A DNA stretch of 64,000 nt, taken from the NCBI GenBank assembly GCA_041645165.1, contig JBAZQN010000004.1, forward strand, positions 18,789-82,788, in the 5' to 3' direction. The stretch comes from Patescibacteria group bacterium (GTDB taxonomy: Bacteria > Patescibacteriota > Patescibacteriia > 2-02-FULL-49-11). Made by a program: the position numbers and the translations under genes. This document shows, piece by piece, positions 1-64,000 of the stretch (positions within the stretch are counted from its first letter, which is position 1; every line of letters starts with the position of its first letter). The notes below the pieces were generated by a model that saw only the letters and a list, made by a program, of their open reading frames with translations, made no database searches and was not told the origin of the DNA.

Positions 1-16
1 CCTATACGTAAGCGCG

Positions 17-931
17 GTGTGCCTCATTGCGCTTCTTTTCCAATATGTGAATTATTATTTTCCTGATCCTCTGCAGTACTATGAGACGATCTTCGGTGTG
101 CTGCGCCGCACCATCGCCACGGTGATCGTGGTGTTCCCCGTGTACGTGGCGACCGCATGGTATTTCCAAAAAGAAGCGGTGAAGGACCCTGCGCGGCGGG
201 ATATTAAAATCCGCAAATGGCTTGTGTATCTCACCTTGTTTGTGTCCGCAGTGACGGTCATTGTCGACCTCGTGGTGCTCGTCCATCGCTACCTGGGAGG
301 TGAGCTCACTCCCCGTTTTGGACTGAAAGTGCTCGCGGTGCTGCTCGTGGCGGCAGGACTCTTCTGGTATTATCTCTGGGATCTGAAACGGCAGGTAAGC
401 GTACTTCCGATAAAAATAAAAAATATTCTGCGCGCAACGGTCGGCATCGTAGGGATAGTGATCATCGGGGGATTCTTCCTCGTCGGCTCGCCCCAGAAAC
501 AAAGGCTGATACGGTTCGACGCGCAACGAATCACAGACCTGCAAATGATACAAAATGAAGTGATATATTTCTGGCAGCAAAAAAATTCCCTTCCGCAGGC
601 GCTTGAAGAACTTAACAATGATATCAGCGGGTTTCGCGCGCCTCTGGACCCAGAAACAAATGAACAATATGAATACGGCATCAAAGGCCCACTTGTGTTC
701 GAGCTCTGTGCGAACTTTAATACCACAGGAGACGAAGAGAACGCCCGGCGCGGCATTAAAACTGCACCAATCTACGGTACCGCTCAACAGAACTGGAACT
801 GGGAACATGGGATCGGCCGTGTGTGTTTTAAGCGCACCATTGACCCGGAAATTTATGGTAACAAAGAGGGAAACACTATCCGCCCGACACCGCTCCCCTC
901 GCCTCTGCCTGCCCAAAATATACCAGACTAA
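17..931 (+). CDS. DUF5671-like integral membrane protein. GTG start at 17, and the frame is open back to position 2, so it may be 5'-truncated by the window edge
   Basis: Several N-terminal hydrophobic helices followed by a soluble tail (QKQRLIRFD...EQYEYG), typical of the DUF5671 family by recall. The antisense ORF 2..1054 has no recognisable features. Confidence 0.5.
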   Translation: MCLIALLFQYVNYYFPDPLQYYETIFGVLRRTIATVIVVFPVYVATAWYFQKEAVKDPARRDIKIRKWLVYLTLFVSAVTVIVDLVVLVHRYLGGELTPRFGLKVLAVLLVAAGLFWYYLWDLKRQVSVLPIKIKNILRATVGIVGIVIIGGFFLVGSPQKQRLIRFDAQRITDLQMIQNEVIYFWQQKNSLPQALEELNNDISGFRAPLDPETNEQYEYGIKGPLVFELCANFNTTGDEENARRGIKTAPIYGTAQQNWNWEHGIGRVCFKRTIDPEIYGNKEGNTIRPTPLPSPLPAQNIPD

Positions 932-946
932 TAGCGCATAATTGCC

Positions 947-1642
947 ATGTCTACTGTAGTTAAAGTAGTCTATTTTCTGCTCTTTCTCGGACTGGTCGTC
1001 CTTCCGCATTTTATCGTAGAAGACATACTCTTTCTCCCGCAAGCATACGCGCAATCGCTCGGCTCGCTGGTGCTCGTGTGCGTTGGGCTACTTTTTTATT
1101 ACCTCCATAAATGGGATTTGCGAAGAATGGAAAAAAAACTGGAAATATCGACTGACAAGCTCAATGACGCTTATACCTACCTAGGCACGGTGAACCGCCG
1201 TTTACCGCTCTTGGAAGGCGTGACTACTGACCTGTTACGCACGTCTGATATGGAAAATAACAAAAAGAAGGAGGTATTTGTAAGCCTCCTCGCGACGGTC
1301 GTCACCTCTCTCGTGCGTGCGGACTGGGGCATGTTCCGCTTTATTGAAGTAGAAAGTAAAAATACCGTAAAAGAATTCATCTACACCCAAAAAAACTACG
1401 TGCTCCTTAAAACAGAATTCAGCAACCAAGAACTGCTGGATACGCGTAGCAACACAGGGCGTATACATGAGCTACGCGATCTCTATGTGCTCCACACCTC
1501 TGATGCCACCACCTCTCTGCCATGCTTCTTAATTTTCCCTAAAGGAGATGAAGAGATCGGTGACGTACTGACGGTTATACAAAGCATCGTGGATCAGGCG
1601 CAGCTTTTTTTTAAATACTACTACCCCACCGCAGCGCACTAA
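947..1642 (+). CDS. hypothetical membrane protein
   Basis: ATG ORF of 231 aa with two N-terminal TM helices. No recognisable catalytic motif. Confidence 0.4.
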   Translation: MSTVVKVVYFLLFLGLVVLPHFIVEDILFLPQAYAQSLGSLVLVCVGLLFYYLHKWDLRRMEKKLEISTDKLNDAYTYLGTVNRRLPLLEGVTTDLLRTSDMENNKKKEVFVSLLATVVTSLVRADWGMFRFIEVESKNTVKEFIYTQKNYVLLKTEFSNQELLDTRSNTGRIHELRDLYVLHTSDATTSLPCFLIFPKGDEEIGDVLTVIQSIVDQAQLFFKYYYPTAAH

Positions 1643-1730
1643 GGTAAAGCGCGCTCTTTTAGTCTTTCCACCACCTCTCTGCGGTGGTGTATTCGTCCCA
1701 GGCTTTCATCGACTATTTTTAAGGCGGGCC

Positions 1731-1779
1731 CTTAAAAAACAAAGTGCTGAAGTGATTGCTTAAATTCACACTCAGCACT
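1731..1779 (-). terminator. Rho-independent terminator for the minus-strand radical SAM operon
   Basis: Hairpin agtgctgaagtg...cactcagcact followed on the minus strand by a T-run (plus-strand aaaaaac at 1733-1739). It sits directly after the stop of CDS 1808..3202. Confidence 0.4.
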
Positions 1780-1807
1780 TTACGATAAGGCTCGCTCTGT
1801 GAGTAAA

Positions 1808-3202
1808 TCACTCATAGCTGACCCTTAGAATAGCCTGATAAAGATTCTCATTTTCCTTTACCAGCATTCCAAACTCCGGCAATAGCTGATCCGGAAAATT
1901 AGCGACTCTAGCCGTGTAAGGCATTGAGTCGCTGTTGAAGTATTTTTGCAAATCGGCGTATCGCCGGTGAAATTCTTCCACCGACATATGATGGGGCTTA
2001 AGTACTGTTTGCCGTAACGAGAAATGATCCGAATTATCAGTTAATAGATTGTTCGGATTGGTCCTCTCGTATAATACAGTCCCCTTAAATGGAGTGAGTA
2101 CGAAAAAGTGACAAGAAGTTAGCCCGAGCTCCATGCTCGTATAATTCAGAAGGTGGTCAAAATCATCTTGCGTGAAATTTTGATTTATCATTGACGTACC
2201 GTGTACGCTCACGGCATTTTGTCTGCAAATATTTATTGCCTTAGCATGCGATGTCGTCGTGTCCTCCTTTTTGTATGCCTCAAGCTGTTTGTCCGAGAAT
2301 CCATCAATGCCAATCCAAGCCTCCACCAAACCTGCACTTGCCCATTTTTCCAGCAGCCAAGGATTCTTTGCGACCGTGTCTGCACGGGTGTACATAATGA
2401 ATCTCTTGTTAATCCCCGAACTAATGATAGCCCCAGCTAATTCAAACATATAATCCGCTTCGATGAACGACTCATCGTCGGCTAAAAATATGTTCTCGGG
2501 AGTTAACGAGGCAATCTCTTGCACAATCCCAGCGATGTCTCGAATCTCATAACGCGGACAAATTTTCCAAAGGCAACAGAAGTTACATCTATATGGACAA
2601 CCGCTGGAAGTCTTGATTGATACCACTGGCTGTAAAACCTGCTCAAACCCCGGTCTGCCGATCGCAATATGATATTTGTACCGCGTAGATAATTCCCGAT
2701 TGGGATTCGGATAACTTTGTAATGTAACCGATGGCACAAAGCTAGTATCAATCATTGCTTGAACTACTTTCAGTCTTCTTCCTTGGGCGATCATCTTCAC
2801 TGTCACGGGAAAATTACCCATGGGATTCCTCCATATGACAACGTCGACTTTCTGAAAGAAATCGTATGGCCACAACATCACATGTATTCCTCCGACTACT
2901 GTTATGATCTTGCGATCGATATCTTTAGTTATCTGGGCGAGTTGCAACACTCTCCCAGTATTGGAGGATGTTCTTGCAGAAAAGGCAATGACATCGGGCT
3001 GAAAAGCCCTGATCGTCTGCCTAAATGCAGTATCCGGCTCCGCTTCATTATTCAAATCAATTAGACAGAGATCGTGGTAGTCCTCTACTGTCGCCGCAAC
3101 ATAACTCAACCCCAACGGTTCAAAATTATAAAAGTGCATCCCCGCGTTGACCACTGGATTGAGAGAATCTGGCTGCACAAACAATATCTTCATTTTAATC
3201 AC
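1808..3202 (-). CDS. B12-binding domain radical SAM protein (class B rSAM-like)
   Basis: N-terminal Rossmann-like B12-binding region (ILFVQPD...VIAFSA...VVGGIH). Canonical CxxxCxxC motif SSGCPYRCNFCC. 464 aa. Confidence 0.8.
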   Translation of the reverse strand: MIKMKILFVQPDSLNPVVNAGMHFYNFEPLGLSYVAATVEDYHDLCLIDLNNEAEPDTAFRQTIRAFQPDVIAFSARTSSNTGRVLQLAQITKDIDRKIITVVGGIHVMLWPYDFFQKVDVVIWRNPMGNFPVTVKMIAQGRRLKVVQAMIDTSFVPSVTLQSYPNPNRELSTRYKYHIAIGRPGFEQVLQPVVSIKTSSGCPYRCNFCCLWKICPRYEIRDIAGIVQEIASLTPENIFLADDESFIEADYMFELAGAIISSGINKRFIMYTRADTVAKNPWLLEKWASAGLVEAWIGIDGFSDKQLEAYKKEDTTTSHAKAINICRQNAVSVHGTSMINQNFTQDDFDHLLNYTSMELGLTSCHFFVLTPFKGTVLYERTNPNNLLTDNSDHFSLRQTVLKPHHMSVEEFHRRYADLQKYFNSDSMPYTARVANFPDQLLPEFGMLVKENENLYQAILRVSYE

Positions 3203-3241
3203 CTCTCTTTTTTGTATTTTATTTTTAACTGATTTTTAAGC

Positions 3242-4321
3242 TTAGCATGGGCATTCCAGAATACCCGCACTTATTTTCGGGAAGCATCTCCCCACCCACC
3301 TTTCTTTCCCGTACTTTCTATCCTTTATCTTACTGCACCGTTGCCACAACTCCGCGAGCGAAGAGTCGCGTATATTCCCAACAGTATCATCAGCCTCACA
3401 GAGTTTAATGTTCCCGATATCGTCCATATACATCCCGGCGCGAGCAATATCGCATGGTAAACCACCTGGGAATGCAACGGGGTCGGGGAAATAAATTCCT
3501 TCATGTTCTCTCAAAGTAACAAGTCTTTGTATGAGGTTTGTAATCTCACGAGGGCATGGAGAGTACTTTACTCTGATTTCAGGATCAGCCACCTTTCCAA
3601 TTGGCATTAATGGACAGACGAGCGGATAGATATTATTATGCAGTGCAAAATTAAAGATATATGCTATCTTGCCGTAGTTCTGTTTCAGGAGGACAATTCC
3701 GAAACCCAGCCTCGTAGGATGATATCTATTGAAGCCAGCAGACAGTAGGCGTGTGAGAGCTTTATTTCTCAAGGTAGAATATCCTTTCCGTTGGACGATG
3801 CTATCCTGCTGTTGTCTCTCGTACTTGAGCATTACCGTAGCTCCTATATCATGAAGTTTCCGCACGATTCCATCACACGAAAGGTGGTGAATTTTTTGTG
3901 CGAGTTCATCCGATCCCAGCACATCTCCACAGGTGAATAAAACAGGAATCACGCCAAGATTTCTGATCTTAGCGAGCAGAGGGAGTATATCTTTCCGTAG
4001 TAATGGTTCTCCTTCACCGAGAATTTTGATACTTTTCCCTCCTAGTGCTGCAAACTCTTCAAACACCCGTACAATCTCATCTTGTGTTAATTTAGGTCCA
4101 TGATTTACGCCGAAATACCCGCAATAGAAGCACTTGTTCAAACATCCACCTGGTAATGCACAGTCCATCGTGAGAGGGATGTTGTTTTTTCTTGCCTGCA
4201 CAATATCTTTATCAGAGAATGTGCCTCCCTCATATCCAAAAATTTTTGTTGTGTTTTTCATTTTTTGTCTCCTTATTTTTTTCATGTTAAAGAACATGCT
4301 TTTTATTTTTGTTATTTCCAT
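3242..4321 (-). CDS. radical SAM protein with Cys-rich C-terminal (SPASM/twitch-like) domain. Start may be an internal Met (e.g. 4285)
   Basis: CxxxCxxC motif CLNKCFYC preceded by GGC. At least seven additional Cys in the last ~120 aa (SPCP, LPCD, KLCE, QRCS, GRCF, LECPC). Confidence 0.75.
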   Translation of the reverse strand: MEITKIKSMFFNMKKIRRQKMKNTTKIFGYEGGTFSDKDIVQARKNNIPLTMDCALPGGCLNKCFYCGYFGVNHGPKLTQDEIVRVFEEFAALGGKSIKILGEGEPLLRKDILPLLAKIRNLGVIPVLFTCGDVLGSDELAQKIHHLSCDGIVRKLHDIGATVMLKYERQQQDSIVQRKGYSTLRNKALTRLLSAGFNRYHPTRLGFGIVLLKQNYGKIAYIFNFALHNNIYPLVCPLMPIGKVADPEIRVKYSPCPREITNLIQRLVTLREHEGIYFPDPVAFPGGLPCDIARAGMYMDDIGNIKLCEADDTVGNIRDSSLAELWQRCSKIKDRKYGKERWVGRCFPKISAGILECPC

Positions 4322-5624
4322 TTATAGAGTCTATTGATAACCCTTCTTTCAATGCACCCAGTATGCCAGCTGCCTCCAGATAATTCCGCGCTCGGTAAAT
4401 ATTACTCTTGCTGACATTTAGTTTATCAGGTGTCACATCTAAGACTGTGGTATTATTTGTCACCGTGATGATCGGAATATGTAACTTATTTGCAATCAAT
4501 ACTGGGATGCCTCCGCAAGATGTTTCTGGACATACAACCGCTTGTACATCATTCCGAGTAACAACACTTGAGTATTTTTCCTGTGTAAATATTATTCTTG
4601 GAGCTTTTGATAGCCCTTTAAGCACACACACCAGACCGCTTTGCGAAACATATTCGCCGGCAGAGCGAGAATCAACCACGGAATATCCAACTGGTTTGTA
4701 ATTGAGAAGCGGCGCATGTCCGCAGGGCACGCCAAAACAATAACCAATCAGATGAGAAATAATCGCTTCCACGCCGCCGATAAGATTTGGCCATTTACCT
4801 CTTAAGTGTTTTTGGTACAAATTAGCATCAATCCCGTGAATAATAGAGGTTACCGCAATCGCGTCCGTGCCTGCTTTGAGAAGTTTTTCTGCATTCTTGA
4901 GCAACCCCTCTACATTTTTTATTGTTCCAACCATTGTTCCTGAAGGCGTCCTTTCGATTATCGCTCCAATACTCTCCGACATAACCTCTATAGCCGCGAC
5001 GTTAATGCCGTGTACCGCTTGCATAGCATTAACGATATTTTCAACTAATGCGAGTCCTTGTTTATCTACTTTCTCAATAAGAAGTCCAATTTTATTATTT
5101 CTGACTGGTGCAAAGCCGATATTCCCTAGCATTAATTGATCAATCATGAATCCTTCAACATAGAGTGCACTGTTTGGAATATTAAAAAAATCAGATGCGT
5201 TGTACACATTTGGGTGTGTAATCATGACATCTGATACCGTGGCAAGTAATTGATTTGCTGGCGCGGCATCGCCTGCAAAACCACCAATACTAGCACCAAT
5301 GCCGGTCGGAACTATATGAACTAACCCATAATGAGTGGAAGTTGTCTTTGTTTCATTGAGAGTAAGGACGAAAGGGTATTGGACTGAGACATTTGTAATA
5401 GTTGCCTCAACAATTGCCTGGCGACCCTTGATTGAATTTATACTCCATCGAAGAGGAAAATAGTTTTTTAATTGTTTATGAAATATTTTTAAGACACCGT
5501 CAAAGATGCTCTGACTTTTCTGCAGGCTTATCTTGAGTATCACGTTTTTTATACCTACTGTTCTTGTCATACTCCTGCGCTCTTTCCCACGCGAGTTTCC
5601 AAATTTCCTTCTGAGCTTGTGCAA
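4287..5624 (-). CDS. conserved hypothetical protein, possibly DUF3326-like. Start uncertain; possible internal start near 5570
   Basis: Long ORF with a glycine-rich motif VPTGIGASIGGFAGDA that I recall from the DUF3326 family. It is translationally coupled between the two rSAM genes and the TrmB gene. No catalytic assignment is possible. Confidence 0.45.
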   Translation of the reverse strand: MHKLRRKFGNSRGKERRSMTRTVGIKNVILKISLQKSQSIFDGVLKIFHKQLKNYFPLRWSINSIKGRQAIVEATITNVSVQYPFVLTLNETKTTSTHYGLVHIVPTGIGASIGGFAGDAAPANQLLATVSDVMITHPNVYNASDFFNIPNSALYVEGFMIDQLMLGNIGFAPVRNNKIGLLIEKVDKQGLALVENIVNAMQAVHGINVAAIEVMSESIGAIIERTPSGTMVGTIKNVEGLLKNAEKLLKAGTDAIAVTSIIHGIDANLYQKHLRGKWPNLIGGVEAIISHLIGYCFGVPCGHAPLLNYKPVGYSVVDSRSAGEYVSQSGLVCVLKGLSKAPRIIFTQEKYSSVVTRNDVQAVVCPETSCGGIPVLIANKLHIPIITVTNNTTVLDVTPDKLNVSKSNIYRARNYLEAAGILGALKEGLSIDSINGNNKNKKHVL

Positions 5625-6354
5625 AGGCGTGGCTTTTAATAATCATTCCGAACTTCTGTTCAAACTCCATAATTGCCACCTTATCGCTATAAATATTTAC
5701 CTCAAGTCCGAAATCGAAAGGAAGATCAACTAATTTGCTTTCACGGAGATGATTTTTGTCTCGGGCTTTGACGGATTGTGCGTATTTGGTATTCGGCATT
5801 ATAACCTTAATCGGTATTTTTTTATTTGTTCGCCTGTTGAAGTAATTTTCTATAAAATTTCCCAAGCGTTCATACACGATCTTGCCGCCGGCGTAAGCCA
5901 GAATTTCTTCTGAAGAGGTAAGCGTATCTTCATATACTTTCTTAATGCCCTCGATCCCTTCGTAAAAGCTTATTTCCGGTTTTTCTGTTCCAGTTTTATA
6001 AATTGTTTGCAGTTGGGCAATGATATCATCAACACTCAACTCGAGCTTTTTAGCGTTTCTCGTTACTCTTAAAACTATATCCTTAAGCCGCGCCGGGCTT
6101 AATGCCTTGATCGCCTTCCCTCTCCGCTTGTCTACAAGCAATTCAATCAACCCTTTCTCCAAAAGTGAATCAAGAACTTTATATCCCGTCACGCGGTCTA
6201 TGTGCGCCGCTTGTGAAATTTCTGGCACAGAAGCGATCCCCAAGGTAAGGGAGGCGGTATAAAATTTGATTTCACTATGAGATAAACCTAATTTCTTTAA
6301 AAAGTTGGTTATTTTTTCTTGTGGAAGCATATATTTTAGTTGATATATAGTCAA
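5500..6354 (-). CDS. TrmB-family HTH transcriptional regulator (paralog A). The likely true start is the internal Met at 6330
   Basis: N-terminal HTH (SHSEIKFYTASLTLGIASVPEISQAAHIDRVTGYKVLDSLLEKGLI) with a TrmB-like C-domain. It has two paralogs in this window (16887.., 47673..) sharing the FYEG..G....YED and K.PIK motifs. Confidence 0.7.
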   Translation of the reverse strand: MTIYQLKYMLPQEKITNFLKKLGLSHSEIKFYTASLTLGIASVPEISQAAHIDRVTGYKVLDSLLEKGLIELLVDKRRGKAIKALSPARLKDIVLRVTRNAKKLELSVDDIIAQLQTIYKTGTEKPEISFYEGIEGIKKVYEDTLTSSEEILAYAGGKIVYERLGNFIENYFNRRTNKKIPIKVIMPNTKYAQSVKARDKNHLRESKLVDLPFDFGLEVNIYSDKVAIMEFEQKFGMIIKSHAFAQAQKEIWKLAWERAQEYDKNSRYKKRDTQDKPAEKSEHL

Positions 6355-6410
6355 ATAATTATTATATTGTTAGAAAAAATAAGTTTGGTTAGCCAATAAT
6401 ATGATATCTT

Positions 6411-6431
6411 TTAGTTGACGATGTGTCAACT
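6411..6431. promoter_or_regulatory. perfect inverted repeat TAGTTGAC-N5-GTCAACTA in the promoter region of the rSAM/TrmB operon; candidate operator
   Basis: tagttgacgatgtgtcaacta sits in an AT-rich region upstream of the TrmB-A start. Confidence 0.3.
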
Positions 6432-6508
6432 AATAATAAAACCAACTCTGTAAGAGTGGCTGATAAAGATAATTATATAATCCCCATTACGGGGAATAAA
6501 TGAAATGC

Positions 6509-9500
6509 TTAGCCTTTCCACCACCTCTCTGCGGTGGTGTATTCGTCCCAGGCTTTCGCGGAGAGATCGTCTTCTTTTGTGGTGCTGAGTGAACGCAAAT
6601 ACATTTTCGCGATTTTGAGGTCAGTATGGAGAGGGATATGGCTGTCCACCGCCAATCTTCTGATAAAAAAGCCGTCAGTCCGCGAAGACGAGGTCTGACG
6701 GCGTTCAGGGATATTAATAACACAATCAACTTTCCTCCCCCTTATCCATTCGCTGACATTGGGGCTCCCCCCTTCGCTCACCTTGCGCAAGCACAACGTT
6801 TCGATGCCGTTATCCTCCAAAAAATTCGCGGTATGCTCCGTGGCGGCGAAAACGAATCCCTGACGGGAAAGTGCCTGGATATCAAAAAGAAGAATACCTT
6901 TGGCGGTATCTGGGCCGATCGAAAGGAGTATTGTTTTTTTAGGATAATAATTGCCTGCCGCCGCAATCGCCTTCAAAAAAGCCTCCTCATAAGAATCGCC
7001 GAAACAGGCCACCTCGCCGGTGGACGCCATTTCCACCGTAGGCTTCGGGTCCGCGCCTTTAATGCGGCTAAAGGAATACTTAGGCGCTTTCACGGCCACA
7101 TAATCAAGGTCAAGGGTACGGTAATCTCCGCGGATATCCTCACCGAGCATGGCGCGGGTGGCGAAATCAATAAAATTATAACGAGACACCTTTGACACGA
7201 AAGGAAATGACCGGCTTGCGCGAAGATTGCACTCAATCACCTGGATGCGGTTGTCTTTGACGAGGAATTGGATATTGAAGGGGCCGGTGATATCTAACTC
7301 TTTCACGATATTCCTGCATACGAGCTTCACCCGCCGCGTCGTTTCAAGGAACAGCCGCTGTGGGGGATAGACGACGGTCGCGTCGCCCGAATGGACTCCC
7401 GCGTGCTCCACGTGTTCGGTAACCGCATATAGCACCAGCTCACCCTTTTGCGCGACACCGTCGATCTCCACCTCTTTGGCGCCCTCAATGAATTTCGAGA
7501 CGACCACGGGATGATCCGGCGTCACGGCCGATGCCGCAGTAAGATAGCGGGTAAGCTCTTCCTCATCCTCCGCGACATTCATGGCCGATCCTGAAAGCAC
7601 GTAGGACGGGCGCACGAGTACGGGAAATCCCGCGGCATTGGCAAACGCGCACGCTTCGCGCACGGTAGTGAGCTCTTTCCATGCAGGCTGGTCTATATTG
7701 AGCCGGTCAAGAAGCGCGGAAAACTTGTGCCGATCCTCTGCGCGGTCTATATTCCGGGCTGACGTGCCCCACAGGGGCACTTTGGCGTGCGCAAGAGACA
7801 GCGCAAGGTTATTCGGCACCTGCCCTCCCATAGAGACCACCAATCCCCTCGGACGCTCAAATTCGCAGATATCCAGGATGCGCTCCAAGGTCAATTCCTC
7901 GAAGTAGAGGCGATCAGACATGTCATAGTCAGTGGAGACCGTCTCGGGATTTGAATTGACCACAATCGTGCGAATTTTCTTGTGCCGCAAAGTTTTGGCA
8001 GTATTCACGCAGCACCAGTCAAATTCAACTGAAGAGCCGATGCGATAGGGGCCGGAACCAAGCACGATGGCGGGGCGCCGCTCACGCGTTACATCATGTG
8101 CGCTCCCGTGGTAAGTGCAGTAGAGGTAATTGGTCTTCGCGGGAAATTCTCCCGCGGTCGTATCAATTTGTTTTACCGTAGGCACCACGCCGCATTGTTT
8201 CCTCAACCTGCGGACCGCGTGTTCTGTATGGGCGCACGCCTCAGCGATGCACGCATCTGAAAATCCTAACTGTTTAAGTTTTTTTAATGCAGGTGTGTTG
8301 CGCCTCACTTCGTCCCATCCTTTTGCGCGTAAGGACGCATACGCTCCCGCAAGCGTTTTGAGATGCGAGAGAAACCATGGATCAATGCCGCTCAAGCGCG
8401 CGATGCGGGAGACGTTCACCTTGTGCCCTAGCGCAAAGGTAAAGGCAAAAAGGCGCGACGGCGTAGGAATGCGGATATCGCGGAGCGCTTTCTCAAGGTC
8501 ATGATATCCGTTATTCATAAACAGTTCTTTTCCCAAGCACAACATCCTCACCGCCTTTTGAAGCGCCTCAGGGAAACTGCGCCCCAGCGCCATCACTTCG
8601 CCCACGCTTTTCATCTCTGAACCTATAGTAAGCTCGGCGGCGCGGAATTTCGTAAGGTCCCACCGGGGAATTTTTACTGCGATATAATCAAGAGCCGGTT
8701 CGAAAAAGCTGCCGGTCGCGCGCGTAATCGCATTGGGTATCGCATGGAGCGGAATCCCAAGCGCCGCTTTGGTCGCCACAAATGCCAGAGGATATCCCGT
8801 GGCTTTTGACGCGAGCGCAGACGAGCGGGAAAGGCGCGCATTCACCTCTATCACTCTGATACGAGGCATGACACGGCTTTTCACCCGAGGTTTCGGCTCT
8901 ACTGCAAACTGGATATTGCATTCTCCCACAATATCCAGGTGATGCGCCACCTTGAGCGCCATGGCGCGCAATAAATGGTATTCCTTATTGGAAAGCGTTT
9001 GCGAGGGAGCAACCACGATGCTTTCGCCCGTGTGGATGCCCATGGGATCCATATTTTCCATATTGCACACGGTAACCGCATTGCCAAAAGAATCCCGCAT
9101 GATCTCATATTCAATTTCCTTCCAACCTCCCAAGTACTCTTCCAAAAGGGCCTCTCCCCCCTGCGACAGCGCAGTGTTTAATAACTCCCTTAATTCACGC
9201 GGGTTGCGCGCATAACCAGACCCTAAACCTCCCAGCGAAAAACCAACACGTACCATGACCGGATAGGCAATGCGTTTTGCGAAGAGAAGCCCCTCCTCCA
9301 TATTCTTCACGGTGGTGCCGCGCGGCACCGCGATCCCGATCTTTTGAAGCCGCGCAGAAAAAGCAGCCCTGTCTTCAGTGTCATGAATCGTTTTCAGGGA
9401 AGTGCCTAAAACGCGGACCCGATGCCGCTTCAGAACGCCCTCGCGATCCAACTCAAGTCCGAGGTTCAATGCAGACTGGCCTCCCACATTCAAGAGGATG

Positions 9501-9769
9501 GCATCAGGGTGCTCCCGCGCGATAATGCGCGCAGCAAAATGAAGGGTCAGGGGAAGAAAATATACCCGATCCGCAAAATCCGCGTCAGTCTGCACGGTGG
9601 CGATGTTGGGATTTAAGAGAACAGTTTTGATGCCTTCTTCCTTAAGCGCCTTAATCGCCTGCGAACCGGAATAATCAAACTCTCCGGCTTGGCCGATTTT
9701 CAAACCGCCGGAACCGATGATAAATACTTTCTTCGGAAGGGTCTTTTTTGATAATGTGTTTTGCATCAC
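6509..9769 (-). CDS. carB: carbamoyl-phosphate synthase large subunit
   Basis: 1086 aa with duplicated ATP-grasp halves. N-terminus KKVFIIGSGGLKIGQAGEFDYSGSQA. C-terminal MGS-like domain. The last 15 codons are encoded by a dispersed 47-bp repeat (see findings). Confidence 0.95.
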   Translation of the reverse strand: MMQNTLSKKTLPKKVFIIGSGGLKIGQAGEFDYSGSQAIKALKEEGIKTVLLNPNIATVQTDADFADRVYFLPLTLHFAARIIAREHPDAILLNVGGQSALNLGLELDREGVLKRHRVRVLGTSLKTIHDTEDRAAFSARLQKIGIAVPRGTTVKNMEEGLLFAKRIAYPVMVRVGFSLGGLGSGYARNPRELRELLNTALSQGGEALLEEYLGGWKEIEYEIMRDSFGNAVTVCNMENMDPMGIHTGESIVVAPSQTLSNKEYHLLRAMALKVAHHLDIVGECNIQFAVEPKPRVKSRVMPRIRVIEVNARLSRSSALASKATGYPLAFVATKAALGIPLHAIPNAITRATGSFFEPALDYIAVKIPRWDLTKFRAAELTIGSEMKSVGEVMALGRSFPEALQKAVRMLCLGKELFMNNGYHDLEKALRDIRIPTPSRLFAFTFALGHKVNVSRIARLSGIDPWFLSHLKTLAGAYASLRAKGWDEVRRNTPALKKLKQLGFSDACIAEACAHTEHAVRRLRKQCGVVPTVKQIDTTAGEFPAKTNYLYCTYHGSAHDVTRERRPAIVLGSGPYRIGSSVEFDWCCVNTAKTLRHKKIRTIVVNSNPETVSTDYDMSDRLYFEELTLERILDICEFERPRGLVVSMGGQVPNNLALSLAHAKVPLWGTSARNIDRAEDRHKFSALLDRLNIDQPAWKELTTVREACAFANAAGFPVLVRPSYVLSGSAMNVAEDEEELTRYLTAASAVTPDHPVVVSKFIEGAKEVEIDGVAQKGELVLYAVTEHVEHAGVHSGDATVVYPPQRLFLETTRRVKLVCRNIVKELDITGPFNIQFLVKDNRIQVIECNLRASRSFPFVSKVSRYNFIDFATRAMLGEDIRGDYRTLDLDYVAVKAPKYSFSRIKGADPKPTVEMASTGEVACFGDSYEEAFLKAIAAAGNYYPKKTILLSIGPDTAKGILLFDIQALSRQGFVFAATEHTANFLEDNGIETLCLRKVSEGGSPNVSEWIRGRKVDCVINIPERRQTSSSRTDGFFIRRLAVDSHIPLHTDLKIAKMYLRSLSTTKEDDLSAKAWDEYTTAERWWKG

Positions 9770-9777
9770 AAAGGATA

Positions 9778-9886
9778 TAAATCAAAATGCAAATCTCAAA
9801 ATCCAAAATGAAAGTGTAAAATTTATAAATTTTGATTTATCATTTTGATTTTTGATTTTTGGATTTTACATTTATACGGTAAGGTG
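9778..9886. repeat. AT-rich inverted-repeat element (family caaaatgcaaa...cattttgatttttgatttttggattttacatt) between carA and carB
   Basis: Imperfect ~40-bp palindrome. The right arm 9841-9872 is identical to 62931-62962, and the left arm matches 62868-62895 with 2 mismatches. Confidence 0.7.
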
Positions 9887-9895
9887 CAGTATCCT

Positions 9896-11032
9896 TCATA
9901 GTAATTTTACAAACTCATCAAACAGATAATTCGTATCATTCGGTCCTGGATGCGCTTCGGGATGAAATTGCACCGAGATAAACGGCAGCCTCCGGTGTGC
10001 GATACCTTCAACGGTCTTGTCGTTGGCATTGCGGAACGATACGCGCCACTGCTTCGGCAGAGAAGATTCGCGCACCGCATATCCATGGTTCTGCGAGGTG
10101 AGCACGCAACGATGGGTGCCTTCAATGCGGCACGGCTGATTCTGCCCTCGATGGCCATAGGGCAACTTATATGTGTGAGCTCCCGCGGCAAGCCCCATCA
10201 ATTGGCTCCCAAGACAGATGCCAAAGAGGGGACGCTTTTGCCGAAACGCTTTTTGCAGAAGAGCGATAGTAGCGCGGCACTGCATGGGATCTCCCGGCCC
10301 ATTTGAAACCACAATGCCGTGAGCGCGAAGCCGGGTAAAATCATAGTCATAGGGCACGCGGGTGACCCGCACTCCGCGCGCTACAAGCGAACGCACGATA
10401 CTTTCTTTCGCGCCGCAATCAACTAAAATGACGTGCTTTGCGCCTCGCCCGACATGCGATACGCGCGGTACCGTGACCTGTGCCACAAGATTTTCTTCGT
10501 TGGGATCTTTGTTTTCCACATACGCATGACTGTGCACAATCGTCCCGCGCATCACCCCGTGCGCTCTGATCTTTTTAGTAAGCGCGCGGGTATCTACGCC
10601 CGCAAGGCAGGGCACTCCTTCCCTTATCAGCCACCGCGAAAAAGAATGCACGCCCTCCCAATGGCTCCAATGCTCAACGCACTCGCTTACAATCACCCCA
10701 CGGACCTGCATCTTTTTTGACTCCCAGCTCTTAGCGGATGGGACGCCGTAATTGCCAATAAGCGGATACGTAAACACGAGTATCTGCCCCCTAAATGAGG
10801 GGTCAGTGAGCGACTCGACATAGCCGACCATGCCGGTGGTAAATACTACCTCCCCCCCCGCAGATACAGGCGCCCCGCAGGACACCCCAGACCATCGTGT
10901 GCCGTCCACAAGGGCAAGTTCGCCCGCTAAAGGTGCCTTCCTAAAAGGCCAAAAAAATCCCCCTTGTGGGGGAATGGGAAAAACGGCAGTAGTTTGGGTG
11001 TTGGGCGCACGTCTGGTAGAGCGAAGAGGCAT
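9896..11032 (-). CDS. carA: carbamoyl-phosphate synthase small subunit (glutamine amidotransferase)
   Basis: GEVVFTTGMVGYVESLTDPSFRGQILVFTYPLIGNYG. GATase triad region GICLGSQLMGLAAG...HGYAV...FHPEA. The N-terminal ~40 aa are atypical and contain a GC palindrome. Confidence 0.9.
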   Translation of the reverse strand: MPLRSTRRAPNTQTTAVFPIPPQGGFFWPFRKAPLAGELALVDGTRWSGVSCGAPVSAGGEVVFTTGMVGYVESLTDPSFRGQILVFTYPLIGNYGVPSAKSWESKKMQVRGVIVSECVEHWSHWEGVHSFSRWLIREGVPCLAGVDTRALTKKIRAHGVMRGTIVHSHAYVENKDPNEENLVAQVTVPRVSHVGRGAKHVILVDCGAKESIVRSLVARGVRVTRVPYDYDFTRLRAHGIVVSNGPGDPMQCRATIALLQKAFRQKRPLFGICLGSQLMGLAAGAHTYKLPYGHRGQNQPCRIEGTHRCVLTSQNHGYAVRESSLPKQWRVSFRNANDKTVEGIAHRRLPFISVQFHPEAHPGPNDTNYLFDEFVKLL

Positions 11033-11336
11033 GGATGGAAAGGTTGAATTAAACCTTTATCTAAGACGCCCTGTAAAAATAACTTCACGCTTTGATTAAC
11101 TGCCTTGCCTGAAATAATAGCATTATATACAAGAACGACCCTATAAGTTATTTTTTCTGGCACCCTAAAAGACAGTATAACGGCAAAAAGGCTATCAAAC
11201 AAGTGGTTTAAGTCGAGTGTGCCCCCCCTGCCATCTTTAGGGGGCTCTAAGGCAAGATATTTTTCCACAGGCAGATGAATCCAAAGTGTTCATTTTTTCG
11301 CTTAAGTACGAATAAATTCAGCATTTTCCTCCCTTC

Positions 11337-11365
11337 TTGACTTTAGCTCTTTTCTCTGCTATACT
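11337..11365 (+). promoter_or_regulatory. near-consensus sigma70-type promoter TTGACT-N17-TATACT
   Basis: ttgact at 11337-11342, a 17-nt spacer, and tatact at 11360-11365. It lies ~550 nt upstream of the next + strand CDS. Confidence 0.45.
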
Positions 11366-11731
11366 GCTGATGTAAAAATAAAGTCACCCAAGTTAAGAAG
11401 CGGAGAGCGGAGGTCTCATCTTAGCTTTAAAAACCAAACTTAAGGTATTACCTCCGTTTTCTACTTCTCGAGGATAATATTCGCCGATATTATCCGCAGT
11501 TATAAAAATAACTGAAAAAATAAAAATAAAAAGTTTTATTTCGTACGCAATTACCCTTAAAAAAGGTATTGAATGTACGAGGAGGGAGGTAGAGAATATA
11601 GGGCTATTTAAAAATTCGGCAATAGCCTAAAGGGGCTTACATCATCATCTCCGCTTTTACCCACCAGGGTGAGAACGGGGTGGGTATTAGTCCCTTGAGG
11701 CCCACGCTGGACCCTATATTCTTTTTTATTC

Positions 11732-11758
11732 GGCCCCTAGCGGGGCCTCATTTTTTTT
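11732..11758 (+). terminator. Rho-independent terminator (ggcccc-tagc-ggggcc followed by T9)
   Basis: GC hairpin immediately followed by tcatttttttttat. It closes a ~370-nt non-coding transcript from the promoter at 11337. Confidence 0.45.
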
Positions 11759-11913
11759 ATTGCGCACTTATCCTATACATGGTAGTATCAATACACCTTA
11801 GGCGCCATAAAAAAAATAACAAATCCAGCCATTGGCATGATAGTTCTGGAAAACAAGGCTAAACCTTATGCTTAAGTGAAATGTTATTTTTTTAAGCGCC
11901 CTTACCTCATGAT

Positions 11914-12303
11914 ATGACTTTTCCGCTTTCACTTATCAAAGAGCAAAAAAAGAAACTCGAGCAAGAGCGCGACCAGCTGAAAAAACAGCTTGACGCCATC
12001 TCGAAACGCGGCAAGGGGAAAAAGCCCCGCGGGCTTGATGCGAAATTCCCCTCGTACGGAGACAAGGAGGATGAGAACGCCGCAGAGGTTGCCCAATATT
12101 CTGATGATCTTTCGCTCGAAGAGACGCTTGACCATGCGCTCGCCGACGTAGAGGGCGCACTGAAACGCATAGAGAACAGCACGTATGGCGTATGCCGGCA
12201 CTGCGGCGAAGCGATCGACCAACGGCGCCTTAACGCGCGCCCCTCTTCTTCCTCATGCGTAAAATGCAAACAGAGGCTGAAATCCGGCGGAGGAAAAAAA
12301 TAA
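11914..12303 (+). CDS. DksA/TraR-family C4 zinc-finger protein
   Basis: Coiled-coil N-terminus followed by CRHCGEAI...RRLNARP....CVKCK, the DksA/TraR signature. Confidence 0.7.
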   Translation: MTFPLSLIKEQKKKLEQERDQLKKQLDAISKRGKGKKPRGLDAKFPSYGDKEDENAAEVAQYSDDLSLEETLDHALADVEGALKRIENSTYGVCRHCGEAIDQRRLNARPSSSSCVKCKQRLKSGGGKK

Positions 12304-12327
12304 TATTCCATTGCGCGTAATCAGTGT

Positions 12328-12768
12328 ATGGATGTGAGGAAGTATTGCGGAGATAACAACAATGACATAATCGTATCCGCGCTTTTCGTACTCGACCGTG
12401 TATTGAAATGGCGCGCGCTCACCCATCCTCCTTCCCCCCCGGATGGTTTTTTTGTATATCACCAAAATCCCGGCATCGCGTTCTCACTGCCTCTAGCACC
12501 TATCCCGCTGATCACACTGCTTATCCTTGGCGTCGCGACAGTCGCGTGGCTGTATATCCAGCAACGTAAAAAATCAGTGCGGCACGCGCTCCCCTACCTC
12601 CTCATACTCGCAGGCGCCGTTTCCAATATCATCGACCGTCCGCTCTCAGGCGGAGTGATTGACTATTTTTTTCTTCCCCCTTTGGGATTGTATTTTAACA
12701 TTGCGGATGTCATGATAGTGGGAGGAATACTATTGCTTATCTTCAATAAAGATGAGAAGATAACATAA
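12328..12768 (+). CDS. lspA: lipoprotein signal peptidase (signal peptidase II)
   Basis: HQNPGIAFSL, AVSNIIDRPLSGGVIDYF, YFNIADVMIVGG motifs. Four TM segments. Confidence 0.8.
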   Translation: MDVRKYCGDNNNDIIVSALFVLDRVLKWRALTHPPSPPDGFFVYHQNPGIAFSLPLAPIPLITLLILGVATVAWLYIQQRKKSVRHALPYLLILAGAVSNIIDRPLSGGVIDYFFLPPLGLYFNIADVMIVGGILLLIFNKDEKIT

Positions 12769-12794
12769 TCCTTGAATGGATAAAATATAATATA

Positions 12795-12925
12795 AAATCA
12801 GGTCATGAATTTTCAATTCTCAATTTACAATTTTCAATCAATGACCTCATGTCTCTATTCTCATACATTGAACCATTGATTCATTGAAAATTATTTGAAA
12901 ATTGATACCTGAAAATTTAGGTACT
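12795..12925. repeat. AT-rich hairpin-rich intergenic element (aattttcaa / ttgaaaatt word family)
   Basis: ggtcatgaattttcaattctcaatttacaattttcaatcaatgacc hairpin plus cattgaa...ttgaaaatt repeats. The same words recur at 29190-29369. Confidence 0.5.
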
Positions 12926-12930
12926 AACTT

Positions 12931-14454
12931 ATGGCTACCAAAGTCTTTTCTGCGGCAATCGTAGGTTTGGAGAGCGAGCTCGTCGAAGTGGAGGCTGATG
13001 TCGGCAATGCGCCGTCCGCATTTATCATCGTGGGGCTCCCTGATAAAGCCGTGGAGGAATCAAAGGAGCGTATCAGATCAGCAATGAAAAATTCCGGATT
13101 GGAATTTCCGCGCCCCAAGGTCACGGTGAACCTCGCGCCCGCAGATTTGAAAAAAGAAGGCCCGAGCTACGATCTGCCCATCGCGGTGTCCGTGCTTGCC
13201 ACGCAAGAAGCGTTCATGTGGGCTCCTGAAGACCAGCGTGCGCTGTTTGTGGGGGAATTGTCCCTTGATGGCCACTTGAGACCTATCCCGGGCGCGCTTT
13301 CCATCAGTCTCCTTGCGAAACGTAAGGGGTTCCCGCGGATTTTCCTCCCTGTGGAAAACGCGGCAGAGGCTAACCTTGTGCCCGACTTGGAAATCATGCC
13401 GGTTACTACGCTGTCAGCGCTCGTACTCCACCTTACAGGTGAACGCCAAATAGCGCCGCTTAATTACACCCCTCCCGCCCCTCCGGAGGGTTCAACAAGC
13501 CGGTATGATATGTGCTATATCCAAGGCCAGGAGCACGTGAAGCGCGCGCTCGAGATCGCTGCCGCGGGCGGGCACAATGTGCTGATGTCCGGACCGCCCG
13601 GCGCGGGGAAAACCCTGCTGGCGAGAACCCTCCCTTCCATACTCCCCACCCTCACGCTAGAGGAAGCGCTCGAGGTTACCCGCCTTTATTCTGTGTCAGG
13701 CGTGATGCCAAAGGAATCCCCGCTCCTCTGGGAACGGCCGTTCCGCGCCCCTCACCATACGGCGTCAGGAGTCGCGGTGGTGGGCGGAGGCACCATTCCC
13801 CGCCCGGGGGAAATCAGCCTCGCGCATCGCGGTATTTTATTCCTTGATGAATTTCCGGAATTCGGACGGGCGGTGCTTGAAAATCTGCGCCAGCCGCTGG
13901 AAGACGGCGTGGTGGCGGTCTCCCGCGCGGCAGGCACCATGCAATTCCCCGCGAAATTCATGCTCATCGCGGCCATGAACCCATGCCCCTGCGGTTATGC
14001 CACTGACCCGACGCGCCATTGCCTCTGTAGTGTGGGACAAGTGATGAAATACCAAAAACGGCTTTCAGGGCCGCTCCTCGATAGGATCGACATCCACACA
14101 GAAGTCCCAAGGCTCAAATTCGAGAAACTTGCCGACACTGCGGTTGCTGAATCCTCATCTGCGATCAGGAAACGCGTAGAGCAGGCGCGGCAGAAGCAAT
14201 ATGCACGCTTCAAAGGGTCCCCCATCCTTACCAATGCCGAAATGTCGTCGCGTGAAGTGCGCGAGTATTGTCCGGTGAGCGTTGGAATACAAACCATCCT
14301 TAAAAACGCGGTCACCACCATGCATCTCTCCGCGCGAGGCTATTACCGCGTGCTCAAAATCGCGCGCACCATCGCGGATCTCGGCGGCGAAGAGCCGATT
14401 ACCACTTCACACGTCACCGAAGCGCTCCAATATCGGCCGAAGGTGGGAGAATGA
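12931..14454 (+). CDS. YifB/ComM-family Mg-chelatase-like AAA+ ATPase
   Basis: Lon-like N-terminal domain. Walker A LMSGPPGAGKT and Walker B ILFLDEF. C-terminal MgChelatase domain. 507 aa. Confidence 0.9.
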   Translation: MATKVFSAAIVGLESELVEVEADVGNAPSAFIIVGLPDKAVEESKERIRSAMKNSGLEFPRPKVTVNLAPADLKKEGPSYDLPIAVSVLATQEAFMWAPEDQRALFVGELSLDGHLRPIPGALSISLLAKRKGFPRIFLPVENAAEANLVPDLEIMPVTTLSALVLHLTGERQIAPLNYTPPAPPEGSTSRYDMCYIQGQEHVKRALEIAAAGGHNVLMSGPPGAGKTLLARTLPSILPTLTLEEALEVTRLYSVSGVMPKESPLLWERPFRAPHHTASGVAVVGGGTIPRPGEISLAHRGILFLDEFPEFGRAVLENLRQPLEDGVVAVSRAAGTMQFPAKFMLIAAMNPCPCGYATDPTRHCLCSVGQVMKYQKRLSGPLLDRIDIHTEVPRLKFEKLADTAVAESSSAIRKRVEQARQKQYARFKGSPILTNAEMSSREVREYCPVSVGIQTILKNAVTTMHLSARGYYRVLKIARTIADLGGEEPITTSHVTEALQYRPKVGE

Positions 14455-14579
14455 GACAGTCTTCAGTTTATTAGTTTTTCAGTTCATCAGTCGTCAGATT
14501 GGAGGGCGGTATTGATATAGTGTATTCAATAAACGCAAGAAGTCCCCAGGATGCACGAAGTATCTGGGGACTTTCGGTT

Positions 14580-15950
14580 TTAACGATCGAATGGCATCTT
14601 GCGATTAATCCATTCGATCAATTTCTGTCGCCACCGAGGTCGTTTCCCGCCTTGAGGAAGGAGAGGGAAGGTGGTGTTTTTCCCAAATGGCGTGAGAAGG
14701 ATGATGATGGTAAGGTAGGCAAGGTTGCTTGCCCACCTATGCCATCTGCGTGGGTGGGTGAGGGGAGAGCCCAGCGCGGCGAAGTCGAGGTTATAGAAGA
14801 AACTTGGATGACGAACTGTCTTCTCTACTGGCGCGGCGAAATTTACACTCATCCAGTTGTCGTTCTTCGGGATGAACATCTTCGCTAGATATGGTCTTGC
14901 CACTGCTCCGCAGAAGAAACTTTTACGAACACTGTACCAAACAGTCTTCGCAAGCGTTCGTAAGTTATCTTCAGGAAAGCCAAACACCATCAACAGCTCC
15001 GCCGTAATCCCGACTTCACGGCAAATTTCCAGAACACGGTCACCGAGGGATAACCGGTTGTGGGTTTTATTCTCATCACGCCAGACTTTCTCATCCGTAC
15101 CGTCGAAACCGAACCCAACCGCAAAGAGGTTGGCTTTCATTACCAATTCGTGAAAGTTCGGCAAGGTTTTATAGGCAGTGATAAATGAGGAAATGCAGGA
15201 GAGTCCACGGATGCGAATCTGCACCCCGGTCTTCTCACTCACATCTCCCACAATGGTGAGAAAGTCAGCGAACAACCGCGGGCTTTGAAACAAGTCCAAA
15301 CTGGAGATATAGAATTGTAATTTGGACAGTCCAAATTCTCTTGCCTTACCTGCGAGGTATTGCAGGTCGGTCCGAATCTTCTCGAGAGAACGGAACCGTT
15401 CCTGTCGTGATTTTGCCGCACCGCAGAATCGGCACGCAAAACGGCAGCCCTGCGCTACAAAGAGACCTGCTTCTTGCTCGAGATAAAGTTTCAACGCCTC
15501 GTCCGAGATAGTTTTGTACATCTTAACGCAGTCGATCTCAAACACATCTGGAAGTTGGTTAACGCCGAGTGCTTTTTTCAAGGTGCTATCATTGTTAATT
15601 TGGATAGGTTTATCGCCGAAGAGCGTTTTGAACTGATTAGGAAGCAATCCTTCAGTCACTTGTCCGCCAATAAGAATCGTGGCGCGAGGATTAACTTGAT
15701 ACACTTGGTTCGAGAACTGAATAGCGTCCGGCATATTAGAACTACCAACAAGAGAGGTACCAATAAAATCAGCTGCACGGACTTTATCTTGTACCCATTG
15801 CTCGTCAAGGGAGTTAAGATTGAGATCAATCAACTCGACCTCAAAGCCTGCCTCAATAAGTTGTGCACCCACAACGATCAGGGTGCTGGGCAGGTATATT
15901 TGCCGTTTCCCAAACGGGTACGGCAGATTAAACAGTGATATCTTTTTCAT
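14580..15950 (-). CDS. radical SAM protein with N-terminal B12-binding-like domain (second rSAM locus). The C-terminal ~50 aa are low-complexity and may be over-extended
   Basis: CxxxCxxC motif AQGCRFACRFCGA. N-terminal Rossmann-like domain. A glycine-rich GFGFDG region. Confidence 0.7.
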   Translation of the reverse strand: MKKISLFNLPYPFGKRQIYLPSTLIVVGAQLIEAGFEVELIDLNLNSLDEQWVQDKVRAADFIGTSLVGSSNMPDAIQFSNQVYQVNPRATILIGGQVTEGLLPNQFKTLFGDKPIQINNDSTLKKALGVNQLPDVFEIDCVKMYKTISDEALKLYLEQEAGLFVAQGCRFACRFCGAAKSRQERFRSLEKIRTDLQYLAGKAREFGLSKLQFYISSLDLFQSPRLFADFLTIVGDVSEKTGVQIRIRGLSCISSFITAYKTLPNFHELVMKANLFAVGFGFDGTDEKVWRDENKTHNRLSLGDRVLEICREVGITAELLMVFGFPEDNLRTLAKTVWYSVRKSFFCGAVARPYLAKMFIPKNDNWMSVNFAAPVEKTVRHPSFFYNLDFAALGSPLTHPRRWHRWASNLAYLTIIILLTPFGKNTTFPLLPQGGKRPRWRQKLIEWINRKMPFDR

Positions 15951-15985
15951 GATTTAGCTCCTTTTTAAATTGTCAAAGAATTTTC
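15951..15985 (-). promoter_or_regulatory. conserved leader motif TTGACAATTTAAA(AA)GGAG immediately upstream of the start codon (copy 1)
   Basis: Minus-strand reading: ttctttgacaatttaaaaaggagctaaatcATG. It is almost identical to the leader of the adjacent gene (16560-16595). Confidence 0.4.
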
Positions 15986-16004
15986 GATTTTAGTTTTAGG
16001 ACTC

Positions 16005-16559
16005 TTACCAAGAGAATTCGAGCCCCAGCAGGTTTCCTGCCCACTGGGTTGGTTTCCAAAGCCTCACTTTACAGCAGAAGCGCCCCCATCTGGCTTTGAC
16101 AAAGGGTCCAACTTTAAGCTGACGGCTCTCATTGAAGATCCAAATAAACTGTTCCCCAATTCCAATATCGAGTGATTTCTTTTTAAGAAGATGGAGGTCT
16201 GTGAGGTGGTAAAGCCATCTCCCCTTCCTAGTCACTGAAACTTGATTAAGGCCAGTGACATATTTGTTATCGACATAGCACTCAAAAGAAAATCCTGCAT
16301 AATGGCCAAACAGTATCCCAATGGCTGGGATAATCTTGAGTGGAGTGATTTGGAATGGTGTCGATTTGCCGATGAATGTTTCTAAGGTTTTTTCAAAGTG
16401 GTTATATCTTGCATCTATCCAAATTCCGCCCACTTTGATACTCCCCCATAGAAATGGCTCTATCCCTTTTTCGGTAGAAGCCATGAACAGCGTAAAATCT
16501 TGCGCGGACGCGGTGTCCACGCATGCGAGGGCTAAAAGCACAAATAATATCTTTTTCAT
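16005..16559 (-). CDS. hypothetical secreted protein (signal peptide MKKILFVLLALACVDTASA)
   Basis: Classic Sec signal peptide. 184 aa. Aromatic-rich with a C-terminal EFSW. It is paired with the rSAM gene and shares its leader motif. Confidence 0.5.
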   Translation of the reverse strand: MKKILFVLLALACVDTASAQDFTLFMASTEKGIEPFLWGSIKVGGIWIDARYNHFEKTLETFIGKSTPFQITPLKIIPAIGILFGHYAGFSFECYVDNKYVTGLNQVSVTRKGRWLYHLTDLHLLKKKSLDIGIGEQFIWIFNESRQLKVGPFVKARWGRFCCKVRLWKPTQWAGNLLGLEFSW

Positions 16560-16595
16560 TGTATTTCTCCTTTAAATTGTCAATGATTCTATATT
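16560..16595 (-). promoter_or_regulatory. conserved leader motif TTGACAATTTAAAGGAG (copy 2)
   Basis: Minus-strand reading: tcattgacaatttaaaggagaaatacaATG. Confidence 0.4.
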
Positions 16596-16799
16596 TCTAT
16601 ATTTCGGATTTTAACGAGGTAGTATATGCCTGTGATAGCAAATGTATAGGCTATCTAAGACACTTACATTAGATATTGCAATTTTTTGGCTAATATAATA
16701 TAATAAAAGTGTCGGGGAAGTTTCCACAACATTGTCATGTAGAAGCCACTTTACGCCTTGAATAACGCAAGTTCACGCCATTGGTCATAACTCCCCTAG

Positions 16800-16875
16800 C
16801 CCCTCTTATCCTAAAGAGGGGGGAAATTGTGCGACACCCTCACCTTAATCCTCTCCCTTTCTAGGAAGAGGGGGT
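16800..16875. repeat. two GC-rich palindromes (cccctcttatcctaaagagggg; ctctccctttctaggaagaggg) upstream of TrmB paralog B
   Basis: Members of the CCCCTC..TTA..TAA..GAGGGG hairpin family seen throughout the window. Confidence 0.7.
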
Positions 16876-16886
16876 ACGAAAGGAAT

Positions 16887-17648
16887 ATGAAAGAAGATTT
16901 ATTAAAAATACTCGCAGATATTGGATTTTCGGAGAAAGAGGCGAAAGTGTATCTCGCCCTGCTTGCGCTTGAAGCGGCGACGGCGAATGAGATCGCAAAA
17001 AAAGCAGACATCAATCGGACATCAGCATATGATGTGTTGGAAATTTTAATTAAAAGAGGAGTGGTGAGCAAATACAAGAAGAAGAGCCGAACGTTTTTTA
17101 ACGTGAGCGATCCGAGGAAACTCATTGCATATCTCGAGCATGAAAAAGCTGATCACGAGAAGACGATTGAGAAACAGAAGACAGCGGTGTCCGTAATCCT
17201 GCCCGAGCTTATTTCTTTGCAAATGCCCTTAAGCACGAGGCCGAAGGTGCAGTTCTATGAAGGCGAAAAAGGAATGCGGGAGGCGTATGAAGATACGCTT
17301 AACGCGAAGGAAGGAATCTTGGCATATGCAAACGTTGAGACTGTTCATGCGGGTATTCCGAATTTTTTTCCGGAGTATTATCAGAGGAGGACAAAACTAG
17401 GAGTACCTATTAAAGCAATTTTTACAGAAAACGAACTTTCGCGTGAACGCGCTTCTCATAATCGGGAAGAGCTACGCCAAACAAAATTTTTACCTGATGC
17501 AAGCATGAAATTCTCGCCCGAGGTGAACATCTATAATAATAAAGTACTTATCGCGTCATGGCAGGAAAAAATGGCTGTGATTATTGAGTCCAAGGAATAC
17601 GCAGATCTCATGCGGCTGACGTATCAGTTGTTATGGGATCGGCTTTGA
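16887..17648 (+). CDS. TrmB-family HTH transcriptional regulator (paralog B). The ORF-track TTG start at 16827 is probably upstream of the true ATG
   Basis: MKEDLLKILADIGFSEKEAKVYLALL aligns with the N-termini of paralogs A and C. An RBS-like aaaggaa precedes the ATG. Confidence 0.7.
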   Translation: MKEDLLKILADIGFSEKEAKVYLALLALEAATANEIAKKADINRTSAYDVLEILIKRGVVSKYKKKSRTFFNVSDPRKLIAYLEHEKADHEKTIEKQKTAVSVILPELISLQMPLSTRPKVQFYEGEKGMREAYEDTLNAKEGILAYANVETVHAGIPNFFPEYYQRRTKLGVPIKAIFTENELSRERASHNREELRQTKFLPDASMKFSPEVNIYNNKVLIASWQEKMAVIIESKEYADLMRLTYQLLWDRL

Positions 17649-17760
17649 CTTTCTAGTGCCGTTACAATATAGTTTTCGGTGATGCGTTTCCATAATTCAT
17701 CCTATTTTATTATATATTTTATGAATGGTATATCTGAAATTCAAATTGTAACGGTACTAG

Positions 17761-17786
17761 ATTCCGGATCAAGTCCGGAATGACAC
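17761..17786 (+). promoter_or_regulatory. ATTCCGGATCAAGTCCGGAATGACAC palindromic leader element immediately upstream of pyrC
   Basis: Perfect hairpin attccgga-tcaag-tccggaat followed by gacacatacctATG. A near-identical GGAATGACAC.TAC..T-ATG tail precedes pyrD. Confidence 0.5.
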
Positions 17787-17792
17787 ATACCT

Positions 17793-19058
17793 ATGTCCCA
17801 ACTCATTCGTTTCCCCGGCATGGTGGATATGCATGTGCATATGCGCGAGCCAGGGATGGCTCAAAAAGAAGACTGGCTCACGGGAACTTCTGCGGCAGTC
17901 GCAGGCGGAGTGGTTGCGGTCGTTGATATGCCGAATACCATTCCGCCCACGTTCACGAGTGAGGCATTAGATGAAAAGGAAAAAATCGCGCGCGAGAAAG
18001 CCCTTTGTGATTACGGATTCTATTTCGGTTCTGACGGCAGCAACCTTGGTGAATTTGAAAAAGTATATGACCGCGTATTAGGGTTAAAACTTTATTTGGA
18101 TGAAACCACAGGTGCGCCACCTCGTCATTCCCATGGAAATGGGAATCCAGATAGTAAAAATAAATCGATTCCTGTTTTTTCTGGATCCCCGATCAAGGCC
18201 TGCCCCGCACTTGATGCGGGGTCGGTGATGACATTGAAGCAGGGGGCGAACACGTTATTACTTGAGGATGAAAAAATAATTAAAAGCATATTTCGCGCCT
18301 GGCCGCGCGGCAAGCCGATTCTTGTGCACGCGGAAGGCGAGAAGCTTGCACGCGCGATTATCCTAGCTCAAAAGAATTACCAAAAACTCCACTGCTGCCA
18401 TATTGCCACGAAAAAGGATATAGAAGTAATCGCAAAGGCCAAGATGAAGGGAATATCACTCACCTGCGAAGTCTCACCGCATCATTTATTCCTCACCAAT
18501 AAGGACAGAACGCGGCTAGGATCACTCGCAATGATGAAACCGGAGCTGGGTACGGAGGCGGATCAACAAGCATTGTGGAATCATATTCAAAAAGGCACTG
18601 TTGATTGCATTGCTACGGACCATGCACCGCATACACTTGAGGAAAAATTGACCTCAGATCAACACAGTGACCCCTCCTCTGTCCCCCCCTTACTAAGGGG
18701 GGGATGGGGGGGTCCTTGGGGCGTGCCCGGGTTAGAGACTGCAATGCCTCTGCTTTTAACTGCGGTTGAAGACGGAAAATTAACCCATGAAGAACTCACG
18801 CGACTTACCAATATAAATCCGTGCCGTATATTGGGAATACGTCCTGCAGGACAGACGTATGTGGAAGTAGAAACCGGCATACAATACCAACTGGATGAAA
18901 GAACGCTAAAAACCAAATGCGGCTGGTCGCCGTTTGCTGACATGACGTTGAAAGCGCGCGTGGCGCGTACGATCATTCGTGGCGTTGAGGTATATAAAGA
19001 TGGTAAGATAGTGGCAGCGAAAGGCGTGGGAAGGCCGATCTTGTCATCTCCGACTTGA
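17793..19058 (+). CDS. pyrC: dihydroorotase
   Basis: Metal-binding DMHVHMREPG, DHAPH and amidohydrolase fold. It contains two in-frame palindrome-encoded insertions (HSHGNGNPDS at 18127-18146; DPSSVPPLLRGGWGGPWG around 18682-18702). Confidence 0.85.
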   Translation: MSQLIRFPGMVDMHVHMREPGMAQKEDWLTGTSAAVAGGVVAVVDMPNTIPPTFTSEALDEKEKIAREKALCDYGFYFGSDGSNLGEFEKVYDRVLGLKLYLDETTGAPPRHSHGNGNPDSKNKSIPVFSGSPIKACPALDAGSVMTLKQGANTLLLEDEKIIKSIFRAWPRGKPILVHAEGEKLARAIILAQKNYQKLHCCHIATKKDIEVIAKAKMKGISLTCEVSPHHLFLTNKDRTRLGSLAMMKPELGTEADQQALWNHIQKGTVDCIATDHAPHTLEEKLTSDQHSDPSSVPPLLRGGWGGPWGVPGLETAMPLLLTAVEDGKLTHEELTRLTNINPCRILGIRPAGQTYVEVETGIQYQLDERTLKTKCGWSPFADMTLKARVARTIIRGVEVYKDGKIVAAKGVGRPILSSPT

Positions 19059-19105
19059 TCGGAGATCTAGTCAAAACATTAAAAAAAACAATTCATTTCT
19101 ATTGA

Positions 19106-19160
19106 TTTCTGGATTCCCGCTGGAGCCTGTCCCGTACCGCGATACGGGGCGGGAATGACA
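19106..19160 (+). promoter_or_regulatory. TTTCTGGATTCCCGC...GCGGGAATGACA inverted-repeat element upstream of pyrD
   Basis: The same terminal 15-mer and 12-mer recur at 40973-41003. It encloses the cccgtaccgcgatacggg hairpin. Confidence 0.5.
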
Positions 19161-19169
19161 CCTACAACT

Positions 19170-20090
19170 ATGACTACACTACAAACCACATTTTGCGGCG
19201 TAGAATTTGAGAATCCTTTAATTTTGCCTTCTGGCATCATTACTGAAATCCCCGCGCATAAAAAAGCAGAAGACGCAGGAGCAGGAGGCGTAACGCTCAA
19301 ATCCTTTACCGTGCAGCCGCGCGAAGGGCACCCCTTGCCGCGCATTATAAAATATGACCATGGTTTCTTAAATTCCGTAGGCCTGCGTAATGCGGGTATT
19401 GAAAAAGGCAAAGAGGCGGTCAAGGAATATCTCTTGCACGCGGGCGTCCCCACCATCGTGAGCGTATTTGCGACAAATGTGAAAGATTTTGTCCGGCTGG
19501 CGGAAACGTTTGCGCCGCTTAACCCTGCGATGATTGAGCTTAATCTAAGCTGTCCGAATGTGGAAGACGAATTTGGCGACCCAAGCGGCAATACTGCCGA
19601 GAGCGCGGGCAATGCAGTGAAAGCAGTGAAAAAGGTTGCGGGCGCGGTGCCGCTTATCGCAAAACTGTCACCTAATGTGGCGAGCATTGCGGATGTGGCG
19701 AAATCGTGCGAAGCGGCAGGCGCCGATGCGATTTCTGCCATTAATACGGTAGGGCCGGGCATGGTTATTGACATTAAAACGCGTAAACCTGTGCTCGGGC
19801 ATCTCAAAGGAGGCGTTTCGGGCGCGGGGATTTTTCCGGTTGCCGTGGCGAAAATCTATGAGCTCTATGACGCGGTAAAGATTCCCATCCTCGGCATGGG
19901 AGGCGTGACGAGCTGGCAGAATGCGGTTGAGATGATGATGGCGGGCGCGTCCCTGGTAGGCGTGGGTTCGGCAGTATACAGCAAAGGATATGTAGTGTTT
20001 GAGGAGATAAAGGAAGGACTCACAAGATACCTGGAGGAGAATGGATTCAATAATATTAATGAGGTGGTGGGGTTAGCGCACAACCATTAA
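19170..20090 (+). CDS. pyrD: dihydroorotate dehydrogenase catalytic subunit (class 1). The ORF-track start at 19155 lies inside the upstream repeat; the Met at 19170 is favoured
   Basis: FENPLILPSG, NSVGLRN, LSCPN, IAKLSPN, MGGV..W motifs. Confidence 0.85.
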   Translation: MTTLQTTFCGVEFENPLILPSGIITEIPAHKKAEDAGAGGVTLKSFTVQPREGHPLPRIIKYDHGFLNSVGLRNAGIEKGKEAVKEYLLHAGVPTIVSVFATNVKDFVRLAETFAPLNPAMIELNLSCPNVEDEFGDPSGNTAESAGNAVKAVKKVAGAVPLIAKLSPNVASIADVAKSCEAAGADAISAINTVGPGMVIDIKTRKPVLGHLKGGVSGAGIFPVAVAKIYELYDAVKIPILGMGGVTSWQNAVEMMMAGASLVGVGSAVYSKGYVVFEEIKEGLTRYLEENGFNNINEVVGLAHNH

Positions 20091-20199
20091 ATCCCAATGA
20101 CCATCCTTCGACAAGCTCAGGATGACAAGAAGTCATTGTCATGGTGAGCCGAGTCGAACCATGGAATTTAGTGCTTGGAGCTTAGAATTTTATTGAGAT

Positions 20200-21195
20200 A
20201 TGACTTTTTTTGAAAAACTCACCGCGGCCATGCAGCAAAATAACAGCCTCCTCTGTATAGGCCTTGATAGCGATTTCGAAAAAATCCCTGAATGTTTAAA
20301 GAAAAAGACGAGAGGGGATAACACACCCCCGCCCGATGGGCGACCCCTCTCAAGAGGGGATTACTCAAGCCGGCAGCGGGCGGAAATAATTCTGGCATTT
20401 AACCGCGCGATCATTGATGCGACGAAAGACGCAGTGTGCGCATACAAACCGAACAGCGCATTTTATGAAGCGCTAGGCGGGCGGGGTCTTGAAATTCTCA
20501 AACAGACAATCCAGTATATCCGCGAACGCGCGCCTGCTATTCCTGTCATTCTCGACGCAAAACGCGGGGACATTGGCTCCACCAATGCCTCGTATGTCCA
20601 ATTCGCCTTTTCGTATCTGAAAGCTGACGCAATTACCCTCCATCCCTACCTTGGGAGAGAAGCGCTCCAGCCGTTCCTTGATCAAAAAGAGAAAGGAATA
20701 TTCGTATTGTGCCGTACCTCGAATCCGGGAGCGGGTGAATTTCAAGACTTGAAGGTGTTTCGTTTTCAGGGTCATTCTGACCCCGCAAATGCGGGGGAAG
20801 AATCCCCCACGAATGTGGACCGGCATGCGCCGGAGACCCTTCGACACACTCAGGGTGACACTAATGGCGAAGAATTGTATAAGGTGGTGTCGCGCCAAGT
20901 AGCGGAAGAATGGAATGCAAATGGCAATTGCGGGCTGGTCGTTGGCGCGACCTATCCTGAAGAGCTAAGAGAAGTCCGCACCATCGTCGGTAATATGCCA
21001 ATTCTCGTACCCGGCATCGGCACGCAAGGCGGCGACGTGGAAAAGACGGTACGGGCTGGCATCACGGCTCAAGGAAACAGCATAATCGTCAACTCCTCAC
21101 GCGGGATTATCTTTGCTTCGTCAGACGAAGATTTTGCCGAGGCGGCAAAAATAGAAGTATTGAAGTTAAGAGATCAGATTAATCAATATAGATAA
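20200..21195 (+). CDS. pyrF: orotidine 5'-phosphate decarboxylase (long type 2 form)
   Basis: LCIGLDSD, DAKRGDIGST and VPGIGTQGG motifs. Two in-frame palindromic insertions at 20329-20357 and 20781-20796. Confidence 0.85.
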   Translation: MTFFEKLTAAMQQNNSLLCIGLDSDFEKIPECLKKKTRGDNTPPPDGRPLSRGDYSSRQRAEIILAFNRAIIDATKDAVCAYKPNSAFYEALGGRGLEILKQTIQYIRERAPAIPVILDAKRGDIGSTNASYVQFAFSYLKADAITLHPYLGREALQPFLDQKEKGIFVLCRTSNPGAGEFQDLKVFRFQGHSDPANAGEESPTNVDRHAPETLRHTQGDTNGEELYKVVSRQVAEEWNANGNCGLVVGATYPEELREVRTIVGNMPILVPGIGTQGGDVEKTVRAGITAQGNSIIVNSSRGIIFASSDEDFAEAAKIEVLKLRDQINQYR

Positions 21196-21215
21196 TTATG
21201 AAATGAGAATATAAT

Positions 21216-21701
21216 ATGCAAAAAATTATTATTGGAGTAATGGGACCAGGAGAGAGTGCCGCCGAATCAGACAGAGAACATGCTTATCAAATGGGGAAAC
21301 TTATTGCCCAAGCAGGGTGGGTATTGTTAACCGGCGGTCGGAATAGAGGGGTGATGGATGCTGCGAGTAAAGGTGCAAAAGAGCATGGTGGCCTTACCAT
21401 AGGAATCTTACCTACCTCAGATCCAAATACTGTGTCTGATGCTGTTGACATGCCGATATTTACAGAAATGAAAAGCGCACGGAATAATATCAATGTACTC
21501 TCTAGTAGAGTAATCGTGGTATGTGGTATGAGTGCGGGAACTGCTTCTGAAGTTGCAATGGCTCTCGTGGCAAACAAACCAATCATTCTCATTGATCAAA
21601 ACAAAATAAGTAAGGATTTTTTTCAAACTTTAGGAAAAGAAAAGGTCAATTTTGTAGATACACCTCTAGAAGCTCTTGATAAGATAAAACACTTATTATG
21701 A
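21216..21701 (+). CDS. LOG-family / TIGR00725-like Rossmann-fold nucleotide-binding protein
   Basis: IGVMGPG....GGRNRGVMDAASKGA...GMSAGTASEVAMAL, resembling the PGGxGTxxE LOG signature. Confidence 0.55.
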   Translation: MQKIIIGVMGPGESAAESDREHAYQMGKLIAQAGWVLLTGGRNRGVMDAASKGAKEHGGLTIGILPTSDPNTVSDAVDMPIFTEMKSARNNINVLSSRVIVVCGMSAGTASEVAMALVANKPIILIDQNKISKDFFQTLGKEKVNFVDTPLEALDKIKHLL

Positions 21702-22333
21702 CCAACGAACAAGTGCTTGAATTTTTTAAAAACACTGGCGGTTATATCACAGATAGCCATATAGTGTACACCTCGGGAAAGCATGGATCGGCGTATTTGA
21801 ACAAAGACGCGATTTATCCGCACACTAGTCTCGTGTCTGAGCTTTGCAAGGTTTTTGCTCAAGAATTCAAAGGGAAAGGGATTGAGGCGGTAGCCGCGCC
21901 CGCACTCGGCGGCATTATACTTTCCCAGTGGACTGCGCACTATTTAAGCCTTATGGAAAAACGCGAGATACTCGCGGTATATACAGAAAAAACACCTGAC
22001 AACGGACAGATGTTTACGCGGGGGTATGATAAATGCGTTGCGGGAAAAAAGGTGCTGGTCGTGGAAGATATTTTAAATACTGGCGGATCGGTGCGCAAAG
22101 TGGTGGACGCGGTGCGGCAGGCGGGCGGCACGGCGGTCGCGGCAGCCGCGCTCGTCAACCGCGGGAGAGTTACATCGAAAGATGTGGGAGAGGTTCCGCT
22201 CTTCACCCTTGCTTCAATCAACCTCGAAGCGTGGAACGAACACGAGTGCCCTTTGTGCAAACAAGGAATTCCTGTAAACACCATCGTCGGCAAGGGGAGA
22301 GAATATCTGAAAAAGCAACAAAGCAACTCATGA
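21698..22333 (+). CDS. pyrE: orotate phosphoribosyltransferase
   Basis: PRPP-binding VLVVEDILNTGGS. 211 aa. Its start overlaps the stop of the upstream gene. Confidence 0.85.
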   Translation: MTNEQVLEFFKNTGGYITDSHIVYTSGKHGSAYLNKDAIYPHTSLVSELCKVFAQEFKGKGIEAVAAPALGGIILSQWTAHYLSLMEKREILAVYTEKTPDNGQMFTRGYDKCVAGKKVLVVEDILNTGGSVRKVVDAVRQAGGTAVAAAALVNRGRVTSKDVGEVPLFTLASINLEAWNEHECPLCKQGIPVNTIVGKGREYLKKQQSNS

Positions 22334-22992
22334 ATAATAAATCGCGAAAGATTATTGCCTTTACAAGCCTGGCCGGCTGCTGCATTTCTTTGGTTCTTAT
22401 TCTTATTTTATCAGCACTTGATCAAAATTATAATCCCGTGACAATGGCACTGAGTACATTAGGAGGAGTGAATGGGATAAAAGGAATCATCTTTAACAGC
22501 GGCCTCGCGCTGTTCGGGATACTGCTCATCAACTTCAGTGCAGGATTGCATCAAACGATAAATAATGGAAAGGGATCAAAAATGGGTCCAATAATGACCG
22601 CAATCGGCGGCCTCGGCATGATTGGTGCAGCCTTATTTCACTGTGACGCGGGTTGTACAAACATTCTTTTAAGAATGACACTGGCAGGAGCCGCGCATAT
22701 TTACCTTACTATTATTGCCGGCACTATATTAGCACTGTCGCCTTTTTTTATTCTCACAAGATTGCAGAAAGACACTGAATGGCGAGGATATCAACTATTT
22801 ACGTTGATGTGCGGCGTACTGATTTTCATTCCAAACGTAATTTTTTGGATAAATCACTTTATGGGCAACGGGTCATCCGTCGGCAATATCATGCAGAAAA
22901 TTTCAATATTTTTTCTTCTTCTCTGGGTGGGAGTTATGTCAGAAAAAATGTGGCGATTGCCAAATCGTTCTTCAGTTATACGAGCAACTTAA
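22330..22992 (+). CDS. hypothetical polytopic membrane protein (DUF998-like?)
   Basis: The ATGA overlap with the pyrE stop gives MNNKSRKIIAFTSL... with ~6 TM helices. The ORF-track entry 22033..22992 begins in another gene, so the start was trimmed. Confidence 0.5.
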   Translation: MNNKSRKIIAFTSLAGCCISLVLILILSALDQNYNPVTMALSTLGGVNGIKGIIFNSGLALFGILLINFSAGLHQTINNGKGSKMGPIMTAIGGLGMIGAALFHCDAGCTNILLRMTLAGAAHIYLTIIAGTILALSPFFILTRLQKDTEWRGYQLFTLMCGVLIFIPNVIFWINHFMGNGSSVGNIMQKISIFFLLLWVGVMSEKMWRLPNRSSVIRAT

Positions 22993-23006
22993 TTGAAACG
23001 ACACCA

Positions 23007-26000
23007 TTATTTCTGAATTCGTTCCTCCATCTCTTTCAGCCTCTGCCGCTCCTTTTCAACCACCGATGGAGGCGCTTTGGAGAGAAAAACAGGATCTGAG
23101 AGACGGCGTTTAAGATCGACAATATACTTTTCCTGCGCTTCCCTATCTTTAGGAGAAGTTTTTTCTTTTTTTGGTACGTCTAACAAAAGATGGATATGGG
23201 AAAGGCTTAAGGTTGGTTTCTCAATCTTTTCGGTGAGCGTTAAAGTAACCTTTGTAAGATGCTCGATTAGTGCCGAGTGATCAGCAATGACCTCTCTTAA
23301 TTCTTTAAGGCGTATGGCAATGGCGCCCTTGATCTTCTCTTTTGGATTCAACTTTTCCTCGGCACGGAATGCCCTTAATACAGTAATGAGCTCTTGCAAT
23401 TGCGTAAATTGCGATATTGCTAAACTGTTAAATTGCTGCTTACTTGGTTGCGGCCACGACTGAATAAGGAGAAGGTTTTGATTGACACCCCCTCTCTGTC
23501 TCCCCCTTTCTAGGGGGAGAACCTGAGCGGAGAAATTTTTCCATAATTCTTCGGTAATGAAAGGCGTGAAAGGATGCCAAAGCTTGATAATCTGTTCAAG
23601 CGTATGGAGCAATATTGAGTCGGTGGATTTCTCTAAACTTTGTTTTTTTTGAAACTTTGCGATCTCGATATACCAATCGGCAAATTTTCCCCAAGTGAAA
23701 TCATAAAGATTCTCAATCGCCGCGCTGTAGCGGTATTCTTCCATGGCTTTAGTCGTGCTCTCAATGATCGAGTCTAATTCTGACAGAATCCACTGATCCG
23801 CCAATGTGGCAGGTTGGGGTGTTTGTATCCTTGTGTCCTTGTTTCCTTGTTTCCTTGTATCTGCAGTAGTGAGGATGAAACGACCGATATTCCAAAGTTT
23901 ATTCACAAAATTGCGGTAACCTGCGATTTTTTCCTCATAGAGCCTGATGTCATTACCTGGCGTGGTGCCCACCACGAGCGAGAGCCGCACGGGATCGGCG
24001 CCGAATTTGGCGACCATATCGAGAGGATCTATGCCGTTGCCCGCGGATTTTGACATTTTTTTGCCATCACGATCGCGCACAAGCCCGTGGAGATACACCG
24101 TACGGAAAGGAATGTCGCCTACCGCATAGAGCGTCATGATGATCATGCGGGCAACCCAAAAGAAAAGGATATCATATCCTGTTTCCATGACACTGGTGGG
24201 ATGGTAAGTGAGGAAATCATTTCTCTCCAGGGGTTTACCCGCCGAAGTGGCAACGGAGGCGGGCCAGCCGAGCGTTGAAAATGTCCAGAGCGACGAAGAA
24301 AACCACGTGTCCAGAGTATCGGGATCTTGCTGTAGCGTTACAGAACCGCAGGTGGGACACCGAGAAGGGACTTCAGCAGAAACGATTACTGTGCCGCATA
24401 CTCCCATCTTAACCGACGGGTCAAACGTATAAGTATATATCCAGGCAGGGGTATTGTCGTCGACGTTTTTATGAGGATAATGCCGTGTAAAGGCAGCTCG
24501 TAACTCTTCACACTTCTTATACGTCTTTCCATGTGCCGCATCATTTAAATCAATTTCACCTACCGTCGTATTCTCGATATTTGTGATTTTCCCATAGCCG
24601 AACACTTTACGCGTGGCGCTGTCCTCAAACACCACCACGTCTCCTACATTAAATTCATAATCGCGGAGGCGGTAGGTTTTCGTTTTATTATCGAACACTT
24701 GTGGTACCACATCTTCGGCAAATCCCATTCGCTTTACCGCATTGCTCCCGCAATACCACACGGGAATTTGGTGCCCGAACCAGATTTGCCTCGAAATGCA
24801 CCAGTCATGGAGATTTTCCATCCAATGGAAATACGTCTTATTGAACCGGTCGGGAATAATCTTAATTCCTCCTCCCGAACGCACGGCCCACAATGCAAGT
24901 TCTTTCAAGGTCGCAGTGACGTCACACCCTCCCTTCGTCCCTCCCTTTTTAGGGAGGGAACCTGTAGCGTAGAACCGTCTCGCAAGGTTTAGATTCTTGA
25001 TCTTAAATGGTTTATCAACCGCGATAAACCATTGCAGGGAGGGAAGCGGCTCTATGGGAGTGCCGCAACGATAGCAGAGCGAGATATTATGCACATAATT
25101 CTCATCAATCTTTTCCACTAATCCCTTTTTCTTAAAAATTTCCACTATTTCTTCCCGCGCCTCGCGCGCATTTCTCCCCGCGAATGCGCCTGCCGCGTCG
25201 GTGAGCTTCCCCTCTTCATCAATAATTTTCACCACCGGAAGCTTGTATTTCTGCGCAAGGAGAAAATCCTCGAAGCTATGCGCCGGGGTAATGGTCATGG
25301 CGCCCGTCCCGAATTCCATGTCTGCGACAGGATCCGCGATCACGCGCGCTTTTACTTTTCCGCTTATCCACTCCACCTCGAGCTCTTTGCCGACAAGGTC
25401 TTTGTATCTTTTGTCTTTCGGGTGCACGATGATGGTCTTGTCCTGGAATTTGGTTTCCGGACGCGCGGTGCCGATGACGACAGGGCCATATTTGAAATAA
25501 TAAAATTTTGTCTTCTGTTCTTTATATTCCACTTCATCGTCCGCGAGAGTGGATTTGCAACGAGGGCACCAATTCACAATTCTGTTGCCGCGGTAGATGA
25601 GCCCATCATCGTACATTTTTTTAAACACCGTGCGCACCGCGAGAGAAAGGTCGGGGTCCAGCGTATAGCGCTCCCTCGACCAATCGCAGGAAGACCCCAT
25701 ACGGCGAATCTGCGTTTCAATCCGGTGGCGGGTGCCTTGCACAAATTCGTTGATTCTTTTCACGAGTTCTTTTCTTCCGATTTCGTGGCGGGTTTTCCCT
25801 TCTTTCTTATAAATCTCCTTCTCCACCACATTTTGCGTCGCAATGGCCGCATGATCCACGCCCGGCACCCAGAGCGCGCGCTTCCCCTGCATCCTCGCAA
25901 AGCGTGTCATAAGATCTTCAATGGTCAAAAACATGGCATGGCCAATATGAAGAGAGCCGGTCACATTCGGCGGCGGCATGGAGAGAGAGAATGACTCTTT

Positions 26001-26114
26001 CCGCGCGCCCAGCAGGTTATCAGGATTGAAAAAACCCGATGATTCCCATGCGCGGTATGATTGCTCTTCATCTTTATGTTCGTAGGCTTTCGGTAACAAA
26101 TTCGTAGATGCCAT
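23007..26114 (-). CDS. valS: valine--tRNA ligase
   Basis: HIGHA and KMSKS motifs. 1035 aa with a C-terminal coiled-coil. It carries at least two in-frame GC-palindrome insertions (23501-23520, 24939-24958) and a tandem octamer tract (23824-23856). Confidence 0.95.
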   Translation of the reverse strand: MASTNLLPKAYEHKDEEQSYRAWESSGFFNPDNLLGARKESFSLSMPPPNVTGSLHIGHAMFLTIEDLMTRFARMQGKRALWVPGVDHAAIATQNVVEKEIYKKEGKTRHEIGRKELVKRINEFVQGTRHRIETQIRRMGSSCDWSRERYTLDPDLSLAVRTVFKKMYDDGLIYRGNRIVNWCPRCKSTLADDEVEYKEQKTKFYYFKYGPVVIGTARPETKFQDKTIIVHPKDKRYKDLVGKELEVEWISGKVKARVIADPVADMEFGTGAMTITPAHSFEDFLLAQKYKLPVVKIIDEEGKLTDAAGAFAGRNAREAREEIVEIFKKKGLVEKIDENYVHNISLCYRCGTPIEPLPSLQWFIAVDKPFKIKNLNLARRFYATGSLPKKGGTKGGCDVTATLKELALWAVRSGGGIKIIPDRFNKTYFHWMENLHDWCISRQIWFGHQIPVWYCGSNAVKRMGFAEDVVPQVFDNKTKTYRLRDYEFNVGDVVVFEDSATRKVFGYGKITNIENTTVGEIDLNDAAHGKTYKKCEELRAAFTRHYPHKNVDDNTPAWIYTYTFDPSVKMGVCGTVIVSAEVPSRCPTCGSVTLQQDPDTLDTWFSSSLWTFSTLGWPASVATSAGKPLERNDFLTYHPTSVMETGYDILFFWVARMIIMTLYAVGDIPFRTVYLHGLVRDRDGKKMSKSAGNGIDPLDMVAKFGADPVRLSLVVGTTPGNDIRLYEEKIAGYRNFVNKLWNIGRFILTTADTRKQGNKDTRIQTPQPATLADQWILSELDSIIESTTKAMEEYRYSAAIENLYDFTWGKFADWYIEIAKFQKKQSLEKSTDSILLHTLEQIIKLWHPFTPFITEELWKNFSAQVLPLERGRQRGGVNQNLLLIQSWPQPSKQQFNSLAISQFTQLQELITVLRAFRAEEKLNPKEKIKGAIAIRLKELREVIADHSALIEHLTKVTLTLTEKIEKPTLSLSHIHLLLDVPKKEKTSPKDREAQEKYIVDLKRRLSDPVFLSKAPPSVVEKERQRLKEMEERIQK

Positions 26115-26368
26115 ATGATGCTATTATCATGTCTATTATACTCCTGATTGAAAATAAAAAACCACCTAACAAATGTTAGGGGCCCTGGATGAGGGCGGTA
26201 CCACCCCTATTCCCCGATGAGATCGGAGCACTTTTCTTGAGCGTTCACGGGCTCGTCCCGGCCGGGTCTACTATTCCGAAACATTCGGAGATTCTTCCGG
26301 CAGCTTTACCCCTTTGGGTAACTCTGGTGACAAATCAGAGCTAAAGCTTGTATAAGCACTCTTTAAAA
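26115..26368 (-). promoter_or_regulatory. T-box riboswitch-like leader of valS
   Basis: The minus strand reads aatAGGGGTGGTACCGCCC (T-box consensus AGGGUGGNACCGCG), followed by hairpin cctaaca-ttt-gttagg plus a U-run, then AGGAG and ATG. A 254-nt leader sits between tsaE and valS. Confidence 0.6.
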
Positions 26369-26824
26369 CTAACTGAATCGCCGATTTGTGTCAAGCAACC
26401 GTTCCCCGTCTTTATGAGTGTGCGAAAAGTTTATCCAGAGAGTGCGTGCGGGAAGTAAGGATTTTACCTTTTCAGCCCACTCGATCACCGTAAGGGCGTG
26501 GGGATCATCAAGATGCTCACGGATACCGATATCGATAAGCTGCTGCGGAGTATGGAGACGATAGTAGTCAACATGAACGAGGGTAGTTATATTGTTCAAT
26601 TGTTTTGGAAGCGTGTAGGTGTGAAGGAGAACGAACGTAGGGCTGGTGATATGTTTCTTAACGCCTAAGGCGCGGGCGAGGCCTTGCACGAATGTGGTTT
26701 TTCCCGCGCCCAAAGGGCCGACTAACCCCACCACATCGCCGCCATGCAAACCTTTTACTAACCGAGAAGCTAATTTGTTGGTGTCTGCAACAGAATGGCT
26801 AATCATAACTTCTTTATTTCGCAT
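26369..26824 (-). CDS. tsaE: tRNA threonylcarbamoyladenosine biosynthesis protein TsaE
   Basis: P-loop GPLGAGKTTFVQGLARALG and the TSPTF motif. 151 aa. Confidence 0.8.
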   Translation of the reverse strand: MRNKEVMISHSVADTNKLASRLVKGLHGGDVVGLVGPLGAGKTTFVQGLARALGVKKHITSPTFVLLHTYTLPKQLNNITTLVHVDYYRLHTPQQLIDIGIREHLDDPHALTVIEWAEKVKSLLPARTLWINFSHTHKDGERLLDTNRRFS

Positions 26825-27952
26825 CTAATACTTCGCATAACCTACCGTGAGCATATCAGACCCGATGACCTTGCGAGTAACATTTTCCAATTTAAACGCT
26901 GATTTTAAAAAGCGCGCGCCAATTCCTCCCACCGAAGAGACTGCTTCGCGGCCGCCGATCACCAAAGGAGCGTGAAACCAATATACTTTCTGTACAGCAC
27001 GGGCATCGAAAAATCGCCCTATCGTTTCGCCGCCTCCCTCCACTAACACTGAGTGAATACCACGCTCCCCCAATCGTTTGAGCAGTGCATGGATGGAAAT
27101 TTCTGTATGATTAAATTGCCACACCTCAAAATCTGATTTTCGTAATTTTTTTATCTTTGCCGTGGGCGCTCTTTCACTCACGCATACAATGACATTTTTA
27201 TCCCTCAATACTTTCGCGCGCACGGGAACCCTTGCCGCAGGATCCACGATGATCCTCACCGGATCCGGCACTCCTTTTGCCCTTGCTCCCAAATGCGGAT
27301 TATCAGAGAGCACCGTGTGAATGCCGACGAGAACTGATTGGTAGGTGCTTCTTAAATCCCGCGCATAAGTGCGTGCCGCCTGCGAGGTAATCCATTTTGA
27401 GTCGCCCATCCTTGTCGTAATTTTTCCGTCCAAACTTGTCGCGACCTTCACTGCCACAAACGGCAACCACCCTCCCCGTCTCCCCCCTGAAAGGGGGGAG
27501 GATGTGGGGGGTCGATGATAAAAAAAGAACTCCTCATTCAATCGTTCTGCTTCTCGTCGCATTATTCCCACTTGAACCTTAATACCTCCTCGCCTTAATG
27601 CCTTTATGCCATTTCCCCTGACCAACGGATTGGGATCCTGGATCGCGCATACCACCTTCTTAATGCTAGCGCTGATAATCGCTTCTATGCAGGGCGGCGT
27701 CTTGCCCCAATGGGAACATGGCTCAAGTGTGACGTAAAGCGTGGCTCCCTTGGGATTCACCCGGCACCGCGACAATGCAACCGCTTCCGCGTGCGGCCCT
27801 CCATATCTCGCATGATAGCCTTCGCCAATCACCTGCCCACTCTTGACAATCACAGCCCCTACTTGGGGATTGGGAGCCACGGCAGTCACCGTCGCGCGAC
27901 GGGCGAGCGCAAGCGCGCGAGCCATATATTTCATTTCATCTGTCCCCTTCAT
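26825..27952 (-). CDS. ribD: bifunctional riboflavin biosynthesis deaminase/reductase
   Basis: CMP/dCMP deaminase zinc motif HAEAVAL...LEPCSHWGKTPPC plus a RibD C-terminal reductase domain. In-frame palindrome insertion at 27481-27501 (PLSGGRRGGWLP). Confidence 0.9.
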   Translation of the reverse strand: MKGTDEMKYMARALALARRATVTAVAPNPQVGAVIVKSGQVIGEGYHARYGGPHAEAVALSRCRVNPKGATLYVTLEPCSHWGKTPPCIEAIISASIKKVVCAIQDPNPLVRGNGIKALRRGGIKVQVGIMRREAERLNEEFFFYHRPPTSSPLSGGRRGGWLPFVAVKVATSLDGKITTRMGDSKWITSQAARTYARDLRSTYQSVLVGIHTVLSDNPHLGARAKGVPDPVRIIVDPAARVPVRAKVLRDKNVIVCVSERAPTAKIKKLRKSDFEVWQFNHTEISIHALLKRLGERGIHSVLVEGGGETIGRFFDARAVQKVYWFHAPLVIGGREAVSSVGGIGARFLKSAFKLENVTRKVIGSDMLTVGYAKY

Positions 27953-27963
27953 AGAGAACTGCG

Positions 27964-29229
27964 TTATCTGCGATCTAAAATGGTGAGCAAATGCCCCAGC
28001 CGGTCGCGTTTGGTTTTAAGATATTTTTTGTTATATCTCCCGGGTTTCACTTCCAGCGGCACGCGCTCTACAATCTTCAATCCGTACCGGGCTATGCCGG
28101 TAATTTTCTCGGGATTATTAGTAAGCAAACGAATTTTTTTTATACCCAGATCGGCAATAATCTGTGCGCCGACATGATAATCCCGCATATCAACGGGCAG
28201 CCTTAATTTGGTATGCGCCGAAACAGTATCTTCTCCCTGATCTTGCAGCGCATACGCGCGAATCTTGTTGGTAAGCCCGATGCCGCGCCCTTCCTGATTC
28301 AGATAAATGATCGCGCCCTCACCCGCATCATTTATTTTTTGCATCGCACGCGTTAACTGCGGGCGGCAGTCGCACCGCAGGGAATGGAACGTATCGCCGG
28401 TCAGGCATTGGGAATGAACGCGCAGGAGCGTCGGTTTTCCCGCTACAGGCTTTCCCTTCACCAGCGCGACATGTTCAATACCGCTGATGAGCGAACGATA
28501 CACATACATCTTGAACGTGCCGAGCTCTGTGGGGAGCGAAGCGCTCGCAACCCGGCGCACCAATGGTTCGCGTGCGCGACGATACGCAATTAATTCAGCG
28601 ATGGTAAGATAAGGCAAATGATGATGGCGTGCAATATGTTTCAACTGCGCGCGCCGCGCTGATCTTCCACTTTTCTCTAAAATCTCACAGACCACTGCGA
28701 CGGGTTTCAATCCCGCAAGCTGCATCAGGTCAACGGCCGCTTCCGTGTGCCCTGCCCGATAGAGCGTGCCGCCGGGATAACTTCTTAATGGGAAAACATG
28801 CCCGGGACGGGCAAGGTCATAGGGGCGCGTGCGAGGATTTGCCAACGCCCGTATCGTCGTCGCGCGATCATAAGCAGATATGCCTGTGGTGATTCCTCGC
28901 TTTGCGTCCACTGATACGGTAAATTCGCAATGCGTCACCTCATTATTCTCTTCCTCAGGCACCATCGGAGGCAAGTGCAGCTCTTCCGCGCGTTCCCGTG
29001 TCATAGGTACGCACACAATTCCTCGGCCTACTTTAAGAAAAAAATTGATCGTTTTGGGTGTCGCAAATTCTGCAGCCATGACGAAATCACCCTCATTCTC
29101 CCGCTTCTCATCATCAGCCACAATAATTATTTTTTCACGCTTCAGCGCGTGCAATGCTGATTCAATTTTCTTATAGTTTTCCATAGATCGTGTACGAAAT
29201 CCAAAAACTCTAGAATTTTCAACACTCAA
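27964..29229 (-). CDS. ribBA: bifunctional 3,4-dihydroxy-2-butanone-4-phosphate synthase / GTP cyclohydrolase II
   Basis: RibB ENEGDFV plus the RibA zinc site CLTGDTFHSLRCDC. 421 aa. Confidence 0.9.
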   Translation of the reverse strand: MSVENSRVFGFRTRSMENYKKIESALHALKREKIIIVADDEKRENEGDFVMAAEFATPKTINFFLKVGRGIVCVPMTRERAEELHLPPMVPEEENNEVTHCEFTVSVDAKRGITTGISAYDRATTIRALANPRTRPYDLARPGHVFPLRSYPGGTLYRAGHTEAAVDLMQLAGLKPVAVVCEILEKSGRSARRAQLKHIARHHHLPYLTIAELIAYRRAREPLVRRVASASLPTELGTFKMYVYRSLISGIEHVALVKGKPVAGKPTLLRVHSQCLTGDTFHSLRCDCRPQLTRAMQKINDAGEGAIIYLNQEGRGIGLTNKIRAYALQDQGEDTVSAHTKLRLPVDMRDYHVGAQIIADLGIKKIRLLTNNPEKITGIARYGLKIVERVPLEVKPGRYNKKYLKTKRDRLGHLLTILDRR

Positions 29230-29369
29230 TTTTCAATTTTTCCCCCGACTTGTCGGGGGATCCCGTTGCGGCGGGACAATCAATATCTCAATGTCACAAT
29301 TTTCAAACGTTTGATAATTGTTTCATTGAAATTAAATGAAAATTGAAGCTTGAAAATTATCAAAACAGT
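29190..29369. repeat. AT-rich hairpin-rich intergenic element between ribBA and ribH (contains cccccgacttgtcggggg and cccgttgcggcgggacaa hairpins)
   Basis: It shares words with the 9778, 12795, 37141 and 62866 elements (cgaaatccaaaaactc; aattttcaa; gcgggacaa). Confidence 0.55.
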
Positions 29370-29849
29370 TTAGGGTTGAGAGTTTAAATTTTTCATCAAT
29401 GTGACCATTTCCACTGCCGCGTTTGCCACTTCGTATCCTTTATTGTCCTTACCCTGCCCTGACCGCGCATCGGCCTGCTCAAGAGTATCGGTGGTGAGCA
29501 CGCCAAACAAGACCGGCATGTGCGCGCGGAGATTCAGCTCCATGATACCCGAGGATACGGCGCGGGAAATATACTCAAAGTGCGGCGTTTCGCCGCGGAT
29601 AACGACGCCAAGGCAGATAACGGCATCTGCCGCTTGTCTCTCTGCGACCACCGCGGCAACAAGGGGGATCTCAAATGCGCCCGGCACATAATACGCGACA
29701 ATATCCTTTTCCGCCACACCGGCTTCTTCGAGCGCTTTTCTGGCGCCCCGCTCAAGCCCCTTCGTCACCTGCTCATTAAAACGCGACATGATGAGCGCGA
29801 ATTTCATGCCTTTCCCAGATAGGTTTTTTGAAAATATATTATTTTCCAT
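29370..29849 (-). CDS. ribH: 6,7-dimethyl-8-ribityllumazine synthase
   Basis: MKFALIMSRFNEQVTKGL...; ~159 aa lumazine synthase fold. Confidence 0.9.
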   Translation of the reverse strand: MENNIFSKNLSGKGMKFALIMSRFNEQVTKGLERGARKALEEAGVAEKDIVAYYVPGAFEIPLVAAVVAERQAADAVICLGVVIRGETPHFEYISRAVSSGIMELNLRAHMPVLFGVLTTDTLEQADARSGQGKDNKGYEVANAAVEMVTLMKNLNSQP

Positions 29850-30432
29850 AGGTCATGAGTCTGTCAAGATAACGCGCAAGAATATCAACCTCAATATTCA
29901 CCATATCCCCGACATGCCAATTCCCAAGGACAGTATGGGTAAGCGTATACGGAATGAGTGCTACCGTAAAGACCTTGCCACGCACACGGGCAACCGTAAG
30001 ACTAATACCGTCAATTGCAACGGCTCCTTGAGCTGCAATATAACGCATAAACGATTGAGGAACTTTGATGATCATACGAACCTCTCTCTGTCGTCGTACC
30101 ACCCTCAAGACCTTTCCCACCCCATCAATATGACCAGTCACAAAATGCCCACTCATCTCATCGCCGCTGCGTAATGGGCGCTCGAGATTCACCTTATCGC
30201 CGACACGCCAACAGTGAAAGGTAGTACGGCGACCTGTCTCGGGCATAATGTCCACCGTACACTGCCGACTTTTGTATTCCACGACGCTCACGCATATACC
30301 GTTCACCGCCAATGACATACCCTGTATCAATGTCCCAAAACCAGACGGCAAATCGACCGTAAGCCGCCAGCCATCCGTAGTCGGGACAATGCGCCGTATC
30401 GTACCTAATGATTGAACAATACCAGTAAACAT
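29839..30432 (-). CDS. ribE: riboflavin synthase alpha subunit
   Basis: MFTGIVQSLG...SLAVNGICVSV / SLTVARV duplicated lumazine-binding repeats. Confidence 0.9.
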   Translation of the reverse strand: MFTGIVQSLGTIRRIVPTTDGWRLTVDLPSGFGTLIQGMSLAVNGICVSVVEYKSRQCTVDIMPETGRRTTFHCWRVGDKVNLERPLRSGDEMSGHFVTGHIDGVGKVLRVVRRQREVRMIIKVPQSFMRYIAAQGAVAIDGISLTVARVRGKVFTVALIPYTLTHTVLGNWHVGDMVNIEVDILARYLDRLMTYGK

Positions 30433-30532
30433 AACAAATTATGATCGTGGCGATAGTTACCCTTATTCTACCTTCTTTCTGGTCTCACGAAAATACCACG
30501 AACGACCGGCTTTTGCTATACTCATTACCAAT

Positions 30533-31735
30533 ATGCTGAAAAAAGCAACAATCCTGGGTATTAAAAGGAACGTGTTCTTCTTGAGCGTGGTGTCGCTTCT
30601 TAATGACGCGTCCTCTGACATGATCTATCCTTTGATCCCGCTGTTTTTGTCTTCCGTGCTCGGCGCGAGCTATACCACCATCGGCATCATTGAAGGCATC
30701 GCGGAAAGCACTGCCGCGACACTGCGCATCTTCTCCGGGGCATTGTCGGATCGCCTAAAAAAAAGAAAAATATTTGCGGTCATCGGCTACAGCTTTTCCA
30801 CGGTGGTGAAACCAATACTTGCGGTCGCCACCATGCCGTGGCACGTGCTGGTCGTGAGATTTTTGGACCGGGCCGGCAAAGCCACCCGCTCAGCCCCGCG
30901 CGATGCCTTGATCGCGGATTCCATTGAGGCGACGGAGCGCGGCAAGTCATTCGGCTTCCACAAAATGATGGATACCATGGGCGCGGCCATTGGCCCCTTG
31001 TTCGCCTTTATGCTCCTACGAGTGTTCCAAGGCAATTTCCGCCCTGTGTTCCTCTTGTCATTTGTCGCAGGCGCGGTCGCGGTGGGCACGCTTATTCTGT
31101 TCACCTCTGATGCCACACAAGTGTTCCTCCACCCGATCCAAGACCCTGTGAAAGCAAAATTCGCCCCGCACCATTTGAAAGAATTGCTGCGCGGGCCCTT
31201 TCTCCTCTTTCTTGCCGCGTCCACTTTGTTCGCGCTCGGCAATGCGTCTGACGCGTTTCTCCTTTTGCGCGCGCAGAACCTTGGCGTCGCAACTGCCCTT
31301 ATCCCAATCATTTACTTCGTGTTCAATATTGTCTTTGCGGGTTTTTCGTACCCCTTAGGTAGACTCTCTGACAAAATAAACCGCAAGACGCTCATCATCG
31401 CGGGGTATTTTATTTTTATTTTGGTATACCTTGGATTTGCCAATGCGACCGCCCCATGGCATGCGTGGGCGCTGTTCGGGGCGTACGGACTCTACTTCGC
31501 CTTCACTGAAGGAGTGCAGAAGGCGCTCATTGCCGACTTCGTGCCTGAAACGCTGCGCGCAACCGCCTATGGCGCCTTTAACACGCTTACCGGACTCGCA
31601 CTCCTTCCCGCAAGCATCATCGCAGGATCTCTATGGCAGCGCTTTGGCGCTCAAGCTCCTTTCCTCTGGGGCAGCTTCACTGCCATTGGCGCCATCCTCT
31701 TATTCCTACCGCTGTTCTCCCATAAAAGAGAGTAA
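30533..31735 (+). CDS. MFS transporter
   Basis: 12 predicted TMs. The D-R-x-G-K-like motif RFLDRAGKATR between TM2 and TM3. Confidence 0.8.
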   Translation: MLKKATILGIKRNVFFLSVVSLLNDASSDMIYPLIPLFLSSVLGASYTTIGIIEGIAESTAATLRIFSGALSDRLKKRKIFAVIGYSFSTVVKPILAVATMPWHVLVVRFLDRAGKATRSAPRDALIADSIEATERGKSFGFHKMMDTMGAAIGPLFAFMLLRVFQGNFRPVFLLSFVAGAVAVGTLILFTSDATQVFLHPIQDPVKAKFAPHHLKELLRGPFLLFLAASTLFALGNASDAFLLLRAQNLGVATALIPIIYFVFNIVFAGFSYPLGRLSDKINRKTLIIAGYFIFILVYLGFANATAPWHAWALFGAYGLYFAFTEGVQKALIADFVPETLRATAYGAFNTLTGLALLPASIIAGSLWQRFGAQAPFLWGSFTAIGAILLFLPLFSHKRE

Positions 31736-32003
31736 CAGCGTAAATCCGTGAGATAACCTTTCTCCAATATATAGAGATATCATATTGCGAATGAGTACTT
31801 GAGTGAACACGAGCGAAGGCGCGCCACAATTCGCCGTGAGGATTGTGTGAGCAAGCCCCGATAAGCTGTGGAAATTGTAAATGGAGGCTTATCGGGGCGG
31901 TCCCGCCAGGGATGCGAGTTCCGCAACCAGAATTGGGGTGCGCCCGAGCAGAAGTCCTGTTGCATGGTGTGAGTTCTATAACTACACTCCTGTAAAAAGA
32001 ACT

Positions 32004-32035
32004 CTCTCCCTAGGGGGAGAGAATTCTTATTTTCA
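32004..32035. terminator. bidirectional terminator-like hairpin ctctccc-tagg-gggagag followed by a T-run, between convergent genes
   Basis: A member of the GC palindrome family, followed by aattcttatttt. Confidence 0.4.
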
Positions 32036-32059
32036 GCAACGCCGTTGCCTGCAAATTAA

Positions 32060-34036
32060 TTATTGCGCCGGTAGGGTTGCCGGTTGGCCTGCGCCTGTGG
32101 GAGGAACTGTTTGCCCTTGGAACATGCCCTGCCCTTGAGGATTAAATCCGCCTCCTCCCATAAATCCCTGGCCTCCATTCTCTCCATCCATTACTTCCTG
32201 CTTTTCAAATCCCTGCGGTAACTGGAAATTGTAATTTACTCCCTTATCCGCTCTCACCGTCGGCATATATTCAGCGCCTCCACGCAGCTGATCAAGCGTA
32301 TCAGAGATTTGCTCTTTGGTCGCAAATACTGATTCTACCTTATCGATAAGGTCATCAGCGGTAAAATTCTTTGAAGCTACTAGTTGCTTTAGCTCTTCAA
32401 TCTGTGCTTTGAGCGCCGTGAGCAACTCCTCTGCGCCGCTGGTGTCAATTTTCTTGCTCTTAAACTTCTTAATCTGCTGCTCAAAAGTTTTTATCTCCTG
32501 CTTCGCGCTCGTTAATCCTTTGCTTACATTGAGCGCCATTTCCACGGAAGTGCGCGCGTTCTTCACATTATCCATCTGTCCGTAAAAATCATCTTCAATC
32601 TTTTCTAGCGCCGCTTCGGGATCTGTTGTGGTAAGAGCTTTGGCATCCTTAAGCGCAGTGCCCAGCAGCGATACTTCCTGCTTATATTGATTCAAAAATT
32701 CCGTGAGATCTACTTTCTTGTTTGCCTTTACCTGTTTTTCAATACGAGTCGCATCGCGTTCTGCGGTCTTAATATCTTTCTCGGCTTGCTTCACCATACC
32801 GCAAATCCTCGTAAGGTTACCGAGCTTCGGCCCCCACTCCTGCATCACCGATCCCACATCTTCAATATCAGTAATGACCTCCTCGAGCGCATCCGCGGTC
32901 TCTGCCGCTTGAATTTTGGTAACCATGCCGTCAGCAGCGCTTAAGGCATTTGATAATTCTTCCGGAAGACCGACTCCGCATTTTTGCAGTTTCGTTTTGA
33001 TCTTCGCGACACTCGTCTTCATCATTTTAACCCCCTTCGCGAATTGTCCCATCCCTTGCTTCATCTGCTTGAAACGCATTTCATCCATTTTCTTCATTTG
33101 CTCTTCCGACGGGCCGCCTTGCTCTCCTTGACCGAATTGCCCTCCTTGATCGCCCTGCCCAAACCCTCCTTGATTACCAGGGCCAAATCCTTGACCACCG
33201 CCCCATTGAGTATTCCCTCCATTTCCTCCGGGACCGCCCATGCCCCCGCCTTGGCTTTGATTGTAATTACTACAAGGACCTGGCATATCAACGCCATTCA
33301 CGCGGCAGGTCGTGGTCTGCGGTTCATTGTAGCCAGCCCCACCAGAGCCACCAGTGCCCATCGGACCAGGCTGATACTGGCCGCCGGACGGAGGTTGATA
33401 TCCGCCAGAAGGCTGGTTGTACATTCCTTGATCGCCGCTTGGCGGTGGTGGCACACCTCCGCTTGAACCGCTCGGCGGGGGCGGCATGCTGCCGTCTTGC
33501 GCGGCATTCACCGTACTCTCTCCTAACACTGCACCTCCCAAGATATAGGTCACATACGTTTTCTTTGACTCGGGACTTTGCATGAGCGCAATACGCACTG
33601 CAGAACCATTCTTAGTAAACGTAAGTCCGTCATCGCTTTGTCGCCAACAATGCTGGCTTAAATTTTGAGAATAAAAAGAAGCAACTGATTCTGGCGTTGC
33701 TTTCATGGTATAGATAACGTGTGCGCCGTTCCCGTCGAAGCTGATCCGCTTGGCAGTATCGTATAAAGGCACGTTCGTGATGAGTCCGCGCACTTCCTGT
33801 CCTTGTGGTACACTCGCGCATACTATTCTCCCCTCTGCGCTATGTGCGACACGCTGTGATGCCCAGAGTGAGCTGATCGGCTCTGCACTCGTCATCTCGC
33901 TGTACTGGCTCGAGATGAGCGATGCAGCAAAAAGCGATGCTGCGCCGACCACAGCAATGCCGGATATTGCTTTTAGCATATGTTTTTGTTTTAATTTTCG
34001 GCTCACGCTACCGAAATGCTTAGTAATTACGTTCAT
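32060..34036 (-). CDS. secreted protein with a long G/Q/P-rich low-complexity region and a C-terminal coiled-coil. Start taken at an internal Met giving the signal peptide
   Basis: Signal peptide MLKAISGIAVVGAASLFAAS. A GGxGxG/QGG repeat block. KEL-rich heptad-like region. Confidence 0.5.
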   Translation of the reverse strand: MNVITKHFGSVSRKLKQKHMLKAISGIAVVGAASLFAASLISSQYSEMTSAEPISSLWASQRVAHSAEGRIVCASVPQGQEVRGLITNVPLYDTAKRISFDGNGAHVIYTMKATPESVASFYSQNLSQHCWRQSDDGLTFTKNGSAVRIALMQSPESKKTYVTYILGGAVLGESTVNAAQDGSMPPPPSGSSGGVPPPPSGDQGMYNQPSGGYQPPSGGQYQPGPMGTGGSGGAGYNEPQTTTCRVNGVDMPGPCSNYNQSQGGGMGGPGGNGGNTQWGGGQGFGPGNQGGFGQGDQGGQFGQGEQGGPSEEQMKKMDEMRFKQMKQGMGQFAKGVKMMKTSVAKIKTKLQKCGVGLPEELSNALSAADGMVTKIQAAETADALEEVITDIEDVGSVMQEWGPKLGNLTRICGMVKQAEKDIKTAERDATRIEKQVKANKKVDLTEFLNQYKQEVSLLGTALKDAKALTTTDPEAALEKIEDDFYGQMDNVKNARTSVEMALNVSKGLTSAKQEIKTFEQQIKKFKSKKIDTSGAEELLTALKAQIEELKQLVASKNFTADDLIDKVESVFATKEQISDTLDQLRGGAEYMPTVRADKGVNYNFQLPQGFEKQEVMDGENGGQGFMGGGGFNPQGQGMFQGQTVPPTGAGQPATLPAQ

Positions 34037-34076
34037 TATAACACGGATTTCACCAAAATGCAACTTTATTATCCAT

Positions 34077-34457
34077 TCAATCTAAGCGGGTCGTGTTATT
34101 TTCTTTTTTAAACCAATTTATAAAAAATAAAATTCCAATAAAAAATGCAGGTCCCGCAATAATGAGCGACCAAGATATCATATACCATTCAAATGGACTC
34201 ATCATGAGCATAATAATATAGAGCACTCCGGCGAGTGTAAAAGCAATTCCTCCCACTATTTCATATTTCCATGAGATTAAGAGAACTGCCAATAAAATAA
34301 ACGCGGGAATATTGTGCATCAACAGTCCTACAATTGTTTGCCAAAAGCCAAGCTTTAACTCAAAAACATCTAATGAAAACAACACGAGGAAGAGGATGAA
34401 CATGATCGATAAGCCCCTTGGCGTCCAATATATAAATTTGCTAACCCTTTTTTCCAT
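34077..34457 (-). CDS. small membrane protein (4 TM), in an AT-rich island
   Basis: Strongly hydrophobic 126 aa. The codon usage is AT-rich like its neighbour. Confidence 0.4.
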   Translation of the reverse strand: MEKRVSKFIYWTPRGLSIMFILFLVLFSLDVFELKLGFWQTIVGLLMHNIPAFILLAVLLISWKYEIVGGIAFTLAGVLYIIMLMMSPFEWYMISWSLIIAGPAFFIGILFFINWFKKENNTTRLD

Positions 34458-34495
34458 ATTTCTGCATTAGGAAATATCAATATCTGGGGCTATTT

Positions 34496-36001
34496 TTATT
34501 TTAAAATTATATTGTCTTGTATCTCGGAAACTTCACTCACTTCAGCTCCATATCTCTTTATAATACTCAAAGTGTTGTTATCGATATAAAAATTAAACTC
34601 CTCACTACCATTTTTCTTTTGTAATTCAACGGCTTTATTGTAAAAAGTATAATTCTTGCCAACATTAATTTTTATTAAAACTCCACCAGCCATACTTAGT
34701 AGCGACTCACCAATACTCGGCCCCCTTTCTTCTAAAAATCCTATGAAGCCCGCACCTTGCCACATGGTTGGCATGTCCATATTATAAAAAGAATACTTAA
34801 TAACTGGATCAGGAGATATGATGTCGCTGTATTTATCTAAGAATTTAAAATACAGCGCAGCGTTTTTACTGCCAAAAAATTCATGACTCACGTTAAGCTC
34901 TAACTTAACTAAAGCAGAAGAGTTATTTTTAATTTCGTCTAACTCTCTTAAGTACTTTTCTAATACTTCAACATTCTGATTCAATTCAATTAATTTTTCG
35001 CCGCTTAATTTAGCTATTGATATGCCGACTAGCTTCACTATTAGACCATCATCTTTATCGCGAATTAATTGGTCACCAAATAATAATAGCTGATAAAGAT
35101 TTTCTTTTGCCTGCGAAAATTGATTGTGTGAAATTTGCTCATCCGTCAATTTAATAATCCCACGACTGAATGCACGCAAATTATTTAAAGGTACAATCAT
35201 ACTGTTACGATATAATATTATATCATCTGGCATATATTCTTCTGACAAACTCAAATACCCGGCTTGATTTAACAGGCGTAATACTTCCAGGTCGCCTTCA
35301 CTAGGTATAATATAATTAAAAGCACTTACTTCTGTATCATCCTTTTGTTGTTTCCTATTATTCAAATTATTTATGAGTTCAATAAATTTTGTCGCCGAGT
35401 TACCGTTTCGATCAAAACTATATCCCGTAATATTATTTATATTAATAGTGGGATATAGATAGAAATCTTCCTGAATGTCTGCATTTTTATAATTTTTGTT
35501 AAAGTTAATTCTATAAAGATAGAAATTCGCAGTATAACTAACAACTAGTAATAAAGTAATAGCAACAAATATTTTTCTACGCTTTTTTAAAATAAAAACA
35601 GAATATATAATATTTAAATAAACATAATTAAAAAAACAAATAAGTACAATATATACATAAAAAGGTGTGTGGTATGTGCTTGATATATTACTCGAATTAA
35701 GATAGAAAAAAGCAAATAACGTACCTAAAATTAATTGCAGTAATACCGTGGCAGTAATCAATTTTGAAATATTATTTTGAACTAACTCTTTGTTATTTTT
35801 ATTTAATATTTTAATAGTAAGAATAAATGCAACAGCTATAAATAAGATCTTAACAATTATACTAATTAGAAGAATGTTCAATAGTCTGACTGTTGAATAG
35901 CCTGATAGATTTAAAAGGGTGCTATAAGCACCATAAAGCAAACCGTAAAGCAGTCCATTCAAAAATAACATTTTTATTAATAATAATGTAAATTTTTTCA
36001 T
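34496..36001 (-). CDS. hypothetical membrane protein (N-terminal ~6 TM plus a large N/K/I/Y-rich soluble domain), in an AT-rich island
   Basis: 501-aa ORF with composition sharply different from the flanking genes. Confidence 0.5.
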   Translation of the reverse strand: MKKFTLLLIKMLFLNGLLYGLLYGAYSTLLNLSGYSTVRLLNILLISIIVKILFIAVAFILTIKILNKNNKELVQNNISKLITATVLLQLILGTLFAFFYLNSSNISSTYHTPFYVYIVLICFFNYVYLNIIYSVFILKKRRKIFVAITLLLVVSYTANFYLYRINFNKNYKNADIQEDFYLYPTININNITGYSFDRNGNSATKFIELINNLNNRKQQKDDTEVSAFNYIIPSEGDLEVLRLLNQAGYLSLSEEYMPDDIILYRNSMIVPLNNLRAFSRGIIKLTDEQISHNQFSQAKENLYQLLLFGDQLIRDKDDGLIVKLVGISIAKLSGEKLIELNQNVEVLEKYLRELDEIKNNSSALVKLELNVSHEFFGSKNAALYFKFLDKYSDIISPDPVIKYSFYNMDMPTMWQGAGFIGFLEERGPSIGESLLSMAGGVLIKINVGKNYTFYNKAVELQKKNGSEEFNFYIDNNTLSIIKRYGAEVSEVSEIQDNIILK

Positions 36002-36215
36002 AAATAATTTAAAAATAATAAAACTCCGTATGTGATTAGTATACCAAATTTGAGACTGTAGAACAATACTTTTGAGAATGTTTTTTCAAGAAAACGAGTC
36101 GTTTAAATCGTGTAATAAGGGCTTAAAATTTCCGAAAGTCGAAAAATAGCTACCTTCGTTTGAGTTTTTCTACTGTCTCAAATTTGCATGACATGATATG
36201 TAGAATCAAAAAACA

Positions 36216-37136
36216 TTACATTCCGCGCGCAAGTTTTAAGGCGCCCATGTAGGGAGGCTTTTTTAGAAGCACGATGTGCACCTTTGGCGCCGTGTGGTGC
36301 ACAGCTTTTTTGAACGATGACAAGAGAATGTCGCCTGCCTGAAATACGCCTCCCCAGAGGATTAAGTCAAACGCGCGCGAGGAAAGCCCAGATCTCCGTA
36401 TGACCGCACACGCCATTGAGCCAAGCTCAAGGGCGGCGTGCGCGACGATACTGCGCGCCACTTTATCGCCGCGATGAGCGGCGCGCACGCACAGAGGCGC
36501 CAATGCCGCGAGAGAAGTTTTATTGAATGAGGAAGTGTAAACTTTGTCCACGGCTTCGCGCATGTTCTTCACTCCAAGCTGTCTACAGAGCAACGGTTCA
36601 AGCGCACTGCGCCCTCCCCTGCCGTCAAAACTTTTCACCGCAGCCCGCAAGGTCTCGCTCCCTATCGCATACGCGCTTCCCTCATCAGAGAGCAAGGAGC
36701 CCAAGCCCCCTGCATAAGCCTCGCCCTTAGGCCCCACTGCATACGCGTTTGATCCTGTGCCTGCAATCACTGCTACGCCATATGGTTTATCAGTGCCTGC
36801 GGCAAGCGCAATCACGACATCATTTACCACTCTGAAACGATCTCCAATCTTTTTCTTAAAATGCTTGAAAATTTTCTGCGATAACATCTGCCAATCCTGC
36901 AGAGAGTCAACGCCCGACAGCCCAAATACTGCATACGCGTACGACGGAAATTTTACACACGCCTTTTTCTCCGCGGCGAACAACGCCTTCCGAATATTTT
37001 CCATCGCCCCTTTCAATCCTGCGACTTTATACAAAGAAGGGCCAGCAATTCCCGTCCCCACCACTTTTCCATGTTCATTCGCAATCGCTGCGGCCGTGCT
37101 CGTACCTCCCCCGTCTACTCCAAGATAATAATGCAT
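36216..37136 (-). CDS. BadF/BadG/BcrA/BcrD-type ATPase (N-acetylglucosamine-kinase-like sugar kinase)
   Basis: LGVDGGGTST phosphate-1 motif. IAGTGSNAY and a GGG tail, typical of the ASKHA fold. Confidence 0.65.
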   Translation of the reverse strand: MHYYLGVDGGGTSTAAAIANEHGKVVGTGIAGPSLYKVAGLKGAMENIRKALFAAEKKACVKFPSYAYAVFGLSGVDSLQDWQMLSQKIFKHFKKKIGDRFRVVNDVVIALAAGTDKPYGVAVIAGTGSNAYAVGPKGEAYAGGLGSLLSDEGSAYAIGSETLRAAVKSFDGRGGRSALEPLLCRQLGVKNMREAVDKVYTSSFNKTSLAALAPLCVRAAHRGDKVARSIVAHAALELGSMACAVIRRSGLSSRAFDLILWGGVFQAGDILLSSFKKAVHHTAPKVHIVLLKKPPYMGALKLARGM

Positions 37137-37140
37137 AAAT

Positions 37141-37262
37141 TCGAAATACGAAACTCTAAATCCTAAACAAATTCGAAACTCAAATATACAAAATCCAAAA
37201 CAATTTTGAACATTCGAATTTTGGATTTGGTGCTTGTTTAAAAATTAGGATTTCTGATTTAG
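37141..37262. repeat. AT-rich inverted/direct repeat element (aaaatccaaaa...ttttggattt; taggattt x2)
   Basis: Related by shared words to the elements at 9778 and 62866. Confidence 0.5.
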
Positions 37263-38156
37263 GATTTTCACGCTGTGTCCTCCAAACTCCTGCCGCAGCG
37301 CCGCGACCACTTTGTGCGCGAAACCGTCCTTGCACTGCCGCGAGCGCGCGCGCTCCTGAAGCGCAGCCTTAATGGCCGGCACACGCACGCCACGTCGCTT
37401 TGCTTCTTCAACCGTCCAATTCCCCGTCGTCCCTCCCTCAACATACGGCGCAATGCGTCTGAATCCTGGATTTTTGAGCGCATCTCTCGCCCATGCGATT
37501 AACCGCGAATCAATAATGCTCTTCTTCGTCCACACGTCAGCGACCTCGGCAAGTTTTAATTTAAAAAGTGATCCGTGCAATACCGCCAAGCCTTCACCAA
37601 TCGCTTCCATCATCCCCACCTCAATGCCATTGTGCACGGTCTTTACCAAATGTCCGGCGCCTGAGGCTCCGCAATAAAGATAGCCCCCTCGAGGACGGCT
37701 CATAATCTTTAATAAGGGTTCAAGCATCTTGAAAGCTTTTTTCTCTCCTCCCGCCATAAAACACCATCCGTTGCGCGCGCCGCTTGTACCCCCGCTCGTG
37801 CCAATGTCCAGAAAATATATCCCTTTGCGCTTTAATGCCTTTGCCCGCCGCTGAGAATCAAGATAATTAGAATTCCCCCCGTCAATCACAATATCACCCT
37901 TTCGTAACTGACCAACTAATAAACTGATTAACTGAGTAACTGGCCTACCCTGCGGCACCATGAGCCAAATGATCTTCCTCCCTTTAAGCCGTGAGGCTGC
38001 ATCCCGCGCTGACGACGCAATCACCGCACCTGCCCGCTTCAGGGCAGGATAGGCTTGAGAAGAGCGGTTATACGCCACCACGCTCACTCCATTCTTCAGG
38101 AGACGGAGCGCCATCGCCCCGCCCATTTTTCCAAGTCCTATAAATCCAATGGTCAT
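37245..38156 (-). CDS. 6-phosphogluconate dehydrogenase (decarboxylating)-like, short NAD(P)-binding form
   Basis: MTIGFIGLGKMGGAMALRL Rossmann N-terminus. 6PGDH C-domain-like GTSGGTSGARNGW...HNGIE. 303 aa. Confidence 0.7.
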   Translation of the reverse strand: MTIGFIGLGKMGGAMALRLLKNGVSVVAYNRSSQAYPALKRAGAVIASSARDAASRLKGRKIIWLMVPQGRPVTQLISLLVGQLRKGDIVIDGGNSNYLDSQRRAKALKRKGIYFLDIGTSGGTSGARNGWCFMAGGEKKAFKMLEPLLKIMSRPRGGYLYCGASGAGHLVKTVHNGIEVGMMEAIGEGLAVLHGSLFKLKLAEVADVWTKKSIIDSRLIAWARDALKNPGFRRIAPYVEGGTTGNWTVEEAKRRGVRVPAIKAALQERARSRQCKDGFAHKVVAALRQEFGGHSVKILNQKS

Positions 38157-38167
38157 ACGCGTATTTT

Positions 38168-39301
38168 TTAGGCTTTGGGTGACACGTCGAGTACTATTTT
38201 CAGCTGGTTCGGATCCTGCAAGTCAAACGCTTTGGAGAAATCCTTCAGAGGAAACCGATGGGAAATGGCCCGTGTGAGGATGTGGTGATAATGCTCTTCA
38301 ATCTCCTGCACCATGGCAACCGCCTTCTTGAAATGCTCGCGGTTCCCGTTCACGCTCCCGATAATCACCTGATTCTGCCTGACTATTTGCCGCAGAAGAA
38401 GGTCCGCGTCAAACTCCTCATTCCTCCCAGACACCCGCGGCACGCCGGTCATGAGGTAGATCGCGTTCCTGCTCATCACCGGGATAAAATCAATGGCGAG
38501 CTTGCTCGCGCCTGACGCTTCAAAGATAAGGTCAATCCGATCAATGCCCTGCGCCACCTGTTGGGCGGTGAACGCATTGCCGTCAATATAACTTGCGCCA
38601 AGTTCCTTGATGAATTGCACTTTGATATTATCCTCCGGCACAATCTCCACGTTATAAAGCTCCATACCGTGAAGCGCGAGTACCGCGGTTGCCAAAAATC
38701 CGAGAGGTCCTGCGCCAATCACAATGCCCTTCTTGCACCCTCCCCAATCTGTCGTGCCCCAACCATGCTGACGGTGGGGGCAGAAAAACGGCACACGCTG
38801 CTGGATCATGAGCATCTGCTCCATCGCCTTCATGATGATACTCATGGGCTCAATCCACACGCTGATAGGACCAAGATCTTTGGGAATCGTGACAAGATGA
38901 TGCGCGTGCTCCACGACATACTCCGTCAGAAACCCGTGCAGCTTATGGATGCCCCGCTCCTTATACAGGCCGGTATAGCAGTAATCGCTCTGATGGTTGC
39001 GGCACGCGGAACAGATACCGCACCCCCTTCTCACGGTCGGCACCACATAATCCCCGGGCTTTATGTCTTTCACCTCTTTCCCCACCGCTTCTACGACGCC
39101 GTAACTCTCGTGCCCCAGCACGAGGAAATCCTCTTGCGCCGGCGCATCCACAAGGTGATGGCGGTACAGCGACTTGTCAGTGCCGTCAATCCCCGTGGCG
39201 ATTATCTTTATCAATACCTCATCTGGCCGCTCAATGCGGGGCTTGGGGATATCAAAGGCAAATATTCCTGGTTCTTTTAATTTTAATCCCGCGGCAAACA
39301 T
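38168..39301 (-). CDS. zinc-dependent medium-chain dehydrogenase (glucose/sugar dehydrogenase-like)
   Basis: GHESYGVV catalytic-Zn region, structural-Zn CGICSACRNHQSDYC, and a GAGPLG nucleotide-binding motif. Confidence 0.7.
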   Translation of the reverse strand: MFAAGLKLKEPGIFAFDIPKPRIERPDEVLIKIIATGIDGTDKSLYRHHLVDAPAQEDFLVLGHESYGVVEAVGKEVKDIKPGDYVVPTVRRGCGICSACRNHQSDYCYTGLYKERGIHKLHGFLTEYVVEHAHHLVTIPKDLGPISVWIEPMSIIMKAMEQMLMIQQRVPFFCPHRQHGWGTTDWGGCKKGIVIGAGPLGFLATAVLALHGMELYNVEIVPEDNIKVQFIKELGASYIDGNAFTAQQVAQGIDRIDLIFEASGASKLAIDFIPVMSRNAIYLMTGVPRVSGRNEEFDADLLLRQIVRQNQVIIGSVNGNREHFKKAVAMVQEIEEHYHHILTRAISHRFPLKDFSKAFDLQDPNQLKIVLDVSPKA

Positions 39302-39445
39302 AGGAATAAGAATTTATTATATGCGGTGCGAAGGTTTCAATAGATATACGCAGATATTCTTCAACTGTTTCAGTATATCCTTGTGTTTCCTATTGTACTA
39401 TACTATCATCAATTTACACCAATCACACCCTCTAACCCATTAATT

Positions 39446-40174
39446 ATGAAACTTTTCATTGATTCAGCCAATCTCGAAGAAATCAAAACCGCGCTATCAT
39501 GGGGCATGGTGGACGGCTGTACCACCAACCCTACGCTTGCCGCCAAGAACGGCGCTAGCCCCGTTAGAAGTAATCCCGCTCAGCGGGATGCAGTTCCGAC
39601 GCTGGAACGGACTTCTAACGGGGTAAACGATTTCCTCCCCATCGCGAAGCAAATCCTCTCGCTCGTCCCCGGACCTGTCAGCCTTGAAGTGCTCTCCCAA
39701 GACTATGCAGGCATGACGCGGGAAGGAGTGGCGCTCGCAAAACTTGGGAAAAATGTAGTCGTGAAGCTCCCCACCACTATTGAAGGCTTGAAAGCATGCC
39801 GTGCGCTCGTCAATAAAAAAATACGCGTCAATATGACGCTGGTATTCTCAGCTCTGCAAGCCTTGCTCGTCGCCAAATCCGGCGCGACCTATGTTTCTCC
39901 ATTTGTCGGACGGCTGGATGACGCGGGGCACGACGGCAACGAGGTGGTGCAAGAAATTATTGAAATCTACGATAATTATGGATTTAAGACCCAGGTCCTG
40001 TATGCCAGCGTCCGCTCACCCTTGCACGTGAAACAAGCGGCGCTCATGGGATGCGACATTGCCACGTGTCCCTTCTCCGTTTTGGAAAAACTGGTCCAGC
40101 ACCCCTTAACCGACACCGGGCTTAGCAAATTCCTCTCGGACTGGAAAAAGTCAGGGTTGAAACCTCTTGTCTAA
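39446..40174 (+). CDS. transaldolase / fructose-6-phosphate aldolase family protein (Fsa/TalC type). Start trimmed to the Met matching family N-termini
   Basis: MKLFIDSANLEEIK...GCTTNP...KLPTT...SPFVGR motifs. It contains a 65-nt in-frame nested-palindrome insertion at 39559-39623. Confidence 0.85.
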   Translation: MKLFIDSANLEEIKTALSWGMVDGCTTNPTLAAKNGASPVRSNPAQRDAVPTLERTSNGVNDFLPIAKQILSLVPGPVSLEVLSQDYAGMTREGVALAKLGKNVVVKLPTTIEGLKACRALVNKKIRVNMTLVFSALQALLVAKSGATYVSPFVGRLDDAGHDGNEVVQEIIEIYDNYGFKTQVLYASVRSPLHVKQAALMGCDIATCPFSVLEKLVQHPLTDTGLSKFLSDWKKSGLKPLV

Positions 40175-40184
40175 CTCCCCTAAC

Positions 40185-40241
40185 CCCTCTTACTCTAAGA
40201 GGGGTACTCGTTTCTACTCCTCCTCTTGAGATAAGAGGAGG
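40185..40241. repeat. two GC-rich palindromes (cccctcttactctaagagggg; cctcctcttgagataagaggagg) downstream of the transaldolase gene
   Basis: Same hairpin family as 16800, 54038 and 54137. Confidence 0.7.
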
Positions 40242-40324
40242 CTGGGTGGAGTTATGAATCAAATAATACAGAACGCCTCGACCGAAAAATCACGATCGAG
40301 GCTTTCTTTTTTCGCATGCGCTGG

Positions 40325-40783
40325 CTACTTCCCGAGTAGACGAAACTTGTCACTATGTACGAGAATCTCCCTCCCCAGTTTCACGAAAACGGAATCTTCG
40401 TAGACGTATGTATCCCCATACCGTACGTAGACGAGTTTTAAGTGATGAACACCGGGAGTGGTTAAAATCTCATCCGGCGCATCACCAACCCGCTCGCCGT
40501 CAAGGAACATCTGCGCACCGTTCCGGTCGAGGTTCACAAAGACCTTGACACTGATCATGGGAAGCACCGCCGGAACGACTAACTTGATTTGTCCGGATAC
40601 GACTTCGAATGAAACGTCAGTGCACACCTCGAAGGCGATGGGGATGCCCTTGACGTACCCTACGAATTTTCCACGCTCGACCATCATGACCGAGTCGAAC
40701 GTGGCCACGGTCTGAGCAACTCCGACGAACGGTATCGACAACGCGAGCACCAACACGAATAAAAAAGCAACGCTTTTCATAAC
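40325..40783 (-). CDS. hypothetical secreted protein. Start taken at the Met giving signal peptide MKSVAFLFVLVLALSIPFVGVAQT
   Basis: Signal peptide after an internal Met. The upstream part of the ORF-track entry lacks RBS support. Confidence 0.4.
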   Translation of the reverse strand, partial: VMKSVAFLFVLVLALSIPFVGVAQTVATFDSVMMVERGKFVGYVKGIPIAFEVCTDVSFEVVSGQIKLVVPAVLPMISVKVFVNLDRNGAQMFLDGERVGDAPDEILTTPGVHHLKLVYVRYGDTYVYEDSVFVKLGREILVHSDKFRLLGK

Positions 40784-40858
40784 GTACTCCCTTCGTGAGT
40801 TTGATGAGTTTGAAATGAATCGATTTTGGGAATTATTTTCACCTCTTTGTACCACGAA

Positions 40859-40874
40859 CTCTCTCTCTCTCTCT
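40859..40874. repeat. (CT)8 dinucleotide microsatellite
   Basis: ctctctctctctctct sits directly upstream of the secreted-protein gene. Confidence 0.9.
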
Positions 40875-40916
40875 GTCAAGTTTAGACGCTGTGAATAATA
40901 GCCTATCCATTCCGTC

Positions 40917-41003
40917 ATTCCAGACTTGATCTGGAATCCAGAAAAATATACAAAATCGACGTTTCTTTTGGCTTTCTGGATTCCCGCCTTCGCGGGAATG
41001 ACA
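40917..41003. repeat. two ATTCC/GGAAT-family hairpin elements (attccagacttgatctggaat; tttctggattcccgc-cttc-gcgggaatgaca)
   Basis: The second copy has the same terminal sequences as the element upstream of pyrD (19106-19160). Confidence 0.7.
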
Positions 41004-41155
41004 GCTGACGCTGAAAAAGTTTATTAATTTACGTTCCCTAAGACGCGGACATGCGCGGAATGTCTCGCGAGCTTTAACGCGGAACTACGCGGAAATAAAA
41101 AAAAGGCCTATGGCCCGATGGTGTGTAATGGCGTTCTAAAGGCTTGTAAGGGCTT

Positions 41156-41782
41156 CTATTTCAACAGAATCGCTCTCACCGGCGACGCTTCAATGCCGAT
41201 AATCTTCAATGGCAAGCAGACGAGAGTGTACTTGCCCGGTTTTACTCCCGTCAGATTCACTCCTTCCACTATGGCAACACCCGCGCGCAGTAGACTCTTA
41301 TGCACGGGATGGCCGGGGTTGCCGCGGCGTTCCACGGAGAGATAATCAACGCCCACTAATTTAATTTTCTTCGCGGCAAGAAATTTGGCGGCATCGTTTC
41401 CTATCGCGCCATAGTCCTGATAAAATCTCTTCGTTAATAAATGTTTCCCGTTGCCCAGATTAAAAAGCAGCCGTTCGCCGCGTTTGATATGAAACCGTGC
41501 TAAATCCTTTACCTCAACTTCTTTCCTCTTCCCTATATTCAATCTTAAAACCCTGCACGGCCCGACAAGGTTATCTAGCGGAATTGTTTCAAGCGGTTTG
41601 CCGGATGACAAAAAATGCGCCGGAGCATCAAGGTGAGTGCCGGTATGCGCGCCGAACGAAAGGTTTGACACCCTGACGCCGTCCTTCGAAAAAGTCCGCA
41701 CCGGCCGCGTGCGCAATCCCTGTTCTCCCGGCCATACCACGAGCGAGGAAGTAAGCGGTAAGGTTACGTCAATTATTTTCAT
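41156..41782 (-). CDS. cyclase-family protein (kynurenine formamidase-like)
   Basis: GTHLDAPAHF metal-binding motif. ~208 aa from the internal Met. Confidence 0.65.
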   Translation of the reverse strand: MKIIDVTLPLTSSLVVWPGEQGLRTRPVRTFSKDGVRVSNLSFGAHTGTHLDAPAHFLSSGKPLETIPLDNLVGPCRVLRLNIGKRKEVEVKDLARFHIKRGERLLFNLGNGKHLLTKRFYQDYGAIGNDAAKFLAAKKIKLVGVDYLSVERRGNPGHPVHKSLLRAGVAIVEGVNLTGVKPGKYTLVCLPLKIIGIEASPVRAILLK

Positions 41783-41916
41783 AAAGAGAAGGTACACGAA
41801 TTGTACCATTTCGCGGATAAGGAATCAAAGTTAAACATGTGATTTATTACCATAATTTCCCTCTTTTTGGTTGATTTTTTTGTCATTTTAAGGTAGGCTG
41901 GTGGCGAGGCTGTCCT

Positions 41917-43491
41917 ATGCCTACTACATTGACCAAACCTATTGCGCAGCTGCTGGATGCATGCCAATCTCCCGAACAGGAAGCGCATAAAGAAACCGTC
42001 ATCCACGTCGACGAAATGGTATCGCGCGCCGCTTTTTTGTATGAAAAAATCCGCAACGCCGTTGACTACCGTGAAGACCACCTCTTAAGGCGAGGCGCGA
42101 TAGAGCGGATGCTGAAGCGCCTGCTCGTGCGCGGCGCGAAAAGCGAAGCAGTGGCCAAACCTCTCATCATTGAACTTATCCGTGCGCGCTACCTGAATAA
42201 TGATGCGCTTCCGGAAAGAATCATCGGTGAAGTCGGGATTATTCTTGAACGCTATATCGCGCTGTGGAATGCCGCGCCCGCGGAAGTGCAGACGAACGCA
42301 GACCTTTTTTCTTGGATGCTGGGAGTCGCGGCGCGCGAAGTCGAGGAGGCGGTTGCGCCATCCCCGCATATCGACAAACTCGTGGAATCGATGTACCGGT
42401 CGCTGGTGGCGCATATCAAGCTCCCCAGCCGCATGACGGACGAGCGCGAAAAAAATACCCAGCTCTTCATCGCCATCCATCGCGCGCTGGTGCAATCGGA
42501 TTTGCCCACTATCCGCTACAAACTCTTCGCCATTTACGCGCCGGGATGGAAAACGATCAATCCGGAACAAATCGGCTCATTGGGATGGAACATCGCTGCC
42601 ATCTCCCAGGCGATAGAACGCGACCTCTCACACCCCGTCGGCGAGTCATTTGCGCGCCATCTCAAAAGATACGCTGCCGCATTCACCGTGCTCCATGACA
42701 TTATTGAAGAAAAGCCGAAGGAAGCGACCGCAGTCCTTACGAACCCCGCCTCGCTCGAAGATCGGGTGCGGAAAGCATGCCAGCTGCGCTACCGAAAAGC
42801 AAAAGAAAAACTGGGCCGTTCCGCAGTGAGGTCCATCATCTTCATCTTCTTTACTAAAATGCTCATCGCCATCGTCCTTGAGATTCCTTATGAAATCTAC
42901 CTCATTAAGTCCTTTAATCCCATTCCGCTGCTTATCAATATCACCATACCTCCCTTCCTTCTGTTCCTTGTCGCGACCACCACCAAAGTGCCCACCAAAA
43001 AAAACACCGAGGCCATTATCGCGACGGTGCGGGACCTCGTGGAAGAAGGGCGCACCATGACCCCTATAGAGATCAAACGCTACTCAAAGCCTATCTTTTC
43101 ATCCATCATGCTCAGCATCGCCTACCTTACGCTCTATGGCGTGACATTCGGCTTTATTATCTGGGGATTGCGCACGCTCCATTTCAATATCATCTCAGGC
43201 GCGCTCTTCCTCCTCTTCTTGTCCCTCGTGTCGTTCTTCGCCATCCGCATCAGGCAAGGGGTGCGCAGGCTGGTGATCATAGAAAGGAAAGAAAATGTAT
43301 TCACCTTCCTCTTTGACCTCTTTACCATTCCGATCATCCGCGCCGGCCGCTGGATCTCCATCAAGTCCTCAAACATCAATATCTTTGTCTTCGTTCTTGA
43401 TTTTCTCATCGAAACCCCGTTTAAATCCCTCCTTGACGTCACGGAAGAATTCACGACGTTTATCAAGGAAAAGAAAGAGGAAGTGCTCTAG
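41917..43491 (+). CDS. hypothetical protein with an N-terminal soluble domain and C-terminal TM helices
   Basis: 524-aa ORF with no recognisable motif, upstream of proBA. Confidence 0.45.
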   Translation: MPTTLTKPIAQLLDACQSPEQEAHKETVIHVDEMVSRAAFLYEKIRNAVDYREDHLLRRGAIERMLKRLLVRGAKSEAVAKPLIIELIRARYLNNDALPERIIGEVGIILERYIALWNAAPAEVQTNADLFSWMLGVAAREVEEAVAPSPHIDKLVESMYRSLVAHIKLPSRMTDEREKNTQLFIAIHRALVQSDLPTIRYKLFAIYAPGWKTINPEQIGSLGWNIAAISQAIERDLSHPVGESFARHLKRYAAAFTVLHDIIEEKPKEATAVLTNPASLEDRVRKACQLRYRKAKEKLGRSAVRSIIFIFFTKMLIAIVLEIPYEIYLIKSFNPIPLLINITIPPFLLFLVATTTKVPTKKNTEAIIATVRDLVEEGRTMTPIEIKRYSKPIFSSIMLSIAYLTLYGVTFGFIIWGLRTLHFNIISGALFLLFLSLVSFFAIRIRQGVRRLVIIERKENVFTFLFDLFTIPIIRAGRWISIKSSNINIFVFVLDFLIETPFKSLLDVTEEFTTFIKEKKEEVL

Positions 43492-43654
43492 TGAGAAACT
43501 CTAAGTGCTAAGTTCTAAATTCTAAACATGATTCGACAAGCGTTCGACTGAGCTCACGCCGAAGGCTCACCATGACAACCGTCTTTGTCACCCTGAGCCA
43601 GACGAAGGGTGTTTGAATTTGAAGCTTGGAACTTTGATTTTTTGCACTCAAACC

Positions 43655-44788
43655 ATGCCGTTACAAACTTATAAAAGGGTCATTATAAAAATTGGCACGG
43701 GAGTACTGACGAATAACGACGGCCAACTCGACCGCGCGCAACTGTCGTCTTCATTTGAAGATCTTGCCGGCGTGATCGCGCAGGGTATCCACGCAGTGCT
43801 TGTCACCTCGGGAGCGGTCGCGATGGGGAGAAGCGCGCTCACCGTCCCTCCCCGCAACGAGCACAGCCGCCAGGCGTGCGCAGCGATCGGCCAACCGCTG
43901 CTGATGCATGCGTACGGGGAGCTGGCGGCGCGCCACGGCCTTACCATTGCCCAGCTTCTTATCACGCGTGAGGATTTTGATAACCGCGCGCGCTATCTCA
44001 ATATCCGCAATACGCTCCATGCGCTCCTCAACATGAACGTGCTGCCGATTATTAATGAGAATGACGTCGTCGCGGTGGACATCGCAGGGGGCGACGCGTT
44101 TGGCGGCAATGATGCGGTGGCCGCCATGGTAGGGCTTCTTATCGACGCAGACCTTCTCTTGATCCTTGGCGAAACGGACGGGGTGCTCGATGCCCCGCCT
44201 GAAACCGGAAGGGCGCAGCGCATTCCCGTAGTGGAACAAATAAACGAGGAACTTCTTGGCGTCGTGGGGAAAGACTCACCCTTGGGGAGAGGCGGCATGA
44301 AAAGGAAACTGGAAGCGGCCAAACTTGCGACCCATTCAGGCATTGAAACCATTATCGCCAACGGGCGGCAAGAAGGGGTGATCACCAACATCATCCTGCA
44401 TGCCGCTGACACGGGCACCCGGTGTATGCCCGCGCAAGAAGCACATTCAAGCCGCGGCCGGTGGCTCATCGGAGGCGTGGTGCAAAAAGGTTCGGTCACG
44501 GTGGACACGGAAGCCGCCAAGGCGCTCCAAAAGGGAAAAAGCCTTCTCCCGATAGGAATCCTAGAGGTCCAAGGGAATTTCGGACGCGGCGAAGCCATTC
44601 GCGTGCTCGATGAACGCGGCGCCAGTATTGCCGTAGGGCTTGCCAATTATGCTTCAGGAGATTTAGATAAAATCAAACGCCTTCCTTCTTCCGAGATTGA
44701 AGCGATGCTCGGCTATTCTGCGGGTGATGAAGCGATTCACAAAGACAATCTCGCGCTTACCAACAGTACTTTAACGTATGGGAAATAA
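43655..44788 (+). CDS. proB: glutamate 5-kinase with C-terminal PUA domain. Start trimmed to MPLQTYKRVIIKIGTG
   Basis: Amino-acid kinase fold KRVIIKIGTGVL...; PUA-like tail GSVTVDTEAAKAL..GKSLLPIGI. Confidence 0.85.
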   Translation: MPLQTYKRVIIKIGTGVLTNNDGQLDRAQLSSSFEDLAGVIAQGIHAVLVTSGAVAMGRSALTVPPRNEHSRQACAAIGQPLLMHAYGELAARHGLTIAQLLITREDFDNRARYLNIRNTLHALLNMNVLPIINENDVVAVDIAGGDAFGGNDAVAAMVGLLIDADLLLILGETDGVLDAPPETGRAQRIPVVEQINEELLGVVGKDSPLGRGGMKRKLEAAKLATHSGIETIIANGRQEGVITNIILHAADTGTRCMPAQEAHSSRGRWLIGGVVQKGSVTVDTEAAKALQKGKSLLPIGILEVQGNFGRGEAIRVLDERGASIAVGLANYASGDLDKIKRLPSSEIEAMLGYSAGDEAIHKDNLALTNSTLTYGK

Positions 44789-46085
44789 TTTTTCTCCGCT
44801 TACGATTGCACAACGCGCACGGACCGCAAGCCTTGCACTCCAGGCAAGCTCTGCCGTAGTGAGAAGCCGCGCTCTTTTGCTTTCCGCGAGAAACCTTGTA
44901 CGCCATAAGCGTGCCATTATTGCCGCGAATAAGGCAGACCTCGCGCAGGCAAAGGGAAAAGTGCCGCAGGCGTTTCTTGACCGCCTTTCGCTGAACGCGA
45001 AACGGTTCCGGGATATGGAGGAAGCGGTACAAGAAATTGCGCGCCAAAGCGATCCGTTGAATGAGCTCGTGGAGCAGAAGAAACTGAAAAACGGCGTAGT
45101 GCTTAAAAAAGTGCGCGTGCCTATCGGCGTGCTTTTTATCATCTATGAAGCCCGCCCCCATGTAACTGCGGACGCCGCTGCTTTAGCGCTCCGCGCAGGA
45201 AACGCCGTCATCCTCAAAGGGGGGTCCGAGGCGCGGAGCACCAATCGCCTTATCGCTCAATGTTTCCAACAAGCGCTAAAAAGCGCAGGACTTCCCCTCC
45301 ATGCCGTGCAATTCATTGATACCGCCGACCGCACCGTCGTGAAAAAACTGTTAAAATGTGCCGACGACATTGACCTTGTCATACCCCGCGGCGGCTATGG
45401 CCTCGTGAAGTGGGCGCGCAAGGAATCTGACATTCCTTCGCTTTCCCACGCGGAAGGGCTTGACCATACCTATGTGGATGCGTCTGCGGACATTCCGCTG
45501 GCACTCAAGGTGATAGTGAATGCGAAGACGAGCTTCCCTGCAGCCTGCAACTCGCTTGATACCCTCTTGGTGCATAAAAAAATCGCTCCACAATTATTAC
45601 CATTATTGCAGAATGGGTTAATACCCTATCACGTAGAACTGAGATGTGATACCGCTGCTCTGCGCATTTTCAAATCAAGGAAACCGCCTCTCATATCCCC
45701 TCCTTACCAAGGAGGGGAAGGGGAGGTCTCCATAAAAGCGGCAACCGCGAAGGACTGGGATACTGAATATTTAAGTTTAACCATGGGCATTAGAATAGTG
45801 CCAAACGTCGACGAAGCAATTGCGCACATCAATGCGCACGGCTCAAAACATTCTGAAGGCATTATCGCGCGCGATAAAAAAACAATCGCGTTATTCAAAA
45901 AAAATGTGGATGCAGCAGGTATATTCGTAAATTGCTCCACCCGCCTTCACGACGGCGGCGTCTTCGGGCTTGGGGCGGAAATGGGCATCAACACCGGCAA
46001 GCTCCATGCCCGCGGCCCGGTCGGCGCCAGGGAGCTTACGACCTACAAATGGATCGCGGAAGGGAAGGGACAAATTCGCACGTAA
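44778..46085 (+). CDS. proA: gamma-glutamyl phosphate reductase
   Basis: ALDH-like fold, catalytic Cys region FVNCSTRLHDGG, 435 aa. In-frame palindrome insertion at 45697-45717 (SPPYQGGEGE). Confidence 0.9.
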   Translation: MGNNFSPLTIAQRARTASLALQASSAVVRSRALLLSARNLVRHKRAIIAANKADLAQAKGKVPQAFLDRLSLNAKRFRDMEEAVQEIARQSDPLNELVEQKKLKNGVVLKKVRVPIGVLFIIYEARPHVTADAAALALRAGNAVILKGGSEARSTNRLIAQCFQQALKSAGLPLHAVQFIDTADRTVVKKLLKCADDIDLVIPRGGYGLVKWARKESDIPSLSHAEGLDHTYVDASADIPLALKVIVNAKTSFPAACNSLDTLLVHKKIAPQLLPLLQNGLIPYHVELRCDTAALRIFKSRKPPLISPPYQGGEGEVSIKAATAKDWDTEYLSLTMGIRIVPNVDEAIAHINAHGSKHSEGIIARDKKTIALFKKNVDAAGIFVNCSTRLHDGGVFGLGAEMGINTGKLHARGPVGARELTTYKWIAEGKGQIRT

Positions 46086-46273
46086 GGGTAAACAATCCAG
46101 TGTAAAACGCATACGTCACAACTCTAATTACGACAATGCCATAATCATATCCCCCGCTATTAGCAACGATCGTGGTATTTAGGCACAGGTATCTTTTCTA
46201 GTTTCCTCCTCCCGTGAAAATATAACTTTCATAACAAACCGCGTAATCATTTAACAGTTTAACAATTTATTTT

Positions 46274-46522
46274 ATGCGCTCAAAAACCGCGCTCAAAATC
46301 ATCCTCGTCATCGGCCTCGCCGGCTTAACATTCTCCGGTTACTTATCCTACTGGGAACTCCTCCGCGGCACGTGCCAGAACTCGCTCGTCTCCTGCGGCA
46401 CCGGCGCCGCACCCGTCACCACGTACCTCAAATACCCCGCCTGCGTCTACGGATTCTTCATGTATCTGCTCGTCACTCTCATCGCCATCTTGGGCTTAAT
46501 AAAAAAAGAACAAGTTCAATAA
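46274..46522 (+). CDS. small hypothetical membrane protein (2 TM, Cys pair CQNSLVSC)
   Basis: 82-aa ORF with two hydrophobic helices. Confidence 0.35.
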   Translation: MRSKTALKIILVIGLAGLTFSGYLSYWELLRGTCQNSLVSCGTGAAPVTTYLKYPACVYGFFMYLLVTLIAILGLIKKEQVQ

Positions 46523-46590
46523 TCTCTCTTCACGCTCACTCATAGAAACCCACTTCTGGCCTATTCCAAAAGTGGGTTTTATCTTTTAAT

Positions 46591-47559
46591 TCATAACTTT
46601 TTAAATACCGCTAAAATTGCCCCGCGCTTCAGATGACTACTCCCTCCATCGCCTACTGTCTGCCAATATCTCTCCAATACGAATTGCGGAAACAATCCGC
46701 GTAATTGATCGATGGTATAGCTTCTCGTGAGAAAGCGTTCTCTTCCGGCACGCATCTCAACTGCCCTGATCGTGTGTACTTCGGTGATTGCCCACTGCAC
46801 CACGTCCATGCATTCATCCATAAATTGATACAGCCACGGATTATCCCTATAAAGTTCCAGAGTATAGTCATCATCAATTGCCTGTCTCACGCCTATCACC
46901 AGATAATCGCCGGGAACGAGAAACCTCGTGAACATCGCAGCTGCCATTTGCTGGTCAGGAAAATTACTTAAGGTATTACCGATGAGAAAATAAACATACG
47001 ATTCACCATCTATGCATATTGGTAGCTCCCCTAAATGTTGGAAGTATCCATGCACGCCACGACTGAGTATTGCTCCCTTAGATTCAGGCCGCACTGACTT
47101 GCTTACCTGATACACTCCCGCAAAAAAATAATCAAGAAATAACGAATTAAGATCAATCGCTTCTACGAGTAAGGGCTTACTGTTATCCGCAGAAACCACA
47201 CAATATTCAACGATTTTTATTTCTACGTCCCCCGTGCCAACTCCCAAGAAAGACATTACTCTTCCGTGTGTCCTACGATTGAGCCACGGGAGTGCCTTCT
47301 CTATTAACGGCAACTCCTGCAAAACCGAACTATATGGATTGACACAGGCAGGAAGTGCGAGCCAAAAAACGCCGCGTTTCTCAAAATGTTCCTCCACGGC
47401 ACTCCTGTCCCAATATTCGCCAAGTTGCGTATACCGAGGAATGCTTTGCGCCTTGATTTTCTCAAATAATACTTGCGCCGGCTCAAATCCGCCTATTCTC
47501 GTAGGAACGCCCTCTGAGCACAGGTGATTATTTCCTTCGCTATTTACAATATTTACCAT
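46591..47559 (-). CDS. SAM-dependent methyltransferase, EgtD-like (Methyltransf_33)
   Basis: MSFLGVGTGDVEIKI (cf. ELGSGTSEKT), YFLIGNTLSNFP (cf. FLGSTIGNL) and LVPGDYLVIG (cf. LQPGDSLLLG) align by recall with histidine N-alpha-methyltransferase family motifs. Confidence 0.55.
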   Translation of the reverse strand: MVNIVNSEGNNHLCSEGVPTRIGGFEPAQVLFEKIKAQSIPRYTQLGEYWDRSAVEEHFEKRGVFWLALPACVNPYSSVLQELPLIEKALPWLNRRTHGRVMSFLGVGTGDVEIKIVEYCVVSADNSKPLLVEAIDLNSLFLDYFFAGVYQVSKSVRPESKGAILSRGVHGYFQHLGELPICIDGESYVYFLIGNTLSNFPDQQMAAAMFTRFLVPGDYLVIGVRQAIDDDYTLELYRDNPWLYQFMDECMDVVQWAITEVHTIRAVEMRAGRERFLTRSYTIDQLRGLFPQFVLERYWQTVGDGGSSHLKRGAILAVFKKL

Positions 47560-47672
47560 ACGGCGTAGTATATCTCTGTTAATTATTTCGACAATAAAAT
47601 TTTATTTATTTCGCTAAAATTAAAGAAAATTAACCACCTCCAACTTATTATGTAGAAATAAATTACAACTAT

Positions 47673-48404
47673 ATGCGCCATATAGAATCCATCCTTCATA
47701 CCCTCGGATTCAATAAAAAAGAAGCAAGGGTGTACCTTGCTTCCCTAAGGCTCGGACAAGCGCCTGCGAGTGAAATCGCGCGGGAAGTAACTCTTAACCG
47801 CGTGACTACCTATGAGGTGCTCAAGCGTCTGGTACACAGAGGCCTCGCCTCGGTTACAGAACAAAAACACGTAAAATATTTCAGCGTCTTGGGGCCTGAC
47901 AAGCTTTTCCAGCATTTCAAAACGAATATGGATGCACTGCAACAACACATGAAAGAACTCCTCTCCCTCACGCAAGGGAAAGGAGCGCGGCCGCGGGTCT
48001 CTTTCTATGAGGGCGCAGAAGGCTTGCGGGACGTCTACCGCGATTTTCACGCCTACCGCAATAGCGAAGCGCTCTCTTTTACCAACTGCAGAGCGCTCTA
48101 CGAAGGAATAGGCAAAAATTTCCTGTACCAAACCTACAAGAACCGACAGGCGCTCGGCATCACCGTGAGATCTCTCTGCCCTGACAATCCTGAAGATATT
48201 GCAGAGCAGCGGCAAGACGCGCGCGCGTCACGCCGCATCAAATTATTTCCCCACGAGAAATACCGCATCCCCAACGAAATGATCGTGTATGCGGATAAAG
48301 TGGCGCTCATGTCTTTCACCGACAAAATATCTATCGTGATAGAAAATAAAGAAATCGCAGAATCACTGCGAACGATCTGGCACATGGTTTGGGATCGGTA
48401 CTAA
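47673..48404 (+). CDS. TrmB-family HTH transcriptional regulator (paralog C)
   Basis: LGFNKKEARVYLASLRLG..ASEIA. It ends in WDRY like paralog B (WDRL). Confidence 0.7.
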   Translation: MRHIESILHTLGFNKKEARVYLASLRLGQAPASEIAREVTLNRVTTYEVLKRLVHRGLASVTEQKHVKYFSVLGPDKLFQHFKTNMDALQQHMKELLSLTQGKGARPRVSFYEGAEGLRDVYRDFHAYRNSEALSFTNCRALYEGIGKNFLYQTYKNRQALGITVRSLCPDNPEDIAEQRQDARASRRIKLFPHEKYRIPNEMIVYADKVALMSFTDKISIVIENKEIAESLRTIWHMVWDRY

Positions 48405-48422
48405 ACGCTTTCGTTATAATAT

Positions 48423-50507
48423 TTAACGTCGCATGGTTTTGATTACTTTGCCGAGGATGCCATCCGCATTATCTCCCTCTTCATCGATATCTATCATGCC
48501 TGCATCGTCGCCCCCGCCGTCTTCGATCATCCACCGCTGGTAGACCTTTTTAGGTAATTCGCGCACAAAGAGCGAAGGGCGGCCGAGGAGGTAGCCTGAA
48601 GACAGATATGAGGTTTCAGGATAGGTGAGGATGAGCTCTTCCTGCGCCCTCGTCACCGCAACGTAAAAAAGCCGCCGCTCTTCTTCCAGCTCCTTTCCCC
48701 GCTCAAGCGTGCGCGCATTGGGAAAATGCCCGTCCACCAATCCAATAACAAACACTGTCTTCCACTCAAGGCCTTTCGCCTGATGGATGGTGGAAAGTAT
48801 CAGTTTGTCCTCATCCTGCGCCATGGACGCCCCCTTCACTTCTCCGCGGAATCCCTCGCCCAACGCCGCATCCGCGAGAAGCGCGGACAAGTCCTGATAG
48901 CGGTTCGCAAAATTGGCAAGCGTTTCCAAATCAAGGATCCTCTCTTCCGCATCGTCAAACGCATCCTTTGCATATTCCCGATAACGGCGCGCCAAGACTG
49001 CAGTAATAATCTCACCCGGCCCTTTAACCGCGGATATGGCAAATGCCCGCAGATCATCCCATACTTCTCCCACGCCCCGCTCAACGCGGGAAGAAAGACC
49101 CTGCATTTCCTTCATCTCATCAGCGATCGTGAGATATTGATCAGGCGACTGTTTCACCAGGCGCCAAATGCGGTCTGCGGTTTGCGCGCCGATGCCTTCG
49201 TAGAGCTGCAGCACCCTGCGCCACGCAAGCTCATCTGCAGGGTTTGCCAAAATCCTCACATACCCCAGCACGTCTTTGATATGCGCCTGCTCAAAATATC
49301 TTAAACCTCCCCGCTTCAGGTAAGGAATATCGTGTTTGGCAAGCTCAAGCTCAAGCTCGAGCGTCTGATGCGACGCGCGGAACAGCACCGCCATGTCATG
49401 GAGGCTCATGTGCGCTTCTGCGCGCGCGAGCACCTGCGCGACCACATAGGACGCCTGAGCTTCAGGATCCGGCGCGGATGCCAAAAGAGGCACGATGCCT
49501 GACTTGCGCGAAGTGCGCAGCTCTTTTTTATAACGTGCGGAGTTATGCCGGATGCTCTCGTTCGCAAGAGTGAGTATCTCCGGCCGGGACCGGTAATTTG
49601 TTTCAAGGCGAAACACTTTCGCCTTGGGATAGCGGTCGGTAAATTCCAAAATATTCCCTATGTCAGCGGCGCGGAATGAGTAAATCGACTGCGCGTCATC
49701 GCCCACCACCAGGAGATTCCCATGCACCGAGGCGAGCAAGTGGGTAATCCCCGCCTGCAGGCGGTTCGTATCCTGGTACTCGTCCACCAGCACGTACTTG
49801 AACCGCGACGAGAGCTTTTCCCGCACCTGCGGGAATTGTTCCAGCAGCCGCAGGAGATTCACCAAGAGATCGTCAAAATCCATCGCGTTCATCGCGCGCT
49901 TCTTCTCCTCATAGGCGCGCGCAAACTCGGGGAAAAAATTCTTAAATTTTATAAACTGCGGATAATGGTCATCTATCGCGTGTTCAATCGATATGCCGCT
50001 GTTGGCGGCAAAGGAGAGCACGCGGCGGACGGCGTCTGCTTTCGGGAATACGCTGCCGGCGGCGTGAGGCCCTTCTGTTACCAGAACTGACCGCATCAGC
50101 CGCTCCGCGTCATCCTCGTCCAAAATCTGGAATTGGGGCTTGAAATCAAGCTTCCCCGCATACACGCGCAGGATGCGGTTGGCGATATGATGGAAAGTGC
50201 CGCCCCATAAGCCCTTCACCTCGCCCTTCACGAGCGCGGCGGCGCGGGACAGCATGGCATGCGCTGCCTTATTCGTAAACGTCAATAGCAGGATGCGGTC
50301 GGCAGGCGTGCCGTGCGCGATGAGCCACGCCACCCGATACACCAGCGTCCGCGTCTTGCCGGAACCCGCGCCCGCGAGCACGAGACAAGGCCCCTCCGCA
50401 TCCCGCACCACGGCGAATTGTTCAGAATTGAGTTCATTTTTATAATCAATGTCCGCACGCTCCCTCGAAAGGGGTCCCGCGTGTCGTTGACTGCTTTGTA
50501 CATCCAT
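48423..50507 (-). CDS. UvrD/PcrA/Rep-family ATP-dependent DNA helicase. Start set to MDVQSS, which has TATAAT-like upstream support
   Basis: Walker A AGAGSGKTRTL. Motifs LTFTNKAA, VDEYQDTN, GDDAQSIYSFRAA and the C-terminal VTRAQEELIL. Confidence 0.85.
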   Translation of the reverse strand: MDVQSSQRHAGPLSRERADIDYKNELNSEQFAVVRDAEGPCLVLAGAGSGKTRTLVYRVAWLIAHGTPADRILLLTFTNKAAHAMLSRAAALVKGEVKGLWGGTFHHIANRILRVYAGKLDFKPQFQILDEDDAERLMRSVLVTEGPHAAGSVFPKADAVRRVLSFAANSGISIEHAIDDHYPQFIKFKNFFPEFARAYEEKKRAMNAMDFDDLLVNLLRLLEQFPQVREKLSSRFKYVLVDEYQDTNRLQAGITHLLASVHGNLLVVGDDAQSIYSFRAADIGNILEFTDRYPKAKVFRLETNYRSRPEILTLANESIRHNSARYKKELRTSRKSGIVPLLASAPDPEAQASYVVAQVLARAEAHMSLHDMAVLFRASHQTLELELELAKHDIPYLKRGGLRYFEQAHIKDVLGYVRILANPADELAWRRVLQLYEGIGAQTADRIWRLVKQSPDQYLTIADEMKEMQGLSSRVERGVGEVWDDLRAFAISAVKGPGEIITAVLARRYREYAKDAFDDAEERILDLETLANFANRYQDLSALLADAALGEGFRGEVKGASMAQDEDKLILSTIHQAKGLEWKTVFVIGLVDGHFPNARTLERGKELEEERRLFYVAVTRAQEELILTYPETSYLSSGYLLGRPSLFVRELPKKVYQRWMIEDGGGDDAGMIDIDEEGDNADGILGKVIKTMRR

Positions 50508-50682
50508 GGTGTTAAGTGGTATAGTATTAATGAAACTATTATACCTTAATTTTGAATTTTTCATTGTTTTAAGGTATATACCCGCTAAATTTTGTCCCAC
50601 CTATCGCGGGCGACAGATTAAATATCTTCAAAAACGAAAACTTATTAATAACGCACGTACTACGTGCAAAACTTAGGCGGGT

Positions 50683-51726
50683 ATGACTCCTTCCATTGAC
50701 ACCATCTTTAAACACGCGGTGGACGAGGGCGCCTCCGACATCCATCTCATGGTCGGCAAGCCCCCCATCATCCGCATTGACGGCCTCCTGAAAGATACCG
50801 ACTTTCCCCTCCTCTCCCATAAAGTCATCGACGACCTCATCTCCTCAATGCTCAATGAGCACCAGCGGGAGATTTTTCTTTCAGAGAAGGAGTTTGATTT
50901 TTCCTATGAACTGCCAAACGTCTCCCGGTTCCGCGTCAACCTCCATGTGGAGCGGGGAAATCCCGCGCTCGCGGCGCGCGTGGTGTCCGCGCGCATCCCC
51001 ACCATGGAAGACCTCCTGATGCCGGAAGTGGTCTATGAGCTGGTGCGCCTGCCGCAAGGGTTAATTCTCGTGACCGGCCCCACCGGCTGCGGCAAATCAA
51101 CGTCGCTTGCGGCCATGGTCAACCTTATTAATGCGGAACGCCGCGCCCATATCATCACCTTGGAAGACCCGATTGAATTTTTGCACACGAGCGACAAATC
51201 CATCATCAAGCAAAGGCAATACGGCACTGATTTCCTTTCGTTCGCGGAAGCGCTGAAACATGTCCTGCGCCAGGATCCCAATGTTATCATGGTGGGCGAA
51301 ATGCGCGATTTGGAAACGGTCGCGGCAACCATCACGCTCGCGGAGACCGGCCATCTCGTGCTTGCCACCCTTCATACCTTGAACGCGGCGCAGACCGTCG
51401 ACCGCATCATAGACATCTTCCCGCCCTACCAGCAAACCCAAGTGCGGCTTCAGCTCTCCCTTTCCCTGCGGGGTGTCATCTCGCAGCAGCTCCTCCCGAA
51501 AAAAGGTGCGGGCCGCGTGGCATCACGGGAAATCCTCATAAATAATCCCGCAGTATCGAACCTCATCCGCGAAAATAAAATCGCCCAGATCAAATCCGTG
51601 ATACAAACCTCAGCGGAAGACGGCATGGTGACCATGGATCAGGACCTGAAACGGCTCTATAAGGAACGCGTGATTGAACACGAGGTGGCGGTCGCCCACA
51701 TGCTCGACCCGCACCTGCTCGATTAG
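50683..51726 (+). CDS. pilT: type IV pilus retraction ATPase
   Basis: ASDIHL, Walker A GPTGCGKST, Walker B IIMVGEMRD and the AHxxA-like HTLNAAQ. Confidence 0.9.
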   Translation: MTPSIDTIFKHAVDEGASDIHLMVGKPPIIRIDGLLKDTDFPLLSHKVIDDLISSMLNEHQREIFLSEKEFDFSYELPNVSRFRVNLHVERGNPALAARVVSARIPTMEDLLMPEVVYELVRLPQGLILVTGPTGCGKSTSLAAMVNLINAERRAHIITLEDPIEFLHTSDKSIIKQRQYGTDFLSFAEALKHVLRQDPNVIMVGEMRDLETVAATITLAETGHLVLATLHTLNAAQTVDRIIDIFPPYQQTQVRLQLSLSLRGVISQQLLPKKGAGRVASREILINNPAVSNLIRENKIAQIKSVIQTSAEDGMVTMDQDLKRLYKERVIEHEVAVAHMLDPHLLD

Positions 51727-51868
51727 TCTTAAAATTAAAATGGAGAATCATTCAGTGTATTTCCGTATAAACTTCGGGTATTTCCGTGAGAGAAGCTTAT
51801 ACACTGAATGCACACGGAACTTCCACTGAACGACACTGAAAAAATAATTCATCCTTGTCTTTAAATAT

Positions 51869-52855
51869 ATGCCTCCCCGCACTGCACCCCATCCCGCGCA
51901 CCACGAGGCGCTTGCCGCGCTCCGCACCCTGCCCCTTGCTACAGGACTTTCAGAAGGGGAGCTTGCAACCTTGTCTGAATACCTGACCTCTGCCAGTTAC
52001 CCGAAGGGGAAAGTGGTATTCGAGCAGGGAGGAAGGCGCGATGCGCTTCTCCTTATCACGCAAGGGCGCCTTTCTATCTATAAAGAATTTGGCGATGCGC
52101 CGGAAGTGTTTGCCGTGCTCCATCCCGGCAATTTCTGCTGCGAAGAAGCGCTTACTGACCAACGCTCTGTCCATTCAAAAAGCGGCCAAGCGCTTGATGA
52201 ACTGAAAACGCTTGAGCTTACCTACACCGCGTTTCGAGCGCTGTCATCAGAGCACCCGCGCCTGGCCATATTTCTCCTTGAAAAACTCCTGCAATCGGTG
52301 GCCGAGAGGCTCCACCATACTGATAATAGGCTCATTACTCTCTACCACACCGGCCGCATCATCAGCATCACGCTTCCCCTTGAAGAAATGGGGCGCCAGA
52401 TCCTCGCCGCGCTCCATGAGGTGATCCGCGCAAAGCGCTCGCTCTTCGTGTCATTCCTCCCGTCCCTCAACCGCATCCTGCTTCTCGCGCATTATGGATT
52501 CGCCGTCCCGCCTTTCGGCGGCGAGGACCACATCCCATTAAGCCAAGATCCGGTGCTCGGGCTCATCGCCGCAAATAACGCGACCATCCTGGTCACGAGA
52601 GACAGCCCTTTGCCTCATACCGTCGACGTGGCGTACACGAGCCCCTCCATGGTAGGCGTACCGATCAAGGAGGAGGGGAAAACCATAGGCGCGATCCTGA
52701 TGCTCGATAAGCAGAACGATGAATTTAATCTTAATAATGTGATGCTCCTTGAAATCGTCGCGCGGCAAATCGCCGGCGCCATTACCGAAGGGGAAGCGCT
52801 CCACCGCCATCAGGCAGAGGAGGAGCTCAAAAGAGTTTACATCAGACCATTTTAA
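51869..52855 (+). CDS. cyclic-nucleotide-binding domain protein with C-terminal GAF-like domain
   Basis: cNMP-binding beta-roll FEQGGRRDALLLITQGRLSIY. A C-terminal GAF-like region. Confidence 0.55.
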   Translation: MPPRTAPHPAHHEALAALRTLPLATGLSEGELATLSEYLTSASYPKGKVVFEQGGRRDALLLITQGRLSIYKEFGDAPEVFAVLHPGNFCCEEALTDQRSVHSKSGQALDELKTLELTYTAFRALSSEHPRLAIFLLEKLLQSVAERLHHTDNRLITLYHTGRIISITLPLEEMGRQILAALHEVIRAKRSLFVSFLPSLNRILLLAHYGFAVPPFGGEDHIPLSQDPVLGLIAANNATILVTRDSPLPHTVDVAYTSPSMVGVPIKEEGKTIGAILMLDKQNDEFNLNNVMLLEIVARQIAGAITEGEALHRHQAEEELKRVYIRPF

Positions 52856-52883
52856 AACTGGAAAATGAATAGGGGACACACTG

Positions 52884-52920
52884 ATCCATCCCTTGGGGGT
52901 GGATTTGATTTTTTGAGCAT
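52884..52920 (+). terminator. Rho-independent terminator (atccatccc-ttg-ggggtggat followed by a T-run)
   Basis: Hairpin followed by ttgattttttga immediately after the cNMP/GAF gene. Confidence 0.45.
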
Positions 52921-52941
52921 ATCGTTATACACTGCTGCCGC

Positions 52942-53013
52942 GCCCTCGTGGTGAAATGGATATCACAACAGGCTTCGGACCTGTTGTTGGGGGTTCGAAT
53001 CCCTCCGAGGGCA
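52942..53013 (+). tRNA. tRNA-Arg (anticodon TCG), no encoded CCA
   Basis: Manual cloverleaf: acceptor GCCCTCG/CGAGGGC, D-stem GTGA/TCAC, anticodon stem ACAGG/CCTGT with loop CTTCGGA, T-arm GGGGG-TTCGAAT-CCCTC. Confidence 0.7.
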
Positions 53014-53139
53014 TAGTGGTTCGCCCGATCATACGATCGGGCGTCAGGTCGCATGACCTGACGACTCCCTCCGGACGCACTAATAAAATGGTGGAAAACA
53101 TTTATTAACCATAAATTAATATTTAAAGCTAAAAATTAT

Positions 53140-53757
53140 ATGAATACGAATCAAAAAGGTTTTATTAATAATATTTTAGTCGTAGTAATTATTGTGCTCG
53201 TCGTAGGGGTAGCTGGCTATTTTGCTATTATAAAAAAGCCGGAACCGATTACTCAACAACCAGTACCAACTCTGACTCAAACGACCGCCCCAACAAATAC
53301 TCTTGTAGTTCCGACACCGACAACAATAGATGAAACTGCAAATTGGACAATATACAATAACCCTGGGTTAAATTTTTCAATTAATTATCCTAATGACTTT
53401 CAGCTTACAGAGGATAATGCGACGAGTAAATTGTTTTCTGGTACAGATGGGCATTTTTGGATTTTTGTAGAAAATAATACAAAAAATTTGGATGCGGCCG
53501 GAATAAAGGATGACTATTACAAACATGATGAATATGGGTATCAATATCAAGATACTTTTGTCAAAGTTGCAGGCGCTAATGCATACAAGCAGGGACGATA
53601 TGATTTAGGTGTCATAGAAAGATATTATATTCCAAAAAATGGCAAGATTTATAAGGTTGGATTTGAATTTAACTTCGACACTCCTAATCAAAACATAAAA
53701 GAAAATAAAATAAATTTGATAAGAAATATAATCTCGACCTTTAAGTTTGAAAATTAA
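53140..53757 (+). CDS. hypothetical membrane-anchored protein, AT-rich, between two tRNA genes
   Basis: N-terminal TM anchor ILVVVIIVLVVGVAGYFAII, then a T/P-rich linker and an N/K/Y-rich domain. Composition differs from the flanks. Confidence 0.5.
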   Translation: MNTNQKGFINNILVVVIIVLVVGVAGYFAIIKKPEPITQQPVPTLTQTTAPTNTLVVPTPTTIDETANWTIYNNPGLNFSINYPNDFQLTEDNATSKLFSGTDGHFWIFVENNTKNLDAAGIKDDYYKHDEYGYQYQDTFVKVAGANAYKQGRYDLGVIERYYIPKNGKIYKVGFEFNFDTPNQNIKENKINLIRNIISTFKFEN

Positions 53758-53844
53758 GTTTGTTTTTCTGAATTGTAAAAGAGTTTGCCACAAAAAAACT
53801 TGTCATGCCAGAGGCAGATCCGCCTCCGGCGGAAAATTGTCAGC

Positions 53845-53873
53845 GGTGCGGCTCCGCCGCACCCTGCATTTTT
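53845..53873 (+). terminator. Rho-independent terminator (ggtgcggc-tcc-gccgcacc followed by T7)
   Basis: Clean 8-bp GC stem plus ctgcatttttta. It lies inside the spurious ORF 53805..54029. Confidence 0.45.
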
Positions 53874-54037
53874 TACGGAGGGTTCTCGCCGCCGCAGGCG
53901 GTGAAAGCGGTTCGCACTAATCCAAAAATAGAGCAAATGAAACATATGGAATGGCTGAATGTTATTTTTCTCATTGGCTCTACAGACATTTATGGGAGTA
54001 ATCCACGGTACCTCGAAGCGCGGCATTAGTACTTTAT

Positions 54038-54200
54038 CCCCCTCATAATATAAGAGGGGTGTGGGGAGTTATGAGTGTTGCGTGAAAAAGGCTTTTGTGT
54101 GACAAAAAAGAGGCAGGCCCGTTCATTTATAACTCACCCCCTCCCTTATCTTAAGGGAGGGAATTAGCAGGTCGCTCACCGTACCCCTCTTACTAACAGA
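54038..54200. repeat. cluster of GC-rich palindromes (ccccctcataatataagagggg; ccctcccttatcttaagggaggg; half-copy cccctcttactaa) upstream of tRNA-Lys
   Basis: It shares aactc(a)cccct...cccctcttact flanks with 40176-40260. Confidence 0.7.
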
Positions 54201-54270
54201 AAAGTCAGATGAAACCATAAATCAAAGAAGGATTGCATGAATCATAAGATATTGATAGAGTAGGTGTTGT

Positions 54271-54346
54271 GGGTCGCTAGCTCAATTGGCAGAGCAGGGG
54301 CCTCTTAAGCCCAAGGTTCTGGGTCCGATTCCCAGGCGACCCACCA
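54271..54346 (+). tRNA. tRNA-Lys (anticodon CTT) with encoded CCA
   Basis: Acceptor GGGTCGC/GCGACCC. D-arm GCTC-AATTGGC-AGAGC. Anticodon loop CTCTTAA. T-arm CTGGG-TCCGATT-CCCAG. Terminal ACCA. The first anticodon-stem pair is a mismatch. Confidence 0.65.
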
Positions 54347-54538
54347 TTTCTACCATAAACGGCGCAAGCCGTTTCTTTGTTTGTCAAACACCTGCATTAC
54401 CCGCTACAATGCATATATCATAAACTATCTGCGTGAATCCGCGTTCGACCGCATTACGGTACCAACTCTGTGTAAAACGGATGCAATTGCGGCCGACCAT
54501 CTGCGTTAATCTGCGTAAAATTTTTCTTGTATCTTGTT

Positions 54539-56086
54539 ATGCTTACCCATACGGCTAAACCACTTGTCCTCATCATCCGTGACGGATGGGGCGTCGCGCC
54601 TCCCGGCCCGGGAAACGCCGTAGCGCTCTCGCGCACGCCGCACCATGACGAGTACCGCAAAAAATACCCGTTCGCGCTCCTTGAAGCGTCAGGCGAGTCA
54701 ATCGGCCTCCCGCCAGGTTTCCATGGAAATTCCGAAGTGGGGCACCTTACCATGGGCGCCGGCAGGCCTGTCAAACAAGAGCTCACCTTTATCCACGAGG
54801 AAATTGCCTCTGGCGCTTTTTTCCGTAATAAAAAACTCATCGATGCATTCGCCTCGTGCCGCGATAAGGGAAAAACACTCCACCTCATCGGCATCCTGCA
54901 GGACGCCGGCGTACACGCGCATGAGGAGCATCTCTGGGCGCTCCTCACCCTTGCGCAGCAACAACGCGTCGAACGTATGTATGTGCACGTACTTGCCGAC
55001 GGCAGAGACTCGCCGCCGCGCAGCGTACTCACGTTTTTAAAAAAACTGTCTGCACGTTTCCCTTCAGTGCCTGTGGGCACGGTCGCCGGGCGCTACTGGC
55101 TCGACCGCGCAGGCCATTGGCCGCTCATAGAAACGCTCTATCGCGCCCTTGTCTTCGGCGAAGCGCTTACCGCTAAAACCGCGGAAGACGCCGTCCAGAA
55201 TGCGTACCGCAATCACCGCACGCCAGACGGACAGCCCATGGTCGATGAATATATTCCTCCTTACCGCATTGGAAATTTTGAAAAAATAGAAGAAGATGAT
55301 ACCGTCTTCTTTTTCAACTTCCGCCAAGATCGCATGATTCAGCTCACCAAAGCATTTGTGGAACGTAGGTATGGAGGCCCGCCTGTGCGTTTCATCGCCC
55401 TCACGCGCCCCTATGACGAATTTCATAATTTTATATTTGCCCCTCATGAAGAAACGCAGACGCTCTCTCCCGTGCTGGGGGAAGTTTTAAGCGCCCATAA
55501 CGTGCGACAACTGCGCATCGCGGACAGCCAGAAATTCCGCCATGTAACCAGTTTCTTAAACGGCAAGCGCATTACACCGTTCCCGGGCGAGGATCGGCTG
55601 GAAATAAAAGTAGGGCCTTCTGCCCAGTACCGGGAACGGCCCGACATGGGAGCCATTGAAATCGCGGCAATCGCTCCTCCGGTCATCCGCCATAGCGTTT
55701 ATGATCTTATTATTATTAATTTTGCCAACTGCGACATGGTGGGGCACGTGGGTGACCTTCCGCTCGCGGTAAAAACAGTGGGTATCGTGGACCGCTGCGT
55801 GGGCGCGCTCGTGGAGGCCGCGCTTCTCTCGGGAGGCGAAGCGCTCTTAACTGCTGACCACGGCAACATCGAGCAAATGCATTATAATGGCGACCAAAAT
55901 GCGGTCTGCACGGCGCATTCCGCAAATCCCGTGGAATGCTTCTATATTTCCCACACCCCCCAAGGCACGCTCTCGCCGCAGGGATTCCTTTCAAGCATCG
56001 CGCCTACGGTGTTGGATCTGCTTGGTATTCCCATCCCTCCCGAGATGACGAGCCCGAGTCTTCTGGTAAGAAATAATATAAGTTGA
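54539..56086 (+). CDS. gpmI: 2,3-bisphosphoglycerate-independent phosphoglycerate mutase
   Basis: LIIRDGWG, the catalytic Ser region GNSEVGHLTMGAGR and the C-terminal metal-binding ADHGN. Confidence 0.9.
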   Translation: MLTHTAKPLVLIIRDGWGVAPPGPGNAVALSRTPHHDEYRKKYPFALLEASGESIGLPPGFHGNSEVGHLTMGAGRPVKQELTFIHEEIASGAFFRNKKLIDAFASCRDKGKTLHLIGILQDAGVHAHEEHLWALLTLAQQQRVERMYVHVLADGRDSPPRSVLTFLKKLSARFPSVPVGTVAGRYWLDRAGHWPLIETLYRALVFGEALTAKTAEDAVQNAYRNHRTPDGQPMVDEYIPPYRIGNFEKIEEDDTVFFFNFRQDRMIQLTKAFVERRYGGPPVRFIALTRPYDEFHNFIFAPHEETQTLSPVLGEVLSAHNVRQLRIADSQKFRHVTSFLNGKRITPFPGEDRLEIKVGPSAQYRERPDMGAIEIAAIAPPVIRHSVYDLIIINFANCDMVGHVGDLPLAVKTVGIVDRCVGALVEAALLSGGEALLTADHGNIEQMHYNGDQNAVCTAHSANPVECFYISHTPQGTLSPQGFLSSIAPTVLDLLGIPIPPEMTSPSLLVRNNIS

Positions 56087-56169
56087 GTCACGCCACAAAT
56101 CATGATACTATGCATAAGTCAATTCAGTTTCGCATGAATCCAATTTTTTAATCCGCGCCTCTCTATCCT

Positions 56170-57900
56170 ATGGACAGGTTTACCTGGAAAATCGGCGGAC
56201 AAGCAGGTTTCGGCATTGCCACCTCCGGCCAATTATTTTCGCGGATGTGCGTGGCTGCGGGCAGATTCGTGGCGGATTACAGTGAAAAACCAAACCGCAT
56301 CAGAGGAGGCCATAACACCCACCAAGTCACCATTGCGGACAAACCACTCTATGCGGCGTCACGGAAAGTGGATCTGCTCGTTGCCCTTGATAAAGATACG
56401 GCGTTTTTGCACCTTAAGGAACTCGCGCCCCGTGCCGCCGTCATTTATGACGGAGAAAAAAACACCCTTACTGTGGAAGATCTGGGACGGAAAGATGTAG
56501 TGCTTTATTCCGTGCCGCTCGCGCGCTTTGCCAAAGAAGTGGGCGGCGAGGAAGTTATGCGCAATACCGTGGCCCTTGGCGCGTCCCTCGCGTTCATGGG
56601 ATGCGATTTTACCCCGCTTGAGCGCGTCCTCACGAGCGCATTCGGCAAAAAACCAGAGCGCCTGGCCGCCAATCTCAAGGCCGCCCGTGAAGGATTCGAA
56701 TATGTCCGCGCGCAAGGAGGGGTCCACCACGCGTGCCCCCTCACCCAAAAACTCTCTTCTCCTCATATCGTAATCCCGGGCAACGAAGCAATGGCTTTGG
56801 GCGCCATCCAAGCTGGCTGCACCTTCTACGCCGCTTACCCGATGAGCCCTTCCTCTTCCATTCTGCATTACCTTGCGGGCAAGGCGGAAACCACTGGCAT
56901 GGTCGTGAAGCACGCGGAGGATGAAATTTCCGTCATCAATATGGCGCTGGGCGCGTCCTATGCCGGCGCACGCGCCATGATCGGCACGTCAGGCGGCGGA
57001 TTCTCGCTGATGGTGGAATCGCTCGGGCTCGCGGGAATCGCGGAGATCCCCCTCGTGATCGCGGAGGTTATGCGCCCCGGCCCTGCCACGGGCATGCCCA
57101 CCTGGACAGAAGCTTCTGACCTCCAATTTGTCATCCATGCGGCGCAAGGAGAATTTCCCCGCGTCGTGCTCGCGCCGGGCGACGTGGAAGAAGCCTTTCA
57201 CTACACGCTTCTCGCATTCAATCTTGCAGAGCGCTGGCAGGTGCCTGTCTTTCTTCTTTCTGATAAAAACCTTGGGGAACACAGCCGCAGCGTGCCTCCG
57301 TTTGATGCATCGGCCTACCGCATTGATCGAGGCAAACTCCTCACGCAAAAAGACTTGAGCGGCACGAAACCCTTCAAGCGGTATGTGCTTACCCGTGACG
57401 GCGTGTCCCCGCGCTCGCGGCCGGGCCTGAAAGGCGGCGTCTATCTTTCCAATTCTTATGAACATGACTACTTCGGCTACTCTGACGAATCCTCGAAAAT
57501 GCGCGTCGCGCAGGCTGACAAACGCATGAAAAAACTGGAGGGCATTGCTCATGAAATGCCAAAGCCTTTCATACTAGGCCCCTCAAAAGCTCCGCTTACG
57601 CTCGTCACCTGGGGATCCATGAAAGGGCCAGTGAGGGAAGCGATGGAGCGTCTTGGGGAAGAAAAAATGAAAGTAAACATGGTGCACTTCTCCGGCATGT
57701 GGCCATTCCCCAAAAGGTGGGCGGAAAAGCTGCTCTCCTCGCAGAAGCGTCTGGTGCTTGTCGAGAATAACGCCACGGCGCAGTTCGGCAGCTTGCTCAA
57801 AGAACAGACAGGTATCGATATCGAAGATAAACTGCTCAAATACGACGGAAGACCATGGTTCCCGGAAGAGCTTATTGTCGAGACAAAAAAACGACTATAA
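56170..57900 (+). CDS. korA: 2-oxoacid:ferredoxin oxidoreductase, fused gamma-alpha subunit
   Basis: N-terminal gamma-domain GGQAGFGIATSG followed by the alpha-subunit pyrimidine-binding domain. 576 aa. Confidence 0.8.
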   Translation: MDRFTWKIGGQAGFGIATSGQLFSRMCVAAGRFVADYSEKPNRIRGGHNTHQVTIADKPLYAASRKVDLLVALDKDTAFLHLKELAPRAAVIYDGEKNTLTVEDLGRKDVVLYSVPLARFAKEVGGEEVMRNTVALGASLAFMGCDFTPLERVLTSAFGKKPERLAANLKAAREGFEYVRAQGGVHHACPLTQKLSSPHIVIPGNEAMALGAIQAGCTFYAAYPMSPSSSILHYLAGKAETTGMVVKHAEDEISVINMALGASYAGARAMIGTSGGGFSLMVESLGLAGIAEIPLVIAEVMRPGPATGMPTWTEASDLQFVIHAAQGEFPRVVLAPGDVEEAFHYTLLAFNLAERWQVPVFLLSDKNLGEHSRSVPPFDASAYRIDRGKLLTQKDLSGTKPFKRYVLTRDGVSPRSRPGLKGGVYLSNSYEHDYFGYSDESSKMRVAQADKRMKKLEGIAHEMPKPFILGPSKAPLTLVTWGSMKGPVREAMERLGEEKMKVNMVHFSGMWPFPKRWAEKLLSSQKRLVLVENNATAQFGSLLKEQTGIDIEDKLLKYDGRPWFPEELIVETKKRL

Positions 57901-57946
57901 ATTTAGAAACGTCCCGCAGGGACACTATAATTTTGACTTTTGATTT

Positions 57947-58807
57947 ATGGCGGAAACAGCCGACTTCAATACTCCCCTTTTTCCCACCTGGTGCCCCGGC
58001 TGCGGCGATTTTAGCATTTGGTCGGCACTTAAGGAAGCATTCGTGGTATTGGGAATGGAACCGCACCAATGTGCGGTGGTCTATGGCATTGGGTGTTCCG
58101 GCAACATGTGCTCCTTCGTGAATACCTATGGCTTTGAGGGACTGCACGGCCGCGGCCTGCCCGTAGCCTGCGGTATAAAAATGGCAAACCACAATCTGCC
58201 GGTTATGATGGTGGGCGGAGACGGCGATCTTTTAGGCGAAGGTATGGGGCATTTCATCCATGCGTGCCGCGCCAATCACCACGTCACCACGCTCATCCAC
58301 AATAACCAAGTGTATGGGCTTACCACCGGCCAGACCGCGCCGACTTCCGAAAAAGGCGCCAAAACAAAATCAACGCCCGCAGGCGTCATTGAAGAGCAAA
58401 CGAATCCCATCACGCTCGCGCTCACCGCAGGCGCGACCTTTGTCGCGCGCGGCTTTTCAGGAGACATTCCCCACCTTACTGACCTTATCGTAAAAGCTAT
58501 TTCGCACAAAGGGTTTTCGGTGCTGGATGTGCTGCAGCCCTGCGTGACATTCAACAAAGTCAATACTTACGCATGGTTCAGAGAGAGGGTCTACAAGCTG
58601 GAAGAGTCGGGGTATCGGCAAACCACCAAACCAGCGGCGATCGAACGTGCCTTCGAGCCATGGCATGAAAAACTCCCCCTTGGCATCTTCTGGCAGGAGG
58701 AAAAGCCCACCTACGAAGACTCCCTGCCGCAGCTCAAAAACGGCCCCCTCGTCGAGCGCGACTTGTCCCATATCGATATCTCAAAACTCTTGGAGGAATT
58801 TAAATGA
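57947..58807 (+). CDS. korB: 2-oxoacid:ferredoxin oxidoreductase beta subunit (TPP-binding)
   Basis: WCPGCGDF and GDGD TPP-binding motifs. 286 aa. Confidence 0.9.
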   Translation: MAETADFNTPLFPTWCPGCGDFSIWSALKEAFVVLGMEPHQCAVVYGIGCSGNMCSFVNTYGFEGLHGRGLPVACGIKMANHNLPVMMVGGDGDLLGEGMGHFIHACRANHHVTTLIHNNQVYGLTTGQTAPTSEKGAKTKSTPAGVIEEQTNPITLALTAGATFVARGFSGDIPHLTDLIVKAISHKGFSVLDVLQPCVTFNKVNTYAWFRERVYKLEESGYRQTTKPAAIERAFEPWHEKLPLGIFWQEEKPTYEDSLPQLKNGPLVERDLSHIDISKLLEEFK

Positions 58808-58837
58808 GTTTTAAAAAAAAATTTCTGCATAGCCCAA

Positions 58838-58870
58838 GCAACCCTTTGATGTAAAGGGTTGCCTTTTTTA
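58838..58870. terminator. bidirectional Rho-independent terminator (gcaacccttt-gatgt-aaagggttgc followed by T-run)
   Basis: 10-bp perfect stem with ctttttta on the plus strand and an A-run on the minus side. Confidence 0.5.
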
Positions 58871-58876
58871 AAGCCA

Positions 58877-59092
58877 TCAGGAGCGCAATAACGCTACTAA
58901 CGCAAATATCCATGGAATTATATCAAACACAAAACGGTACTTCTGGATGGACGTTTTTTGCCCACCCAGTAATTGAATTGCCAACTCCAGCTTTCTATCT
59001 GGATTGAGATTGGCGAACCAGTCTAAATCCATTTCCATTACCCTTATGGTTTTTTTAATACCCCTTATAAACACCTTATCCAGCGCTTTCAT
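58877..59092 (-). CDS. small hypothetical protein (71 aa, AT-rich)
   Basis: ORF only, with a hydrophobic C-terminus. Weak support. Confidence 0.25.
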   Translation of the reverse strand: MKALDKVFIRGIKKTIRVMEMDLDWFANLNPDRKLELAIQLLGGQKTSIQKYRFVFDIIPWIFALVALLRS

Positions 59093-59388
59093 AATAATCT
59101 CCTCATTTTATAGAGATGTATTCCAGAGCCCTTGATATCTGTATTGTCAAAGACCGTTGTTTATTTAAGAACTTAAAAACCCGCCTTGTGACCTATACAA
59201 GCGGGTTGTCAATGTTCTCAATCGGTAGAGCCTTAAAAAAACCTTTCAGACCCTGCCGACGGAGAACCTCAAACGTTATGTTTTTAACGAACTTTCCTCC
59301 TTACGCCCCCATCATAGCGCATCTGGAATAAAAGTCAATGCCCTCTATGGAGTCTACTGCGCGACGCGGAAGACTTCCTCAAAAAAGC

Positions 59389-59799
59389 TCACACGAGCAT
59401 TTCAATTGGTATCTCAGTGACTACCTTAAGCGCCATATCATTGGTGACGAATTTCTCCGCGCTATGCGCAATCGCGGTGGCAATATGGATCGCATCTGGC
59501 GTGCGGAGCCGATACTTTCCGCGCAGATCAGAAGCAATATCCACGACGGATTCGTCAATCCCCGTAATCCGCACGTGGGGAAAATTTTTGATGAGTTCCT
59601 TATAGTGCGCAGCAAGTTCTTTCTTCCCTTGCAGTTTCGGTCCAGTCAAAATTTCGATCATGCCAATAACCGACAAGACTGCTTCATATTTCCCCTCCTG
59701 CACCAACAAGAGCGCCCTCCGCGCTCTGGAGAGAAATTGCGGATGCTCTTCGAGAAGATAAATGATAACGGAGGAATCTATGCCAATTACTTGTCCCAT
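59389..59799 (-). CDS. vapC: PIN-domain ribonuclease toxin VapC. Start at MGQVIGIDSS with a GGAGAG RBS
   Basis: PIN acidic residues IDSSVIIY...DAIHIATAI...FVTND. The ORF-track 5' extension lacks an RBS. Confidence 0.7.
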   Translation of the reverse strand: MGQVIGIDSSVIIYLLEEHPQFLSRARRALLLVQEGKYEAVLSVIGMIEILTGPKLQGKKELAAHYKELIKNFPHVRITGIDESVVDIASDLRGKYRLRTPDAIHIATAIAHSAEKFVTNDMALKVVTEIPIEMLV

Positions 59800-60029
59800 G
59801 AAGATCTCTCCTGAAGGATATAGGTGTCTGTACCACCGAGCGATTGCCATACCTCTTTCCCCAATCCTTGCAACGCTTGTACATAATCAGTCGGATGCTT
59901 TGTCAGCACCGCTCTTGTATCATCAAGTGGATGAATCACAATCTTCGCCCCTGCTTTCAAGTGCAACCGATCCCTCACCTCCCGAGGAACCACAATTTGG
60001 TACTTTTGCGATAGAGTAGCTATTCCCAT
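59787..60029 (-). CDS. vapB: AbrB/MazE/SpoVT-fold antitoxin VapB
   Basis: KYQIVVPREVRDRLHLKAGAKIVIHPLDD swapped-hairpin motif. Its stop overlaps the vapC start by 13 nt. Confidence 0.65.
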   Translation of the reverse strand: MGIATLSQKYQIVVPREVRDRLHLKAGAKIVIHPLDDTRAVLTKHPTDYVQALQGLGKEVWQSLGGTDTYILQERSSWDK

Positions 60030-60115
60030 AAATACTTTACTTATACTATAAGTACTTTACATTATATCAGTTGTAAATAACCTGTCAATTATGTTTGTGG
60101 ACTTATATGCCCCAA

Positions 60116-61813
60116 TTACTGCGCGACGCGGAAAACTTCTTCGAGGGTCGTCATCCCTGCCATTGCTTTCATGATGCCGTCCTGCAGCATCGTCATCATG
60201 CCGGCTTTGACCGCCAAGTCGCGTATCTGATATTCGGAAATGGCGCCTGAAAGGATCACGCGCTCGATATCGGAGCTCATGCGCAGCAGCTCGTATATCC
60301 CGATCCTCCCTTTATAGCCGATGCCCTGGCACGCGGGGCACCCTTTCGTCGCCACATATTTCGGCTCCTGCACTCCGAATGTTTGTGCAACGGCAGGAGG
60401 AAGAGAGGAGAGCGCTGCCTGCACCCGCTCTGCGTATTCCGGCGGAAGCGGGCCGGGGAGGGCGCATTTCTTGCACACGCGCCTGACCAGTCTCTGCGCC
60501 AGCACGTCGCTCAATGCAGGCGCCAAGAGATAGGGTTTTGCCCCCATCGAGAGGAAACGCGGAATCGCGCCGGCCGCATCGTTCGTGTGCAGAGTTGAAA
60601 ATACCAAGTGACCTGTGAGCGCAGCCTGAAGTGCTATGTCCACCGTCTCTAGGTCCCGCATTTCTCCCACGAGAATTATATCAGGATCCTGGCGGACAAT
60701 TGAGCGAAGCCCGTTCGCGAACGTGTAGTCATGGGAAGGGTCTACCTGGCTCTGGTTAACCCCTTCCAGTTTGTATTCAATGGGATCTTCAATCGTAATG
60801 ATCTTGGTGGAAGGATCATTCAGGAGGCGCAAAACGGCATAAAGGGTCGTAGTTTTTCCTGAACCGGTAGGGCCGCAGACCACAATCATGCCGTTGGGGC
60901 GCTCAACCTCTTGCCGCAGCGCGGCGCCCACAAAGGGACCGAATCCCAAATCTTCAAACGTCAGGCGGATGGCTTCTCCCCGCAAGAGGCGCATGACAAT
61001 ACTCTCTCCGAACGCGGTGGGAAGCGTGGATACGCGCACGTCAACCCGCTCGCCTTCCAGATTGAGCGTCGCGCGGCCGTCCTGCGGCCGGTTTTCCACG
61101 TTGATTTTTAACCCTGACAACAGCTTCAGGCGTGAAATAAGCGCATGGTAGCGCTCACGGTCGATCGTGGCGATGGTATGCAGGATGCCGTCAATGCGGA
61201 ACCTCACGGCCACACCGCTCTCCTCCGCTTCAATGTGCACATCAGATGCATCTACTGCGATGGATGCGGCCATCAGCAGCACAATAAGGTCAGTGAGTGA
61301 TACGGAGGCAAACTTATCGGTCAGGTCCATCACATTGGTAATGGACTCTTTAAATTTTTTCAGCGTGTCCTCGGGAATATCCACCCCATGCATGGGCACA
61401 TAAATTTTTGGAAGCATGCGATAGAGCTCAAACGCGTGGGCAAGGCTCTGTTCGCTCATGAGCGCCACGCTCACCGAAGCCTTGTGCGTATGCCCAAGGT
61501 CTGCAATCAGTTCAAGAAAATGTTCATTGTGGGGATCAACCGTGGCGAGCCGTATTTCGTGGTGGGGCGTGTATGCGTAGCACACCGCTTGCGCGGATTT
61601 CGCCCGCTCATCAGAGATGAGGCCGAGCGCATCCGGCGCGATGGCAAACCCCCGCAGGTTGACATACGGCAAGCCCATTTCAAGCGCGCGCTCTTGCACG
61701 ATGCTCTCTTTTTCTTTCACCGCAATCTCTGACAGCCTATCCGTTAATAATTTCGAAGATTGATCCGCGTCAGTCTTTTGATTGGAAAATACAGGGAGGT
61801 TCGCTTTAATCAT
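60116..61813 (-). CDS. pilB: type IV pilus assembly / type II secretion ATPase (GspE/PilB family)
   Basis: N-terminal GSPII domain. Walker A GPTGSGKTTTL, Walker B ILVGEMRD and a zinc tetracysteine CKKC...CPAC. Confidence 0.9.
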   Translation of the reverse strand: MIKANLPVFSNQKTDADQSSKLLTDRLSEIAVKEKESIVQERALEMGLPYVNLRGFAIAPDALGLISDERAKSAQAVCYAYTPHHEIRLATVDPHNEHFLELIADLGHTHKASVSVALMSEQSLAHAFELYRMLPKIYVPMHGVDIPEDTLKKFKESITNVMDLTDKFASVSLTDLIVLLMAASIAVDASDVHIEAEESGVAVRFRIDGILHTIATIDRERYHALISRLKLLSGLKINVENRPQDGRATLNLEGERVDVRVSTLPTAFGESIVMRLLRGEAIRLTFEDLGFGPFVGAALRQEVERPNGMIVVCGPTGSGKTTTLYAVLRLLNDPSTKIITIEDPIEYKLEGVNQSQVDPSHDYTFANGLRSIVRQDPDIILVGEMRDLETVDIALQAALTGHLVFSTLHTNDAAGAIPRFLSMGAKPYLLAPALSDVLAQRLVRRVCKKCALPGPLPPEYAERVQAALSSLPPAVAQTFGVQEPKYVATKGCPACQGIGYKGRIGIYELLRMSSDIERVILSGAISEYQIRDLAVKAGMMTMLQDGIMKAMAGMTTLEEVFRVAQ

Positions 61814-61861
61814 GAGCGCTCAATTGAGAGTGGGAATATAAGACGGAGAGATCACATCCCC

Positions 61862-62857
61862 TTAGGATGCGCGGCGCTGGAACAGACGCGGCAGCAAGGC
61901 AATGACCCGCACCAATTTCGCAAACGGCGGGCTTTCCTTCAATCGGCTATACAGCAGGATCCACACCGCCTGCTGAAACGTTGCAAGGATCGCGCCCACG
62001 CACATAATGCTAAGGAAAAATGCGATCACCGCAGCACCCAGGGTTAGGCTTACCGCAAGCGGTACGCCGAGGATAAAACTCAAAAGTGCCAAAGGCCCGA
62101 AAATAATAATTATACCTAACACTGCAATGGAGAGCGCGACAATCGCGGCGGCCGTGGTGCCCAGGGTGAGAATGATGACGGTCTCCATCACGACAAGCCA
62201 GTGCGCGAGAAATAATTTCCATGCGCTGCGCAGCGCATCCAAGGGGGAGAGCGATTCCGTGAGCGAGGCAACGAGCGCAAGACGATACAAGAGGGAACAA
62301 AGGAGCCCTATAGGAACCAAACACGCAAAGCTCACGAGAAGGAATATGGCATACCACACGGAAGACCCGAAAGCGAGATAAAGGAGAAAAGGCGGCAGGC
62401 TGAAGATCGCCCATGCGAGGCTCGTGACAAGATGAAAGCCCACCGTGAGCGTGGTCGTGCGCCAAAAAGCGCGCTTACCCGCCGCGATCCCTTCTTCGAT
62501 GCGGCAATGCTCGCGGCGGCGCTCGCGCTCAATGCCCCAAATAAGCGCTCCTTGCGATACAAGCGCAAACCAAATGAGAAAGCACACCAGCAATAAAAGG
62601 AACGCCGACACGATATAAAATCCGGAGGGCAAGCCTAACCAGGGCGTGAACGTGAGCATGGAAAAATCAAATCCCCACTCCCTCACAGAAGACGCCCATA
62701 CGCCCAAGACGCTCAAGCGGTCAAAATTTCTAAACAACACGTTTATCTCTCCGCCGCTCACTAAGAGCGCACTGAAAAGCCCAAACAGCCACAGGTGTTT
62801 GGAATGTATGGTGAGCAACCACGCTCGCCTTAAGAGTGGACGATAGACGGAAGACAT
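61862..62857 (-). CDS. hypothetical polytopic membrane protein
   Basis: ~8 TM helices and no catalytic motif. Confidence 0.45.
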   Translation of the reverse strand: MSSVYRPLLRRAWLLTIHSKHLWLFGLFSALLVSGGEINVLFRNFDRLSVLGVWASSVREWGFDFSMLTFTPWLGLPSGFYIVSAFLLLLVCFLIWFALVSQGALIWGIERERRREHCRIEEGIAAGKRAFWRTTTLTVGFHLVTSLAWAIFSLPPFLLYLAFGSSVWYAIFLLVSFACLVPIGLLCSLLYRLALVASLTESLSPLDALRSAWKLFLAHWLVVMETVIILTLGTTAAAIVALSIAVLGIIIIFGPLALLSFILGVPLAVSLTLGAAVIAFFLSIMCVGAILATFQQAVWILLYSRLKESPPFAKLVRVIALLPRLFQRRAS

Positions 62858-62865
62858 AGGATATT

Positions 62866-62970
62866 AATTCAAAATGCAAAACTCAAAATGCAAAATTGTG
62901 GAGTCCCGCTTAAGCGGGACAACACTCCTTCATTTTGATTTTTGATTTTTGGATTTTACATTCGGTACGC
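62866..62970. repeat. AT-rich inverted-repeat element, second copy of the 9778-9886 family, enclosing a ggagtcccgcttaagcgggac hairpin
   Basis: The 32-mer cattttgatttttgatttttggattttacatt is identical to 9841-9872. Confidence 0.7.
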
Positions 62971-64000
62971 TATACCTTCGCCTTCACCACTGCGGGCCGC
63001 GGGCCCATGAGCGCGGCAAACGTTTCCCTCTCCAGGGTTTCTTTTTCTAAGAGCAAAGAGGCAACCTCATCCAGCTTATGCCGTGACTTCCGGATCACCG
63101 CTTGCGCCGTCGCACTTGCCTGATGAATGAATTTTGACACCTCTTTGTCTATCGCCTCTGCCACTTTTTCAGAATAATCCCGCTGTTCGGTGATCTCGCG
63201 CCCCAAAAATATAAGCTCTCCGTGCTCGCCAAACGTCCGGGGCCCCAACGCTTCACTCATGCCATACTCCGTCACCAGCTGCCGTGCAAGCTTGGTCGCA
63301 CGCTTGAGATCCGAGGTCGCGCCCGTCGTCACCTCGCTGAACACTTCTTTCTCCACCACGAATCCTGCGAGGAGCACCGCCAACTCGTCTAAAAATTCTG
63401 AATAAGATTTCAGATGCCGGTCTTCTTCGGGGAGCTTTAGCGTATATCCTCCCGCCTGTCCGCGGGAAATGATCGATACCTTATGCACCGGATCCGAATG
63501 GGGAAGCTGGTGCGCCACCACGGCATGGCCCGCCTCATGGTAGGCGGTAATATGCTTTTCCTCGTCAGAAAGGATATGACTCTTGCGCTCGGGCCCGAGC
63601 ATGACTTTTTCAATCGACTGGAACATCTCTTCCTGTGAAATTTTTTTCTTGTTTCTCCGCGCCGCGAGGATGGCCGCCTCATTGAACATATTGGCAATGT
63701 CCGCGCCCGAGAATCCCGGCGTGCGTTCGGCGACTTTTCGCAAATTCACATCTGCCGCGAGCGGCTTGCCTTTTGAATGAATATCAAGGATTTCATGGCG
63801 ATCGCGGATATCCGGCAATTCAATCATCACTCTCCGGTCAAACCGCCCGGGGCGCAGCAGCGCAAAATCAAGCACGTCGGGGCGATTGGTGGCGGCGACA
63901 ACCACGATGCCCGCATTCGGCTCAAACCCGTCCATTTCCACGAGAATTTGGTTCAGCGTCTGTTCCCGCTCGTCATGGCTCCCGCCCAGTCCGGCGCCGC
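62970..64000 (-). CDS. ftsH: ATP-dependent zinc metalloprotease FtsH (C-terminal portion; the 5' end lies beyond the window)
   Basis: AAA second region of homology [20 protein letters not shown]. Zinc-binding HEAGHAVV. The frame is open to the window edge. Confidence 0.9.

Follow-up and report, generated by a model that had tools for sequence, protein, structure and literature searches.

Hairpin repeats resembling CGTC-tagged REPs in and between the pyrC, pyrD and pyrF genes of a Patescibacteria genome

Hairpin elements of the pyrC-pyrD-pyrF region

The window, i.e., the whole 64,000-nucleotide stretch of DNA analyzed here, carries the pyrimidine genes pyrC, pyrD and pyrF and belongs to a Patescibacteria MAG placed near Ca. 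Uhrbacteria. Ten monomers of a short hairpin repeat are found in 82 kb of the contig, and six of them lie within 3.1 kb in the pyr operon. First, the pyrC leader (attccggatcaagtccggaatgacacatacctATG, 17761-17795) contains a single monomer of the SRM (Ssn-related motif) or CGTC-REP type (17758..17784), which reads tag first on the minus strand as tGTCAT-TCCGGA-CTTGA-TCCGGA-ATCTAG, folds with a predicted energy of -15.4 kcal/mol (z = -2.65) and ends 8 nt upstream of the pyrC ATG (17793). The corresponding position is also filled in three related loci (L001, L081 and L082), but with a different stem interior, and is empty in L083 and L084. Among the copies of the pyr operon, this is the only one common to the sister lineage, and it is probably an older occupant of the trmB-pyrC spacer. 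Its tail is separated from the end of trmB by a 104-nt MITE-like insertion (17657..17760) that is unrelated to the hairpin family, has the inverted ends GTGCCGTTACAAT and ATTGTAACGGTAC with a TA duplication, and is absent from L001, L081 and L082; no second copy of it was found in 82 kb of the contig.

Second, two insertions lie in frame within coding sequence. In pyrC, 138 nt (46 codons; 18114..18251, plus strand) directly follow the ETTG motif in the flexible loop of the dihydroorotase (DHOase). They contain a head-to-head (HH; tags outermost) dimer made of an SRM monomer (18124-18150, plus strand), an AT-rich spacer (18151-18180) and a nested long variant (18181-18232, minus strand), for which the predicted RNA fold (18118-18240) has z = -3.1. 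The perfect attcccatggaaatgggaat at 18127-18146 belongs to the first arm and encodes HGNGN. The insertion is absent from nine relatives (L001, L083, P0002, P0003, P0005, P0006, P0008, P0010 and P0011), a homologous dimer occupies the identical site in L084 (P0004), related insertions are found in P0007 and P0009, and the alignment of PyrC to solved structures is interrupted at residues 107/166. PyrC also carries a second insert, of 72 nt. In L084, the sequence around the insertion reads ETTG...EMTG, a possible target duplication of about 12 nt. In pyrF, an SRM-like monomer (20769..20808, plus strand; gGTCATTCTGACCCCGCAAATGCGGGGGAAGAATCCCC) is located inside a lineage-specific insertion of 23 codons that is absent from the PyrF of L001 and L083, and resembles a hairpin flanking an Ssn-like gene in another locus (L202). 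PyrC thus gains 46 aa and PyrF 23 aa, the inserted lengths being multiples of three, and both ORFs are intact. By their presence and absence among relatives, these in-gene copies are insertion polymorphisms.

Third, the junction between pyrC and pyrD is occupied by another HH dimer. Its left arm (19043..19070, plus strand; tGTCATCTCCGACTTGATCGGAGATCTAG) encodes the C-terminal SSPT of PyrC together with its TGA stop codon (19056-19058), and is followed by an AT-rich spacer (19071..19108) and by a right arm of the long nested type (19109..19159; GTCATTCCCGCCCCGTATCGCGGTACGGGACAGGCTCCAGCGGGAATCCAG on the minus strand), which ends 10 nt upstream of the pyrD ATG (19170). The resulting pyrD leader reads tttctggattcccgc...gcgggaatgacacctacaactATG (19106-19172). 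An in-frame ATG at 19155 falls inside the right arm and is spurious; the Met at 19170, already preferred in the original prediction, is the true start of PyrD, since relatives begin with MTS or MAS there and the public gene call agrees. The insertion (19043-19169) is absent from six related loci (L001, L002, L081, L082, L083 and L084), in which the pyrC stop codon is followed by 4 nt and then by the pyrD ATG. The pyrD leader is therefore best read as a lineage-specific dimer insertion that supplies the last codons and the stop of pyrC. This event would have replaced the C-terminus of PyrC and expanded the 4-nt coupled junction to a structured spacer of 111 nt. No clear target-site duplication was found at the junction dimer, and no promoter-like site in its spacer. 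The RNA fold predicted for 19035-19180 has z = -3.6, and the predicted dimer folds leave the start regions unpaired.

Finally, an intergenic HH dimer (40914..41003) is bordered by a cyclase gene and by a gene for a 151-aa protein, both on the minus strand. It consists of a left arm (40914-40941, plus strand; cGTCATTCCAGACTTGATCTGGAATCCAG), a 34-nt spacer and a right arm (40976-41003, minus strand; tGTCATTCCCGCGAAGGCGGGAATCCAG), and as single-stranded RNA is predicted to adopt a cloverleaf-like fold (z = -3.6 for the plus strand and -4.7 for the minus strand). Beyond this cyclase spacer, the element occurs at other unrelated genes, namely in the trmB leader of L001 and in a gyrA/nusB spacer. 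The four sequence statements of the original prediction, which concerned the two leaders, the copies at 40917-40937 and 40976-41003 and the in-frame HGNGN palindrome, are all correct. The copies that it listed are real, but its list lacked those at 18181-18232, 19043-19070 and 20769-20808, as well as the pairing of copies into dimers.

A family of oriented and paired hairpins

The repeat is defined by an oriented unit in which (C/T)GTCAT is followed by a variable 8-bp stem with a loop of 4-5 nt, or by a 50-nt nested variant, and then by ATC(C/T)AG; on the opposite strand, the unit reads TCTGGAT...ATGAC. In the window, the tag is cGTCAT at 18123 and 40913, gGTCAT at 20769, and tGTCAT at 17785, 18233, 19042, 19160 and 41003; over 241 copies, GTCAT is preceded by T in 75% and by C in 20%. 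Five window copies have an ATCCAG tail and two have ATCTAG. Examples of stem and loop from the window are ATTCCGGA/CTTGA, ATTCCCAT/GGAA, ATCTCCGA/CTTGA, ATTCCAGA/CTTGA and ATTCCCGC/GAAG, and the commonest loops across loci are CTTGA, GAAA, GAAG and GCAG. Two copies in the window follow a longer, nested pattern, GTCATTCCCGCCCCGTA..TACGGGG..GCGGGAATCCAG. This long variant also occurs on 113 or more metagenome contigs and within pyrC of L084. The conserved core had been taken to be ATTCC..GGAAT; what is conserved is instead the GTCAT-hairpin-ATC(C/T)AG unit. As for the proposed signature GGAATGACAC.TAC, its GGAATGACA part coincides with the family consensus (the base next to ATGAC on its 3' side is A in 180 of 241 copies).

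Most copies are paired as HH dimers. Three of these are present in the window (18124-18232, 19043-19159 and 40914-41003) and a fourth at 71273-71420 (contig coordinates), their arms being 30-46 nt apart. Dimers in the metagenome loci (701 kb) are distributed as 56 HH, 10 HT and 1 TT. Dimer arms are usually non-identical, and no long perfect terminal inverted repeat is seen.

Could such short palindromes resemble each other by chance? The 10-mer GGAATGACAC taken by itself is indeed not significantly enriched in the window (seven matches with at most one mismatch vs. 3.2 +/- 2.0 in shuffled sequence). However, the oriented structured motif has six true matches in the window vs. 1.6 +/- 1.3 (maximum 4) in 100 dinucleotide shuffles, oriented flanks and dimer architecture are common to the copies, and one and the same long variant appears on the 113 or more independent contigs. 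Moreover, when sites were chosen by their flanks only (n = 127), 84 had six of six inner stem pairs, built from 28 different stems, while the shuffled control never exceeded four of six; the inner stems thus display hairpin covariation. Chance similarity, to which we would assign practically no probability, is already refuted by these observations. Sequence and architecture together establish the identity of the family, and the original claim of a distinct palindromic repeat family was borne out; on this contig, its copies are strongly concentrated in the pyr operon.

The degenerate SRM pattern HGTCWYN(0-2)YYVSBRHN(0-5)WNVSBRGN(0-2)RNCYNB (Chenal et al., 2025; PMC11893778) finds two matches in the window (19042-19070 and 40976-41003) vs. 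0.32 in shuffles, and the other five of the seven clear copies fail it through stem composition or length. Because this pattern catches just two copies in seven, a looser oriented-hairpin detector was adopted with shuffle controls; on shuffled sequence it returns about 10% as many matches (24 vs. 232).

Possible pyrimidine regulation, 5'-end placement and local effects

The location of hairpins immediately upstream of two pyrimidine genes had suggested either a shared attenuator- or operator-like pyr regulator, or an element that preferentially lands at 5' ends. According to the first proposal, the hairpins would act as a pyrimidine cis-regulatory element, whether an attenuator, a protein-binding operator or a pyrimidine-responsive RNA switch. 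They do end 8 and 10 nt before the starts of pyrC and pyrD and are followed by similar A/C-rich spacers of 8-10 nt, whose score of 6.5 is reached by 0.125% of random 13-mers in a comparison that includes the ATG. The pyrC-leader copy also keeps its position in L001, L081 and L082, and a TrmB-family regulator gene lies directly upstream of pyrC in several relatives. Nevertheless, the pyrD element is missing from all six relatives and the pyrC-leader copy from two, and the element also resides within coding sequence and at unrelated genes. Rfam searches of the whole window at gathering score retrieved tRNAs only, without a PyrR element or other cis-regulatory family, and yielded only noise at E <= 10 over 17400-19400. 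The stems of the two leaders differ in sequence, and no common sequence-specific operator therefore extends beyond the family flanks. On 113 metagenome contigs chosen solely for carrying the element, any pyr gene was found on four, which by our own estimate is roughly the expectation from gene density. A pyrimidine cis-regulator is thus largely refuted by the sequence comparisons, and we consider it highly improbable. A role of the hairpins as intrinsic terminators was also considered and rejected, as a terminator scan found none and no terminator-like U tract follows them. Common descent of the 'AC.TAC' leader spacers was likewise not retained, the match being suggestive but too short for proof.

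A preference for 5' ends fares no better. Intergenic spaces carrying the element are found at equal rates in the convergent (15/75), divergent (12/53) and unidirectional (59/323) classes, and median distances are similar, being 76 nt to upstream stops and 101 nt to downstream starts. Insertion polymorphism and the absence of any pyr or 5'-end bias elsewhere are observed directly. A random distribution without pyr enrichment, which according to the original prediction would point to a selfish repeat only, is what is seen outside this contig. The placement of copies just upstream of two start codons probably reflects the very short intergenic spaces rather than a pyr-specific function.

Repeats of selfish origin could still act locally at the post-transcriptional level, in the manner of classical REPs, and such effects would be compatible with our preferred interpretation. 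The hairpins could stabilize mRNA 5' or 3' ends, serve as processing sites, uncouple the translation of pyrD from that of pyrC, or bring a new pyrD promoter in the AT-rich spacer. The stable dimer folds predicted at the junction and in pyrC, the unpaired start regions and the loss of a 4-nt coupling present in all relatives are in line with this idea, and an effect on expression is conceivable because the pyrC-leader copy was retained in the sister lineage and the leader spacers are similar. Conversely, the junction spacer is devoid of any promoter-like site, and effects of this kind may simply be tolerated, being neutral or slightly harmful. We regard local effects as possible, if somewhat doubtful.

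Proposed mobility, and relation to known repeat systems

Taken together, the hairpins are very probably CGTC-tagged REPs, a published and widespread bacterial repeat that also goes by the names dRS3/NTS (in Neisseria) and SRM, and would here behave as self-propagating or recombining repeats that recently accumulated in pyrC-pyrD-pyrF. Under this scenario, one dimer would have inserted at the pyrC/pyrD junction, one in PyrC, where it keeps the frame within the flexible catalytic loop, and one monomer in frame in PyrF. By analogy with the literature, the hairpin would form in single-stranded DNA, where it would be bound by a GIY-YIG nuclease of the Ssn family, encoded in another part of the genome, which would nick a few nucleotides outside the tag; such nicking would explain why the flanks are conserved, and might also underlie spread or recombination. 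No Ssn-like GIY-YIG gene was found in 82 kb of the contig, either with a motif regular expression or with an HMM trained on 120 Ssn-like proteins. Ssn-like GIY-YIG genes of 96-98 aa occur on other repeat-carrying contigs (L183 and L160/L205), and one is present in a named Patescibacteria MAG (P0308, L202), the only assignment to this group among the metagenome contigs, where visual inspection shows SRM-like hairpins flanking the gene on either side. Weak GIY-YIG matches in Peregrinibacteria-type loci (L027, L046, L070 and others) have no such hairpins nearby.

Alternatively, the dimers could be non-autonomous transposons of the REPIN or MITE kind, mobilized by a tyrosine transposase (RAYT or IS200-IS605) or another transposase instead of an Ssn nuclease. 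Inverted dimers with conserved termini are reminiscent of REPINs and BIMEs, the presence/absence polymorphism is clear, and the possible duplication in L084 would fit a transposition event. Yet the tag is CGTC/TGTC and not the RAYT-linked GTAG, dimer arms usually differ and lack a long perfect terminal inverted repeat, no RAYT, Y1_Tnp or other transposase was detected in the Pfam tables for 82 kb of the contig, and Di Nocera et al. (2013; PMC3733652) report no dedicated transposase for CGTC REPs. Transposition of this type is in our opinion unlikely.

If the CGTC-REP assignment is correct, it extends the CGTC-REP/SRM family to the genome of a candidate phylum, and shows how repeats may reshape essential genes, here through a 46-residue insert in the catalytic loop of the DHOase, a new C-terminus and stop for PyrC, and the probable loss of pyrC-pyrD coupling. 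It also averts the mis-annotation of the hairpins as a pyrimidine attenuator and of the ATG at 19155 as the pyrD start. Should a partner nuclease be present, these small DNA-scavenging bacteria would offer a natural system for the effects of Ssn and SRM on incoming single-stranded DNA. A bolder reading, to which we give little credit, holds that an active and so far unreported Ssn-related dimer system operates in Patescibacteria and that the accumulation in pyrC-pyrD-pyrF, with a dimer kept in frame in the flexible loop of the dihydroorotase in several lineages and another that gave pyrD a new 5' region similar to the leader of pyrC, is not neutral. The repeats could then mark the operon for recombination at the single-stranded DNA level or for uptake control in DNA-scavenging bacteria, or represent a co-opted portable leader and a spacer uncoupling pyrD from pyrC.

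To our knowledge, Patescibacteria genomes were unavailable when CGTC REPs were surveyed in 2013. According to that survey (Di Nocera et al., 2013; PMC3733652), CGTC REPs were found in five phyla, mostly in alpha-Proteobacteria, and are characterized by an unpaired CGTC/TGTC tag, an 8-9 bp stem opening with A-T/T-A, a loop of 4-5 nt and a short unpaired CCA tail; they mostly form HH dimers with 20-100 bp spacers, and the dRS3/NIME sequences of Neisseria belong to the families CGTC-1 to CGTC-4. The window copies agree with this portrait in their tag, AT-first 8-bp stem, GAAG/GAAA/GCAG or CTTGA loops, CCA-type tail, and predominance of HH dimers and heterodimers with spacers in the same range, and also in their occasional in-frame intragenic dimers, since in-frame insertions, including dimers encoding 20-30 aa, are already described there. 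By contrast, the long nested variant is not among the features that the accessible part of the survey describes.

The resemblance to NTS/SRM of Neisseria (Chenal et al., 2025; PMC11893778) concerns the architecture, with the same oriented hairpin ((C/T)GTCAT, TCCCGCG-loop-CGCGGGA, ATCCAG) and copies clustered around particular genes. The NTS consensus CGTCATTCCCGCGMAVGCGGGAATCYRG, for which the authors allow one mismatch, is matched within that limit solely by the right arm of the intergenic dimer (40976-41003, minus strand; 27 of 28 positions, the sole mismatch being the first base). The systems differ in host, Patescibacteria being a phylum not mentioned in the main text of that paper, and in that most copies here have TCCGGA, TCCCAT, CTCCGA or TCCAGA stems or the nested form of about 50 nt. 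Chenal et al. (2025; PMC11893778) found that SsnA, the GIY-YIG nuclease of Neisseria acting on single-stranded DNA, depends on both the sequence and the shape of the motif.

Like Rickettsia palindromic elements (RPEs), the PyrC and PyrF insertions sit in frame in housekeeping genes and leave the frame open. The classical RPE-1 has a greater length and an unrelated sequence. RPE-4 and RPE-6 are CGTC REPs according to Di Nocera et al. (2013; PMC3733652), on whose description a sequence relationship with the present repeats would rest. An unpaired tag next to a hairpin, inverted dimers as a common unit and a mostly intergenic location are shared with REP, BIME and REPIN sequences, from which the present family is set apart by its tag, its unequal arms and the lack of a RAYT nearby. 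Finally, PyrR attenuators (Rfam RF00515) likewise place a hairpin in the leader of a pyr gene, but the elements described here do not match that model, lack a terminator, are not conserved at pyrD, and extend to unrelated genes and coding sequence.

The oriented hairpin and its inverted dimers

The region reads as described in the original prediction, which correctly placed ATTCC..GGAAT palindromes of the pyrC and pyrD leaders in one repeat family. After alignment of both strands, the true unit is (C/T)GTCAT, a variable palindrome and ATC(C/T)AG, or TCTGGAT...ATGAC on the opposite strand. The pyrC-leader hairpin, ATTCCGGA-TCAAG-TCCGGAAT, has an 8-bp stem and ends 8 nt short of the pyrC start codon (ATG at 17793). 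Its longer pyrD-leader counterpart, bounded by GGATTCCCGC...GCGGGAATGAC, stops 10 nt short of the pyrD start codon (ATG at 19170), which both relatives and the public gene call support. The pyrC gene itself contains a perfect ATTCCCATGGAAATGGGAAT in frame (18127-18146), two further copies are found at 40917-40937 and 40980-40999, and three had been overlooked (18181-18232, 19043-19070 and 20769-20808). The 10-mer GGAATGACAC by itself is not enriched; the oriented hairpin is, with 6 true matches versus 1.6 +/- 1.3 in dinucleotide shuffles.

Also overlooked was the pairing of copies into inverted dimers, with GTCAT tags outward and an AT-rich spacer of ~30-38 nt. Such dimers lie inside pyrC (18124-18232), across the end of pyrC and the pyrD leader (19043-19159), and at 40914-41003. 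Widening the scan beyond the window to 81.9 kb of the contig added a fourth, head-to-head dimer at 71273-71420 (1438-1585 of locus L087), both arms of which are of the long nested type. It is flanked by gyrA and by a NusB/NUDIX gene whose ATG begins 25 nt further downstream. The predicted fold of the dimers is a cloverleaf, with pairing of the tags and of the tails as well.

Constraint on the stem was assessed at sites chosen by their flanks alone (GTCAT, 16-17 nt, AT[CT][CT]A) across 1.63 Mb of retrieved sequence, which yielded 127 sites versus 28 in shuffled sequence. All six inner stem positions were Watson-Crick paired in 84 of the 127, representing 28 different stems, and shuffled sites reached four pairs at most. 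What is conserved is the hairpin, not any particular stem sequence.

Insertions in and around the pyr genes

By Pfam, the genes run in the order TrmB-like, pyrC, pyrD, pyrF, SLOG-family (LDcluster4) and phosphoribosyltransferase, the last of them probably pyrE. The encoded PyrC is identical to the protein of NCBI locus WC659_02220, from a 'Patescibacteria group bacterium' MAG, on a contig of 101,482 bp. The closest genome locus, L001 from Candidatus Uhrbacteria bacterium RIFCSPLOWO2_02_FULL_49_11, shares 81% PyrD identity. In six related loci (L001, L081, L082, L083, L084 and L002, the last read by eye without alignment), only 4 nt separate the pyrC stop from the pyrD ATG; in relatives, PyrC ends in GKNII followed by TAA. 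In the window, 19043-19169 stands in place of this junction, leaving a 111-nt spacer, and the repeat itself (19043-19058) encodes the last PyrC residues, SSPT, and a TGA stop. Replacement of the 4-nt junction marks the 'pyrD leader' as a lineage-specific dimer insertion.

The in-frame insertion in pyrC spans 138 nt (18114-18251) and is missing in the closest relatives (protein P0002, L001, and protein P0003 from L083), and the corresponding site in L084 carries a homologous dimer. This distribution implies that the insertion was gained more than once at a hot spot or else cleanly lost more than once. It directly follows ETTG, exactly where alignment to solved structures breaks (residues 107/166); from human CAD dihydroorotase structures, we take ETTG to be part of the catalytic flexible loop. 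In L084, the pyrC insertion (4640-4830) lies between ETTG and EMTG (GAGACGACAGGC / GAGATGACCGGG), which may represent a ~12-nt target duplication doubling the catalytic-loop motif. PyrF carries a monomer resembling the Ssn-related motifs (SRMs) within a 23-codon insertion that L001 and L083 lack. A second family of palindromes, with many runs of G and C, is likewise in frame at 18648-18719 in pyrC and 20312-20352 in pyrF (GACCCCTCC..TCCCCCCCTTACTAAGGGGGGGA..GGGGGGGTC and GAGAGGGG..CCCCTCTC); L081 has the pyrC copy and the almost identical L001 does not, so the copy is polymorphic between close strains.

The pyrC-leader copy is the only one in common with the sister lineage (L001, L081, L082), where it occupies the entire 42-nt trmB-pyrC spacer with a different stem interior; it is missing in L083 and L084, where the upstream gene is different. 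A further copy in L001 precedes the trmB-like start by 8 nt, so that closeness to start codons reflects short spacers. The hairpin-to-ATG spacers ACATACCT and ACCTACAACT are alike, a score equaled by 0.125% of random 13-mers (ATG included), and this likeness may be due to chance or to the pyrC leader having been copied locally. A 104-nt MITE-like insertion (17657-17760), which has inverted ends of 13 nt (GTGCCGTTACAAT / ATTGTAACGGTAC) and a duplicated TA, parts the CTAG tail from the stem in the pyrC-leader hairpin. L001, L081 and L082 lack this insertion, and no second copy of it was found in the 82 kb. A promoter-like TTGACT-17-TATAGT (17645-17673) straddles its left junction.

Of the 10 monomers in the 82 kb scanned, 6 fall in 3.1 kb of the pyr operon, and three additional foreign insertions are found in that operon. 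The local concentration is genuine; clusters near particular genes have likewise been reported in Neisseria (PMC11893778).

Distribution beyond the pyr operon

The hairpin had been proposed either to regulate pyrimidine genes or to land preferentially at 5' ends. Metagenome contigs were scanned for the long nested variant GTCATTCCCGCCCCGTANNNNNNTACGGGG (at least 113 contigs, 701 kb), with crude ORF calls (ATG starts, at least 90 aa). In the 113 contigs among the matches listed, oriented hairpins numbered 232 versus 24 in shuffled sequence, dimers were head-to-head in 56 cases, tail-to-tail in 1 and head-to-tail in 10, and ~75% of copies were intergenic, ~21% lying inside called ORFs. Among these listed matches, occupancy was equal in unidirectional (59/323), convergent (15/75) and divergent (12/53) spacers, and copies lay at similar median distances from the stop codon upstream (76 nt) and the start codon downstream (101 nt), which does not support 5'-end seeking. 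Homologs of pyr genes occurred in only 4 of the 113 contigs among the matches listed, by our estimate about the gene-density expectation; together with the lineage specificity of the pyrD leader, this leaves the pyr-regulator reading without support.

Better candidates for a pyr regulator than the hairpins are the TrmB-family regulator genes. Three are present (16887-17648, 5500-6354 and 47673-48404), one directly upstream of pyrC, a layout kept in L001, L081 and L084, and another adjoining carB. The de novo pyrimidine pathway is nearly whole in ~24 kb comprising contig sequence upstream of the window and 6509-22333, with pyrB (just upstream of the window), carB, carA, pyrC, pyrD, pyrF and the probable pyrE. 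This is unusual in Patescibacteria, where nucleotide synthesis is often missing. Elsewhere, 34001-36000 forms a low-GC island (0.30 versus ~0.49) whose ORFs have no Pfam match.

Kinship with CGTC-REPs and Ssn-related motifs

CGTC-tagged REPs, as defined by Di Nocera et al. (PMC3733652), have an unpaired CGTC tag, often TGTC, a stem of 8-9 bp whose first pairs are A-T/T-A, a loop of 4-5 nt and a CCA tail. The authors describe mostly head-head dimers with tags outside and spacers of 20-100 bp, document in-frame copies and dimers inside genes, and equate CGTC-1 with Neisseria dRS3 and Rickettsia RPE-6, and CGTC-4 with RPE-4. The oriented Neisseria element was redefined as NTS, CGTCATTCCCGCGMAVGCGGGAATCYRG, and generalized to SRMs by Chenal et al. 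(PMC11893778). In that study SsnA, a 94-aa GIY-YIG protein, bound the hairpin exclusively in single-stranded DNA form and cleaved it a few nucleotides beyond the tag, and ssn genes were typically motif-flanked.

An HMM trained on 120 Ssn-like proteins matched nothing in the 82 kb scanned of this contig, and the Pfam tables for its genes listed no transposase. Strong matches were obtained on two repeat-bearing contigs, L183 (96 aa) and L160/L205 (98 aa), and homologs of the L160/L205 protein include Patescibacteria and Roizmanbacteria MAG proteins. By eye, SRM-like hairpins lie on either side of the Ssn-like gene, tags outward, in the Patescibacteria MAG locus L202, and one adjoins the gene in L205 and in L183. 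The published association is therefore plausible for the phylum and putative for this genome. The L183 contig, which encodes an Ssn-like nuclease, also bears a dimer (9866-10057) between dprA, for a DNA-processing protein of transformation, and topA.

The window copy at 40976-41003(-), tGTCATTCCCGCGAAGGCGGGAATCCAG, is identical to NTS at 27 of 28 positions; the other window copies keep the tag, AT-first stem, loop classes and tail, and differ in their stems. Since the published degenerate SRM pattern matched only 2 window copies (0.32 expected), the family assignment rests on the CGTC-REP definition and the one NTS match. The window hairpins are of a known kind of element, in a host phylum that is new for it.

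Follow-up and report, generated by a model that had tools for sequence, protein, structure and literature searches.

The window analysed here is a 64,000-nucleotide stretch of contig from a Patescibacteria MAG, and within it a transaldolase gene is interrupted by a DNA segment predicted to fold on itself, raising the question of what this segment is and how an enzyme came to accommodate it. The host gene (39446-40174, + strand) is an open reading frame encoding an fsa/talC-type transaldolase / fructose-6-phosphate aldolase of 242 amino acids, insert included. Its product matches the NCBIfam model TIGR00875 with 259.8 bits (cutoff 245.95) and the structure PDB 1vpx with an E value of 7.6e-75, in both cases as two aligned stretches with the insert between them, and the NCBIfam scan of the protein returned transaldolase/aldolase families only. 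The element lies in frame between TTNPTLAAKNG and VNDFLP. Protein and nucleotide alignments to homologs give an extra segment of 69 nt or 23 residues (242 versus 219 amino acids), which revises the 65 nt and about 22 residues proposed in a first-pass annotation. This segment (23 codons, ASPVRSNPAQRDAVPTLERTSNG; 39554-39622, + strand; columns 109-177 of the nucleotide alignment, with support from the protein alignment) has no counterpart in the closest ortholog, and its placement is uncertain by a few bases because AACGG stands on both sides. An insert of 65 nt alone would be out of frame; the remaining 4 nt correspond to a target-site duplication, which brings the insert to 69 nt.

At 39559-39623 the element consists, as the first-pass annotation had described, of a 13-bp outer stem that encloses two hairpins. 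The left terminal inverted repeat, CCCCGTTAGAAGT (39559-39571), is identical in another element-bearing transaldolase locus (L001), has the family consensus YCCCGTTAGAAGT and forms the 5' strand of stem P1; the right repeat, ACTTCTAACGGGG (39611-39623), is defined by complementarity to the left one (13/13 positions) and by alignment with L001, and forms the 3' strand. Between them lie a junction A, hairpin P2 (ATCCCGC-TCA-GCGGGAT, 39573-39589) and a GCA linker, together spanning 39572-39592, followed by hairpin P3 (GTTCCG-ACGC-TGGAAC, 39593-39608) and GG, which together span 39593-39610. P2 occurs family-wide with variable sequence. The outer C-G pair of P3 that is typical of the family is disrupted in the window copy by A at 39592, and L001 has a full 8-bp P3 (CCGTTCCG/CGGAACGG). 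The predicted RNA fold reproduces the outer stem and both hairpins as a three-way junction of P1, P2 and P3 (minimum free energy -41.5 kcal/mol, z -5.54, 0 of 200 shuffles as good), and the DNA fold has -24.3 kcal/mol with a z-score of -7.55. The earlier description of the structure as cloverleaf-like is loose: the junction is a tight three-way one and does not resemble tRNA, and the Rfam 15 covariance models gave no match at E<=10 across 39400-39800. The flanks of the window copy mismatch: the left copy of the target-site duplication is degenerate and reads CTAG (39555-39558; TTCA in L001, TNNA in family flanks), whereas the right copy reads TAAA (39624-39627), equivalent to TAAC in the empty allele and to be read against the target consensus R-TNNA-Y (hyphens mark the limits of the duplicated bases). 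Although degenerate here, a 4-bp duplication is consistent with the insert length of 65+4=69.

Only this one copy with the family's terminal repeats is present in the 64-kb window. Kinship had also been proposed with intergenic hairpins at 29262 and 62905; the latter has the same CCCGC stem, but the former has a different one (CCCG/CGGG). The pattern CCCGC-N3-5-GCGGG occurs six times in the window against 0.34 expected, and since the hairpins at 29262 and 62905 are without the element's terminal repeats, their homology to the element is not shown.

Comparison with orthologs reveals both filled and empty alleles. The closest ortholog (P0003, 94% amino acid identity), which is syntenic with the window upstream of the gene (BadF/6PGD/ADH), lacks exactly these 69 nt without a footprint in three independent assemblies, and the empty site (L002-L004) reads AAAAACGGCG-TAAC-TGAT. 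Related genomes without the segment thus exist, and this absence bears out the proposal of a discrete structured element inserted in frame. The filled allele is likewise present in three independent assemblies, from ENA, Logan and NCBI. The sole other carrier among the listed homologs (P0002, 84% amino acid identity) carries 69 extra nt at this very site, again with identical 13-bp ends, and belongs to the same small clade as the window gene; the remaining listed homologs either align without the stretch or are of uninterrupted length, and no distant ortholog with the same stretch was found among those aligned. With the window gene (filled) and P0003 (empty) as sisters and P0002 (filled) outside them, the gene tree calls for two events, the element having been either precisely lost or inserted twice at one site.

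Sequence change between the window and L001 is unevenly distributed. The terminal ends are identical at 26/26 positions in a gene that is 79.7% identical (P about 0.001-0.005), third codon positions are identical at 20/23 sites in the insert versus 126/220 in the gene (p 0.006), and changes are concentrated in hairpin loops, affecting 4/7 loop nucleotides versus 3/58 others (p 0.0016). The ends are better preserved than would be expected of a decaying selfish insert, a hint that the folded element is under selection or was replaced recently. Such a pattern is not predicted for a plain dead MITE and counts against reading the segment as one. Across the gene, identities of 87, 94.5 and 57% at codon positions 1, 2 and 3 show that the host gene is still under purifying selection despite the insertion. 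Insert residues 36-60 have an AlphaFold2 pLDDT <50 in an otherwise confidently predicted barrel, and the model suggests a disordered loop at the surface for the 23 added residues, with TIM barrel and catalytic residues unaffected. That the insert is translated as part of the transaldolase is inferred from frame statistics, not from protein data; it would then contribute the peptide stretches SPVRSNPAQR and TLERTSNGVNDF.

The same ends recur well beyond this locus. Scanning one-genome-per-species contigs with the exact pattern CCGTTAGAAGT-N25-50-ACTTCTAACGG recovered at least 120 loci, and because loci were picked by their exact ends, the apparent conservation of those ends is biased. The matches listed include Patescibacteria, Planctomycetota, Omnitrophota, Elusimicrobia, Nitrospirae and others, so that the family ranges over at least five bacterial phyla plus one Nanoarchaeota-labelled contig, mostly in uncultivated groundwater or sediment lineages. 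Copies measure about 50-76 nt, with longer variants of 104-144 nt, have no transposase gene inside and are bounded by perfect 13-bp terminal inverted repeats, YCCCGTTAGAAGT...ACTTCTAACGGGR, with the sequence-specific core YCCCGTTAGA. Positions that the pattern leaves free are also conserved in the listed copies: 119/120 have C at -1 and 117/120 have G at +1. The two terminal bases covary as well (C..G 73, T..A 41, T..G 1, C..A 0; Fisher 1.6e-30). Where end tails vary, both arms are always altered together. In 72/119 listed copies the 4 bp on the left recur unchanged on the right; nearly all are TNNA, none of these 72 is strictly TTAA, and the flank logo shows a palindromic target context, R-TNNA-Y. 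Duplications of 8 or 6 bp were rejected, as only the central four positions repeat (identity 0.76-0.78 versus 0.28-0.46 outside). The resemblance of the empty transaldolase site to the element's own end (AACGG-GTAA) is not general in the family flank logo and may be a local hot-spot effect. Individual MAGs hold several copies, up to three within 2.7 kb in one case (L010), and one locus (L029) contains a nested insertion in which both elements are flanked by TTTA.

Inside the ends, sequence is variable and usually forms two side-by-side hairpins whose stem sequences are unrelated among copies (mean free-energy z-score -1.9, with 43% below -2), and many copies within open reading frames persist without hairpins (e.g. 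L055, L119 and L090). MAFFT and RNAalifold on 32 oriented copies recovered P1 alone because the lengths of P2 and P3 differ, and anchored-stem and shuffle statistics were used instead. Rfam searches of 15 loci with the best-folded copies returned tRNAs alone at the gathering score; with no Rfam match for the element or for these family loci, ribozyme, intron and tRNA-like readings were dropped. Phages were set aside as the vector, with one match in 2.9 million viral contigs. Full-text literature searches with the end sequences gave chance primer matches only, and for CPR or Planctomycetes a search for MITEs or for palindromes inserted in frame yielded nothing beyond general papers on MITEs and on Rickettsia palindromic elements (RPEs); the family is apparently undescribed so far.

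Roughly one third of the copies (35/113 among the listed loci) lie in long open reading frames, and their lengths are strongly constrained. The element plus 4 nt is divisible by three in 32/35 of these copies (p 1e-12) and in 66/113 overall (p 6e-8), and just two stop-free frames are used, 27 copies reading PVRS..TSNG and eight PLEV..LLTG. All candidates for frame-breaking copies inside genes proved to lie either between genes, shortly upstream of a start or downstream of a stop, or in antisense or low-complexity ORFs. Hosts of in-frame copies include SecA, UvrC, bL25, leucyl aminopeptidase (PepA) and a prepilin leader, the last with its insertion at the GFT site; this prepilin insertion is orthologous in three Planctomycetota, where the element is 94% identical against a mean column identity of 84% in the three-locus alignment. 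Orientation within ORFs is 16:16, which indicates behaviour at the DNA level that is symmetric with respect to strand.

Short length without a transposase gene, terminal inverted repeats, a family-level target duplication, and dispersed copies alongside empty alleles are the features by which MITEs are recognized. Insertion, family membership, target duplication at the level of the family and presence/absence polymorphism are all directly observed, and the 65-nt transaldolase segment is probably a copy of a very small, non-autonomous mobile family of MITE type that is translated here as a disordered loop. Insertion would duplicate a 4-bp TNNA target in R-TNNA-Y context, and the present copy would have landed at G-TAAA-C, in the loop that follows the TTNP motif of the transaldolase. 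Such an insertion would be tolerated because 69 nt is a multiple of three, because the frame used is the stop-free PVRS...TSNG frame of the ends, and because a disordered surface loop of 23 residues would spare the TIM barrel and the catalytic residues. Movement would occur in trans, through a transposase making 4-nt staggered cuts, and the folded stem and three-way junction may be needed for it.

The enzyme that moves the family was sought in about 0.9 Mb of loci around the listed copies. Within these loci, no two family ends at a spacing of 0.2-4 kb agreed in arms and flanks, and no piggyBac/IS1380 transposase adjoined family ends; when the 815 ORFs of >=150 aa in the 120 listed loci were clustered all against all, no recurrent transposase emerged. 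IS copies are frequently absent from MAGs. Reverse-transcriptase-like ORFs occur in three loci, but at 1-5 kb from the elements, and were treated as coincidence. The best lead, as a candidate only, is an enzyme of the piggyBac/IS1380 superfamily, suggested by the sequence of the ends; seamless excision of the piggyBac kind would account for the footprint-free empty allele.

The folding of the element admits another reading, in which it is a selected functional structured nucleic acid (ssDNA or RNA) whose stem and junction would be kept by selection at the locus, for example for recombination, for processing or for regulation of the mRNA, instead of a selfish insert that is passively tolerated; its mobility would depend on the fold. 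Integron attC sites and CTX phage ssDNA offer precedents, being recognized as folded strands. The covarying terminal pair, with its single exception among the listed copies, and the coordinated change of variant tails on both arms would be expected of such a structure, as would the pairing that P2 and P3 keep with unrelated sequences, the invariant ends and loop-centred substitutions between the window and L001, and the elevated identity of the element in the prepilin genes. Physical reasoning adds that a 65-bp duplex is too short for its ends to meet, which makes a folded form attractive. However, the 120 listed loci were ascertained through exact ends, which biases their apparent conservation, and recent independent insertions at a hot spot would likewise account for identical ends. 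Hairpin-less copies persist in ORFs, even-handed orientation there speaks against an mRNA-specific role, Rfam holds no such family, the GTT.../...AAC box order is opposite to that of attC, and target duplications with a nested insertion are classic signs of cut-and-paste movement. On balance we consider maintenance as a structured nucleic acid unlikely.

Removal of the insert during expression, either through RNA excision at the foot of the 13-bp stem in the manner of a small intron or through translational bypassing between the repeated AAC-GG codons, as exemplified by T4 gene 60 and the mitochondrial byps, would leave a mature enzyme without the 23 residues. The flanks do resemble those of bypass elements, with a strong and conserved stem-loop directly after AAC GGC and a second AAC GGG at the 3' end, but there is no stop after the putative take-off codon and no out-of-frame gap, only an open, in-frame stretch of 23 codons. 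Nearly all copies in ORFs (32/35) have a length that, with the duplication, is divisible by three, and the frame with stops is not used, constraints that would be unneeded if the segment were removed or bypassed, and frame-breaking copies in real genes were not found; with random orientation within ORFs and no ribozyme or intron match in Rfam, we judge removal very improbable. That the stretch might be a native lineage-specific loop with coincidental palindromy, or an assembly artefact, gains a little from its presence at the same position in two related genes. The clean empty allele in the closest ortholog and the occurrence of the same 13-bp ends at >=120 unrelated loci and genes across phyla effectively refute this last explanation, and the fold z-scores (-5.5 and -7.6) and the filled allele in three independent assemblies also run against it.

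Among known systems, integron attC sites have the form 5'-RYYYAAC...GTTRRRY-3' and stand in cassette arrays beside an integrase, and REPINs make no target duplications and depend on a RAYT with a GTAG motif. The present family shares with both a free sequence, conserved folding and short conserved boxes at the stem base, but its order is inverted relative to attC (GTTAGAA...TTCTAAC), its copies lie in housekeeping genes rather than arrays, and neither RAYT and GTAG nor cassette array and integrase are found here. The closer parallel is with the RPEs of Rickettsia, for which NCBIfam includes domain models. As summarised in PMC10969869 (after Ogata et al. 2000, 2002), RPEs are about 100-150 bp long, confined to Rickettsia and relatives and defined by conserved peptide/DNA families. 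Like the elements described here, they are, in that account, short palindromic mobile repeats, intergenic and also unusually often in frame in unrelated housekeeping genes, with an added peptide predicted to suit the host fold and a presence that varies between related genomes. Copies of the present family, by contrast, measure about 50-76 nt, are conserved over 10-13 bp at the end, have a clear 4-bp duplication of TNNA and fold inside into a three-way junction, and their hosts are Patescibacteria, Planctomycetota, Omnitrophota, Elusimicrobia, Nitrospirae and others. The family works like RPEs, but by size (65 nt), hosts and the NCBIfam scan it is not a member of them.

Bacterial MITEs such as Correia/NEMIS, ERIC, BOX, RUP and the Coxiella QMITEs likewise lack a transposase gene and have terminal inverted repeats and a target duplication; they occur in many dispersed copies, are predicted to fold stably and occasionally give in-frame fusions (PMC10969869, PMC5896051). 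Relative to these, the present family is among the smallest, its ends are perfectly complementary and covarying, it combines a free interior sequence with a kept hairpin architecture and the same ends across phyla, and no cognate IS was found in about 0.9 Mb of loci. As to the transposases that might act on it, strict TTAA is the hallmark of piggyBac, and IS1380 elements have ends in CC and a duplication of 4-5 bp according to ISfinder. The ends of the present family (TNNA followed directly by YCCCGTTAGAAGT) share with both a start in CC(C/Y) and then TAGA, and all have 4-5-bp duplications with outer T...A; the duplication here is TNNA with a variable centre, and the resemblance of the ends is short and could be chance. 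The ends compared are TTAA followed by CCCTAGAAAGATAG for piggyBac, whose excision is seamless (PMC7351741), and CCTAGATTCTACGT with 5-bp T...A duplications for ISEcp1 of the IS1380 family (PMC6061673).

Beyond the reading of this copy as a MITE-type insertion, we tentatively entertain a broader proposal that is less likely to be true than not: the elements would constitute a hitherto undescribed class of ultra-small mobile DNA, about 65 nt long and spread across phyla, whose mobility would run through a folded three-way junction with a stem base that is sequence-specific over 10 bp. The enzyme moving them would excise seamlessly, in the manner of piggyBac/IS1380, or be of another sort, and the elements might quite generally supply essential proteins (SecA, UvrC, bL25, prepilins, transaldolase) with inserted peptides in Patescibacteria, Planctomycetota and neighbouring phyla. 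Fold-dependent mobility would explain why the arms covary and why hairpins are kept while their sequence drifts. In terms of transposon biology, ordinary synapsis of duplex ends hardly accommodates a 65-bp element whose arms covary and whose hairpins are conserved, and a mechanism that depends on the fold or excises seamlessly is suggested.

To our knowledge, in-frame selfish DNA in proteins has until now been regarded as peculiar to Rickettsia. The present family, with its nearly invariant ends, extends the phenomenon to at least five bacterial phyla, and these conserved ends provide a simple probe of horizontal transfer between phyla. Many lineage-specific insertions annotated in CPR proteins may be such elements, recognizable by the signature PVRS...TSNG or PLEV...LLTG, and for protein evolution the family represents a ready supply of surface loops for essential enzymes.

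The 65-nt element at window positions 39559-39623 reads CCCCGTTAGAAGT-A-ATCCCGC-TCA-GCGGGAT-GCA-GTTCCG-ACGC-TGGAAC-GG-ACTTCTAACGGGG, and its outer arms are complementary at 13/13 positions. RNA prediction returned exactly the three-way junction of nested hairpins described by the first-pass annotation (-41.5 kcal/mol, z -5.54; 0/200 dinucleotide shuffles equally stable), the DNA fold reaches -24.3 kcal/mol (z -7.55), and Rfam holds no match to the element. The enclosing ORF (39446-40174, + strand) encodes an fsa/talC-type transaldolase (NCBIfam TIGR00875, 259.8 bits, above the curated cutoff; PDB 1vpx, E 7.6e-75), with both matches broken into two blocks flanking the insert. Among the best 120 homologs, the inserted stretch is found only in the window protein and in P0002, a relative of 84% amino acid identity encoded at locus L001. 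All 18 of the others that we aligned lack it and carry any extra length at the N- or C-terminus only, while those outside the alignment are of uninterrupted length, the 118 being mostly 218-221 aa. The related protein P0003 (94% identity in protein, 89.7% in DNA), preceded as in the window by genes for a BadF-type ATPase, 6PGD and Zn-ADH, has in three separate assemblies an empty site, ...AAAAACGGCG|TAAC|TGATTTC..., from which exactly 69 nt are absent. This bears out the in-frame insertion that had been proposed and corrects its size from 65 nt and about 22 residues to 69 nt and 23 residues (ASPVRSNPAQRDAVPTLERTSNG), as the palindrome would be out of frame without the four extra bases that came with it. 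In P0002 the insert is likewise 69 nt long, occupies the same position and has identical 13-bp arms.

The window transaldolase is identical to a protein from a 'Patescibacteria group bacterium' MAG (101-kb contig), and because the filled allele recurs in independent ENA, Logan and NCBI assemblies, the insert is not an assembly artefact. AlphaFold2 predicts a confident TIM barrel in which residues 36-60, between helices 29-36 and 59-73, have pLDDT <50. The two filled genes, those of the window and L001, are 87%, 94.5% and 57% identical at codon positions 1, 2 and 3, so purifying selection acts on both and neither is a pseudogene. The tree of the gene, ((window filled, P0003 empty), P0002 filled), needs either one precise loss of the insert or two gains. 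In the P0003 empty site at L002, the insertion point is preceded by the five bases AACGG, with which the conserved end core also finishes; in the window AACGG lies at 39549-39553, upstream of the insertion, and at 39617-39621 in the element end. The target in this gene thus resembled an element end and the site could be a hot spot; no family-wide preference for such resemblance was found.

An exact-pattern scan (CCGTTAGAAGT-N25-50-ACTTCTAACGG) of one-genome-per-species contigs gave at least 120 loci. Among the matches listed, the hosts are many Patescibacteria lineages, Planctomycetota (Pirellulales, Phycisphaerae), Omnitrophota, Elusimicrobia, Nitrospirae and Ratteibacteria, with Proteobacteria labels on a few MAGs and a Nanoarchaeota label on one contig; 2.9 million viral contigs yielded one match. 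The base just outside the arms, which the pattern does not demand, is C on the left in 119/120 and G on the right in 117/120 of those listed, and one base farther out the left side has Y and the right side R, this terminal pair being C..G in 73, T..A in 41, T..G in 1 and C..A in 0 (Fisher 1.6e-30). Past these ends, four bases are directly repeated: the two flanks agree at 76-78% per position there versus 28-46% beyond, and 72 of the 119 copies listed have identical flanking tetramers, nearly all TNNA in the near-palindromic target context R|TNNA|Y. In the TNNA duplications of these 72 copies, the central dinucleotides are used very unevenly: the self-complementary TTAA, TATA, TCGA and TGCA make up 0/56, and TACA and TGTA are likewise absent. 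For the window copy, 65 nt plus 4 gives the 69 nt; the right duplication copy is TAAA (39624-39627), and the left has drifted, to CTAG in the window and TTCA in L001.

Three further features are marks of mobility: a nested insertion at L029 (93-260), where an AGAAGT-type element (117-181) sits within a larger AGAAAG-type relative and TTTA flanks both; the presence of up to three copies in 2.7 kb; and variant end tails in relatives (AGAAAT, AGAGAT, AGAGGT, AGAAGC, AGAGCC) whose arms always co-change. Longer relatives of 104-276 nt (L039:6347-6490, L049:2823-2945, L057:3318-3440, L022:1243-1350, L040:1165-1272, L098:1217-1320 and L091:5733-6008) keep the core YCCCGTTAGA with differing, always compensated tails; they indicate a superfamily much wider than the exact-pattern set.

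Long ORFs contain 35 of the 113 full-end copies listed, and element plus four is divisible by three in 32 of the 35 (p about 1e-12) and in 66 of all 113 (p 6e-8). The family ends leave two frames open and close the third (TAG left, TAA right); in-ORF copies use the open frames only, 27 as xPVRS...TSNGx and 8 as TPLEV...LLTG, with sense and antisense at 16:16. The candidates for frame-breaking copies in genes turned out to lie just beyond gene ends or within spurious ORFs. Purifying selection on translated insertions would leave such a pattern; splicing or bypassing of the insert does not predict it. NCBIfam confirms SecA, UvrC, leucyl aminopeptidase and ribosomal protein bL25 as hosts, the insert interrupting the bL25 domain; DnaE-, Mfd- and SMC-like hosts were spotted only by eye. 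An orthologous insertion in three Planctomycetota (L026:3651-3715, L044:5710-5774, L023:4878-4938) falls at the prepilin cleavage motif G-F-T, in a pseudopilin gene adjoining gspF/gspE homologs, and GFT is duplicated, so that the insert would lie in the leader peptide and should be lost when this is cleaved off. The L026 and L044 elements are ~94% identical, and mean column identity over the alignment of all three loci is 84%.

Interiors differ wholly in sequence between copies, yet 59 of the 113 listed fold into two hairpins (mean interior MFE z -1.9; 43% below -2). Once oriented, the copies follow one scheme, end-A-[A(G/T)...(C/A)T]-G-[CC...GG]-end, in which every stem position is filled by many different pair types. 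In the window and L001 pair, found via the protein and not via the ends, 26/26 end bases are identical in genes that are 79.7% identical (P about 0.001-0.005), third codon positions match at 20/23 in the insert versus 126/220 in the gene (p 0.006), and the 7 hairpin-loop nucleotides account for 4/7 element differences (p 0.0016). The kept fold and ends reflect either selection after insertion or copies that are both younger than the species split, through hot-spot reinsertion or replacement.

Kinship of the inner hairpin with intergenic hairpins, also suggested by the first-pass annotation, fared less well: CCCGC-N3-5-GCGGG occurs at six window sites (20782, 40983, 49076, 49820, 62905, and 39575 in the element) versus 0.34 expected, and the stem does recur at 62905, but kinship is unproven because the sites outside the element lack family ends and the P2 inner-hairpin stems of other copies are unrelated. 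A longer motif, GATTCC(C)G-loop-CGG(G)AATGACA, is common to two sites, 40980-41003 with a CCCGC hairpin and 17761-17787 with a CCGGA/TCCGG stem, suggesting that the genome has a second family of small repeated hairpins. AT-rich imperfect long palindromes at 62860-62960, 9780-9870, 29214-29358, 12815-12917 and 37144-37267, built of AAAATGCAAAACTCAAAAT-type units, at times round a central GC hairpin, have the look of a repeat family of their own and may be bidirectional terminators. A 110-nt imperfect inverted repeat at 17652-17761 (TCTAGTGCCGTTACAAT...ATTGTAACGGTACTAGA; 39-nt arms, 72% complementary) may be another MITE, with CCGTTA within its ends.

The most economical account is a trans-mobilised, non-autonomous cut-and-paste element, which would be moved by an enzyme making 4-nt staggered target cuts. 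No recurrent transposase was found among 815 ORFs from family loci, nor were family ends with matching arms 0.2-4 kb apart in these loci. Reverse-transcriptase-like ORFs occur in 3 of the 120 loci listed (L068:5576-6814, L101:911-1933, L022:6387-7079), one as a fusion with a response-regulator receiver domain; their distance from the elements is 1-5 kb, and no link is supported. As a lead only, the family ends resemble those of the piggyBac/IS1380 superfamily: piggyBac, whose excision is seamless, has the end TTAA|CCCTAGAAAGATAG (PMC7351741), ISEcp1 has CCTAGATTCTACGT with 5-bp T...A duplications (PMC6061673), and IS1380 transposases are the prokaryotic outgroup in use for piggyBac (PMC10140906). 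Seamless excision would account for the empty allele without a footprint; against this likeness, TTAA, the piggyBac target, is never among the family duplications.

Functionally, the Rickettsia palindromic elements (PMC10969869) are the same phenomenon as this family, from which they differ in size, sequence and host. The element has the features of a MITE, a known partner IS excepted, and its end sequences appear in no relevant paper of the searchable literature. The unlike-sequence two-hairpin interiors, the window/L001 conservation and the gene tree do not fit a simple dead MITE. A 65-bp duplex is hard to bend so that its ends meet, so a folded intermediate may be what lies behind the covarying arms and the conserved hairpins; such fold-dependence could mark the family as something more distinct.
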